From the human T2T-CHM13v2.0 reference genome, Homo sapiens: a stretch of 64,000 nt of DNA. Shown here piece after piece: positions 1 through 64,000 of this stretch; positions within the stretch are counted from its first letter, which is position 1; each line of letters opens with the position of its first letter. Under the pieces are notes generated by a model. The model saw nothing but the letters and a program-made list of their open reading frames with translations, did no database searches and was not told the origin of the DNA. Where the stretch lies: contig CP068257.2 in assembly GCA_009914755.4 (NCBI GenBank), positions 1,984,001 to 2,048,000 on the forward strand. The letters run 5' to 3'. The translations under genes and the position numbers were made by a program.

Positions 1-51
1 GAGCTGAATTGAATGGAATAGAATAGAATGGAAAGGAATGGTGAAATGAAA

Positions 52-118
52 TGTGTGCTGAGATTGTGCCACTAGACTCCGGGCTGGGTGACAGAGTGAG
101 ATACTCTCAAAAGAAAGG
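52..118 (+). mobile_element. Alu 3'-end fragment (right-arm terminus plus degenerated poly-A), copy 1 of 10.
   Basis: gtgctgagattgtgccactagactccgggctgggtgacagagtgagatactctcaaaagaaagg matches the Alu consensus 3' end GTGAGCCGAGATCGCGCCACTGCACTCCAGCCTGGGCGACAGAGCGAGACTCCGTCTCAAAAA. The CpG sites appear as TpG or CpA. Confidence 0.8.
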
Positions 119-584
119 AATGGAATGGAATGCAGTGTAATGGAATGGAATGGAATGGAATGGAATGGAATGGAATGGAATGGAATAGAATGGAATGAAA
201 TGGAAAGGAATGGAATGGAGTGAACTGGAGAGGAGTGGATTGGAGAGAAGTGGGGTGGAGTGGAATGGAGGGGAATAGAATGGGATGGAATGGAATGGAA
301 TGAAGTGGAGTGGAGTGGGGTGGAGGGAAGTGCAGTGGAATGGAGCGGAATGGATTGGGATGGAATGGAATGCAGTGGAGTGGAGTGTAGTTGAGTGGAG
401 AGGAGTGGAATGTAGTGGAATGGAATCGGATGTAATGGAATGTAGAGGAGTGGAGTGGAGTGGAGTTGAACGGAGTGGAATGGAAGGGAAAGGAATGGAA
501 TGGAATGGATGTAAAGGAAAGGAATGGAATGCAATTTAATGTAATGGAATAGAATGCAATGAAATGGAAAGTTGACATGTAATA

Positions 585-645
585 TGAGCTGAGATAGTGC
601 CACTGCACTCAAGCCTGGGTGACGCAGTGATATACAGTGGAAAGG
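585..645 (+). mobile_element. Alu 3'-end fragment, copy 2.
   Basis: tgagctgagatagtgccactgcactcaagcctgggtgacgcagtgatatacagtggaaagg. Confidence 0.75.
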
Positions 646-825
646 AAGCTATGGAATGCAATGGAGTGAAATGTTATGGAATTGAATGGAATTGAGAGGA
701 GGGGAATGGAGTTTAGTGCAATGGAGTCAACTGGAATGGGATGGAGTGGAATGGAGTGGAGTGGAGTGAAATAGAGAGGAATGGAATGGGATGGAATGGA
801 ATGGAATGGAATGGTGAAAAGAAAT

Positions 826-893
826 GTGAGCTGAGATTGTGCCACTGCACTCCAGCCTCTGTGACAGAGTGAGATCCTTTGGAAAGAAAGGAA
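826..893 (+). mobile_element. Alu 3'-end fragment, copy 3.
   Basis: tgtgagctgagattgtgccactgcactccagcctctgtgacagagtgagatcctttggaaagaaagg. Confidence 0.8.
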
Positions 894-1176
894 AGGAATG
901 GTATGGAATGGAATGGAATGGAATGGAGTGGAGTGGAGAGGAGTGGAGTGGAGAGGAGTGGAGTGGAATGGATTGGAGTGGAATGGAATGGAGTGGAGTG
1001 GAATGGAATGGAGTGGAATGGAATGGAATGGAGTGGAGTGGAATGGAATGGAATGGAGTGGAATGGAATGGAATGGAGTGGAATGGAATGTAATGGAGTG
1101 GGATGGAATGCAATGGAAATGAATGCAATGGAATGAAACGGAATGGAACGGAATGGAATGGAATGGTGAAAAGAAA

Positions 1177-1252
1177 TGTGTGCTGAGATTGTGCCACTGC
1201 GCTACACCCTGTGTGAGAGAGGGAGATCTTGTCAAAAGAAAGTAGTGGAATG
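1177..1252 (+). mobile_element. Alu 3'-end fragment, copy 4 (more diverged).
   Basis: tgtgtgctgagattgtgccactgcgctacaccctgtgtgagagagggagatcttgtcaaaagaaag. Confidence 0.7.
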
Positions 1253-1365
1253 GAAGGGATTGGAATTGCACGGAATGGAATAGGTTGGAGTGGAGTGGAG
1301 TGGAATTCAGTGGATAGGAGTGGAGTGCAGTGGAATGGAAAGGAATGGAATGGTGAAATGAAAAA

Positions 1366-1430
1366 TGGCTTGAGATTGTGCCACTGCACTCCTGCCTGAG
1401 TGACAGAGTGAGATCCTCTCAAATGAAAGG
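1366..1430 (+). mobile_element. Alu 3'-end fragment, copy 5.
   Basis: tggcttgagattgtgccactgcactcctgcctgagtgacagagtgagatcctctcaaatgaaagg. Confidence 0.8.
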
Positions 1431-1645
1431 AATGCAATCTAATGGAGTGGAATGCAATAGAATGGAGTGGAGTAGAGTGGATTGGAGAGGAAAGGAGTGC
1501 AATGGAATGGGATGGAAAGGAAAGGAGTGGAGTGGAATGGAATGGAATGGAGTGGAGTGAAGTGGAATGGATTGCAATGGAGTGGAGTGGAGTAGAGCAG
1601 AATGGAACTGAATGGAACGGAATTGAATGGAATGGTGAAATTAAA

Positions 1646-1712
1646 TGTCAGCTGAGATTGTGCCACTGCTCTCCGGGCTGGGTGATGGAGTGAGATACTC
1701 TCGAAAGAAAGG
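1646..1712 (+). mobile_element. Alu 3'-end fragment, copy 6.
   Basis: tgtcagctgagattgtgccactgctctccgggctgggtgatggagtgagatactctcgaaagaaagg. Confidence 0.8.
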
Positions 1713-2133
1713 AATGGAATGGAATGCAATGCAGTGGAATGGAATGGAATGGAATGGAATGGAGTGGACTGGAGTGGATTGGAGTGGAGTGAAGTGGAGT
1801 GGAGTGGAATGGAGAGGAATGCAATGGGATGGAATGGAATGGAATGAAGTGGAGTGGAGTGGGGAGGAGCGGAGTCCAGTGGAATGGAGCAGAATGGAAT
1901 TGGATGGAGTGGAATGGAGTGGTGTAGAGAGAAGGGGAGTGGAGAGGAGTGGAATGGAGTGGAATGGAATTGGATGTGACGGAATGCAGTGGAGTGGAGT
2001 GGTGTGGAATGGGATGGAATGTTGTGGAGTGGAGTGGAGTGGAACGGAATGGAATGGAATAGAATGGAATACAATGGAATTCAATGGAATGCAATGGAAT
2101 AGAATGCAATGAAATGGAATGTTGTCATGCAAT

Positions 2134-2199
2134 GTGAGCAGAGACTGTGCCACTGCTCTCCAGCCTGAGTGACACAGTGATATAGTGTCGAAAGAAAGG
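2134..2199 (+). mobile_element. Alu 3'-end fragment, copy 7.
   Basis: tgtgagcagagactgtgccactgctctccagcctgagtgacacagtgatatagtgtcgaaagaaagg. Confidence 0.75.
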
Positions 2200-2715
2200 A
2201 ATGGAATGCAATGGAGTGAAATGGAATGGAATGAAAAGGAGAGCAGTGAAGTGGAGTGGAGTGGAGCGGAGTGGAGTGGAGTGGACTGCAATGGAATGGA
2301 ATGGAGTGGAGTGGAATGGAATGGTAAGGAATGGAATGGAAAGGAATTGAGTGGAGTGGAATGGAAGGGAGAGGAATTGAGTGGAGTGGAGTGGAATGCA
2401 ATCGAATAGAATGTAATGGAAGGGAATGGAATGGAGTGGAAAGGAATGGAATGGAGTGGAATGGAATGAAATGGAATGGAGTGGAGTGGAATGGAGTGAA
2501 GTGGAGTGGAATGGAGTGGACAGGAGTGGAGTGGAATGGAATGGAGTGGAATGAAATGGAATGGAGTGGAATGGAGTGGAAAAGAGTGGAATGGAATGTG
2601 GTGGAATGAAATGGAGTGGAGTGGACTGGAGTAGATTGAAATGGAATGCAGAGGAATGGAATGAAGTGGAATGGAATGGAATGGAATGGAATGGAATGAA
2701 ATGGTGAAAAGGAAT

Positions 2716-2780
2716 GAGTGCTGAGATTGTGCCACGTGCTACAGCCTGTGTGACACAGGGAGATCCTGTCGAAAGAAAGG
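2716..2780 (+). mobile_element. Alu 3'-end fragment, copy 8.
   Basis: tgagtgctgagattgtgccacgtgctacagcctgtgtgacacagggagatcctgtcgaaagaaagg. Confidence 0.7.
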
Positions 2781-2901
2781 AGTGGAATGGAAGAGATTGG
2801 AATGGAATGGAGTGGAATGGATTGGAGTGGAGTGGAGTAGAATTCAGTGGAGTGGAGTGCAGTGGAATAGAATGGAATGGAATGAAATGCTGAAGTAAAA
2901 C

Positions 2902-2966
2902 GTGAGATGAGATTGTGCCACTGCACACAGCCTTGGTGACAGAGTGAGATCCTGTCAAAAGAAAGG
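2902..2966 (+). mobile_element. Alu 3'-end fragment, copy 9.
   Basis: gtgagatgagattgtgccactgcacacagccttggtgacagagtgagatcctgtcaaaagaaagg. Confidence 0.75.
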
Positions 2967-3182
2967 AATGGAAAGGAAACGAGTGGAATGGAATGGAATG
3001 GAGTGGAATGGAATGGAGTGGGGTGGATTGGAGTGGAGTGGAAAGGAGTGGAATGAAATGGGATGGAATGGAAAGGAGTGGAGCGGAATGGACTGGAGTG
3101 GAGTGGAGTGGAATGGATTGGAGTGGAGTGGAGTAGAGTGGAATAGAGTGGAATGGAATGCAATGGAATGGTGAAATGAAAT

Positions 3183-3248
3183 GTGAGCTGAGATTCTGCC
3201 ACTGCACTGCAGGCTGGGTGATAGAGTGAGATACTTTCGAAAGAAAGG
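3183..3248 (+). mobile_element. Alu 3'-end fragment, copy 10. It is the last copy; no more occur in the remaining 60 kb.
   Basis: tgtgagctgagattctgccactgcactgcaggctgggtgatagagtgagatactttcgaaagaaagg. Confidence 0.8.
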
Positions 3249-6166
3249 AATAGAACAGAATGCAGTGGAATGGAATGGAATGGAATGGAGTGGACTGAAG
3301 TGGAGAGGAGTGGGGTGAATTAGAGTTGACTGGAATGGAGACAAATGGAATGAGATGGAACGGAATGCAATGGAATGGAATGAAGTGGAGATGAGTTGTG
3401 TGGAGAAGATTGTCGTTGAATGGAGCAGAATGGAAGGGGATGGAGTGGAATGGAGTGCTGTGGAGTGCAGTGCAGAGGAGAGGAGTGCAATGGCATGGAA
3501 TGGAGTTGGATACAATGGAATTTAGTGTAGTGGAGCAGAGTAAAGTAGAACGGAGTGGTATGGAATGGAGTGGAATAGAATAGAATGGATTCGAATGGAA
3601 TGGACGGGAATGGAATGGAATGGAATGGACTCGAATGGAATGGAATCGAATGAAATGGAATCTAATGAAAGGTAATCAAATGGAATGGAATCGAATTGAA
3701 TGGAACGGAATGGAACGGTCTCGAATGCAACAGAATCAAATGGAATAGAATCGAGTGGAATGGAATGGACTCGAATGGATAGGAATGGAAACGAAAGGAA
3801 TGGAAACGGAATGGATTCGAAAGGAATGGACTGGAATGGAATGCAATCGAATGGAATGGAATCGAACAGAATGGAATCAAATGGAATGGAATGGATTCGA
3901 ATGGACTGGACAGGAATGGAATGGTCCTGAAAGGAAAGGAATGGAATGGAAAAGAAGGGAATGGAATGGAGTGGAATGGAATGGAATAGAATTTAATGGA
4001 ATGGAACGGACTCGAATGAAATGGCCTGGAGTGGAATGGAATCGAATGGAATAGAATTGACTGAAATGGAATCGAAAGGGATGGAATAGAATTTAATGGA
4101 ATAGAATGGATTGGAATGGAATGGAATCTAATCAAATCAAATGGAATGGAATAGAATGGAAGGGAAGGGAATAGAAAGGAATAGAATGGAATAGATTCAA
4201 ATGGAATGGAATGGAATAGAATGGAATGGATTCAAATGGAATGGAATAGAAATGAATGTAACACAATGGAACGGAATGGAAACTAATAGCATGGAATGGA
4301 ACGGAATGGAATGGAATGGAATAGATTTGAAAGGAATGGAATGGACTGGACTCAAAAGGAATGGACTGGAATGGCATGGAATTGAACGGTATGGAATGGA
4401 ATGGAATGGAATTGAATGGAATGGATTTGAAAGGAATGGAATGGAAAGGAAAGGAATGGAACAGACTGGAATGGAATGGACTGGAATGAATTGGAATTGA
4501 ATGGAATGGAATGGAAATGAGTGGAATGCAATGGAATGGACTGGAATGGAATGGAATGGAATGGACTGTAATGGAATGGAGTATAATAGAACGGCCCCAA
4601 ATGGAATCTAATCGAATGGAATGGAATGGAATGGAATCAAATGGAATGGAAAGGAATAGAATGGAATCGAATGGAATGGACTCGAATGAAATGTACTGGA
4701 ATGGAATGGACTCGAATGGAATGGACTGGAATGGAATGTATTCAAAGAGAATGGAATTGAATGGAATGGACACGAATGCAATAAAATGGAATGGAATGGA
4801 CACGAATAGAATGGATTCTAATAGAATGGACTGGAATGGAATGGATTAAATTGGATGGACTCGAATGGAATGTAATCGAATGGAATGGAATCGAACGGGA
4901 CAGAATCGAATGGAATAGAATCGAATGGAAAGGAATCGAATGGAATGGACTGGAAAGAAATGGAATTGATAAGAATGGACTCGAATGGAATGGACTCAAA
5001 AGGAAAGGAATTGAATGAAATGGAATTGAATGGAATGGAATCGAATTTAATGGAATGGAATCGAATGGAATGCAATCGAATGGAATGCAATGGAATGGAA
5101 TGGAATCGACTGGAATAGAATCTACTAGAATGGAATGGAATGGAATGGAATGGATTCGATTGGAGTGGACAGGAATGGAATGGACTAGAATGGAATGAAC
5201 TCAAAAAGAAAGAAATGGAATGGAATGGAATAGAACAGAATGTAATGGGATCGAATGGAATGGAATCTAATGAAATGCAATCGAACGGAATGCAATAGAA
5301 TGGAAAGGAATGGAATGGAATAGAAACGAATGGAATGGAATTGAGTGAAATGGATTCTAATGTAATAGAATTGAATTGATTGAAATGCAATGGAATGGAA
5401 AGGACTCGAATGTAGTAGACTGGAATGGAATGGACTCGAATGAAATGGACTGGAAGGGAATGAGCTCGATTGGAATGCAAACGAATGGAATAGAATCGAA
5501 TGTAATGAAATCAAATGGAATGAATTGAATGGAATGAAACCGAATGGAATGCACTGGAATGGAATGGACTCGAATTGAAAGGAATCGAATATAATGGAAT
5601 GGAACGGAATGAAAAGTAACGGAATGGAATGGAATCAAATGGAATGGACTCGAATGCAATGCACTGGAATTGAATGGAATCGAGTGGAATGGACTTGAAT
5701 GGAATGGCGTCTAATGCAATGGAATGGACTGCAAAAGAATCGAGTTGAATGGAATTATTGGAATGGAGTTGAATGGAATGGATTGGAAAGGAATTGAATC
5801 AAATGGAATGGAATCGATTGGAATGGACTAGAATGGAATGGACACTAAAGGAATGGAATGAAATGGAATGGTCTCGAATGGAATGGAATGGAATGGAAAG
5901 GGCTCGAATGGAATGGAACCCAAAGGACTGGCATCGAATGCAATGGAATCTAATGGAATGGAATCCAATGTAATAGACCGGATTGGAATGAACTCAGATG
6001 CAATTGACTGCAAAGGAAAGGTCTCGAATGGAATGTAACGGAATGCGACGTACTCAAATGGAATGGACTCGAATGGAAAGGAATGGAATGGAATGGAATC
6101 AAATGGAATCGGTTGGAATAGCATGGATTTGAACCAAATGGAATGAAATGGAATGGTCTTGAAAGT

Positions 6167-6376
6167 AATGGGCAGGAATGGAATGGAACCGAATGGAATG
6201 GAATGAATTGGAAAGGAATGGATTGGACTCGAATTTAATGGGCAGGAATGGAATGGAACAGAATGGAATGGAATGAATTGGAATGGAATGGATTGGACTC
6301 GAATTTAATGGGCAGGAATGGAATGGAACAGAATGGAATGGAATGAATTGGAATGGAATGGATTGGACACGAATGT
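6167..6376 (+). repeat. Local tandem triplication of a 70-bp block (14 pentamers).
   Basis: aatgggcaggaatggaatggaacagaatggaatggaatgaattggaatggaatggattggactcgaattt is repeated three times nearly identically (starts 6167, 6237, 6307). Confidence 0.85.
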
Positions 6377-8519
6377 AATTGACTGCAATGGAATGGACTC
6401 GAATGGAATGGAATCAAAAGAAATGGAATAGAATGGAATGGAATGGAACTGAATGTATCAGACTGGAATGGAATGGACTCGAATGTTATGGACTTGAATG
6501 GAATGGACTGGAATGGAATGGAATGGAATCAAATGGAATGGAATCGAATGGAATGGACTGGAATGCAATGGAAATGAATGGACTGGACTGGAATGGAATG
6601 TTCTAGAATAAAATGGCATCGAATGAAATGTAACGTACTGGAACGGAATGTATTCCAATGAAATGGCCTGGAAAGGAATTAACTCGAACGTAACTGACTT
6701 GAATGGAATGCAATTGAATGGCAAGGAATAGAATGTAATGGAATGGAATGGATTGGAATGAAATGGAATGGAATGGAATGGAAAGGAATGGAATGGAATG
6801 GAAGAGAATAGAATGGAATGGAATCGAATGGAGTGGACTATAATGGAATGGATTGGAATGGAATGGATTCAAATGGAATGGAATCGAATGGAGCGGATTT
6901 GAATGGAATGGACTTGAGTGGCATAGATTCAAATGGAATGGACTGGAATGGAATGCCTTTGAATGGAATGGAATAGAATGGGATGGAATCGAATGGAATG
7001 GAATCGAATTGAGTGGACTCAAATGGAATGGACTCGAATGTAATGGACTCAAAGGGAATGGACTCGAATGGAATGGAATCTAAATGAATGGAATGGAATC
7101 AAAAGGAATGGAATCGCAAGGAATGGAATGGCATGGAATGGAATGGATTGGAATGGAATCGAGTGGAATGGATTGGAATGAAATGTACTGGAATGGAATG
7201 GACTGAAAGGGAACATTCTCGAATGGAATGGAATAGAAAGGAATGGACTCGAATGGAATTGAAACAACTGGAATGGAATCTAGTGGAATGGAATGGAATG
7301 GAATGGAGTGGAATGGACAGGAATGGAATGGATTCGAATAGAATGAACATGAATGGAATGGATTCAAATGGGATGGACTCGAATGGAATGCATTTGAATG
7401 GAATGGAATTGAATGGAATGGAATCAAATGGAATGGACTGGAATTGAATGGATTCATACGGAGTGGACTCGAATGGAATGGACTCGAAATGAAAGGAATC
7501 TATTGTAATGGAACAGAACGGTATGGAAACGACTTGAATGGAAAGGATTCAAATGGAATGCAATGGAATGGAATGAAATGGAATGGAATCAAAAGGAATG
7601 GAATCGAGTGGAAGTCTTGAATGGAATGGAATCTAATGGAATGGAATGGACTCCAATGGAATGCACTGGAATAGAATGGACTCGAAAGGAAAGGACTCGA
7701 ATAGAAAGGACAAAAAGGAAAGGAATCAAAAGGAATGGAATCGATGGCAATAGAATCGAATGGAATGGAATAGAAAGGAATGCAAACGAATGGAACGGAA
7801 TGGTATGGAATGGAATGGAATGGAATCAAATGGAAAGTAATTGAGTGGAATGTAGATGAAAGGATAAGAATCTAATGGAATGGAATCTAATGCAATGGAA
7901 TTGGACAGAATGGAATGGAATGGAATAGAATGGAATGAAATGGAATGGAATCAAATGTAATGGACCGGAATTGAGTGGACCCGAATGGAATGGATTGGAA
8001 TGGAATGAACTCAAATGGAATGCAATAGAATGGAATGGAATCGAATGTAATGGAATCAAATGGAATGGAATTGAATAGAATGGAATCGAATGGAATAGAC
8101 GAATAGAATCGACTCGAATGGATTGGAATCAAATATAATAGAATGTAATTTAATGGAAAGGAAAGGAATGGAACCAAATGGAATGAACTCGAATGGAATG
8201 GACTGGAATTGAATGGACTCGAATGGAATGGACTTGAAAGGAATGGAATCTAATGGAATGGAAACAAATTGAATGGAATCGATTGGAATGGACTGGAAAG
8301 GAATGGACTGGAAAGGAATGGAATGGAATGGAATCCAAAGGAATGGAATGGAATGTAACAGAATTGAATGTAACAGAATAGAATGGAATGAAATCAAATG
8401 AAAAGGGATCAAATGGAATGGAATCATATGGAGTGGAATCAAATTAAATGGAATGGAATCGAATGGAATGGAATCAAATGGAATGGAATCAAATTGAAAG
8501 GAGTCGAATGGCACGGAAT

Positions 8520-8800
8520 GGAATCGAATGGATTGCAGTGAAGTGGAGTGGAGTGGAATGGACTGGGATGGAATGGAATTGAATGTAGAGGACGGGAGTG
8601 GAGTTGAATGGACTCAAATGGAATGGAAGGGGAAGGAATGGAATTGAACGGAATGGAGTATAATGGAGTGGAGTGGAATGTAATGCAATGGAATGGAATG
8701 GAATGGAATAGAATGGAATGGAGTTAATGGATTGCAAAGGAGTGGAATGGAAGGAAGTGGAGATGGATGGAATGGAGTATAGTGGAGTGGAGTGGAGTGG
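8520..8800 (+). repeat. Short island of GGAGTGG-type (A/C-like) satellite inside domain B.
   Basis: gcagtgaagtggagtggagtggaatggactgggatgg ... ggagtatagtggagtggagtggagtggaatgg, flanked on both sides by the CGAATGG-type sequence. Confidence 0.55.
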
Positions 8801-11800
8801 AATGGAATGGAATGGACTCCAAAGGACTGGAGTCAAATGAAATGTAATTGAAAGCAATGGAATGGAACGGAATGGAACGGACTCCAAAGGACTGGAGTCG
8901 AACGGAATGGAATTGAATGCAAAGGAATGGAATGGAATGGAATGGAATGGAACGGAATGCAATTAAATGAAATGGAAAGGAACGCAATGGAATGGAATGG
9001 AGTGGAATGCAATGGAATCAAATTGAATGGAATGGAATCGAACAGAATGGAATGGAATGGAATGAAATGCAATAGAAAGGACTGGAATAGAATGGAATGG
9101 AATGGAATCGAATCGAATTTAATGGAATCAATTAGAATGGGACCGAATAGAGTGGAATGGAATGGTGTGGAATGGACTAGAATGGAATGGAATGGAAAGG
9201 AAAGGGCTCGAATGGAATGGACCCGAATGGAATGGAATCAAATGCAATGGAATGCAAAGGAACAGAATAGAATGGAATGGAAGGTAATGGACTCTAATGT
9301 AATGGAATGCAATGCTATGGACTCGAATGGAATGGATTCAAATGGAATGGACTCGAAAGGAATGGACTCGAATGGAATGGAATCTAATGGAAAGGAATTG
9401 AATGAAATGGACTGGAAGGGATCGGTTTCGCACGGAATGGAATGGAATAGAATGGAATGGAATGGAATGGAATCGAATGGAATGGACTCGAATGGAATGG
9501 ACTCCAATGGAATGGACTTGAAAGGAATGCAATCGAATGGAATGGAATCGAATGGAATGGATTCGAAGGGAATGAAATGCAATCAAATGGAATGGAATCA
9601 AACGGAGTGGAATGGAATGGAATGGAATGGACTCGAATGTAAAGGACTGGAACGGAAAAGACTGGAATCAAATGGACTCACATGGAATGGAGTCAAATGG
9701 AATGCAATCAAATAGAATAGAACAAAATGGAATGGAATGGAATCGAATGGAATGGAATATATTCGAATATAAAGGACTGGAATGGAATGTACTTGAATGA
9801 AATGGACTTGAATGAAAAGGATTTGTATGGAATGCACTCAAATGGAATGGAATTAAACAAAATGGACTCGAATGGAATGCAGTCGATTAGAATGGAATCG
9901 AATGGGGTGGAATCTAATGGAATGGACTGCAATGGAATGGACTCCAAAGAATGGACTCGAATGGAATAGACTCGAATGTAACGTAATGTAATGAAATCGT
10001 AAAAAATGGGATGGACTCGATTGTAATGGATTGTAATGCAATAGACTAGCATGGAATGGACTCCAATGGAATGGAACAAAATGGAATGGAAAGGATTGGA
10101 ATGTACTCGAATTTAAATGACTAGAAAGGAATGGACTTGAATGGAATTGACTCGAATGGAATACAGTCGAATGGAATGGAATGCAATGGAAAGGAAAGGA
10201 GTGGAATGGAATGGACAGTAATCGAATGGACTTGAAAGGAAGGGACTCGAATGGAATGTACTCGAATGGAATGCAATCGAATGGAATGGAATCGAATGGA
10301 ATGGAATCAAAAGGAATGGACTGGAATGAAATAGAATGGAATGGAATGGACTCGATTGGAATGGACTGGAATGGAATAGACTCAAAAGGAATGGACTCAA
10401 ATGGAATGCAATCGACTGCAATGGAACTGAATGGAGTGGAATCGAACGGAATGGTATTGAATGGAATGGACTCTAATGGAATGCAATAGAATCGAAAGGA
10501 CACTAATGGAATGAACTGGAATGGACCGGTCTCGAATGGAATGGAAAGGAATGGAATGGACTGGAACGGAATCTAATGGAATGGACTTGAATAGAATGGA
10601 CTCGAATTGAAAGGATTCGAATGGAATGGACGCGAATGGTCTGGAATTGAATCGAATCGAATGTAATGCTCTCTAATGGATTGGTCACGAATGGAATGGA
10701 ATCAAATGGAACGGAATCAAATGAAATGGACTCGAATGAAATGTAATCGAATGGAATGGAATCAAATAGAATGGCATAGAATGGAATGGACTTAAATTTA
10801 ATGGATTGGAATGGAACAGTCTGGAATGGAATGGAATTGAATGGAATGGAATGGAGTATAACGGAATGAAATGGAATGGAATCGAATAGAATGGAAAGGA
10901 ATGGAATGGAATGGAATCGAATGCAATGTAAAGGCATGGAATGGCACAGAACGGAACGGAATTGAAAGGAATAGAATCTAATGGAATGGAATGGAATTGA
11001 TTCCAATGGAATGGACTGGAATGGAATAGAATGGAAGGGAATTTATTCACATGGAATGGGCTGGAATGGAATTGAGTGGAATGGAATGGACTACAAGGGA
11101 AAGAACATGAATGGAATGGAATTCAATAGAATGGAATCGAATGGAATGGAAGGGTATGGAATGAAATATAATGCAGTCGAATGGAATGGAATGGATTGGA
11201 AAGGAATGGAATGGAATGGAATAGAATCGAATGGAATGGACTGTAACAGATTCGACTGGAAAGGAATGGAGTCCTATGGAACGGATTCAAATGGAATGGA
11301 TTCGCATCGAATGGATACGAGTGGTCTGGAATGGAATGGACTCGAATGCAATGGTCTCCAATAGAATGGATTCGAATGGAATGCAATTGAATGGAAAGGA
11401 ATAAAATTTAATGGAATCGAATGGAATGGAATCGAATGGAATGGAATCTAGTGGAATGGAATAGAATCGATACGACCCGAATGGAATGAACTGGAATAGA
11501 ATGATCTCCAATGGAATGGAATCGGGTGGAATGGAATCGATTGGAATGGAAAGAAAATGAAAAGAATGGAAAGCAATAGAATGAAAAGGAATGGAATGAA
11601 ATGGAGTCAATCGAATTGACTAGAATGGAATGGAATGTACATGAAAGTAATGAACTGGAATGGAATGGAGTTGATTCGAATTGTGTCTAACGGAATGGAA
11701 TCGAAAGGAATGGAATCCAATGGAATGCAATCACAAGGATTGGAAAGGAATGGAATGGACTCGAATGGAAGGGAATAAAATGGAATGGAAAGGAGTGGAC

Positions 11801-13900
11801 TGGAATGGCATGGACTCGAAAGGAATGGACTGGAATGGAACCGTTCCGAATGAAATGGACCCGAATGGATTGGAACTGAAAGGTATGGTATTGAATGGAA
11901 TGGAATCGAATGGAATGGAATGGACTGGAATGTAATAGAATGGACTGGAATGAAATGGACTGAATGGAATAGACTAGAATGGAATGGAATCAAATGGAAT
12001 GGGCTCGAAGGAATGTATTCGAATGGAATGGAATCAAATGGAATGGAATAGAATGGAAGGGACTTGAATTGAATGGATTGTTACGGAACGGTATTGAATG
12101 GAAGGGAATGGAATGGATTGGAATGGAATGCAATGGACTGGAATGGAATAGACTCAAAAGGAATGGAATCGAATTGAATGGAATTGAACAGAAGGGAATC
12201 AAATGGAATGGAAGCGAATGGAATGGAACGGAATGGAATGGAATTGAATGGAAAATAAGGGAATATAATGGAATGGACTCTAATGGAATGGACTCAAAGG
12301 GAAGAGAATAGAATGGAATAGAATGGAATGGAATGGAATGGACACGAATGCAATTGATTGGAGTGGTGTGGAATGGAATGAAAGGGAATGGACTCTAATG
12401 GAATGGAACGCAATGAAATGGAATGGAAATCAATGGAAAGGAATCGAATGGAAAGGAATGGAATATAATGGAATCAAATGGAATGGAAGGGAATGGAATG
12501 GATTCGAATGGAACGTAATGGCATGAAATGGAAGGGAATTGAATGGAATGTATTGGAATGGAGTGGAATGGAATGGCATGGAATGGAATCAAAAAAATGG
12601 AATTGATTATCATAAAATCTAATGGAATGGAATAGAATATATTTGAATGGAATGGACTGGAATGGAATGGAATCAAAAAATTGGAATGGAGTGGAATGGA
12701 ATGTAGTGTAATGGAATGGAATGGAATGGACTTGAAAGGAATCAAATGTAATGGACTAGAATTGCGTGGAATTGTATGGAATGGAATGGAGTAAAATGGA
12801 GTGAACTGGAATGGAATGGAATAAAATGGAATGGAATCTAATGGAACGGAATCAATTGGAATGGCCTCGAATTGAATGGATCCGAAAGAATTTTCTCGAA
12901 TGGAATGGGAAGACTCGAATGTAATGAAACGGAATGGAATTGAATGGAATTGTATGCAATCGACTCGAACATAATCGACTGAATTGGAATGGAGTCAAAT
13001 GGAATAGAAGCGACTGCAATGGAATCAAATGGAATTTAATTGAACTGAAACAAATTCAATGGAATGGAATGGAATGGAAAGGAATTGAATGGATTGGTAT
13101 GGAGTGGAATGTAACGGACTCGAAAGGAATGTACACGAATGGAATGGAATTGAATGGATTGGAATCGAGTGGAATGATATCAAATTGAATTGAATCAAAT
13201 GGAATGGAATGGAATGGAATGGAATGTGACGGAATGGACTCAAATGGAATGGACTCAAAGGGAATGGAATAGAACAGAATGGAATGGAAAGGAATGGAAA
13301 CGATTTGAATGGAATGGGATGGATTCAAATGGAACGGAATGGAATGAAATGGAATGGAAGTGAATGGAATGTCATGGCATGGAATGGAATGGAATGTACT
13401 CGAAAGGAATGGAATGAAACGGACTGCAATGGAATGGAAAGTAGTGGAATCGAATGTAATGGAATGGCACGAGATGGAATCAAATGCAATGGAATCGAAT
13501 ATAATGTAATGTAAAGGAATGGAATGGAATGGAAACGAAAGGAATGGCATGGCACAGAAAGGAATGCAATGGATTCGAATTGAACCAAAAGGAATGCAAT
13601 GGAATGGAACTGAAAGGAATGGAATGGAATGGAATGGAATGGAATGGAATGGCCTTGAATGCAATGGAAAGGAATGGAAAAGAATGTACTAGAATGGAAT
13701 GGAACGGAATGGAATGGAATGGAATGGAATGGAATGGAATAGAATTGTATGGAATGCAATTGCATGGAATGGAATTGAACACAATGGAATGGAGTGGAAT
13801 GGAATGGAATGCACTTGCATGCAATGGAATCAAAAGGAATGGTATCGAATGGAATGGAATCGAATTCAAAAAATTGGAATGGAATGGCCTCGAAAGGAAT

Positions 13901-14120
13901 GGAATTGAAAGGAATGGAACGAAATGCAATCAAATGGAATCAAATGGAATTAAATGGACTGGAATGGAATAGACTGGAAAGTAATGGACTGGAATGGAAT
14001 GGAATCGAATGGAATTGAAAGTAATGGAACGAAATGCAATCAAATGGAATCAAATGGAATTAAATGGACTGGAATGGAATAGACTGGAAAGTAATGGACT
14101 GGAATGGAATGGAATCGAAT
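13901..14120 (+). repeat. Local tandem duplication of a 110-bp block.
   Basis: ggaattgaaagtaatggaacgaaatgcaatcaaatggaatcaaatggaattaaatggactggaatggaatagactggaaagtaatggactggaatggaatggaatcgaatgg is present twice (gaaatgcaat at 13921 and 14031). ORFs 13794-14018 and 13994-14179 encode near-identical peptides as a consequence. Confidence 0.85.
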
Positions 14121-17100
14121 GGAATGGAAACAAAAGGAATGGAATCAAATGGAATGGAATCCAATGGAATGGACTCTAATGGAATGGATTGGAATGGAAC
14201 GGTCTTGAAAGGAATGGAATTGAATGGAATGAAATGGAATAGTATTAAAGGCAATGGAATGAAATGGAATCGAATGGAAAGGAAAGGAATGGAGTGGGAT
14301 GGAATGGAAACGAATTGAATGGAATGGAATGACAAGGAATGGAATCGAATGAAATAGAATCTAATGGAATGGAATGGAATTGATTCAAATGGAATGTACT
14401 CGAATGGAATGGACTCAAATGGAGTGGAGTGTAATGGAATGGAAAGGACTCAAATATTATGGGCTGGAATGCAATGGACTCGAATGGAACGGACTCGAAT
14501 GGAATAAAATGGATTGGAATGGAATGGAAAGGAATGGACTTGAATGTAATGGGCTGGAATGCAGTTGATTGTAATGGAATGTATTTGAATGGAATGGCTT
14601 TCAATGTAATGTAATATAACCGAATGGAATGAAATGGAATGGAATGGGAAGGAATAGAATGGATTGGAAAGGACTCGAATGTAGTGGGCTCCATTGGAAT
14701 GGAATCCAAAGGAATGAAATAGAATGGAATGGAATCCAATGGAATGGAATAGAATGGATTGGAATCCAATGGAATGGAATCAAATGGAATGGAGTGGAAT
14801 GCGATGGACTCGAATGAAATGGACTGGAATGTAATTGTCTCTAATGGAAAGCAATGGAATGGAATGGAATCAAATCGAATGGAATGTAATCGATTGGAAT
14901 AGAATGGAAGTGAATGGAATGGACTCCCATGGAATGTACTCGAACAGAAAGCAATCAAATGGAATCGAATCAAATAAAATGCAATGGAATGGAATGGAAT
15001 GAAATGGAACGGAAAGGAACTGATTGAAAACAAACTGAATGGAATAGAATGGAATCCAAAGGATTCGAATGGAATGGAATGGAATGAAATGGAATTGAAT
15101 GGAATGGAAAGGAATGGAATCGATTCGAATGGAATGGAATGGCATGGAATGGAATCGAATAAAATGGAATGAAATTGAATGGAATGGGATGGAATGAAGT
15201 GGACTGGAAAGGATTCGAAAAGAATGGACTGGAATTGAGTGGAACTGTATGGAATGGAACGGACTCGAATGGAATGGAATCGAATGAAATGGAGTCGAAT
15301 TGAATGTGTCCAACTCGAACGCTGTCCAGTGTAATGTAATGGGATGGAAGGGAATGGAATTTAATGCAATGGAAAGACTAGAATGGAATAAAATGGAATG
15401 GAATGGAATGGAATAGAATGTAATGGACTGCAATGGAATGGACTCGAATGGAATGCACTAGAGTACAAAGGAATTGAATGCAATTTAATCGAATGGAATG
15501 AAATCCAATGGAATGGAATGGAATGCAATGCATTGGAACAGACTGGAATGTAATGTACTCGAATGGAATTCACACGAATGGAATGAAATTGAATGCAATC
15601 GATGCGAATGGAATGGAATCAAATCGAATGGAATGGAATGGAATGGAATGGAATGGAATAGATTATAATGGAAAAGAATAGAATGGAATGGAATGGAGTT
15701 GAATGGACTCGAATCGAATGGACTCAAAGGGAATGGAATGGAACATAATACAATGGAAAGGAATGGAATTGACTCGAATGGAAAAGAATGAAGTGGAATG
15801 GAATGGAATTGATCGCAATGGATTCCAATGGAATGGAAAGGAAAGAAATGGAATGGAATTGAATGGAATGCCCGGAAATCAATTGGAATGGAATGGCATG
15901 TAATGGAATCTAATGGAATCGAATTAAATGGAAAAGAATCGAATGAAATGGAAAGGAATTGAATAGAATGGATTTGAATGGAATGGAATGGAATTTAATA
16001 TAATGGAATGGACTGGAAATGAATGGAAGCGAATGGAATGGAATCGAATGGAATGGACTCGAATGGAATGGAATGGAATGGAATCGTCTCAAGTGGAATG
16101 GAATGGAATAGAATGGAATGGAATCGAATGAAACTGAATGGAATTTAACGGAATTGAATGGAATGGAATAGAATCGAATAGAAGGGAACCAAATGGAATG
16201 GTGTGTAATTGAATGAAGTAGAATGGAATGGACTCCAATGGAATGAACTCGAATGGATTGGAATGAAATGGAATGGAATGTTATAGAACGGAATCGAATG
16301 GAGTCAAATGGAATGGAATGGATTGGAATGGAATGGAATGGAATAGAATCAAATGGAATGGAATCACATGGAATGGACTGGAACGCAATGAACGGGAATG
16401 GAATTAACCCAAATGGAATAAACTCGAATGGAATGGATTGCAATGGAATGGAATCTGATGGAATGGAATAGAATGGAATGGACATGAATGGACTGAACTG
16501 GAATGGAACGGTCTCGAATGGAATGGAATCGAATGGAATGATATCAAATGGAATTGAATGGAACGGAAAAGATTGGAGTGGTATGGAATGAAATTGACAC
16601 AACTGAATTGACTGGAATGGAATGGAATGTACTCGAATGAAATGGACTGAATGGAATGGCCTCGAAAGGAATGGAGTCGAATGGAAAGGAATCGAAAGGA
16701 ATGGAATCCAATGGAATAGAATTACAAGGAATGGAAATGAATGGAATGGAATCAAATGGATGGGAATTGAATGGAATGGAAAGGGCTGGACTGGAATGGA
16801 ATGGACTCGAAAGGAATAGACTGGAATGGAACCCTCTGGAATAAAGTGGAGACGAATGGATTGGAATTCAAAGGAATGGATTCGAATGGAATGGAATCGA
16901 ATGGAATGGAACGGAATTGAAGGGAATAGAATGGACTTGAATGTAATTGACTGAATGGAACGGACTCAACAGGAATGGAATCGAATGGAATGGAATCAAA
17001 AGGAATGGACTCGAAAGGAAGGTAATCAAATGGAATGGAATCAAATGGAATACAATCAAACGGAAAGAACTACGATTGAATGGATCGGAAAGGAATGGTA

Positions 17101-19094
17101 TTGAATGGAATGGAAGTGAATGGAAAGGAATGGAGTGGAATGGAAGGTAATGGAATAGAATCGAATGGAATGGAAAAGAATGGAATGGAATGGAATGGAA
17201 TGGAATGGACTGCAATGGAATGGAATGTACTCGAATCTAGTGAACTGGAATAGAATGGATTAGAATGGAATGGAGTCGAACGGAACGGAATCAAATGGAA
17301 TGGATTCTAATGGATTTGAATCCAAAGAAACAAAAAAAAATCGAAAGCACTCTAATGAAAGGAAATTGAATGGAATGGAATATATTGGACTTGAGTGGAA
17401 TGGACTCGAAAGGAATGGACTTGACTGGAATCATCTTGATTAAAGTGGACCCAAATTGATTGGAATAGACAGGAATGGAATTGAAAGAAATAGAATCAAA
17501 TGGAGTTGACTCGAATGGAATGTAATCAAATGATAAGGAATCAGCTGGAATGGAATAGAATGGAATGGGCTTCAATTGAATGGATTTGAATGTAATTGTC
17601 TCGAATGGAATTGAATGGAATGGATAGGAGTGGAATAAAATGGAATGGAATGGAATGGAATGAAATGGAATGGAAAGGAATGGAATGGAATGGAATCGAA
17701 TCGAAAGGAATGGCCTGGAATGTAATTGCATGGAATGAAATCGAACTGAATAGAATCTAATGAAACGGAATGCAATTGATTCGAATGGATTGGACTGGAA
17801 AGGAATGGAATCGAACAAAATGAGATGGAATGGAATGGTATGGAATGGAATGGATTCGAATGGAAAGGAATGAAATTGAATGGAATAGAATGGAATGCAA
17901 TGGACTGGAAAGGATTCAAATGGAAAGGACTGGAATTCAGTGGAATCGTATGGAATGGAATAGAATGCAATGGAATGGAATGGAATGGACTCGAATGGAA
18001 TGCAGTCGAATAGAATGGAATCTAATGGAATGGAATCGAATGGAATGGACTCTAATTGAATGGATCAGAATGGAACTGTCTCGAATGCAAAGGAAAGGAA
18101 TGAAAAAGACTCGAATGGAAAGAAATGGAATGGAAAGGAAAGAAATGGAATGGAATAGAAATTTACTGATTCGAATGGAATGGACGGGAATGGAATGGAA
18201 TCACATGGAATGGAATGGAATGGAATGGAAGGGAATGGACTCAAATGTAATGGACTTGAATGAAAAGGACTCGAATGGAATGGAGCGAAATGAAATGGAA
18301 TGGAATGGAATGGACTCGAATGTAATGGACTGGAATGGCATGGACTCGAAGGGTATTGACTTGAATGGAATGCAATGGAATAGTATGGAATGGAATGGAA
18401 TCAAATGTAATGGACTGGAATGGAATGTACCCGAATGGAATGGACTCGAATGGAATGGATTCCACTGGAATGGAGTCGAATGGAATGCAATTGAAAGGAA
18501 AGGAATCGAATGGAATGGAATCAAAAGGAATGCAATCATGCACTAGAATGAATTGGACTTCTTTGGATTGGACTCGAATGGATAACAATTGAATGGAATG
18601 GAATTGAAAGGAATGGAATCAAATGGAATGGAATCGAATCGAATGCATTGGAATGGAAGGGACTCAAATGGAATGGACTGGAATGGAATGGTCTTGAATG
18701 GAATGGAATCGAATGGAATGCATTACAATCGAAGGGACTCAAATGGAATGGACAGGAATGGAATGGTCTTGAATGGAATGGACTCTAATGGAATGGAATG
18801 GAAAGAATGGCATGGAATAGAATGGAATGGAATGGAATCGAATGTAATGGACTGGAATGGAATGGAATAGAATGGAATGGAATGGAATGGAAAGTAATGG
18901 ACTGGAATGGAATGGACTCGAATGAAATTGACTCGAATGGAATGGACTCCATTGGAATGGACTCCAATGGAATGCAATCGAATGGAATGCCAGCGAATGG
19001 AAGGGACTGGAATGGAATGGACTCGAATGGATTTGAATGGAATGGAATGGAATGTAATACAATGGAATGGAGTAGAGGGGAATGGAATGGAATG

Positions 19095-19295
19095 TATTGC
19101 AGTGGAATGGAGTGCAGTGCAGAGGAATGGAATGGGATGGAGTGGAATGAAATGGAATGGAAAGGAATGGAAGGAAATGGAGTGGAACAGAATGGAGTGG
19201 AATGGATTGCAGTGCAGAGGAATGGAATGGGATGGAGTGGAATGAAATGGAATGGAAAGGAATGGAAGGAAATGGAGTGGAATGGAATGGAGTGG
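19095..19295 (+). repeat. Local tandem duplication of a roughly 95-bp block.
   Basis: gcagtgcagaggaatggaatgggatggagtggaatgaaatggaatggaaaggaatggaaggaaatggagtggaa occurs at 19114 and again at 19209. Confidence 0.8.
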
Positions 19296-22209
19296 AATGG
19301 AATTGAGTGGAATGCAATGGAATGGAATGGAATGGAGTGGAATGGAGTGTTGTGGGGTTGAGTGGAAATTAAAGGAATGGATTAGAATGGATTGGAGAGG
19401 AATTGGGTGGAATTGAGTGTAGTGGAATGGAATGGATTGAAGTGGAATGGAGTGGAGAAGCATGGAGTGGAATGAAGTAGAATGGAGTGGAATGGAGTGG
19501 ATTGCAGTGGAGTGAAATGCAGTAGAATGGAGTGGAATGTAGTGTAATGGTGTGGAATGGAGTGGAAAGTAGTGGAATGGAATGGAGTGGAGTGGACTGG
19601 AGAAGAGCAGACTGCAGTGGAGTGGAATGGAGTGGAATGGAATGCAGTGGAGTGGAACGGAATGGACTGGAATTGTATGGAGTAGAATGGAGTCCAGTGG
19701 AGTGGAATGGAATGGAGTGGATTGGAGTTTCGTAGAAGGAAGTGTAATGTGCTGGAGTGGAATGGAATGAAATGGAGTGGAGGGCAGTGGAGTGGAGTGA
19801 ATTGGAATGGAAAGTAATGGATTGGATTTCAGTCTAATGGAATGGAGTGGAATGGAATGAAGTGGAATCGAATTGAATGGAATGGAATGGATTGGATATG
19901 AGTGGAATGGAATGGAGTGGAATGGAAAGGAGTGGAATGGTTTTGAGAGGAATCGAATGGAATGGAATGGAATGGAATGGAGTGTAGAGTAGTGCATTGG
20001 AGTGGGATGGAAATGAATGGATTGGAATGTCATGGAATGGAATGGAAAGGAATGGAGTGGAGTGGAGAGCAGAGGAGCGGAATCCAAAGGAATAGAATGG
20101 AATAGAGAGGAATGGAATGGAGTGGATTGGAGCGCAGTGGAATGGAATGGAATGGAGTGGAGTGGAATGGAATGGAGTGGAGTGGAATGGAATGGAACGA
20201 AATGGAGGGCACTGGTTTTGAATGGAATGGAATGGAAAGCAATGGAATGGAATGGAACGGAAAGGAGAGGAGGGTAGCATAGTGGAGTGGAATGAAATGG
20301 AATACAATGGAATGGAAAGGAAAGGAATGGAATGCTATGGAATGGAGTGGACTGGAATGGAATGGAGTGGAGGGGAGTGGAATGGTTTGGAATGGATTGG
20401 AATGGAATGGAAGTGAATGGAATGGAATGGAAGGGAATAGAATGCAATGGAATGGAGTGCAGTGGAATGGAATGGAGAGGAGTGGAAAAGAATGGAATTG
20501 AATGGAGAAGAGTTGAATGGAATAGATTGGAGTGGAATATAAAAGAATGGAATGGAATGGAATGGAATGCAATGGAATTGAATGGAGTGCAGTGGAGTGG
20601 AGTGGATTAGTGTAGAATGGAATTGAATGGAACGGAATGGAATACAATAGAATGGATTAGAATGGAATGGAATGGAATGCAATGGAGTGGAATGGAGAGG
20701 AGTGGAGTGGAATGAAATGGAATTAAGAGGAGTGGAATGAAATGGACTGGAATGGAATATATTGGAATGGAGTGGAGTGGACTGGAATGGAATAGAGTAG
20801 AATGAAGCAAAGTGGAATGGAGTGGAGTGGAATGGCATGACATGGAATGGAATGGAATGGAGTTGAGTGGAGTGGAATGGAATGGAATGGAGTGTAGTGC
20901 AGGGGAGAGGAGTCGAGTGGAATACAGTGGAATGGAGTGGAATGGAATGGATTGCAGTTTAATGGAATGGAGCGGAATGGATTGGAGTGGAATGGAATGG
21001 ATTGGAATGGAGTGTAATAGAATGGTGTGGAGTGGAGTGGAATGGAATAGACTGGATTATTGTGGAGGGTAATGGAATGAAATTAAGTGGAGTGGAATGG
21101 AATGGAGTGGATTGCAATGGAGTGGAATGGAATGGAGTGGAAAAGAATGGAGTGAAATAGAGTGGAATCGAGTGGAGAAGACTGGAATTGATTTGAAAGG
21201 AATGGAGTGGAATGCAGGGAAGTGGAATGGTATGTATTGGAATGGAGTGGAGTGGAATTGAGTGGAATGGACTGGAGTGGAATGGAAGTTAACGGAATGG
21301 AATAGAATGGAATGGAATGGAGTTGAGTGGAATGGAACGGAATGGAATGGAATGGAGTGGATTGGAATGGAGTGGAATGGAATGGTGAGGAATAGAATGC
21401 AGTGCAGTGCATTGGAATGGAATAGAGTGGAATGGAGTGGTGTGGAATGGTATGGAATGCAGTAGAGTTTAACAGAATGTAGTGGAAGGACAGGGAATGG
21501 AGTGGAGTGTAATGGAATGGAATGCCGTGGAAAAGAATAGAATGGAGTTGAGTGGAATGGAATGAAGTGGAGTGGAATGGAGTGGCGTGGATTGCAATGC
21601 AATGGAGGCGAATGGAATGGTGTGTGAAATGTAATGGAGTGGATTGCTTGGAATGTAATGGAGTGGAATGGAGTTGAGTGGAATGGAATGGGATGGAGAG
21701 GAATGGAATGGAATGGAATGGAATGGAATGGAATGGAATGAAGTGGAATGGAGTAGAATAGAATGGAATGGGCTGGAGTGCTGTGGAATGGAATGGAGTG
21801 GAGTGGAGTGGTACGTAAATGAATGGAATAAAATGGAATGGAATGGAATGGAATGTAGTGGAGTGGAGTGAAGTGGAGTGGAATTGAATGGAATGGGATG
21901 GAGTGGAATTGAATAGAGTGAATGGAATGTAGTGGAATGGAATGGAGTGGAGTGGATTGGAATGAAATAGAGTGCAATGGAGTGGTGTGGAATGGGTTGC
22001 AATGGAGTGGAATTTAAGGTAATGCAGTGGATTGGCATGAAATGGAGTGGAGTGGAAGGGAATGGAATGCTGTAGAATGGAATGGAATGGAGTTGAGTGG
22101 AATGGAAAGAAGTGGAGTGGAAAGGAATGGCGTGGAGTCGAATGGAATGGAGTGGAATTGAATGGTGTGTGAAATGGAAAGCAGGATATTGAAGAGGAAT
22201 GTAACGGAG

Positions 22210-22950
22210 TGGAATGGAGCTGTGAGTGGAATGCAATCGAAAGGAATGGAATTGAATGGAATGGAATCGAGTAAAGTGGAATGGAATGTAAGCAAAAGGA
22301 ATGGACTAGAATGGAATGGTCTCGAATGGAATGGAATCGAATTGAATGGACTTGAAAGAACGGATTCGAATGGAATTAAATCAAATGGAATCGAATGCTC
22401 TGGAATGGAAAAGAATGGACTCGAATTTAATGGAATGAAATGGAATTCACTCAAATGGAATGGAATCGAAAGTAAGGATATCTAGTGGAATAGATTCTAA
22501 TGGAATGGAATCGAATTGAATGGACACGAATGGCATGAACTTGAATGGACATTTCTCGAATGGAATGGAATGGAATGGTGTGGAATGGAATGGACTCGAA
22601 TGGAATGGTCTCCAATGGAATGGAATCGAATGGAACGCAATCGAAAGGAATGGAATCGAATGGAATTGAATCGAATAAAGGGGAATAGAATGGACACGAA
22701 AGGATTATACTAGAATGGAACCATCTATAATGGAATGAAATTGAATAGAATGGAATTGAATGGATTGGATTCGAATAAAATGAAAAGGAATCGAATCGAA
22801 TGGACTGTAATGGAAAAGAATCGACTCGAATGTAATGGACTAGAATGAAATGCCTTCAAATGGAATAGAAACTAATGGAATGGAAGCTAAAGGAATGGAA
22901 TTGAATCAAATGGAAACGAAAGGAACGAATTGGAATGGAAAGGTCTCCAA
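22210..22950 (+). repeat. Island of domain-B-type (CGAATGG/GACTCGAATGG) satellite, about 740 bp, embedded in domain C.
   Basis: gcaatcgaaaggaatggaattgaatgg ... ggactcgaatggaatggtctccaatggaatggaatcgaatgg ... ggaatcgaatcgaatggactgtaatgg. The flanks are GGAGTGG-type. Confidence 0.65.
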
Positions 22951-23030
22951 TGGAATGGAATGGAATACAATGGAATGGAATGGAATGGAAAGGAATGGAA
23001 TGGAGTGGAATGGAGTGGAATGGAATGGAA

Positions 23031-23160
23031 CGGTATGGAATGGATTGGATTGGAGTGCATTGCAGAGGAATGGAAAGGAACGGTATGGAATGGATTGGAT
23101 TGGAGTGCATTGCAGAGGAATGGAAAGGAACGGTATGGAATGGATTGGATTGGAGTGGAA
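23031..23160 (+). repeat. Local tandem repeat of a 50-bp block, about 2.6 copies.
   Basis: cggtatggaatggattggattggagtgcattgcagaggaatggaaaggaa starts at 23031, 23081 and 23131. Confidence 0.85.
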
Positions 23161-26100
23161 TGGAGTGGAATGGAAAGGAATGGAGTGGATTGGATTCGAA
23201 TGGAATGGAATGCAGTGGAGTGGAATGCAATGGAATGGAATGGAACGGAATGTTATAGAATGGAAAGGAGTGGAGAGGAATGGAATGGAACGGAATGGAA
23301 TGGAGGGGAAGGGACTGGAGTGGAGTAGAGTATAGTTGAATGGAATGGAATGGAATGGAATGGAATACTGTAGAATGGTATGTAGTGGAGTGGAATGGAA
23401 TGGAATATAATGCAGTGGAATGGAGTGGAGTGAAGTGGAATGGAATGGAGTGAAGTGGAATGGAATGGAATGCAGTGGAATGGAGTGGAATACAGTGGAG
23501 TGGAATGGAATGGAGCGGACTGTAAAGAAATGGAGTGGAATGGAATGGCGTGGAATGGAATGGAGAGGTGTGGAATGGATTGGAGTGGATTGAAATGGAG
23601 TGGAGTTGAAAGGAATGGAATGGAAAGGAATGGAAGGGAAAGGTGTAGAATGGAGTGGAAAGGTTTGGAAAGCAATTGATTGGAGTTTAGTGGAATGGAA
23701 TGAAAGAGAGTGGAATGACATGGTATGGAGTGCAATGTAATGCAGTGGAATAGAGTGGCGTCAAATGGAATGGAAGGGAATGGAGTGGAATGGAATGGAA
23801 TGGAGTGGAATGGAATGGAGTGGAAAAGAATGGAAGGGAATAAAATAGAATGGAAGGGAATGGAAGAGAATGCAATGGAATGGAATGGAATGGAATGGAG
23901 TGAATTGGAATCGAATGGAATTGATTGGAATGTAATGGAATTGAGAGAAGTGGAATGAAGGCAATGGAATGCAATGGAATGAAATGAGAATAAGTGCAGT
24001 GGAATGAAATGGAACGGAATGGAATGTAGTGGATTGGAGTGGAGTGGAGTGGAATTGAATTGAATGGAGTGCAGAAGAATGGACTGGAATGGAATGGAAT
24101 GGAATGGAATGGAATGGAATGGATTAGAATGGAATGGTATGTAATGGAATGTTACAGAATTGAATGGAGTGGAGTAGAATGGAATGAAATGGAATGGAAA
24201 GGAATGATGACGAGGGGACTGGAGTGGAGAAGAATATAGTGGAACGGAATGGAATGGAAGGGAATGGAATGGAGAGCAATGGAATTGAAAACTATAGAAT
24301 GGTATGGATTTGAGTGGAATGGAATGTTATCTAATGCATTGGAATGGAGTGGAGTGGAGTGGAATGGAATGTAATCCATTGTAATGGAGTGGAATGGAAT
24401 GGAAATGAATGGAACGCAATGGAATGGAATGGGGTGGGGTGGAGTAGAGTGGACAGAAATGGAAAGGAGTGGAATGGAAAGGAGTGGAAGGAAGTGGAGT
24501 GGAACGGAATGGAGTGGACTGGAAACAAATGGAGTGGAATGGAATGGTGTGGAATGGAATGCAGTTGTGTGGAATGCAATGGAGTGGAGAGGAATGGACT
24601 GGAGTTGAATGGAATGGAATGGAGAGGAATAGAATGGAAAGCTTTGGAGTGCAGTGGAGTAGTGTGGAATGGAATAGAATGGAGTAGAGTGGAATGGAAT
24701 GAAATGCAGTGGAATGGCATTTAATGGAATGCAATGGAATGCAGTGGAATAGAATGGAGTCTAATGGAATGGAATGCAATGTACTGGATTGAAATGGAAT
24801 GAAATGAAATGGAATGGAGTGGGGTGGAGAGGAATGGAATGGAATGGAGTGGAATGGAATGGAGTGGAATGGAGTGCAGTGGAATAGAGAGGAATGAAAT
24901 TGAATGGAACAGAATTGAATGTATTGAAATGCATCGAATTGGAGTGGAATGGGGTGGAATGGAATTGAATGGAGTGGAATAGAATGGAATGAAATGGAAT
25001 GCAATGGATTCGAGTGGAGTGCTGTGGAATATAATGTAAGGGAGTACAATTGAATGGAATGGAATGGAATGGAATGGAGTGGGGTGGAATTGAATGGAAT
25101 GGAGTGGAATGGAATGGAATGCAATGGAATGGAAAGGAATGGAATGCAATGGAATGGAATGTAAAGCAATGGAATGCAATGGAAGGGAGAGGAGGGGAAT
25201 GTAGTGCAGTGGAGTGAAGTGTAACAGAATGGAATGAAATGGAATGGAATAGAATGGAATGGAGTGGAGTTGAAAGGATTGGAATGCAACGGTATGGAAC
25301 GCAATGGAATGGAACAGAGTGGAATGGAATAGAATGGAATGGAATTTAGTGGTATGTAGAGGAGTGGAGTGGAATGGAGATGAAAGTAATGGAATGGAAA
25401 GGAAGGGAAATGAATGGGATGGAAAGGAATGGAATGAGACTGGGTGAATTCGAGTGAAATGCAATGGATGGAAGTGGAATGGAATGGAATGCAATGCAAT
25501 GGAATGGGACAGAATGTAATGGAATGGAATGCAATGGAGTGGAATGGAATGGAATGGAATGGAATGGAATGGCATAGAATGGGGTGGAATGGATTGGAAT
25601 GAAATGGAATGGAATGGAATGGAATGGAATGGAATGGAATGGAATGGATTGGAGTGGAGTGGAGTGGAATCGAATAGAATGGAGAGGAGCAGAATTGAAT
25701 GGAATCGAATAGAGTGGAATGGAATGGAGAGGAATGGAAAGGAATGGAATGGAAAGAAATGGAGTGGAATGGAATTGAATGGATTGGAGTGGAATGGAAT
25801 GGAATGGGCGGGGATGGAATGCAGATGAGGGGATTGGAGTGGAGTAGAGAATAGTGGATTGGAATGCAAAGGAAAGGAATGGAATGCAATGGAACACTAT
25901 AGAATGGTATGGAGTTTACTGGAATGGAATGGAATGCAGATGAGTGGAATGTAATTGAAAGGAATGGAACGGAATGGAGTGGACTAGAGTGGAATGGAAT
26001 GGAGTAGATTGGAATGCAATGGAATGGATTGTAATAGAATGCAATGCAGTGGAATGGAAAGTTGCGGAGTGGAGTAGCGTGGAGTGGAATGGAACTGAAT

Positions 26101-29100
26101 GGAATTCTATTTAATGGAAATGGAAGTAAATGGAATAGAATGGAGTAGAGTAGAATGGAGTGGAATGGAGTCGAATGTAGAGCAGTGGAATGGAATGGAA
26201 AGCAGTTGAGTGGAATGGAACGGAGTTGAATGGAAAAGAGTGTAATGGAGTAGAGTGGAGATGAATGGAATTGAGAGGAATGAAGTGAGGTGGAATGGAG
26301 TAGAATATAGCGGAGTGGAATGGAATGGAATGGAATGGAATGGAATGGAGTGGAGTGGAGTGGATTCCAATGCAATGGATTGGAGTGGAGTGGAGAGGAT
26401 TGGAATAGAATAGAGTGAAACGGAGTGGAATGGAATGGAGTGGAGTGCAATGGAATGGAGCAGAATGGAATGGAGTGGAATGGAATGGAGTGTAGTGGAG
26501 TGTTATGGAATGGTGTGGAGTGTAGCGGAATGGAAAGGACTGGAATGTAGTGGAGTGTAATAGAATGGAAATGAGTGGAGGGGAATGTAATGGGATGGAG
26601 TTGTTTGGAATGGAGTGGAAGGGAATGGAGTGGAATAGAATGGAAGGGAATGGAAAAGAATGGAATGGAGTAAAATGGAACGGAATGGAAAGGAATGGAA
26701 TTTAAAGGAATGGAGTGGAGTGGAAATGAATGGAAAGGAATGGAACGGAATGTAATGGAACGGAATGTAATGGAATGGAATGGAATGGAATGGAATGGAG
26801 TGGATTGGAGTGGAGCGGAGTGGAGTGGTATGGAATTGAATAATGTGGAGTGGAATGGAATGGAATGGAATAGAATGGAATGGAGTGGAGTGGAATGGAA
26901 GGGAATGGGATGGAATGCTGAGGTGTTAATTGGAGTGGAGAAGAGCATAGTGGAATGTAATGGAATGTAATGAAATGGAATAGAATGGAATAGCTTACTA
27001 TAGAATGGTATGGAGTGGAGTGGAATGGAATGGAATGGAATGCAGTGGAATGGAGTGGAGTGGAGTGGAATGGAATGCACTGCAATGGAGTGGAATGGAT
27101 TGGAATGGAGTGGAATGGAGTGGAGTGGAATGGAAAGGAATGGAATCGAATGGAATGGAGTGGAGTGGAGTGGAATGGAATGGAATGGATTGGAGGGAGT
27201 GGAGAGGAGTGGAATAGAATAGAGTGAAATTGAGTGGAATGGAATGGAGTGGAGTGCAACAGAATGGAGCGGAATGGAATGGAGTGGAATGGAATGGAGT
27301 GGAGTCGAGTGTTATGGAATGGTGTGGAGTGTACTGGAGTGGAAAGGACTGGAATGTAGTGGAGTGTAATGGAACGGAAATGAGTGGAGGGGAATGTAAT
27401 GGAATGGAGTTGATTGGAATGGAATGGAATGGAATTGATTGGAATGGAATGGAAGTGAATGGAATGGAATGGAGTAAAATGGAAAAGAATGGAAACGAAT
27501 GGAATGGAATGGAATGGATTGGAGTGGAATTGAATGGAAAGTAATGGAAAGGCATGGAATGGAATGGAATGGAATGGAACGGAACGGAACGGAATGGAGT
27601 GGATTGGAGTGGAGTGGAGTGGTATGGAATTGAATAAAATGGAGTGGAATGGAATGGAATGGAAAAGAATGGAATGGAGTGGAGTGGAATGGGATGGAAT
27701 GGGGAGGTGTGGACTGGAGTGGAGGAGAGAATAGTGGAATGGAATGGAATGGAATGGAATGAAATGGAATGGAAGGGAATGGAATGGTATACTACAGAAT
27801 GGTATGGAGTGGAGTGGAATGGAATGGAATGGAATGCAGTGGAATGGAGTGGAATGGAATAGAATGGAGTGGATTGGAGTGGAATTCAATGGAGTAAAAT
27901 GGATTGGATTGTAATGGAGTGGATTAGAATGGAATGGAGAGAAGTGGAAAGAAAAGGAGTGGAATGGAATGGTGTGGATTGGAGTGGAATGGAGTGAAAT
28001 GGAATGGAACTGAACGGAATGAAAAGGAGAGGAATGGAATGGAAAGCTGTGTAGTGGAATGGAGTGGTGTGGAATGGAATTGAATGGAGTGGAGTGGATT
28101 GGAATGGAATGAAACGGTGTGGAATGGCAATGAATGGGGTGCAATGGAATGGAGGGGATTAGAATGGAGTCTAATGGAAGGGAAAGTAATGGAGAGGAGT
28201 GGAATGGAATGGAATGGAATGCAATGGAATCGAGTGAAGTGGAGTAGAGTGGAGTGGAATGCAATGGAGTGGAATGGGATGGAGTGGAATGGAGTGGATT
28301 AGAATGCAGTGAAATGAAAGGGAATGGAATGGAATGTAGTGAAGTGGAATGGAATGCAATGCAATGGATTCGATTGAAGTGGAGTGGAGTGGAGTGGAAT
28401 GCAATGGAGTGGAATGAGATGGAGTGGAGTGGAGTGGAATAGAATGGAATGGAATTGAATGGAAAGGAATTGACTGGAATGCAATGCAACGAAATGGAGT
28501 GGAATGAAGTTGAATGGAATGCAAAGGAATGGAATTGAATGGAGTGATATGGAATGGAATGAAATGGAATGCAATGGATTCGAGTGGAGTGCTGTGGAGT
28601 GTAATGGAATGGAATGCAATGGAATGGAATGGAATGGAAGGGATTGAAATGGAAAGGAATGCAATAGAATGGAATTTAATGGAATGGAATGCAGTGGGGT
28701 GGAATAGAAAGGAGTGGAGTGGAATGGAATGGAATGCAATGGAATTGAATGTAACGGAAAGTAATGGAAAGGAATGGAATGGAGAGGAGGGGATTATCGT
28801 GGAGTGGAGTGAATTGGAAAGGAATGGAATGGAATGGAATGGAATGGAATGGAATGGAATGGAATGAAATGAAATGTGGTGAAGTGGACTAGAATGGAAT
28901 GAAATGGACTAGAATGGAGTGGAGTGGATTGGAATGGAATAGAATGTAGTGGAGTGGAGTGGAATGGAATGGAATGGAGTGGATTGGAAAGGATTGGAAT
29001 GGATTGGAATAGAATGCATTGGAATGGAATGGAATGAAACAGAGTGGAATGGAATGGAGTGGAATGGAATGGAATGGAATGGAATGAAGAGGAGTGTAGT

Positions 29101-32100
29101 GGAATGGAATCGTTTGTATTGAAATGTGATGGAATGCAGATGGATGTAATGGAATAGAATGGGATGGAATAGAATGGGATGGAAAGGAATGGAATGGAAA
29201 TGGGTGGAGTCAAGAGGAAAGCAATGGAGTGAAGTGGAATGGAATTCAATGCAATGGAATGGAACGGAATGAAATGGATTGGAATGGAATAGAATGGAGT
29301 GGAATGCAATGGAATGGGATGGAATGGTATTGAATGGAATAGACTGGAGTGGAATGGAATGGAAAGGAATGGAACGGAATGGAATGGAATGGAGTGGGGT
29401 GGAATGGAATGGAATGTAACGGAGTGGAATGGAGTGTAGTGGAGTGGAATGGAATAGAATGGAGTGGATTAGAATGTAGTACAATGGAATGCAGAGGAAT
29501 GAAAGGAAGGTAATGGAATGGAATGGAAAGGAATGGAATGGAGGGGAGTGGAATGGAGTGGAAAGGAATTGAATGGAATGGAATGAAGTGGAATGGAATT
29601 TAACCGAATGGATTGGAGTGGAATGGAGTTGAGTGGAGTGAAATGGAATGGAATGGAGTGGAGTGGAGTGGAATGGAATGGATTGGAATGGAGTGGAATG
29701 GAAGGAAATGGGATGGAATGGGGAGGAGTGGAATGGATTGGAGTAGAGTATAGTGGAATGGAATGGAATGTAAACAAATGGAATAGAATGGAATGGAACA
29801 GAATACTTTCGAATGGTACGAAGTGGAGAGGAATGGAACGGAATGCAATGCAGGGGAATGGAGTGGAGTGGAGTGGAATGGAATGGAACGCAGTGGAATG
29901 TAGTGGAATGGAATGGAGTGGAATGGAGTGGAGTGGAGTGGATTGGAATGGAATGGAGTAGATTGGAGTGGATTGGAATGGAGTGGAGTGGAATGGAATA
30001 TAGGGGAGTGGAAAAAAATGGATTGAAATGGAATGGTGGGGAATGGAATGGAGTCGTGTGGAGTGGAATGGAGTGGAGTGGAATTGAGTGGAGTTGAATG
30101 TAATGGAAAGGTGAGGAATGGTATGGAAAGGTGTGGAGTTGAGTGCAGTGGTGTGGAATGATTTGAATGGAGTGGAGTGAAATGGAATGAAACGGAGAAG
30201 AATGGCACGGAATGTGGTGCAATGGAATGGAGTGGATAAGAATGGAGTCTAATGGAAGGGAGTGGAATGGAGTGGAGTGAAATGGAATGAAATGGAATAC
30301 AATGGAATGGAGTGGAGTGGAGTGGAATGCAATGGCGTGGAATGCAATGGAGTGGAGTGGAGTGTAGTGGAACAGAGTTGAATGGAATTGAATGGAACGG
30401 AATTGACTGGAATGGAATGCAACGAAATGGAGTGGAAAGGAGTTGAATGGAATCTAAAGGAATGGAATTGAATGGAGTGGAATTGAAATGAATGAAATGA
30501 AATGCAATGGATGCGAGTGGAGTGCTGTGGAATGTAATGGATTAGAATTCAAAGGAATGGAATGTAATGGAATGAATTGGAATGCAATGGAATGGAATGG
30601 AATGGAATTTAATGGAATGGAATGGACGGGGTGGAATGGAATGGAGTGGAGTGGATTGGAATGGAATGCAATGGAATGTAAAGCAATAGAGTGGAATGGA
30701 TTGCAATGGAAAGGAGAAGAGGGGGTTGTATTGGAATGGAGTGAAGTGGAATGGAATGGAACGGAACAGAATGGAATGCAAAGCAATGGCATGCATTGGA
30801 ATGGCATGGAATGAAATGGACTGGAATTCAGTGGAGTGGAGTGGAATGGAATGAAATGGAGTGGGATACAATGGAATGGAATGGAATGGAATGGAATGGA
30901 ATGGAATGGAATAGGGTGGAATGCATTGGGATGGATTGGAATGGAGTAGAGTGGAGTGAAGTGGGATGGAACGGAGTGGAGTGGAAAGGATTGGAACGGA
31001 ATGTAATGTAATGGAATGGAATGAAACAGAGTGGAATGGAATGGAATTGAATGGAGAGGAATGTAGAGGAGTGAAGTGGAATGGAATGGAATGTATTGAA
31101 ATGTAATGGAATGGAGATGAATGTGATGTAGTGCAATGTAATGGAATAGAATGGGATGGAATAGAGTAGCATGGAGTGGAATGAAACGGAATGGAAGCGT
31201 ATGGAATGGAATTTAATTGAATGGAATGCAATGGAACGGAATGGAATGCTGTGGAATGGAATGGAATGTGCTGGAAATGAATGGAGTGGAATGTTATATG
31301 GTGGAGTGGAGTGGAATGGAATGGACTGGATTGGAGTGGAATGGAATGGAATGGAATGTAAAGGAGGGGAAACAACTGGAATGGTATGGAATGGAATGTA
31401 ATGGAATGGAGTGAAGTGGAAGGGAATGGAATGGAAGCGAACAGAGTGGAATGTAATGGAATGGAGTGGAGAGGAACGGAGTGGAGTGGAATGGAATGGA
31501 GTATAATGTGGTGGAGTGGAGTGGATGGGAATGGAATGCAATGGAGTGGAATGGAACGGAACGGAGAGGAGGGGAATGGAATGGAAGAGAATGGCATGCA
31601 GTGGAGTGGAACGGAATGGAATGGAAAGAAATGGAATGGAATGGAATAAAGTGGAATGGAATCGAGTGGGGCGGAGTGGAATGGAATGGACAGGAATGGT
31701 ATGGAATGGAATGTAGTGGAAGGGAATGGCATGAAATGGAGTGGAGGGGAATGGAGTGGAATGGAATGGAGTGGAATGGAGTGGAGTGCAAGGGAGTGTA
31801 ATGAAGTGGAGAGGAATGGAAGGGAATGGAATGGATTGTAGCGGAATGGAATGGAATGGAATTGAGTGGATAGGACTGGAATGGAGTCCAATGGAGTGGA
31901 GTGGAATGGAAAGGAGTGGAATGAAATGGAGTGGAAGGGAGTTGAGCGGAATGGAATGTAAAGGATTGGAAAGGAATTGAGTGTAGTTTAATGGAATTGA
32001 ACCGAATGGGGTGGAGTGGAGTTGAGTGGGGTCAAATGGAGGGGAATGGAATGGAATGTAATGGAATGGAAGGGAATTGAATGGAAATGATTGGAGTGTA

Positions 32101-32640
32101 GTGGAGTGGAATGGAGGGTAGTGGAGTGGAGAGCTATGGAATGGAATTGAATGGAGTGGAATGGAATTGAGTGGAATTGAATGAAATGGAATGGAGTGAA
32201 ATGGAATGAAACGGAGTGGAGTGGAAGGGAATGGAATGGAATGGAATGGAATGGAGTGGAATGGAATGGAATGGAATGGAGTGGAGTGGAGTAGAATGGA
32301 GTGGAATGTAATGGAGTGAAGGGGAGTGGAATGGAATTGTTTGGAGAGAATTGGAATGGAATGGATTGTAATCGAGTAGTGTGGAATGGAATGGAATGCA
32401 GTGTAGAGGAATGGAACATAATGGAGTGGAATGGAATGAATTGGAGTGGAATGGAACTGAGAGGAGTGGAATGGAATGGAAACGAATGGAATGGAATGGA
32501 ATGGAATGAAATTGAGTGGAACGCAATGGAGTGGGGATGAGTGGAATGGAATGGACTGAAGTGGAATGGAATGGTATGGAATGGAATAGAATAGAATGGA
32601 ATGGGACGGAATTTAACGCATTGGAATGGAGTGGAATGGA

Positions 32641-32910
32641 GTGGAGTGAAATGGATTGTAATGGAATGGAATGGGATACAATGGAATGGACTGTAATGGA
32701 ATGCAGTGGAATGGAGTGGAATGGAGTGGAATGGAGTGCAGTGGAGTGGAGTGGAGGGGAGTGGAATGTAATGGAGTGGAGTGGAATGGAATGGGATACA
32801 ATGGAATGGACTGTAATGGAATGCAGTGGAATGGAGTGGAATGGAGTGGAATGGAGTGCAGTGGAGTGGAGTGGAGGGGAGTGGAATGTAATGGAGTGGA
32901 GTGGAATGGA
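32641..32910 (+). repeat. Local tandem duplication of a 120-bp block, about 2.2 copies.
   Basis: atgggatacaatggaatggactgtaatggaatgcagtggaatggagtggaatggagtggaatggagtgcagtggagtggagtggaggggagtggaatgtaatggagtggagtggaatgga occurs at 32671 and 32791. This is also visible as repeated peptide stretches in the overlapping minus-strand ORFs. Confidence 0.85.
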
Positions 32911-35900
32911 ATAAAATGGAATGGATTGGAAAGGAACAGAGTGGTGTGGAGTGGGGTCGAATGGAATGAAACTGAAAAGAATGGAATGGAATGGAATGGA
33001 ATGGAATAGGTTGGAGTGGAGTGGAGTGGAATGGAATCAATGGAGAGGAATGTACTGGAGTGAAACGGAAAGGAATGGAGTGGAGTGTAATGGTATGAGG
33101 TGGAATGGAATGGAGTGGAATGGATTTCATTGGAGAGGAATGGAATGGAGTAGAATGGAATGGACTGGAGTTGAGTGGAGTGTGTTCGAGTAGATGGTAT
33201 TTGAATGGAATGGAATATAATGGGGTGGACTGGAGTGCAACGGAGTGGAGTGGAGTGGAGTTGAGTGGAATGTGTTCGAGTGGATGGTATTGGAATGGAA
33301 TGGAATGGAAAGGGGTGGAATGGAGTGTAGTGTAGTGCAGTGGAGTGGGTTCGATTGGATGATAATTGAATGGAATGTAGTGGCGTGGAATGGAGTGGAG
33401 TGGAGAGGAATGGATTTGAAAGGATTGCAGTGGAAAGGAATGCATCGGGGTGTAGTGGAATGTAAAGGAATGCAGTGGAATGGAATTGAATGTTATGGAA
33501 TTGAATGGAGTGTAGAGAAATTGAATGGAATGGAATGGAATGGAAGGGAATGGAATGGAAGGGAATAGAATGGAGTGGAATGGTGTGGAAGGGAATGGAA
33601 TTTAAAGGATTTGAGTGGATTGTAGTGGAGTGGAGTGGAATGGAATTGTGTGGAATGGAATGGATTGCAATGGAATGGAGTGGAAGGGAATGGAGTGGTG
33701 TGGAGTAGAATGGATTGGAATTAAATGCAATGGAATGGAATGGAGTGGAATGGAACAGAATGGAATGGAGTGGAATGGAATGGAATGGAGTGGAATGGAG
33801 TGGAGTGGATTGGAATGGAATGGAGTGGAATGGAGGGGAGTGCAATGGAATGGAACGGTGTGGAGTGGAGTGTAATGGAACGGAGTGGAATAGAATGTAA
33901 TGGAATGCAATGGCTTGGAATGGAGTGGAATGGAACGGAATGACAAGGAATGGAATGGAATGGAAAAGAACGGAAAGGAAGGGAGTGGAATGGAATGGAA
34001 TGGAATGGAAGGGAATGCAGTGGAATGGAAATTAAAGGAATGGAATGGAATGGAATGGAATGGAATGGAATGGAGTGGAATGGAGTGGAGTTCAGTGGAG
34101 TAGAATGGAATGGTGTAGAGTGGAGTGGAATGCAATGGAATGGAATGGAAAGGAGTGGAGAGGAATGGAGTGGTGTGGAATGGAATGGAATGATATGGAA
34201 TGGAATCGAATGGTGTGTAAAGAAATTGTAGGGAAAAGAGAGAAGAGATGTGGAGTGGAATGGAATGGAGTGAATGTAGTGGAGTGGAGTGGTTTGTAAT
34301 GGAGTGTAATGGAAAGGAAAGGATAGGAGTGGAGTGGAAAGGAGTGGAATGGAATGGAAAGGAATGGAATAAAAGGGCATGGAATGGAATGGAGTCCGGT
34401 TGAGTGGAATGGAATAGAGTGGAGTGGAATGGAAAGGAATGGAATGAAATGGAATGGAATTGAGTGGAGTGGAGTGGAGTGTAATGGAGTGCCATCGAGT
34501 GGAATGGAATTGAATGGAATATAATGGAATAGACTCGAATGGAATGGAATGCAGCGGAATGGAGTCTAGTGGAGTAGAATGGAATGGAGCGGAATGGAGC
34601 GGAATGGAATGGATTGGAGTGAAAAGAATGGAATTGAATGGATTGGAATAGAATAGAGTGGAATATACTGCAGTGGAAAGGAATGGATTGGAGTGAAAAG
34701 AATGGACTGGAACGGATTGGAGTGGAATAGAGTGGAATGTAGTGCAGTAGAATGGAATTGATTGGTATGGAATGGAGTTGAATGGAATTGCGTGTAGTGG
34801 AAAGGAAGGGAATGGAATGGAATGGAATGGAGTGGAGTGGAGTACAGTGGAGTGGAGTGGGGTCGAATGGATTGTAGTCGAATGGAATGGAATGGAATGG
34901 AGTGGAAGGGAGTGGAGTGGAATGGAATGAAAGGCATTGGAAAGGAATATAATGGAATATAATGGAATGGAATGGAAAGAAATGGAATGGATGGGAATGG
35001 ACTGGAATAGAGTGGAGTGGAATATACTGGAATGGAATGGAAGGAATGGAATGGTATGGAAAGGAGGGGAGTAGAGTGGAATGGAATGGAGTGGAATGGA
35101 TTGGAGTGGAATGGAATGGAATGGAAAGAATGGAATGGAGGGCAGTGGAATGGATTGGATTGGAGTGGAATGGAGTGGAATGGAGTGGAGTGTAGTGAAA
35201 AGGAATGGAATGGAGTGGACTGGAATAGAGTGGTATGGAATGGAACGGAGTGCAGTGGAATGGAATGGAATGGAATGGAATGAAATGAAATGGAATGGAG
35301 TGAAGTGGAATGGAATGGAGTTGAGGAGAATGGAATGGAATGGAAAAGAAGGAAATGGAGAGGCGGGGAGTGGAGTGGAATGCAATGAATTTCAATGGAG
35401 TTGAGTGGATTGGAATGGAACAGAATGCAGTGGAATGGAATGGAATGAAATGGAAAGTAGTGGAATGGAATCTAACGGAAAGGAGTGGAATGGAATGGAA
35501 TGGAATACAATGGAATGGAGTGGAATGGAGAGGAGTGGAGTGGAGTGAAGTGGAATGGAATGGAATCGAATAGATTGGAATGCAGTGTAGTGGGTTGGGG
35601 TGGAATGCAATGGAGTGGAGGGATGCGGATTGGAAAGGAATGGAATGGAAAGGAATAGAAGAGAATGAAATGGATTGGAGTGGAGTGTAGTGGAATGGAA
35701 TGAAATGGAATGGAGTGGAATGGAATGTAGTGGGGTGGAGTGTAATGGAATGGAGTAGAGTGAAGTGGAAGGGAATGGAATGGAGTGGAATGCAATGGAA
35801 TGGAGTTGGGTGGAGTTGAACGGAGAGGAAAGTAGAGAAATGGAATTGAGTGGAATGAAAGTGATAAGAGTGGAATGGAGTGGAATGGAATGGAATGGAA

Positions 35901-38900
35901 TGAAAGGGATAAGAATGGAATGAAGAGAAATGGAATGAAATGGAATGGAGTGGAATGGAGGAGATTGGACTGGAGTGGAGTGGAGTGGAGTGGATTGGGG
36001 TAGAGTGGGGAGGAATGGAGTGGAAAAGAATGGAGTAGAGTTGAGTGGAATGGAATGGATTGGAGTGGATTTGAGTGGAATGGAATGGACTGGAATGGAA
36101 TGGAATGGAATGGAATGATGTGGAATGGAATGGAGTGGAGAGGAGTGGAGTGGAATGAAGAGGAGAGGACTGGAATGGAATGGAATGGCATGAAACGGAA
36201 TGGAACGGAATGGAATGGAGAGGAGGGGATTGGAGTGAATTGGAATGGAGTGGAAGGTAGTGGAGTGCAGTGGATTGGAATAGAATATAGTCGAATGGAA
36301 AGGAAAGGAATGGAACGGAATGTAATGGAGTGGAGTGGTGTTGAATGGAATTGAGTGGAGTGGAAGTCATGGAATGGAATGGAGTGGACTGGAGAGGAGT
36401 TGGGTCGAGTGAAATGGAATGGAATGGAGTGGAGTGGAATGGAATGAAATTCAATGGAATGGAATGAAATGGAATGGATAGGAAAGGAGTGGAATGATCA
36501 GAATGGAATGGATTTGAATGGAATGGAATGGAATGTAGAGGAATGGAGTGGAATTGGGTGGAGTGCAATGGAATGGAGTGGAGTAATGTGGCATGGCACG
36601 GAATGGAATGGAAAGGAATAGAACGGAATGAAATGGATTGGAGTGGAGTGGAGTGAAATGGAGTGGAGAGGAGTGAAATGGAAAGGAATGGAATGGAATA
36701 GAATAGAATGGAATGGAGTAAATTTGAATGGAATGGGATGGAGTGGAGTGGAATGGAATGGAATGGAGTGGAGAGGAGTGGAATGGAATTTAGTGGAGTG
36801 GAAGATCATGGAATAGAATGGAGTGGAGTGGAGTGGGGTCGAGTAAAATGGAATGGAATGGAGTGGAGTGCAGTGGAATGGAATACAATGGAATGGATTG
36901 GAAAGGAATGGAATGGAATGGAGTGGAGTGGAATGAAAATCCATGGAGTAGAGTGGAATGGAATGGAGTGGAATGGAATGGAGTGTAACGAAATGGAATG
37001 GAATGGAATAGAGTGGAATGGAATGGAATTCAACTGAACGGAATGGAATGCATTGGAATGGAATGGAATTCAATTGAATGGAATGGAATGCAATGGAATG
37101 GAATGGAAAGGAATTGAATTCCGTGGAATGGAATGGAATTGACTGAAATGTAATGGAATGAAGTGGAATGGAGGGGAATGGAATGGCATGAATGGGAGTG
37201 GAATGGAACGTTATGTAATGGAATGGAATGGCATAGAGTGGAGTGGAGTGGAATGGAATGGAGTGGAGTGGAATGGAATGGAGTGGTGTGGAATGAAATG
37301 GAATGGAGTGGAATGGAGTGGAGCGTAATGGAATGTAATGGAAAGGAATGGAAACGAATAGAATGAAATGGAATGGAATGGAATGGAATGGAATGGAGTG
37401 GAAGGTAAAGGAGGGGAGTGGAGTGTAAAGGAGTGGAATGGACTGGAATCGAATGAAATGGAAAGAATAGGAGTGGAATGGAATGGAGTGGAATGCAATT
37501 GATTTAAGTTGAGTGGAATGGAGTGGAGTGGAATGCAAGGGAATGGAGTGTGTTGGAAAGGAATGGAATGAAATGGAGTGGAGTGCAATGAATTGGTATG
37601 GAATGGAATGGAGTGTAGGGGAATTGAATGGAATGGAGTGGAATGGAAAGGAATGGAATGGGGAGGACGGGAGTGGGGTGGAATGGAATGGAATGAAGTG
37701 AAGTGGAAAGGAATGGAACTGAATGGAGAGGAGTGGAATGGAACGGAGTGGAATGGATTTGAGTGGAATGGAATGTAGTGGATTGGAATGGAATGGAGTG
37801 GAATGGAGTGCAGTGGAATGGAAGGGAACAGAGTGGAGTGGAAAGGAATTGAAAGGAACGGAATGAAGTGGAATGGAACGGAGTGGAAAAGAATGGAACC
37901 GAACAATGTGGAATTGAAAGGAGTGGAGTGGAATGGAATGGAATGGAAAGAAGGGGAGTAGAGAGCAAATGAATGGAGTGGAATGGAGTGGAGTCGAATG
38001 GAATGGAAAGGAATGGAGTAGAAAGGAATTGAATGGAATGGAACGAATGGAATGGAATAGAAAGTAAAGGAATCGAATGGAGAGGAGTGGATTGGAGAGG
38101 AATGGAATGGAGTGGAATGCAGTGGAGTGGAAAGGATTGGAATGAAGTGTAGTGGAATGGAATGGAAGGGAGCAGAATGGAATGGAGTGTAGTGGAATCA
38201 AATGGAATGAAGAACAATGGAATGGAATGGAATGGAATGGAATGGAGTGGAATGGAGTGGAGTGGAATGGAATCAGATGGAGTAGAGTGAAATGGAATGG
38301 AATTCCATGGAATCGAATGGAATGGAATAGACTGGTGAAGAATGGATTGGAATGGAAACGAATGAAATGCAACAGAATGGACAGGAGTGGAATGGAAAGG
38401 AATGGAGTGGAATGGAATGGAGTGGAATGGAATGGACTGGAGTGGAAAGGAATGGAGTGGAATGGAATGGAGTGGAATTGAATGGAGTGGAGTGGAATGG
38501 AATGGAGTAGAATCTAGAGCAGTGGAATGGAATTGAACGGTGTAGAATAGAATGGAATGGAATTTTGTGGAATGGAACGGAGTGAAATGGAATGGAGTGG
38601 AGTGTATTGGAGTGGAGTGCAATGCAATGGAATGAAGTGGAATGGAATGGAGTGGAATAAAATGGAATGGAGTGTAGTGGAATTCAAAGGAGTGTAATGG
38701 AATGGAGTAGAATGGAATGGAATGGAATTAAGTGTAGTTGAATGGAATGGAATGGAGTGTAATGGAATGGAGTGGAATGGAAAGGAAAGAAGGGTAGTGC
38801 AATAGAACAGACTGGAATGGAGTGGAGTGCAAAGAAATGGAACGGAGTGGAGCGGAATGGAATGGAAAGGAATGGATTGGAAAGAAATGGAATGGGGTGA

Positions 38901-41900
38901 AGTGGAATGGAATGGAATGGAATGGAGTGGAATAGAATGAAATGGAATGGAGTGTGGTGGAGTGGAATGGAATTGAGTGGAGTTGAAAAGATTTGAATGT
39001 AATGGAATGGAGTGGAGTGGAGCGGTGTCGCGTTGCATATAATGGAATGGAGTGGAGTGATATGGAATGGAATTCAATACAATGGAATGGAATGGAACTT
39101 AGTGGAATGGAATTGAGTGGAATGGAACGGAAGGGAGTATAGTGGAATGGAATTGAACGCAAACGAACGGAAAGGAATGGAATGGAATGGGATGGAAAGG
39201 AATGAAATAGAATGGAGTGTAATGGAGTTGCGTGGAATGGAATGGTATGGAGTTGCGTGGAATGGAATGCAATTTTATGGAATGGAAAGGAATGGAATGG
39301 AAAGGAATTGAAAGGAGTGGAGTGGAGTAGAGTAGAGTGGAATCGAATGAAATGGAATGGAATGGAGTGTAATTTAACATAAAGGAGGGGAGACAAGTGG
39401 CATGGAATACAGTGGAATGGCATGGAATGGAGTGGAGTAGAATGGAATGGAAGGGAATGGAGTGGAGTGGAATCGTATGGAGTGTAATGGAATGGAATGG
39501 AGTGGAATGGAATGGAGTTGAGCGGAGCGGAATCGAGTAGAGGGGAATGGAGTAGAGTGGAATAGAATGGAATGGTGTGTGGTGGAATGGAATGGAATGG
39601 AATGGAATGGAATGGAATGGAATGGAATGGAGTCGAGTGCAATGGAGTGGTTTCGAATGGAAAGGAGTGTACTGGAATGGAATGGAAGGTAATGGAGTGT
39701 AGTGGGGAAGAATGGAGCGGAGTGGAGTGGAATGGAATGGAGTGGAATGGAGTGGAGTGGAATGGAATGGAACGGATTTGAGTTTAATGGAATGGAAGGA
39801 AATGGAATGGAATCGACTTGGGAGAAGGGGAATATGGTGGAATGGAATGGAGTTGAGTGGAATGGAATGGTGTGGAATGGAATGGAATGGAGTGGAGCGG
39901 AATGGAATGCAGTGTATTAGAGTGGAGTGGAATGGAATGGAACGGATTTGAGTGGAATGGAATGGAGTGGAGGTATATAAATTGGTATGCAATGGAATGG
40001 AATGGAATGGAATGGAAAGGAATGGAATGGAATGGAATGGAGGTTAATGGAGTGGAATGGAATGGAATGGAATGGAATGGAATGGAATGGAATGGATTGG
40101 AGTGAAATGGAATGGAATGGGAAGGAGTGCAGTTGAATGGAGTGGAGTGGAGTGGAAAGGAATGGAATGGAATGGAATGGAGGGGACGGAATGGAATGTA
40201 ACGGAATGTAGAAGAGGGGAGTGGAGTGGAATGTAATGGAGTGGAATGTAGTGGAGAGTAGTGATTTGAATGGAATGGGGTGGAATGGAATGGAATGCAG
40301 TCGAAAGGAATGGAGTGGAGTGGAATGGCATGGAATGGAGTAGAATGAAATGGATTAGAATGGAATGGAGTGGAATGGAATGGAACGTATTGTGGAGGAA
40401 TGGAATGGAATGAAATGGAGTGGAATGGAGTGAAATGGAGTGGAATGGTGTGGAGTGGAATGGAATAGATTGGAGTGGATTGGTGTGGAATGGAATTGAA
40501 TGGAGTAGAGTGGAATGGAATGGAGTGGAATGGAGTTGAGTGGAGTGGAATGGAGTGGATTGGAATGGAGTTGAGTGGAGTGGAATGGAATGTAATGGAG
40601 AGGAGCTGAGTTGAGTGGAAAGGGATGGAGTGGAGTGGAATGGAATGGAATGGAATTTTGTTAGAATTCAATGGAATGGAATGTAGTGGAGTGGAATCTG
40701 ATGGAATGGATTGGAATTGAATGGAATGCAATCCAATGGAATGGAGTGGAAAGGAGTGGAGTGGAGTGGAGTGGAGTGGAGTGGAATGGAATGGAGTTAA
40801 GGCAAGTGGAACTGAATGGAATGTAGTAGAGTGGAGTGGATTGCAATGTAATGTAAAGGAATGGTATGCAAATAGTGGAATGGAATGGAATGGAATGGAA
40901 TGAGTGGGGTGGAGTGGAATGCAATTAAGTGGAGTGGAAACGAATAGAATGGAATGGCATGGAATCAAATGGAAGGGAATCGATTGGATTGGATTGGGGT
41001 CCAGTGGAATGGAATGAAATGGAGTGGAGTGAAATGGAATGGAATTCAATGGAATGGAATGGCATGGAATGGATTGGAATGGAAGAGAATGGAATGGAGT
41101 GGAAAGGAATGGAACGGAATGGAGTGGAGTGGAATGGAATGAAATGGAATGGAATGGAGTGGATTGGAATGGAACGGAATGGATCGGAGTGGAATGGAAT
41201 GGAACGGAATGGAACGGAATGGAGTAGTATGGACTGGAATGGACTTGAGTGGAGTTGAATGGAATGGAACAGAATGCAGAGGAGTGCAGAGGAATGCAAT
41301 GGATTGAAATGGAATTTAGAGGAATGCAGTGGAGTGGAGTAGAATGGAAGGGAGTGGAATGGAACGCAGTGGAAAAGAATGTAACAGTGTGGAGGGTTGT
41401 GGAATTTAATGGAGTGGAATGGAATGGAATATAATGGAATGGAGTGGAACAGAATGGAACGGAAAGGAAGGGAGTGGAATGCAATCGAACAGAATGGAAT
41501 GGAGTGGAATGGAATGGAACGGTGTGGAGTAGAACGGAATGGAGTGGAATAGAATTTAGTGGAATGGAATGGACTGGATTGGAGTGGAATAGAATGGAAC
41601 AGGGTATAGTGGAGTGGAACTGAATAGAGTGGAATTGAATGGAGTGGAGTGGAGTGGATTGCATTGGAATGGAATGGAATGGAGTGTAATGGAATGGAAT
41701 CGAATGGAACGGAATGGGTTGGAGTGTAATGGAATGCAGTGGGATGGCATAGAGTGGAATGGAATGGAGTGGAGTGGAGTGGAGTGGAGTGGAATACAAT
41801 AGAGTGGAATGGAGTGGAGTGGAGTGGAATGGAATGGAAAGGAATGGAATCGAATGGAATGGAATGGAGTGGAATGGAATAGAATGGGATGGAATGGAAC

Positions 41901-44439
41901 GGAATGGAGGGGAGTGCAATGGAATTATGTGGAGTGGAGTGGAATTTAGTGGAATGGAATGGACTGCAATGGAATGGAATTGAGCGGAGTGGAATGGAAT
42001 GGAATGGAATGAAATGGAATGGAATGGAATGGAATGCAATGGAATGGAATCAAATGGAATGGAATGGAATGGAGTTAAATGGAATGGAATGGAAAGGAAT
42101 GGAATGGAACGGAATAGAGTGCAGTGCAGTGGAGTGGAAAGGAATGGATTGGAGTGTAATGGAGTGGAATGGATTTAGTGGAGTGGAGAGCAGAGGACTG
42201 GGCAAGAGTGGATTGGAGTTGAGTGGAAAGGAATAGAGTGTAGCGGAATGGAATTAAATGGAGGGTAATAGAGTGGAGTGCTATTCAAAGGAGTGGATTG
42301 GAGTGCAGTTCAATGGAATGGAGTGGAATGGAAAAGAATGTAATGGAACACAATGGAGTGGAGTGGAATGGAATAGAGTGGAATGAATTAGAGAGGAGTG
42401 GAACAGAGTGGAGAGCAGTGGAACAGAATGGAATATAGTGGAATGGAATGGTTTGGAATGAAATGGAGTGTATTGGAATGGATTAGATTGCAATGGAGGG
42501 GAATGGAATGACATTGAATTTAATGGAATGCAATGGAATTGAAAAGAAAGGAGTGGAATGGAGTGGAATGGAATGGAATGGAATGGAACTGAATGGAATG
42601 GAATTGAACGGAGTGTAATGGATTGGAGTGGAATGGAAAGGAGTGGAGCAAAGTGTAGTGGAATGGAATGGAATGCAATAGATTGGATTGGAATGGAGGG
42701 GAGTGGAATGGAATGGAGAGGAGTGGAGTGGAATGTAAAAAAGGAATGGAATGGAGTGGAGTGTGATGGATTGGAGTCGAGTGGAATGTAATAGAATGGA
42801 GTGGTGTGGAGTGGTTTGGAGTGGATTTGAATGTAGTGCTGTGGAATAGAATGGAGTGCAGAGCAGTTTAGTGGAAATGAATGGATTCGAGTGGATTGGA
42901 ATGCAGCAAAATTGGGAGAAGTGGAATGGAATGGAGTGGAGAGGTATGGGAGGGAATGGAGTGGAATAGAGTGGGAGGGAATGGAGTGGATTGGAGAGTG
43001 GTGGAATGAGTAGGAGTGGAGTGGAATGGAATGGACAGGAGTGGTGTGGAGTGGAATGGAATGGAGTAGAAAGGAAAGGACTGGAGAGGAATGGAATGGA
43101 ATGGAGTGGAGTGGAATGGAGGGGAATGGAGTGGAGTGGAACGGATTGGAAAGGAATAGAGTGGAGTGGAATAGAGTGGAGTGGAATGGAATTTAGTAGT
43201 ATGGAGTGGAGTGGAGTGGAGTGGAGTGGAATGGAATGGAATACAATGGAGTGCAATGGAGTGGAGTGGAGTGGAGTGGAATGGAGTGGAATGGTGTGGA
43301 ATGGACTGGAATAGAATTTAATGGAATGGAATGGAGTGGAGCCGAGTGGAGTGGAGTGGAGTGGAATAGATTGGAATGGACTGGAATATAATTTAATGGA
43401 ATGGAATGGAGTGGAGCAGAGTGGAGTGGAGTGGAGTGGAATAGAGTGTAGTGTAGTGGAAAGGAATGGATTGGAATGGAATGGAATGGAATGGATTTAA
43501 ACGGAATGGAGTGGAATGGAATGGATTAGAATGGAATGGAGTGCAGTGGATTTGAATAGAATGGAATGGAATGAAGTGGAAGGGAATAGAATGGAATGGA
43601 ATGGAGTGGATTGGAATGCAATGGAATGGAATGGAGAGGAATGGAATGGAGAGGAGTGGATAGGAGTGGAGTGGAATAGAACGGAGGGGATTAGAGTGGA
43701 ATGGAGTGGAGTGGACTGGAATGGAATGGAGTGAAGTGGAATGGAGTGGAATGGAATGGAGTGGAATGCAGTGGAGTAGAGTTTAGTGTACTGGAATGGA
43801 ATGGAATGGATTAGAGTGTAGTGGAGTGAGTGGAGTGGAGTGGAGTGGAATGGAATGGAATGGAAGGAATGGAATGGAATGGAATGGATTGGAGTGGAAA
43901 GAAGTGGAGTGGAATGGAATGGAATGGAATGGAGTGGAATGTAATGGAAGGGAATGGAATGTAATCGAGTGGAGTGGAATGGAATGGAATGGATTCGAAT
44001 GTAATGTAATGGAGTGGAGAAGAGTGGAGTGGAGTGGAATGGCATGGAATGGAATTTAATTGAATGGAATGGAGTGGAGTGGAGTGGAATGGAGTGGAGT
44101 GGAGTGGAATGGAATTGAGTGGAATGGTATCGATTGGAATTGAATGGGGTGGAGTGGAGTGGAGTGAAAAGGGGTAGGATGTAATGGAGTGGAGTGGAGT
44201 AGAGAAGATTGGAGTGGAGAGGACTCGCATGGAATGGAATGGAGTTAAATGGAATGGAGTGAAATGGAACCGAATGGAATGGAATGGAATAGAATGGAGT
44301 GAAGTGGAGTGGAATGGAATGTAATGGAATGGATTGGAATGGAAGGAATGGAGTTGAGTGGAGTTGAATGGAATGGAGTGGAGTGGAGTGGAAATGAGTA
44401 GAGTTGAGTGGAATTGAGTGACATGAAGTGGAGGGGAGT

Positions 44440-47400
44440 GGAGTTTATTGAGGTGGAATTCAGTGGAACATAATGGAAGAAAATGAATTGAATGGAATGG
44501 AGTTAAATGAAATGGAGTGTAATGGAATGGAGTGGAATGGAATGGATTGCAGTGGCATGGAATGGAATGGAGTGGATTTTAATGGAATGAAATGGAATGG
44601 AATGGAATGGAATGGGGTGGAGTGGAGCCGAGTGGAAAGGAATGGAGTATAGTCTTGCCGAGTTGAGTGAAGTGAAGTGGAGTGGAGTGGAATGGAATGG
44701 AATGAAGTGGAGTGCACTGGAGTGGAGTGGAATGGAATTGAGTGGAATTGAGTGGAATGATATGGAATGGAATGGAGTGGAATAGAGTGGAGTGGAATGG
44801 GATGGGATGTAATGGAGTGGAGTGATGTGCAGAAGAGTGGAGTGGAGAGGAATTGCATGGAATGGAATGGAATGAAATGGAGTTAAATGGGATGGAGTGG
44901 AACGGTATGGAGTGGAATTGAATGAAACGAAATGGAGTGGAGTGGAATGGAATGGAATGGAATATATTGGAATGGAGTTGAGTGGAGTTGAATGGAATGG
45001 AGTGGAGTGGAGTGAAACAGTGTGGGGTGGAATGGAGTGGAGTGGAGTAGAGAGAAGTGGAATGGAATGCAGTAGAGTGGAATGGAATGGAGTGGAGTGG
45101 AGTGGAATTCAGTGGAATGAAGTGGAGTGGATTTCAGTGAGGTGGAGTCAAGTGGAAGAGAATGGAATGGAAAGGAATGGAATGGAATGGAATCGAATGG
45201 AATGGAACGGAATGGAGTTAAATGAAATGGAGTGGAATGGAATGGAGTGGAACGGAATGGAGTGCAGTGGCATGGAATGGAATGGAGTGGAGTGGAATGG
45301 AATGAAAGTGGATGGAATGGAATGGGGTGGATTGGAGTAGAGTGGAATAAAATGGAGTAGAGTCTTGTAGAGTTGATTGAAGTGGAGTGGAATGGAGTGG
45401 GAAGGAATGGAATGGAGTGGGGTGGAGAGGATTGGAGTGGAATGGAATGGAGTGTAGTGAAATGGAGTGGAGTCAAGAGGAATGGAAAGGTATGGAGTGA
45501 AGAGGAATGAAAGGGAATGGAGTGGAATGGAGTGGATTGGAATGGAGATGAATGGACTGGGGGGAATGGAGTGAAGTGGAGAGGATTGGAATGGAGTGGA
45601 GTGGAATGGAATGGAGTGGAATGGATTGGAATTTAGTGGAGTGGATTGGAATGAAATGGAATGGAATGGAGCGGAGTGGATTAGACTAGAGTGGAATGGA
45701 ATGAAGAGGAGCAGAGTGGAGTGAAGTGGAGTGGATGGTAATGGGATGGAATGGAATGGAGTTTAGTGGAGTGGAGAAGAATGGAATGAAGTGGAATGGT
45801 GTGGAGTGAAGGGGAGTGCAGTGGAGTGGAATCGAGTGGAATGGAATGGAGTCGGGTGAAGTGAAATAAAATGGAATGGGGTGGAATGGAGTGGAATGGA
45901 ATGGAATGGAATGCAATGGATTGGAATGTAGAGGAGTTTAGAGCAGTAGAGTGGAGTGGAATGGAATGGAATTGAATGGAGTAGAGGGGAGTGGTGTGGA
46001 GTTGAGTTTAGTGTAGTGGAATGGAGAGGAGTGGGGAAACGTGGAGTTGAGTGGAGTGGAGTGGAATGCAACGGAGTGTAATGGAATGGAAGGGAATGGA
46101 GTGGAGTGGAATGGAATGGAATGGAATGGAATGGAATGGAACGGAACGGAATGGATTGGAGTGGAATGGAGTTTAGTGTAGTGGAATGGAATTGAGTGAA
46201 TGGAATGGAATGGAGTGGAGTGGAGTGGAATGGAATGGAATTGAGAAGAAAGGTATGGAATGGAATGCAGTGGAGTGGAGTGGAATGGGATGGGATGGAA
46301 TGGAGTGGAATGCAGTGGAGAAAATTGGAGTGGGGTGGAATGGCATGGAATGGAATGTAAAGGAATGGAGATAAATGGAATGGAGTGGAATGGAATGGAG
46401 TGTAGTGGAATGGAAAGGAATGGAGTCGAGTGGAAAGGAATGGAATGGAATGGAGTGGAGAGGAGATGAATGGATTGGAGTGGAGTGGAGTGGAGTGAAG
46501 CAGAGTGCTGTGAAATGGAGAGAAGTGGAGTGGAGTGGAGAAGAATGGAATGGAGTGGAGTGGAGTGGAAATGAATGGAGTGAAGAGGACTGGAATGGAG
46601 TTTAGTGACTTGGAGTTGCGTGGAACTGAATGGAATGGAAAGGAATGGAATGGAGTAGAATGGAGTGGAATAGAATGGAATGGATTTAAATGGAATGGAG
46701 TTGAATCGAATGCAGTGGAACAGAATGGAGTGCAGTGGCATGGAATGGAATGTAGTGCAGTGGAACGGAATGAAAACGGATGGAATGGAATGGAGTGGAG
46801 TGGAGTAGAGTGGAATGGAAAGGAGTGGAGTCTTGTGGATTTGAGTGAAGTGGAGTGGAATGGAGTGGAATGGAATGGAATGGTGTGGGGCAGAAGGAGT
46901 GAAGTGGAAAGGAATGGAGTGGAGTGGAGTGAAATGGATTGGAGCCGAGAAGAATGGAAAGGAGTGGAGTAAAGTGGAAGAAAATTGAATGGAGTGGAAT
47001 GGAGTGGATTGGAATCGAGTGGAATGGACCGGAGTGGAATGGAATGAAGTGGAGAGGATTGGAATGGAATGGAATGTAGTGGAGTGGATTGGAATGAAAT
47101 GGAATTGAATGGATTGGAGTGGAGTGGAGAGGACTGGAATGGAATGGAATGGAGTGGAGTGGAGAGGAGTGAAGTGGAGTGGAGGATAGTGGGATGGAAT
47201 GGAATGGAGTTTAGTGGAGTGGAGAAGAATGGAATGGAGTGCACTGGAGTGGAATGGAGAGGAGTGAAGTGGAAAGGAGTGAAGTGGAGTGGAGTGAATT
47301 GGAGTGGAGTTGAGTGGAATCGAGTGGAATGGAATGGAGTGGAGTGAAGAGGAATAAAATGGAATGGAGTGGAATGGAGTGGAATGGAATGGAACGGAGA

Positions 47401-50110
47401 GGAGTTTAGAGCAGTGGAGTGGAGTGGATTGGAATGGAATCGAATTGAATGGAGTGGAGGGGAGTGCCATGGACTTGAGTTTAGTGTAGTGGAATGGAGT
47501 GGAGTGGGGTAGCGTGGAGTTGAGTGGAGTGAAGTGGAATGGAATGGAGTATAACGGAGTGGAGTGGAATGGAGTGCATTGGAGTGGAATGGAATGGAAT
47601 CGAATCGAATCAAATGGAGTGGAAAGGAATGGAATTTAGTGGATTGGAAAGGAATTGAGTGGAATGGTATGGAATGGAATGGAATGGAGTAGAGTGGAGT
47701 GGAGTCGAATGGAAATGAGTGGAATGGTGTGGAATGGAATTGAATGGAGTGGAGTAGAGTGGAATGGAGTGGAACGGGATGGGATGCAATGGAGTAGAGT
47801 GCAGTGGAGAATATTGGAGTGCAGTGGAATGGCATGGAATGGAATGGAATGGAATGTAAAGGAACTGAGTTAAATGGAATGGAGTGGAATGGAATGGAGT
47901 GCAATGGAATGGGGTGGAGTGGAGTGGAAAGGAATGGAGTGGAGTGGAATGGAAGGGAATGGAATGGAGTGGAGTGGAGTTGAATGGATTGGAGTGGCGT
48001 GGAATGGAATGCAATGAAGCGGAGTGGTGTTGAATGGAGAGCAGTGGAGTGTAGTGGAGTGGAATGGAATGCAGTAGAGTGGAAAGGAATGGAGTGGAGT
48101 TGAAAGGATCGGAGTGGAGAGGAGTAGAATTGAGTGGAGTGAAGAGGAGTGGACTGGAGTTTAGTGGCGTGGAGTCGCGTGGAACAGAATGGAACGGAAA
48201 GGAATGGAATGGAGTAGAATGGAGTGGAATGGAATGGAATGGAGTTAAATGGAATGGAGTTGAACGGAATGGAGTAGAATGGAATGGAGTGAGGGGGAAT
48301 GGAATGGAATGTAGTGGAGTGGAATGGAATTGAATCAGATGGAATGGAATGAGGTGGAGTGGAGCCGAGTGGAATGGAATTGAGGGGAGTCTTGTGGAGT
48401 GGAGTGATGTGGAGTGGATTGGAGTGGAAAGGAATAGAATAGAGTGGAGCGGAGTGGAGTGGAGTGGAATGGAATGGAGTGGAGTGGAGTGAAATGGAGT
48501 GGGGTTAAGGGGAATGGAAAGGAGTGGATTGAATTGGAATGAAATGGATTGGAGTGGTATGGAGTGGACTGGAATGGACTGGAAGGGACTGGAGTGGAAA
48601 GGAATGAAGTGGAGAGGATTGGAATGGAATGGAATGGAATGGAGTGCAGTGGAGTGGAAGGGAATAGGGTGGAATGACATAGTGCAGAAAGAGTGGAGGA
48701 GAATGGAAAGGAAGGTAATGGAGTTGAGTGGAAGAAAGTGAAATATTGTGGAGGGGAATGGAGTGGAATGGAGTGAAAAGGAGTGGAATTTAATGGAATG
48801 GAATAGAATGGAAAGTAGTGGTGTGGAGTGGAGTGGAGTGGATTAGAGTGGTGTGGAAAGGAATGTAATGAAATGGAATGGAAAGGATTGGAATGGAACT
48901 GAATGGAATGGAACGGAATGCAATGGAATTAAATGAAATAGAATGGAATGGATTGGTTTGGAGTGGAATGAAGTGGAATGGAATGGAGTGTAGTGGAATT
49001 GAATGGAATGGAGTGGTGCAGAAAGGAATTGAATGGAATGGAATGCAATGGAATGGAGTAGAGTGGAATGGAACTGAAAGGAGTTAAGTGAATGGAATGG
49101 AGTGGATAGTAGAGGAGTGGTGTGGAGTGGACTGGAGTGGAGTGGATTTGAGTAGAGTGGAATGGAGAGGAATGGAGTGGAATGGAATGGAATGGCGTTG
49201 AGTGGAGTGGAATGGAGTGCAGTGGAGAGGAATGGAAAGCACTGAATTGGGGAAGAGTGGAATGGAATGGAATGTGGTTTGAAAAGGAATGAAATGGAAT
49301 TGAGTGCAGTGGAGTGTAATGGGGTGGAATGGAATGGAGAGGAATGGAGTGGAGTCGAGTGAAGTGTATTGGAATGGAATGGAATGTAGTGGAGAGAAGT
49401 GGACTAAAGTGGAGTGGTCGGAATGGAATGGAATGCAGTGGAATGGAATGCAATGGAATGGAATGTAGTGGAGTGGAGTGGAATGGAGTGTAATGGAGTG
49501 GAATGGAATTGAGAGGAACGGTATGGAACGGAATGGAGTGGACTGGAGTGGAGTAGAGTGGAGTGGAGTGGAAAGGAATGAGATGGAGTAGATTGCAATG
49601 GAATGGAGTGGAATGGAATGCCGTTAAACGGAATGGAGTGGAATAGAATGGAGTGGAGGGGAATGGAACGGAATGGAGTGGAATGGAATGAAATGGGATG
49701 GAATGGAATGGAATGGAATGGAGTGGAGTGGAGTGGAGTTGAATGGAATGGAGTGGAGTGGAGTGGAGAGGAGTGAAGCGGAGTGGAGTGGAGTGGAATG
49801 GAATGAAGTGTAGTGGAGTGGAGTGGATTGGAGTGGAAATGAGTGGAGTGAAGTGGAGTGGAGTTTATTGAGCTGGAGTCGAGTGGAACAGAATGGAATG
49901 GAATGAATGGAATGAAATGGAATGGAAGAGACGGAAGTTAAAAGGAATGGAGTGGAATGGAATGGAGGGCAGTGGCATGGAATGGAATGGACTGGAGTGG
50001 AATGGAATGAAAAGGAATGGAATGGAATGGAGGGGAGAGGAATCGAGAGGAATGCAATGGAGTATAGTCTTGTGGAGTGGAGTGGAGTAGAGTGGAATGG
50101 AATGGAGTGG
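44440..50110 (+). repeat. Higher-order repeat structure with a roughly 5.4-kb super-period and a roughly 1.45 to 1.55-kb sub-period.
   Basis: ggagtttattgag(g/c)tgga...(about 200 bp)...agtatagtcttg(c/t)(c/g)gag is found at 44445/44653 and again at 49866/50066. The agtcttg motif is also at about 45360, 46830 and 48390. ggatggaatggaatggagtttagtggagtggagaagaatggaatg occurs at 45745 and 47195. gaggagtttagagcagt(a/g)gagtggagtgga occurs at 45930 and 47400. ggagtttagtg(a/g)c(t/g)tggagt(t/c)gcgtggaac(t/a)gaatggaa occurs at 46600 and 48150. Confidence 0.65.
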
Positions 50111-53100
50111 AGTGCAGTGGAATGCAGTGAAGTCGTGAGGAATGGAACGGAGTTGAGTGAAGTGGAATAAAATGGAGTGGATTTTAATTGAGTGGAATGG
50201 AATGGAGTGGAATGGAGAGAACTGGAGTGGATTGGAATGGAATGGAATGGAGTGGAGTGCAGTGGAATGGAACGGGGTGGAATGGAATAGAGTGGAAGGA
50301 GTGGATTGGAATGGAAAGGAATGTAATGGAGTTGAGCGGAATAAAGCGGAATATTGTGAATTGGATTGGAGTGGAATGGAGTGGAATGGAATGGAATTGA
50401 GTGGAATGAGGTTAAAAGGAGTGGAATATAATAGAATGGAACAGAATGTAAGGTAGTGGCATGGAGTGAAGTGGAGTGGATTGCAGTGCTGTAGAATGGA
50501 ATGCAATGGAAAGGAAAGGAATGGAATGGAATGGAATGGACTGAAATGAAATGGAATGCAATGGAATGGAGTGGAGTGGAATGAAGTGGAATGGAATGGA
50601 GTCGAGTGGAATGGAATGTCATGGAGTGGACTGGAATGGAATGGAATGGAATGCAAAGGAATAGAATACAGTAGAGTTGAATGGAACTGAAAGGAGATAA
50701 GTGAAATAGAGTGGAGTAGAGTCGAGTGGAGAGGAGTGGAGTGGAGAGGAGTGCAGTGGGGTGGAGTGGAATGGAGTGGATGGAGTGGAAAGGAATGGAA
50801 AGCAGTACAGTGGAATGGAATGGAGTGGAGTGGAATTGAGTACAGTGGAATGGAGTGGAGTGGAGAGGAATGCAGTGGATTGGATTGGAGGAGAGTGGAA
50901 TAGAATGGAATGTAGAGGAGTGGAATGGAAGGAAATGGAATTGAATGTGGTGGAGTGGAATGGGGTGGAATGGAGTGGAGTTGAGTGAATGGGATGTAAT
51001 GGAAAGGAATGGAATGGAATGGGATGGAATGGAAAGGAATGGAATGGAATGCAATGGAATGGAATGGAATGGAGTGGAATGGAATGGAGTGGAACAAAAT
51101 GGAGAGGAGAGGAAAGGAATAGAATTAAGTGTAGTAGAATGGAAAGAAATGGAATGGCATGGAGTGGACTGGAGTGGAGTGGAAGGTAATGGAGTGGAGT
51201 AGAGTGGAGTGAAGTGTAGAGAAGTGGAGCGGAATGGAATGGAATAGAGTGGAGTGGAGTGGAATAGAATGGAGTGGAGCAAAGTTGAATGGAGAGGAGT
51301 GAAGTGGAGTGGAGTGGAGTCAAGTGTAATGGAATGGATTTGAGTGAAGTTGATTAAATTGGAAAGGAGTGGAATGGAGTGGATAGGAATGGAGTGGAAT
51401 GGAGCGAAGTTTAGAGGACTGGAGTGGAGTGGATTGGAGTGGAATGGAATGGAATGGATTGGAGTGGAGTGGAGTGGCATGGAGTTGAGTAGAGTGGTGT
51501 GAAATGGTGTGGTTTCGATTGTGGTGGAATGGAATTTCATGGAGAGGAATGGAATGGATTTGAAGGCAAAGAAATGGAATGGAATGCAATGGAATGGAAT
51601 GGAGTGGTATAGAATGGAGTGCAATGGAATGGAGGGGAAAGGAGTGAAGTGGAGTGAAATGGAATGGAATGGAATGGAGTGGAATAGATTGGAATGGAAA
51701 GGAATGGATTGGGGTAGAATGGAGTGGAATGGAATGGAATGGAATGGAATGGAATGGAATGGAATGGAACGGAATGGAATGGAGCGGAGTGGAGAGGAAT
51801 GGAACTCGGTGGAATGGATTGGAATGCAGTGGATTGGAATGGAATGGAATGGAATGGAATTGAATGGAATCGAATAGAATAGAATAGAAAGGAATGGAAT
51901 GGAATAGATGGTAGTGGAGTGGAATGTAATGGAGTGGAGTGGACTGGAATGTAGTGGAGTGGAATAGAATGGAGTGGAGAGGAGTGCAGTGCAGTGGAAT
52001 GGAATGGAATAGAATGGAAAGGAATGGAATAGAATGGAATGGAATAGAATAGAATGAAATGGAGTGGAATCAAATGGAGTGGAAGGGAATTTAGAGGAGT
52101 GGAATGGAATGGAGTGGAGTGGAGTGGAATGGAATAAAATGGAATGGAACGGACTGGAGTGGAGTGGCGTGGAATGTAATGGAGTGGAGTAGAGTGGAGT
52201 GAAGTGTAAGGGAGTGGAGTGGAATGGAAAGGAACTGAGTGGAATGGAGTGGATTGGAATTGAATGGAGTGGAGTAGAGGGGAATGGAGTGGAGTGAAGT
52301 GGAGTGGAGTGGATTCGAGTCAAGTGGAAGAGAATTGAGATGAGGGAAGTTGAATAAAATAGAAAGGAGTGGAATGGAGAGGAATGGAAAGGAGTGGAAT
52401 GGAGAGGAATTTAGAGGACTGGAGTGGAGTGGATTAGAGTGGAATGGAATGGATTGGAATGTAGTGGAGTGGAGTGGCGCAGAATTGTATGGAGTGGAGT
52501 GGAATGGAGTCTTTGGGATTTTGGTGGAATGGAAGGTATTTTTAGTGGAATGGAGTGGAATGGAATGGAATGGAGTGGAATGGAATGGAATGGAATGGAA
52601 AGTAATGGAATGGAATGAAATGAAATGGAATGGAATGGAATTTAAAGGAAAGGAGTGGAATGGAATGGAGTAGAATGGAGTGAAGAGGAATGCAGTGGAG
52701 TGTAGTGGAAAGCAATCGAGTGGAAAAGAATGGAATGGAGTGGAATAGATTGGAATGGAATGGAATGGAGTGTGGTGGAATGGAGTGTAATGAAGCAGAA
52801 TGAATGGAATGGATTGGAATGGAATGGAATTGAAGGGAATGAAATGGAGTGGAATGGTGTGGAAGGGAATGGAATAGGGTGGAATGGATTAGAATGGGGT
52901 GGATTGTAGTGGAATGGAATTGAATGGAGTGGAGTGGAATGGAATGAAATAGAATGGAATTGAATGGAATGGAATGGAAAGGAATGGAATGTAAAAGAAT
53001 GGAATGGAAAGGAATGTAATGGAATGTAGTGGAGTGGATTGGAATGGAGTGTCGTGGAATGGAATGGAGTGGTGTGGAATTGAATGGAGTGGAGTGGAGT

Positions 53101-56100
53101 GGAATGGAATGGAATGGTGTGGATAGCAGTGGCGTGGAGTGGAGTGGAATGGAATGGAATGGAATGGAATGGAACGGAGTAGAATGGAATGGTGTGGAAG
53201 TCAATGGAGTCCAATGCAATGGGGTGGAATGTAGTTGAATGAAATGCTGTGGAGTGGAATGTAATGAAATGGTATGCAATGGAACGGGGTGGAATGGAGT
53301 GGAATGGTTTGGAATGAAATGAAACGGAGATGAGTGGAGTGGAGTGCATTGGAATGGAGTGGAATGCATTGTAATGTTATGGAATGGAATGGAGTGAAGT
53401 GGAAAGGAGTGGAGTGGAGAGGAATGGAATGGAATGAAATGAAATGGAGTGGAGTGGAGTGGAATGGAATGGAGTGGTATGTAGTGGTGTGGAGAGGAAA
53501 TTAATGGAATGGAGTGGATTGGAATGGAATGGAAAGTGGAGTAGAGTTGAATGCGATGGAATGGAATGGAATGGAATTCAGTTAAAAGGAATGGAGTGGA
53601 TTGGAATTCAGTGGAATAGAATGGAAAGGAGTGGTGTGGAATGGAATGGAATGGAGTGGAGTGGATTTGAATGAAATTGAATGGAATGGAATGCAGGGGA
53701 GTGGAGTGGAGTGGAATGGAATGGAGTTGAGTGGAGTGGAGAGGAGTGGAGTGAAGTGGATCGGAGTAGAGTGTAATGGAATAGAACGGATTTCAGTGGA
53801 GTGGAGTGGAATGGAATGGAGTGGAGTTGAGTGGAATGGATTGGAGTGGAGTGGAGGCGAGTGGAGTGGAATTGATTGGAGTGAAGTAGAATAAAAAGGA
53901 ATGGTGTGGATGGAGTGTATTTGAATGGATTGGAACGGAATGGAGTTTAGAGGCGTGGAGTGGAATGGAGTGGATTAGAAAGGAATGGAGTGGAGTGGAA
54001 TGCATTGTAGTGGCGTGGAGTCAAGTGGAGTGGAGTGGAATGGAGTGGTTCTTATGGTGGTGGAATAGAATGGAATGGAGTGGAATGGAATGGAATGGTG
54101 TAGAATAGAAAGGAATGGAAGTGAAAGTAAGGGAGTGGAATAGAATGGATTGGAATGCAGTGGATTGCAATGGAATGGAATGGAGTGGAATGGAATGGAA
54201 TGGAATTCAATGGAATTGAGTGGAGAGGAGTTTAATGGAATAAAATGGAGTGGTACAGAATTGAATGGAATGGAGTAGAGTGGAGTGGAGTGAAATGCAA
54301 TGGAGGGGAGTGAAGGGGAATGAAATAGAATGCAATGGAATGGAATTGTATGGAATGGAGTGGAGGTGAAAGGGATCGAGAGGAGTGAAATTGAATGGAA
54401 AGGAATGTTATGGAATTGAAAGCAACGGAATGGAAGGGAGTGGATTGCAATGGAATGGAATGGAATGGAGTGGAATGGAGTGGAGTGGAGAGCAGTGGAA
54501 TGGAACGGTGTCGAGTGGAGTGGGGTGGAACAGAGTGGAATGGAATGGAGTGGAGTGGAATGGAGTCGAGTGGATTCGAATCGAGTGGAATAGAATGGAA
54601 ACGAATAGAATGGAAAGGGATGCAGAAGAGAGGAATGCAGTGGAATGGGTTGGAGTGGAATGCACTGCAGTGGAGTGGATTGGAAAGGAATGGAGTGGAA
54701 TAGAATGTAGTAGAATGGAGTGGAGTGAAGTGGAAAGGAATGGAGTGAAATGGATAGGAGTGGAAAGGAGTGGAACGGTTTGGAGTAGAATGTAGTGGAA
54801 TCAAGTGGAGTGGAAAGGAATGGAACGGAATGCATTAGAATGGAATGGAATGGAGTGGAATTGAGTGGAGAGGAATGGAATGGAATAGAATGAAATGGAA
54901 TGGAACAGAGTGGAATGGAATGTAATGGAATGTAGTGGAGTAGAGTGGAATATAATGGAAAGTACGGAAGTGGAATGGAATGGAGTGGAATGGAATGGAA
55001 TCGAATGCAATTTATTGGAATAGAGTGGAATGGAATGGAATGGATTGGAATGGAATGGAGTGGAGAGGTATGGACTGGAAGGGAGAGGATTGGAGTGGAG
55101 AAAAGTGCAGTGGAATCGTGTGGAATGGAGTGAAATATAACGGAATCTATAGGAGTGGAATGGAATGGAGTGGAGTGGAATGGAATGGAGTGGAGTGGAA
55201 TGTAATGGACAGGAATGATATGGAGAGAAATGGAGTTGAGTGGAATGGAAAGTAATGGAGTGAAATAGCATGGAATGGAATCGAGTGGAGTTGAATGGAA
55301 TGGAATGGAGTGGAATTGAGAGGAGTGGAGTGGAGTGGAATGGATTGCACTGGAATGGAAGGGAATTCTCTTGAATGGAATAAAATGGAATGGAATGGAG
55401 TGGAATGGAATGGATAGGAATGAAGTGCAGTTGTGAGGAATGGAATGGAATGGAGTGCAACGGATTGGAGTGGAATGAGGTGGAATGAAATTAATTAGAG
55501 TGGAATGGATTGGAATGGAATGGAATGGACTGCAATCGAGTGGCGTGGGTGGAATGCAATGAAATGGAATGGAGCGGAGTGGAGTGGAGTGGAACGGAAT
55601 GGAATGCAGTGGATTAGAGTGGCATGGTTGGAATTGAATGAAATGGAATGGAATGGAGTGCAGTGGAATGCAATGGTGTAGAGTGGTGTGGAGGGGAGTG
55701 GAGTGGAGTGAAATGTTGTGGAGTGGAGTGGAATGGAGAAAAACGGAATGGAATGGAGTGGAATCGAATGGAGAGGAATGGAATGGAGTGGAATGGAGTG
55801 GAATGGAATGGAATGGAATGGACTGGAATAGTATGGAATGGAATGCTATTGATCGAATGGAATGGAGTGTATTTGAATGGAAGACAATGGAATGGAATGG
55901 ACTGGCGGTTGGTGGAGTGGTGTAGACTGGAGTTGAATGGAATGGAATGGAATGGAGTAGAATGGAATGGAATGCAATGGAATAAAGGGGAATGGAATGG
56001 AATGGAAAGGAGTGGAGGGGAATGGAATCAAAAGGAATGAAAAGGAATTTTGGGGAGTGGAATGGAAATGAAAGGAATAAAATGCAATGGAGTGGATTGG

Positions 56101-57559
56101 AGTCGAGTGAAGTGGAATGGAATGGAGTGTAATGGAGTGGTATAGAATGGAATGGAATGGAGTGGATTGGAGAGAAAGGAGTGGAGTGGAGTGGAAGGGA
56201 GTGGAGTGGAAGGGATTGGAATGGAATGCAATGCAGTGGAATAGAATGGAATCAATAGGAGTGGAATGGAATGCAGGCGAGTGGAATGGAATGGGCTGGA
56301 ATGGAACGTAGAGAAATGGATTGGGGTGGAAGGGAATGAAATGGAGTGGAATGGAGTGCAGTGGAATGGTGTGAAGTGGAATGGAATTAAACGGAATGGA
56401 ATGGAGCGGAGTGCACTGAAGAGGAATGGAGTGGAGTGCAATGGAATGGAATGGACTGAAATGGAATTGTTTGGAATGGAAAGGAATGTGGTGGAATGTA
56501 ACGGAATGGAGAGGAATGGATTGGAGTGGAATGGAATGGAGTGGAAAGGAATGGAAAGTAATGGAGTTTACTGGAATGCAATGGAATGAAATGGAATGGA
56601 ATGGAATGGAATGCAATTGAATGGAGTGGAATGCAATGGAATGGAATCGAGTGGATTGGATTGGAATGGAATGGAATAGAATGGAACAGATTGGAACGGA
56701 ATGGAGTGGAACGGAATGGATTGTAATGGAATGGAATGGAATAGAATCGAATCGAATGGAATGGAAGGGAAGGAAAAGGAATAGAATGGAATGGATTAGA
56801 ATGGAAGGGAGTGGAGTGGAATGGAATGGAATCGAGTGTAGTGGAATGGAATGGAGTGGAATGGATTGGAATGGAATGGAATGGAATGGAATAGAATGGA
56901 ATGGAATGGAGGGGATTGTAGTGGAGGGCTGTGGATAGGAATCGAGGGGAGTGGAATGGATTGGAATGGAAGGGAATGGAATGGAATCGAATGGAGTGGA
57001 GGGGATTGGACTGGAGGGCTGTGGATTGGAATGGAGTGGAATCGAATGGAATGGAATGGAGTGGAGTGGAATGAGGTAGAGTGAAATGAAATGGAAGGGA
57101 ATGGAGTGGAGTGGGGTGGAATGGAATTGAGTGTAATGGTGGGGAGAGGATTGGACAGGAGTAGAGTGCAGTGGAATGGAGAGTAGCGGAGTGGAGTGGA
57201 ATGGAATTAAATGGAATGGAATGGAGTCGAATGGAATGTAGTGGAATGGAGAGGAGTGCAATTGAATGGATTGGAATGGAATGGGGTGGAATGAAATGGA
57301 GTGGAATGGAATGGAGTGTATAGGACAGGAATGCAATAAAGTGGAATGGATTGGAGAGGAGTGGAACCGAATAGAATGGAGTGGAAATGAATGAAATGGA
57401 AAGGAATGGAGTGGATTGGAATGGAGTGACGTGGAATGGATTGCAATGGACTGGATTGGAATGGACTGGAGTGGAATGGAGTAGATTGAAATGAAATGTA
57501 ATGGAATGGAATGCAATGGAATGGAATAGAAAGGAGTGGAATGGAGTGTAATGGAAAGG

Positions 57560-60500
57560 AACGGATCAGAATTGAATGGAATGGAATGGAGTGGAATGTA
57601 GTGGAGTGGAATGGAATGGAGTGGAGTGAAGTGGATTGGAACAGAATGGAATGGCATGGAATGGAATGGAGTGGATTTCAATGGAATGTAATAGAATGGA
57701 GAGGAATGTAGTGGAGTGGAGTGCTGTGGAATGGAATGGTGTGGAGTGGAGTGGAGGGGAATGGTGTGGAAAGAATGGAGTGGAGTGGAGCGGAATGGAG
57801 TGCAGTGGAGGGGAATACAAAGGAATAGAATGGAAAAGAATTGAATGGAGTGGAATGCAGAAGAGAGGAGTGGAGTGTAATGGATTGGAGTGGAATGTAA
57901 TGCAGTGGAGTGGATTGGACTGGAATTTAGTGGAATGGAATGGAAACGAGTACAATGGAATGGAATGGAATGGAATGGAGTGGGGTGGAGTGGAATGGAA
58001 TGGAGTGGAAAGCAGTTGAGTGCAGTGGATAGGAATGGAATTTAGTGGAATGGAATGGAGTGGCATTGAATGAAATGGAATGGAATGGAATGGATTGTGG
58101 TGGAGTGGATTGGAATTGAGTGGAGTGGTATAGAATGCAATGGAATGGAGTGGAGGGCAACGGAGTGGAGTGGGGTCGAGGGGAATAGAATGGAATGGAG
58201 AGAAATTGAAAGGATTTCACTTGAATTGAGTGGATTAAAGAGGATTGGTATGGAACGGAGAGGATTGGAAAGGAGTGGAATGGATTGGAGTGCAGTGGAG
58301 TAGATTGGAATGGAGTGGAGCGTAATGGAATGGAATGGAATGGAGTGGAACGGAGTAGAGTGAAATGGAATGGAGTGGAACGGAGTGGAGTGAAATGGAA
58401 TGGAGTGGAACGGAATGGAGTGGAATTGATTGGAGTGTAGTGGAGTGGAATGGAAAGGAATGAAACGGAGTGGAGCGTAATGGAATGGAGTGGAACGGAA
58501 TGGAGTGGAATTGATTGGAGTGTAGTGGAGTGGAATGGAAAGGAATGAAATGGAGTGGAGCGTAATGGAATAGAAAGGTTTGGAGTGGAGTGGAATGGAA
58601 TGGAGTGGAATGCAATGGAGTGGGGTGGAGGGGAATGGAATTGAGTGGAGTGGAATAGAAGGGAATGGAATAGAATATCGTGGAGTGAAGTGGAGTGAGG
58701 TCGACTGGATGGTAATTGAAAGGAATGGAATGCAATGGAATGGAACGTAGTGGAATGGAAAACAGAGGAATGCAAAGGAATGGAGTGGAATGGAATGGAC
58801 TAGAGTGGAGTGAAGTTGAATGGAATGTACTCGAATGGCATGGAAAGAAATGGAATACAATGGAGTGGAGTGGAATGGATTGGAGGAGAGAAATGGAATG
58901 AAATGCAATGGAGTGGAGGGGAGTGAAGTGGAATGGAAACGAGAGGAATGTAGTGGAGTGAAGTGGATTGGAATGGAATATAGTGGAGCTGAATGGAATG
59001 GAGTGGAATGAAATGGAACGAAATGTAATTGAATGGAAAGGAGTGAAGTGGAGTGGAATGGAATTGAGTACACTGATATGGAATGGAATGGAATGGAATG
59101 GAATGGAATGGAGTGGAGTGGAGTGGAGTGGAGTGGGGTCGACTGGAATGGAATTGAATGGAATGGAATGGAATTGAATGGAATGGAATGGAATTGAATG
59201 GAATGGAATGGAATAGATTGGAATGGAAATGAATAGAATGCGATGGAGGGGAGTGCAATGAAATGGAACGAAAGCATTGGAATCGAATGGAGTGGAATAT
59301 AATAGCATGGAATAGATGGGAATGGAATGGAGTGGAATGGAGTGGAGTGGAATGGAATAGAGCGGAATGGATTGGAGGTGAGTGGAATGCAATGGAGTGG
59401 GATGGAGTGGAGTGGAATGGAATCGAATGGATTCCTGTGGAAAGGAATGAATTGGAATGCATTGGAGAGGAATGGAGAGGAATGGAGTGTAGTGCAAAGG
59501 AATGAAGAGGAATGGAATGGAGTGGAATAGAGTTGAGTGGAGTGGAATAGATTGGAGTGTAATGGAGTTTAGTGGTGTGGAATGGAATGCCGTGGAATGG
59601 AGTTGAATGGAGTGGAATGGAATGGAATGGAATGGAATGGAACGGATTTGAATGGAATGGAGTGGAATGGAATTGAGTGGAATTGAGTGGAGTGGAGAAA
59701 ACTGCAGTGGAGAGGGGTCGAGTGGATGGGAATGGAATGGAATGGAATTGAGTGTAAAGGAATGGAGTGGAGAGGAATGGAATGGAATGGAGTGGTGTGG
59801 AATGGAGTGGAAAGGAATGGAATGGAATGCAATGTAGAGGAGTGGTGTGGTGTGGAATGGAATGGAGTGGACTGGGATGGAATGAAATGGAATTGAATTT
59901 AATGGAATGGAATGTAATGGAGAGGATGGGAGTTTAGTGGAATGGAATAGATTGGAATGGAGTGGAGTAGAATGTAACGGAATGGAATTGAGTGGAGTGG
60001 AATAGAATGGAATGGATTGGAATTTAATGGACTGGACAAGAGTGGAATGGAGTTGAGTAGAGTGAAGTGGAATTGAATGGAATGGAATGGAGCGGAATGC
60101 TGTGGAGTGGACTTGAGTGGAATGGAATACAGTGGAGTGAAGTTGAATGGAAAGGAATGGAATGGAATGGAATGGAGTGGAGTGGAATAGAATGGAGGAG
60201 AATGGAATGGAATGGAATGGTGTGGAGTGTAATTGAATGGAATGGAATGCAGTGGAATTGAAAGGAAAGGAATGGAATGCAATGAAATGGAGTGGAGTGG
60301 AGTGGAGTGGAATGGAATGGAGAGCAGTGAAGTGGAATTTAATAGATGTAATGGAATGGAGTGGAATGGAATGGAGTGGTGTGAAATGAAAAGGAATGGA
60401 ATGGAATGGAATGGATTGGAAAAGAATGGAATGGAGGGGAATGGAATGGAATGGAAGGGACTGGAATGGCTTCGAGTGGAGTGTAGTGGAATGGAGTGGA

Positions 60501-63500
60501 ATAGAATGGAAAGGAGTGGAATGGAATCGAATGAGTGGAACGGAATGGAATGCAATGGAATGGAATGGAATGGAATGTAGTGGAGCAGAGTGGAATGGAA
60601 TGGAATGGAATATAGAGTAGTGGAATGGAATGGAATGGAATGCAATGGAATGGAATGGAGTGGAATAGAATGGAATGGAATGCAATGGAATGGAATGGAG
60701 TGGAGAGGTATGGAGTGGAGGGGAGTGGATTGGAGTGGAGAGGAATGGAGTGGAATCTTGTTCAATGGAGTGGAATATAATGGAATCAAGTGGAGTGGAA
60801 TGGATTGGAGTGGAGTGGAATGGAGTGGAGTGGAGAGGAATGGAATGGAGTGGAATGCAGTGGAGTGGAGTGGAATGGAGGGCAGTGGAATGGAATGGAT
60901 AGGAGTGGAGTGGAGAGGACTGGACTTGTGTGGAATGGAATGGAATGGAATGGAGTGGGATTGAGAGGAGTGGAGTGGAGTAGAATGGATTGCACTGGAA
61001 TGGAATGGAATGGAATTCAGTTGAATGGAATAGATTGGAATGGAACGGAGTTCAATGGAATGGAGAGTAATGAAGTGGAGTGGAGAGGAGTGGAATGGAA
61101 TGGAGTGGAATGGAGTGGAGTGGAATGGAATAAAGTGGAATGGAGTGGATTGGAACGGAATGGAATGGAATGGATTCAAGTGGTGTGGGTGGAATGGAAT
61201 GAAATGGAATGGAGTGGACAGAAGTGGAGTGGAATGCATTGGAATGGAGTGGCTTCGAATGGTGTCGGTGGAATGGAAGGAAATGAAATGGAGTGAAGTG
61301 GAATGGAGTGGAATGCAATTGTTTGGAGTGGTGTGGAGATAAGTAGAGTGGAGTGAAATGTTGTGGAGTGGAGTGGAATGGAGTAAAATGGAATGGAATG
61401 AAGTGGAGTGGAATGGAATGGAGTGGAATGTAACGGAGTGGATTGGAGAGGAATGGATTGGAGTGGAATCGACTGGAGTGGAATGGAAAGGATTGGAGTG
61501 GACAGGAATGGAATGAAGTGGATTGGAGTGGAGTGGAACAGAATGGAACGGAGTGCAGTGGAGTAGAATGGAATGGAGTGGAACGGAATGGAGTGGAAGA
61601 GAATGGAGTGGGGCAGAGTGGAGTGGACTCGAATGGAATGGAATGGAGTGGAATGGATTGGAACGAAATGGGAAGGAATGGATTGGAGTGGAATAGAATG
61701 GAGTGGGATGGAATGAAGTGGAATGGAATGGAGAGGAGTGGAGAGGAATAGAATGGAGTGAAATACAGTAGAGTGGAATGGAATGGAATGTAGTGGAGAG
61801 GAATGGAATTGAATGGAATGGAATTCAGAGGAATGAAGTGGAGTGGAGTGGAATGGAATGGAATGGAGTAGAATGGAATGGAATGAAATGGAATGGATTG
61901 GAGTGCAGGGGAGCAGAATGCAATGGAAAGGAGTGAAATGGAATGGAATGGAATCTAATGGAAAGGAATGGAATGGAAAGGACTGGAGTTGAAAGGAATT
62001 GAGAGGAATGAAATGGACTAGAATGTCATGGAATGGAATGGAATGTAGTGGATTTCAATGGAATGTAATAGAATAGAGTGGAATGTAGTTGTGTGGAGTG
62101 CAGTGGAATGGAAAGTTGTGGATTGGGGTGGAGGGGAATGGTGTGGAAAGAATGGAGTGCAGTGGAGTGGAATGGAGGGTAGTGGAGTGGAATGGAAAGG
62201 AATAGAATCGAAACGAATTGAATGGAATGGAATGCAGAAGACAGGAGTGGAGTGGAATTGATTGGAGTGGAATGTAGCGGAGTGGAGTGGATTGGAATGG
62301 AATGCAAAGGAATGGAATGGAAACGAGTACAATGGAATGGAAAGGAACGGAATGAAGTGGGGTGGAGTGGAATGGAATGGAGTGGAATGCAGTTGAGTAA
62401 AGTGGATTGGAATGGAATGTAGTGGAATGGAATGGAATGGAGTAGCATAGAATGAAATGGAATGGAGTGGGGTGGAGTGGAGTGGAATTGACTGGAGTGG
62501 TATAGAATGCAATGGAATGGAGAGGAGGGCAGTGGAGTGGAGTGGGGTCAAGTGGAATAGAATGGAATGGAGACGAATTGAATGGATTGACTTGAATGGA
62601 GTGGAATAAAGTCCAGTGGAATGGAAAGGAGAGGAATGGGAAGGAGTGGAATGGATTGGAGAGGAGTGGAGTACATTGGAATGGAGTGGAATGGAGTGAA
62701 GTGCAATGGAATGGAATGGAATGAGTGGAGTGGAATGGAATGGAGTGGAACGGAGTGGAGGGGAATGGAATGGAGTGGAAAGGAATGGAGTGGAATGGAT
62801 TGGAGTGGAGTGGAGTCGAATGGAATGGAGTGAAATGGAGTGGAGCGTAATTGAATGGAAAGGTGTGGAGTTGAGTGGAATGGAAAGGACTGGAATGCAA
62901 TGGAGTGGAATGGATTGAAGTGGAATGGAATGGAGTGGAGTGGAGAGGAATGGAATGGAGTGGAATGCAGTGGAGTGGAGTGGAATGGAGTGGAGTGGAA
63001 TGGAATGGAGTGATATGGAATGGAGTGGAATGGAATGGCATCGAATGGAATGAAATAGAAGGGAATGGAATGGAATGGAACGGAATGGAGTGGAGCGGAA
63101 TGGAATGGAATGGAATGCAATGGAATGGAGTGGAGTGGAATGGAATGGAATGCAAAGGAATGGACTGGAACGGAGTGGAGTGGAGCGGAATGTAATGGAG
63201 ACGATTGGGGTAGAAAGGAACGGAATGGAATGGAGTGGAGTGGAATGGAGTTGAGTGGATTGCAATGGAAAGGAATGGAATGGAGTGATATGGAATGGTG
63301 AGGAAGGGAGTGGATTGGAAAGGAATGGAGAGCAACGAATTGGAGTGGAGTGGATTGGAATGGAATGTAGAGGAACTGAACGGAAAGGAGTGGATTGAAA
63401 TGGAATGGAATGGAACAGAATGGAAAGGAACATAAAGAAATGGAATGGAATGCAATGGAGTGGGGTGGAGGTTAATGGAATAGAGTGGAGAGGAATAGAA

Positions 63501-63570
63501 TGGAATGGAAAAGAATGTCACAGAGTAGAGTGGAGTGAGGACGACTGGATGGTAATTGAAAGGAATGGAA
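57560..63570 (+). repeat. Higher-order repeat: two paralogous blocks of about 1.1 to 1.5 kb, separated by about 4.4 to 4.85 kb.
   Basis: 57661-58230 aligns by eye with 62035-62610 (tggatttcaatggaatgtaatagaat...ggaatgcagaagaga/caggagtggagtg...ggaaacgagtacaatggaatgg...gggtcgag/gggtcaagtggaatagaatggaatggaga...). The distinctive ggagtgaggtcgactggatggtaattgaaaggaatgg at 58690 recurs as ggagtgaggacgactggatggtaattgaaaggaatgg at 63535. Confidence 0.7.
58317..58580 (+). repeat. Nested local duplications: an 85-bp block twice, plus an inner 30-bp block twice.
   Basis: cggaatggagtggaattgattggagtgtagtggagtggaatggaaaggaatgaaa(c/t)ggagtggagcgtaatggaatggagtggaa is found at about 58411 and 58496. cggagt(a/g)gagtgaaatggaatggagtggaa is found at 58351 and 58381. 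Confidence 0.75.
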
Positions 63571-64000
63571 TGGAACGGAGTTGAATGGAATGGAGAGGAA
63601 TGCAATGGAATGGAGTGGAATGGAATGGAGTGGAGTGGAGTGGAGTTGAATAGAATGTACTGGAATGGCATGGAATGGAATGGAATGGAATGGAGTGGAG
63701 TGGAATGGAGTGGAGGGGAGACAAACGGAATGGAATGGAATGGAGGGGAGGGGAGTGAAGTGGAATGTAAACCAGTGGGATGTAGTGGAGTGAAGTGGAT
63801 TGGAATGGAATATAGTGGAATTGAATGGAATGGAGTGGAATGCAATTTACCGAAATGGAAAGGAACGGAATGGAGTAAAGTTGAGTGGAATGGAATTGAG
63901 TGGAGTGGTATGGAATGGAATGGAATGGAATGGAATGGAGTGTAGTGGAGTGAAGTGGGTTCGACTGGAATGGAATTGAACGGAATGGAATGGAATTTAA

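What the first reader, a model, noticed from the sequence alone, without database searches (positions are those of the whole stretch)
1..3580. Composite satellite unit: one Alu 3' tail captured and co-amplified with (GGAAT)n
Ten Alu right-arm-terminus fragments of about 65 bp sit in the first 3.3 kb and nowhere else in the remaining 60 kb. All ten are in the same orientation and truncated at the same 5' position, with the same flanking GGAATGGTGAAA(T/A)GAAATGTG motif. They share the same CpG>TpG substitutions relative to the Alu consensus (GATCGCGCC>GATTGTGCC, GGGCGACAGAGCGAG>GGGTGACAGAGTGAG), and the poly-A has decayed to GAAAGAAAGG running straight into the pentamer. Shared truncation and shared mutations mean a single ancient insertion (or fragment capture) that was then amplified as part of the satellite repeat, not ten independent retrotranspositions. 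Spacing is irregular (about 185 to 575 bp), and the copies are only roughly 80 to 90% identical to one another, so the amplification is old and the pentameric filler has expanded and contracted since. This gives a chromosome/array-specific marker and a molecular clock for this HSat3 subfamily.
Basis: partly seen in the sequence, partly recalled or inferred. Interest (0 to 1): 0.55.

Follow-up and report, generated by a model that had tools for sequence, protein, structure and literature searches.

The report
Alu tail amplified inside pentamer satellite
One decayed 3' end of an Alu element became trapped in a (GGAAT)n human-satellite-3-type array and was copied along with it; this is real and tidy, but it is a kind of feature already reported for these satellites.

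Summary
Ten blocks of about 80 bp lie in window 35-3248, all on the G-rich strand, and none in the other 60 kb. Each block is a degenerate pentamer motif, then the last ~56 nt of an Alu, then a short A-rich tail.

All ten break from Alu homology at the same base. All carry the same CpG>TpG changes. The same junction occurs in at least 120 public metagenome contigs (621 blocks). There too the breakpoint is fixed, and the former CpG sites are mostly TG and almost never CA or CG. So one already-decayed Alu end was amplified as part of the satellite. Ten separate insertions are excluded.

- Spacing is not irregular. There is a ~1.54-1.59 kb higher-order period with five block classes (a-b-c-d-e, then a-b-d-e, then a). 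Spacings follow 5n+2, so the filler changes in pentamer steps.
- The array probably continues left of the window. It ends at ~3590, at a junction with another satellite type.
- The unit is not shown to be specific to this array.
- Using it as a clock is doubtful.

The T2T centromere and Y-chromosome papers already report Alu fragments inside HSat3 repeat units. Interest is low.

The parts
35..118 (+). Block b1 (class a): flank motif 35-55, Alu-derived part from 53, tail AAAAGAAAGG 109-118
566..649 (+). Block b2 (class b): diverged flank (5 mismatches), Alu-derived part from 584, tail remnant GAAAGGAAGC 640-649
808..891 (+). Block b3 (class c): exact flank motif; it scores highest of the ten against Alu (37); tail 882-891. 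There is no counterpart in the second repeat copy.
1160..1243 (+). Block b4 (class d): exact flank motif, tail AAAAGAAAGT 1234-1243
1347..1430 (+). Block b5 (class e): tail AAATGAAAGG 1421-1430. A 12-nt perfect inverted repeat, 1322-1333 / 1381-1392, joins a nearby satellite variant to the Alu core.
1629..1712 (+). Block b6 (class a, second copy)
2116..2199 (+). Block b7 (class b, second copy)
2698..2780 (+). Block b8 (class d, second copy): 1-nt deletion; holds the perfect palindrome CCTGTGT-G-ACACAGG
2884..2966 (+). Block b9 (class e, second copy): 1-nt deletion
3165..3248 (+). Block b10 (class a, third copy): exact flank motif
35..1628 (+). Higher-order repeat copy 1 (1594 bp; block order a-b-c-d-e; filler is GGAAT/GGAGT pentamers)
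   Evidence: Self-alignments at offsets 1538, 1544 and 1594; spacings
1629..3164 (+). Higher-order repeat copy 2 (1536 bp; block order a-b-d-e; block c absent)
   Evidence: The same arrangement is seen in contig L034.
3165..3590 (+). Higher-order repeat copy 3, cut short. It follows copy 2 to about 3657 by alignment, but composition switches at about 3590.
3580..3610 (.). Junction with a different, CpG-bearing satellite type (TCGAATGGAATGGA). GGAGT falls from 0.15-0.20 to 0 per pentamer, and CpG rises from 1-2% to 4-6%.
   Evidence: The junction is also crossed by contigs L044, L047 and L101.

Best explanation
Window 1-3590 is the right-hand end of an array of (GGAAT)n-derived, HSat3-type satellite. 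Its repeat unit carries a passenger: the last ~56 nt of one Alu right arm plus a short remnant of its A-tail. The Alu sense strand is on the G-rich strand.

Sequence of events (inferred):
1. An Alu entered a pentamer array once.
2. Only its 3' end was kept. Either it inserted 5'-truncated, or the rest was lost by deletion or unequal exchange.
3. Its CpGs decayed to TpG while it was still single-copy or nearly so.
4. A short unit made of degenerate pentamers (GGTGAAATGAAAT), the Alu end, the A-rich tail and pentamer filler was then multiplied by the unequal-exchange or replication processes that expand satellites. The commonest spacing is 187 bp.
5. The filler grew and shrank in 5-bp steps.
6. 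A string of five diverged units (a-e) was amplified as a ~1.54-1.59 kb higher-order (nested) repeat, of which the window holds 2.3 copies.
7. Relatives of the unit spread to many other places in the same genome.

Shown: the anatomy, the single origin, the higher-order period, and the wide occurrence. Inferred: the order of events and the amplification mechanism. No function is indicated; the Alu piece is most likely a neutral hitch-hiker.
For: Alu identity: score 42 against a maximum of 15 for shuffles and for the rest of the window.

Single origin: identical breakpoint, flank, strand and tail in 10/10 window blocks. In 345 kb of related contigs, 432 of 474 Alu matches start at Alu position 220-229 and none starts further 5'. 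At the six former CpG sites TG is seen in 378-567 of 621 blocks, CA in 0-3 and CG in 0-7. Only 2 of 44 non-CpG positions differ from AluS/Y in the family consensus.

Higher-order repeat: the best self-alignments are 886-2064 against 2424-3600 (offset 1538, 80.5%) and 163-814 against 1707-2364 (offset 1544, 82.4%). Same-class block pairs average 86% identity against 80% for other pairs, Mann-Whitney p=0.0004. A 1.52-1.55 kb period is also seen in contigs L034, L047, L080 and L028.

Pentamer-step filler: 310 of 528 spacings are congruent to 2 mod 5, chi-square p about 1e-115. TRF finds a 186-187 bp period at 1051-1540 and at 2612-3070.

Independent existence: at least 120 metagenome contigs hold the exact junction. 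Some of their blocks are 99-100% identical to window blocks and lie in the same order.

Against: Rfam gave no SRP/Alu hit on so short a piece.

The Alu subfamily cannot be fixed. The head fits S/Y (GAGCCGAGAT with C>T). The tail fits J/Sz-like CCCTGTC better than S/Y CTCCGTC.

No target-site duplication can be recognised in a 5-bp repeat, so insertion and fragment capture cannot be told apart.

The timing 'decay first, amplification later' could in principle be mimicked by later homogenisation.

The contigs are short-read metagenome assemblies of unknown host and may be chimeric. Long alignments to the window reach only 91-96%.

Block c is missing from copy 2, so the higher-order repeat is imperfect. 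It is only ~80% conserved between copies, not far above the 75-80% background between any two pentamer stretches.
Confidence: 0.9

Rival explanations
1. Amplification came first and decay later. A young, CpG-intact Alu end was amplified, and the CpG>TpG states arose afterwards and were spread through the family by gene conversion or unequal exchange (concerted evolution).
For: Satellites do homogenise. A few blocks still show CG at these sites (0-7 of 621 per site), although these could equally be back-mutation or error. Block classes show local similarity.
Against: All six sites are fixed in the same direction. CA is almost never seen (0-3 of 621) in a family whose members otherwise differ by 21.5% pairwise. 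Homogenisation strong enough to fix six sites would not leave that much other variation.
Confidence: 0.06
2. Ten independent Alu insertions into the satellite, each 5'-truncated.
For: Alu elements are abundant, and 5' truncation does occur.
Against: All blocks share the same breakpoint, the same 13-21 nt non-Alu flank, the same strand, the same six C>T changes, the same non-CpG change at position 50 and the same tail remnant. The blocks sit at periodic positions in a higher-order repeat.
Confidence: 0.01
3. The block is not Alu-derived. It would be a native non-pentameric component of the satellite, or a 7SL-derived piece, that resembles Alu by chance.
For: The reference Alu sequence came from memory. 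Rfam found nothing. The core CCACTGCACTCC is the reverse complement of a common satellite variant, GGAGTGCAGTGG.
Against: 53 of 64 positions match Alu, 5 of the 11 mismatches are CpG transitions, and an A-rich tail sits at the expected end. 7SL scores only 27 because of its extra segment. The orientation is opposite to the satellite variant, and the match extends far beyond those 12 nt.
Confidence: 0.02
4. Assembly artefact: a collapsed or mis-joined repeat in the source assembly.
For: Satellite regions are hard to assemble.
Against: The same junction, the same block order (including the copy lacking block c) and the same right-hand junction are found in independent contigs from many samples.
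Confidence: 0.01

Closest known systems
HSat3 arrays carrying Alu fragments on chrY and the acrocentric short arms (Rhie et al., T2T-Y, 10.1101/2022.12.01.518724; Altemose et al., 10.1101/2021.07.12.452052, citing Bandyopadhyay et al. 2001)
   Same: A pentamer-derived satellite with Alu fragments embedded as part of the repeating structure. The papers infer one seeding for the HSat3-associated clade. The fragments are widely dispersed and not array-specific.
   Different: I could not map the window to a chromosome or to one of the 14 HSat3 subfamilies. The papers call the fragments AluY and report no local homogenisation. Here the 56-nt piece has no AluY-diagnostic site, and same-class blocks are modestly more alike than other blocks (86% against 80%).
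HSat1B / DYZ2, a 2.5 kb Y-chromosome satellite with one Alu-derived subunit per repeat (Frommer et al. 1984; described)
   Same: An ancient Alu piece fixed inside a satellite repeat unit and amplified with it.
   Different: DYZ2 pairs its Alu subunit with AT-rich sequence in a highly homogeneous unit (over 98% identity). Here only ~56 nt of Alu sit in GGAAT-type filler, copies are 71-89% alike, and there are five Alu pieces per 1.5 kb higher-order unit.
Nested tandem repeats (NTRs) of HSat2/HSat3, such as the DYZ1 3.6 kb unit and the pTRS-47 1.37 kb unit
   Same: A kilobase-scale period laid over a pentamer repeat. The period here is ~1.54-1.59 kb.
   Different: The period here is marked by TE-derived landmarks. 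Only 2.3 copies are visible, at ~80% identity.
Composite elements in the sense of Hoyt et al. (definition quoted)
   Same: A TE fragment plus simple repeat, repeated in tandem.
   Different: The definition asks for three or more repeated sequence components.

Membership tests
Alu (7SL-derived SINE), 3'-terminal fragment | Sequence homology to the 3' end of the Alu right monomer | tested here: met
   53/64 identity and score 42, against a maximum of 15 for shuffles and for the rest of the window.
Alu (7SL-derived SINE), 3'-terminal fragment | Alu-type and not 7SL-type arrangement (no extra 7SL segment between GATCGCGCC and CCACTGCA) | tested here: met
   7SL aligns only from GCCACTG onward and scores 27, against 42 for Alu.
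Alu (7SL-derived SINE), 3'-terminal fragment | A-rich tail directly 3' of the element | tested here: met
   (A/G)AAAGAAAGG is exact in 7/10 blocks and within 1-2 substitutions in the others. The family consensus reads GAAAGAAAGG.
Alu (7SL-derived SINE), 3'-terminal fragment | Target-site duplications flanking the insertion | not testable with these tools
   The target is a 5-bp tandem repeat, so any duplication cannot be told from the repeat itself.
Alu (7SL-derived SINE), 3'-terminal fragment | Subfamily-diagnostic positions (J, S or Y) | tested here: inconclusive
   The head fits S/Y and the tail fits J/Sz-like sequence. The family consensus matches S/Y at 48/56 and J at 49/56 positions. The Y-diagnostic sites lie 5' of the breakpoint.
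HSat3 (classical satellite III, (GGAAT)n-derived) | Long arrays built from the pentamer GGAAT/CATTC and its variants | tested here: met
   TRF finds period 5 with 1161 copies over 113-5990. The pentamer census gives GGAAT 0.21-0.43 and GGAGT up to 0.25 per pentamer slot.
HSat3 (classical satellite III, (GGAAT)n-derived) | Not HSat2 (absence of HSat2-specific 24-mers) | tested here: met
   The three HSat2 24-mers from Altemose 2014 Table 1 have no match at up to 2 mismatches anywhere in the window.
HSat3 (classical satellite III, (GGAAT)n-derived) | Assignment to one of the 11 HSat3 subfamilies (A1-A6, B1-B5) | tested here: inconclusive
   Only the single most common 24-mer per subfamily was available. 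There were no exact hits in 1-3580, and only scattered 2-mismatch hits to the A2, A4 and B5 markers. The CAACCCGAGT 10-mer is absent.
Higher-order / nested tandem repeat | Units one period apart are more alike than neighbouring units | tested here: met
   The best self-alignments are at offsets 1538 and 1544. Same-class blocks average 86% identity against 80% for other pairs, p=0.0004. Only 2.3 copies are visible.
Composite element (Hoyt et al. definition) | [quoted passage not shown] | tested here: not met
   Only two component types are present (Alu end and pentamers). No other non-pentameric island exists in the window. The definition is quoted.

The most novel reading that the evidence does not exclude
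The Alu tail could serve as an internal, datable landmark showing that this HSat3 family changes by an unusual process.

After amplification the 56 Alu-derived positions, by then free of CpG, diverged 12% from the family consensus and 21.5% pairwise. That is more than expected for a sequence no older than AluS/Y at ordinary neutral rates. Only 26-35% of the changes are transitions, and C<->G and G>T/C>A changes are frequent. All former CpGs also went to TpG on the G-rich strand and none to CpA.

Together this could mean an elevated, transversion-biased or strand-asymmetric mutation or repair regime in this heterochromatin, and not simple neutral drift.
Probability: 0.2. Interest if true: 0.45.

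Novelty: already known. Interest (0 to 1): 0.2.

Why it matters
It matters little as a discovery. Alu fragments built into HSat3 repeat units are already reported in the T2T centromere and Y-chromosome papers, and any RepeatMasker track would show these blocks.

The practical value is modest. The Alu tail interrupts an otherwise featureless pentamer array, which makes the ~1.5 kb higher-order structure, the pentamer-step length changes and the array boundary easy to read. Its single origin gives a clean set of about 600 paralogous sites. The mutation spectrum and turnover of this satellite family could be measured on those sites in complete genomes.

Tried and rejected
- Rfam scan of 1-3700 at a permissive E-value: only two chance miRNA-like hits and no SRP/Alu hit. 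The fragment is too short.
- Scans of bacterial/archaeal genome contigs (two patterns) and of viral contigs for the junction: 0 hits.
- Subfamily typing with the 14 marker 24-mers from Altemose 2014: not decisive.
- Search for a progenitor with a longer Alu portion among 120 related contigs: none. Every match starts at Alu position 220-250. The apparent AluJo 84-122 hits are the same segment aligning to the homologous left-arm region.
- Search for an 'empty' Alu-free relative of the 1.5 kb unit in the 19-64 kb compartment: only generic 75-80% pentamer similarity and no specific counterpart.
- Extension of Alu homology upstream into GGTGAAATGAAAT: rejected, 3-6/17 identity in the window and 0.29 mean in the family. 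That motif reads as degenerate pentamers.
- Single template-switch origin of the class-d palindrome: rejected, because all intermediate states are common.
- Jarmuz et al. 2007 could not be opened and Bandyopadhyay et al. 2001 was not available to read, so I could not check whether a named clone (pR, pE, pK, pW or pTRS series) carries this unit.
- Three of my own scripts had one-base register errors. They were redone, and only the corrected numbers are used.

Full report
**What the window is.** The whole 64 kb is (GGAAT)n-type satellite with the G-rich strand on + (GC skew 0.55-0.91; TRF period 5). It has three compartments:
- 1 to ~3590 is rich in GGAGT and has 0.2-1.0% CpG.
- ~3590 to ~19000 is a CpG-bearing TCGAATGGAATGGA type with almost no GGAGT.
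- ~19000 to 64000 is again rich in GGAGT.

No HSat2 marker 24-mer is present. The single-marker test for HSat3 subfamilies is not decisive.

**Checking the observation.** A fuzzy search for GAGATTGTGCCACTGC gives exactly ten sites, at 60, 591, 833, 1185, 1372, 1654, 2141, 2723, 2909 and 3190. All are on the + strand and none on the - strand. The + strand core GTGCCACTGC is confined to 1-3250. The many short minus-strand hits elsewhere are the satellite's own variant GGAGTGCAGTGG, which happens to be the reverse complement of the Alu core. In a scan for 60-nt stretches that lose the 5-nt periodicity, the only islands below the cut-off (6 of them) fall on Alu-tail blocks. 'Ten copies, one strand, nowhere else' is therefore correct.

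**Is it Alu?** The ten blocks align almost without gaps. Their consensus matches the Alu 3' end at 53 of 64 positions, with a local score of 42. Two thousand shuffles reach at most 15, and so do 861 segments from the other 60 kb. Single blocks score 24-37. 7SL RNA scores only 27, because it has an extra segment that Alu lacks. A Dfam run is still the formal check.

**Breakpoint and shared changes.** Homology begins at GTGAGC in every block, about Alu position 222-225 (blastn start 224-226). The 17 columns upstream are 3-6/17 identical to Alu, which is background. That upstream motif, GGAATGGTGAAA(T/A)GAAATGTG, is exact in four blocks and has 2-5 mismatches in the others. It reads as degenerate pentamers. 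All six Alu CpG sites carry the C>T change in 8-10 of 10 blocks, the first five read TG in 8-10, and none reads CpA. A non-CpG C>T at fragment position 50 is shared by all ten blocks. The tail (A/G)AAAGAAAGG runs straight into GGAAT repeats.

The spacings are 531, 242, 352, 187, 282, then 487, 582, 186, 281. The second series repeats the first, with 242+352 merged into 582. The best self-alignments of 1-3600 are 886-2064 against 2424-3600 (offset 1538, 80.5% over 1179 bp) and 163-814 against 1707-2364 (offset 1544, 82.4%).

The blocks fall into five classes:
- a = b1, b6, b10
- b = b2, b7
- c = b3
- d = b4, b8
- e = b5, b9

Same-class pairs average 86% identity and other pairs 80% (Mann-Whitney p=0.0004). 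The window therefore holds 2.3 copies of a ~1.54-1.59 kb higher-order (nested) repeat with block order a-b-c-d-e, then a-b-d-e, then a. The third copy follows the second to about 3657 by alignment, but composition switches to the CpG-bearing type at about 3590. TRF also reports a 186-187 bp period at 1051-1540 and at 2612-3070.

**Related sequences elsewhere.** The junction pattern GGTGAAAWGAAATGTGNGCTGAGAT is absent from the bacterial/archaeal genome collection and from the viral collection. These are presumably host DNA in host-associated samples.

The contigs total 345 kb. A 3-substitution search finds 597 blocks, about one per 578 bp, and never on both strands of one contig. Apart from one possible inverted block at the edge of contig L103, the Alu sense strand is always the G-rich strand.

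Of 474 blastn matches to Alu, 432 start at position 220-229 and none starts further 5'. Among 621 blocks in register, the six former CpG sites read TG in 378-567, CA in 0-3 and CG in 0-7. The family consensus differs from AluS/Y at only 2 of 44 non-CpG positions. The breakpoint and the CpG decay therefore predate the whole family. There was a single origin, followed by amplification.

Block spacing is 5n+2 in 310 of 528 cases (p about 1e-115), and 187 bp is the commonest single value.

**Relation of the contigs to the window.** L034 aligns to 158-3700 at 91%, L078 and L035 to about 1045-3155 at 95-96%, and L044 continues across the right-hand junction (3701-7783 at 95.8%). Many of their blocks are 99-100% identical to individual window blocks and lie in the same a-b-c-d-e / a-b-d-e order. 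L034 has the same spacing series, including the copy that lacks block c. L034 and L080 carry 6-11 further blocks upstream of the point matching window position 1. The array therefore very probably continues to the left of the window. Other contigs (L024, L037, L005, L073 and others) have different block orders, so several arrangements of the family exist. Short-read assemblies of satellites can be chimeric, so I do not read more into these orders.

**What it is and how it arose.** An Alu entered a pentamer satellite once. Only its last ~56 nt and a short A-rich remnant were kept. Its CpGs decayed. A short unit of degenerate pentamers, Alu end and filler was then multiplied by the exchange or replication processes that expand satellites. 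A five-unit string was later multiplied as a ~1.5 kb unit, and the family spread within the genome. The anatomy and the single origin are shown. The order of events and the mechanism are inferred. Nothing suggests a function for the Alu piece.

Rivals:
- Ten separate insertions is refuted.
- Chance or non-Alu origin is very unlikely.
- Decay after amplification followed by homogenisation is unlikely, given the near absence of CA and CG in a family that is otherwise 21.5% divergent.
- Assembly artefact is contradicted by the independent contigs.

[quoted passage not shown] 2001 for satellite III on the acrocentric chromosomes. [quoted passage not shown] It adds that such fragments on chrY cluster with those on the acrocentric chromosomes, without clustering by chromosome.

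HSat1B/DYZ2 is the classical case of an Alu piece fixed in a satellite unit. Kilobase-scale nested repeats of HSat3 are also known, such as the DYZ1 3.6 kb unit and the pTRS-47 1.37 kb unit. Under the Hoyt et al. definition a composite element needs three or more components. Here there are two, so 'composite' is only a description. This finding is an instance of a known kind.

**Claims not supported.** 'Array-specific marker' is not supported: the unit is widespread, and the literature finds no chromosome clustering.

'Molecular clock' is also doubtful. The window blocks are on average 12.2% from the family consensus and the family mean is 12.3%. Pairwise distance is 21.5%, at sites that no longer hold CpG. 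From my own knowledge of Alu ages (about 40 Myr or less for S/Y) and ordinary neutral rates, that is too much change.

Counting cells and not events inflates shared variants, so this remains an unexplained side observation, not a result. A palindrome created by three transversions in class d arose stepwise and not in one event, because all intermediates are common.

**Verdict.** The core interpretation is supported, with corrections on periodicity, extent, specificity and clock use. The feature is already known in kind. Interest is low.

Noticed in passing
window 3590-19000, and 22200-23000: A second satellite type (TCGAATGGAATGGA, CpG 2.2-3.4%, almost no GGAGT, GC 0.38-0.39) abuts the Alu-bearing array at ~3590 and ends at ~19000. 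A patch of about 0.8 kb of the same type is embedded in the next compartment at ~22200-23000.
   Followed up: partly
window 19000-64000: An Alu-free compartment rich in GGAGT (GC skew 0.82-0.91). It resembles the filler of 1-3590 only at the generic 75-80% level. It has weak long periods of its own: 44681-46564 against 46175-48083 (offset 1494, 80%), 57452-58639 against 61839-63009 (offset 4387, 84%), and 26291-27074 against 27101-27868 (offset 810, 87%).
   Followed up: partly
window 1322-1333 / 1381-1392; also 2151-2161 / 2238-2248: The Alu core CCACTGCACTCC is the exact reverse complement of the common satellite variant GGAGTGCAGTGG. This gives a perfect 12-nt inverted repeat with a 47-nt spacer beside block b5. 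The variant occurs dozens of times elsewhere in the window, so this is probably chance.
   Followed up: partly
window blocks b1-b10; 621 blocks in L001-L120: All former Alu CpGs decayed to TpG on the G-rich strand and essentially never to CpA. As a coincidence this has p of about 1/32 at best, and there are fewer independent sites if the source Alu was Sz/J-like. It could hint at strand-asymmetric deamination in the ancestor.
   Followed up: partly
window 53-3248 (Alu-derived 56 nt of each block); L001-L120: The post-amplification substitutions are transversion-rich (26-35% transitions, with frequent C<->G and G>T/C>A). They amount to 12% divergence from the family consensus at CpG-free sites. 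That is unusual for neutral point mutation, but no control was available, and shared variants are counted more than once.
   Followed up: partly
window 2743-2757 (block b8): Three transversions convert the Alu segment CCTGGGT-G-ACAGAGT (4/7 pairs) into the perfect palindrome CCTGTGT-G-ACACAGG. All intermediate states are common in the family, so it arose stepwise or by recombination and not by one template switch.
   Followed up: yes
L044 3250-7262; L047; L101: Independent contigs cross the same junction between the Alu-bearing array and the CpG-bearing type (95.8% identity to window 3701-7783 in L044). The junction is therefore either part of a larger duplicated segment or the same locus sampled from other individuals.
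   Followed up: partly
window 11591-12184 vs 16583-17191: An isolated ~600 bp repeat pair at offset 4992 (81% identity) inside the CpG-bearing compartment. It may be a trace of a ~5 kb period.
   Followed up: no
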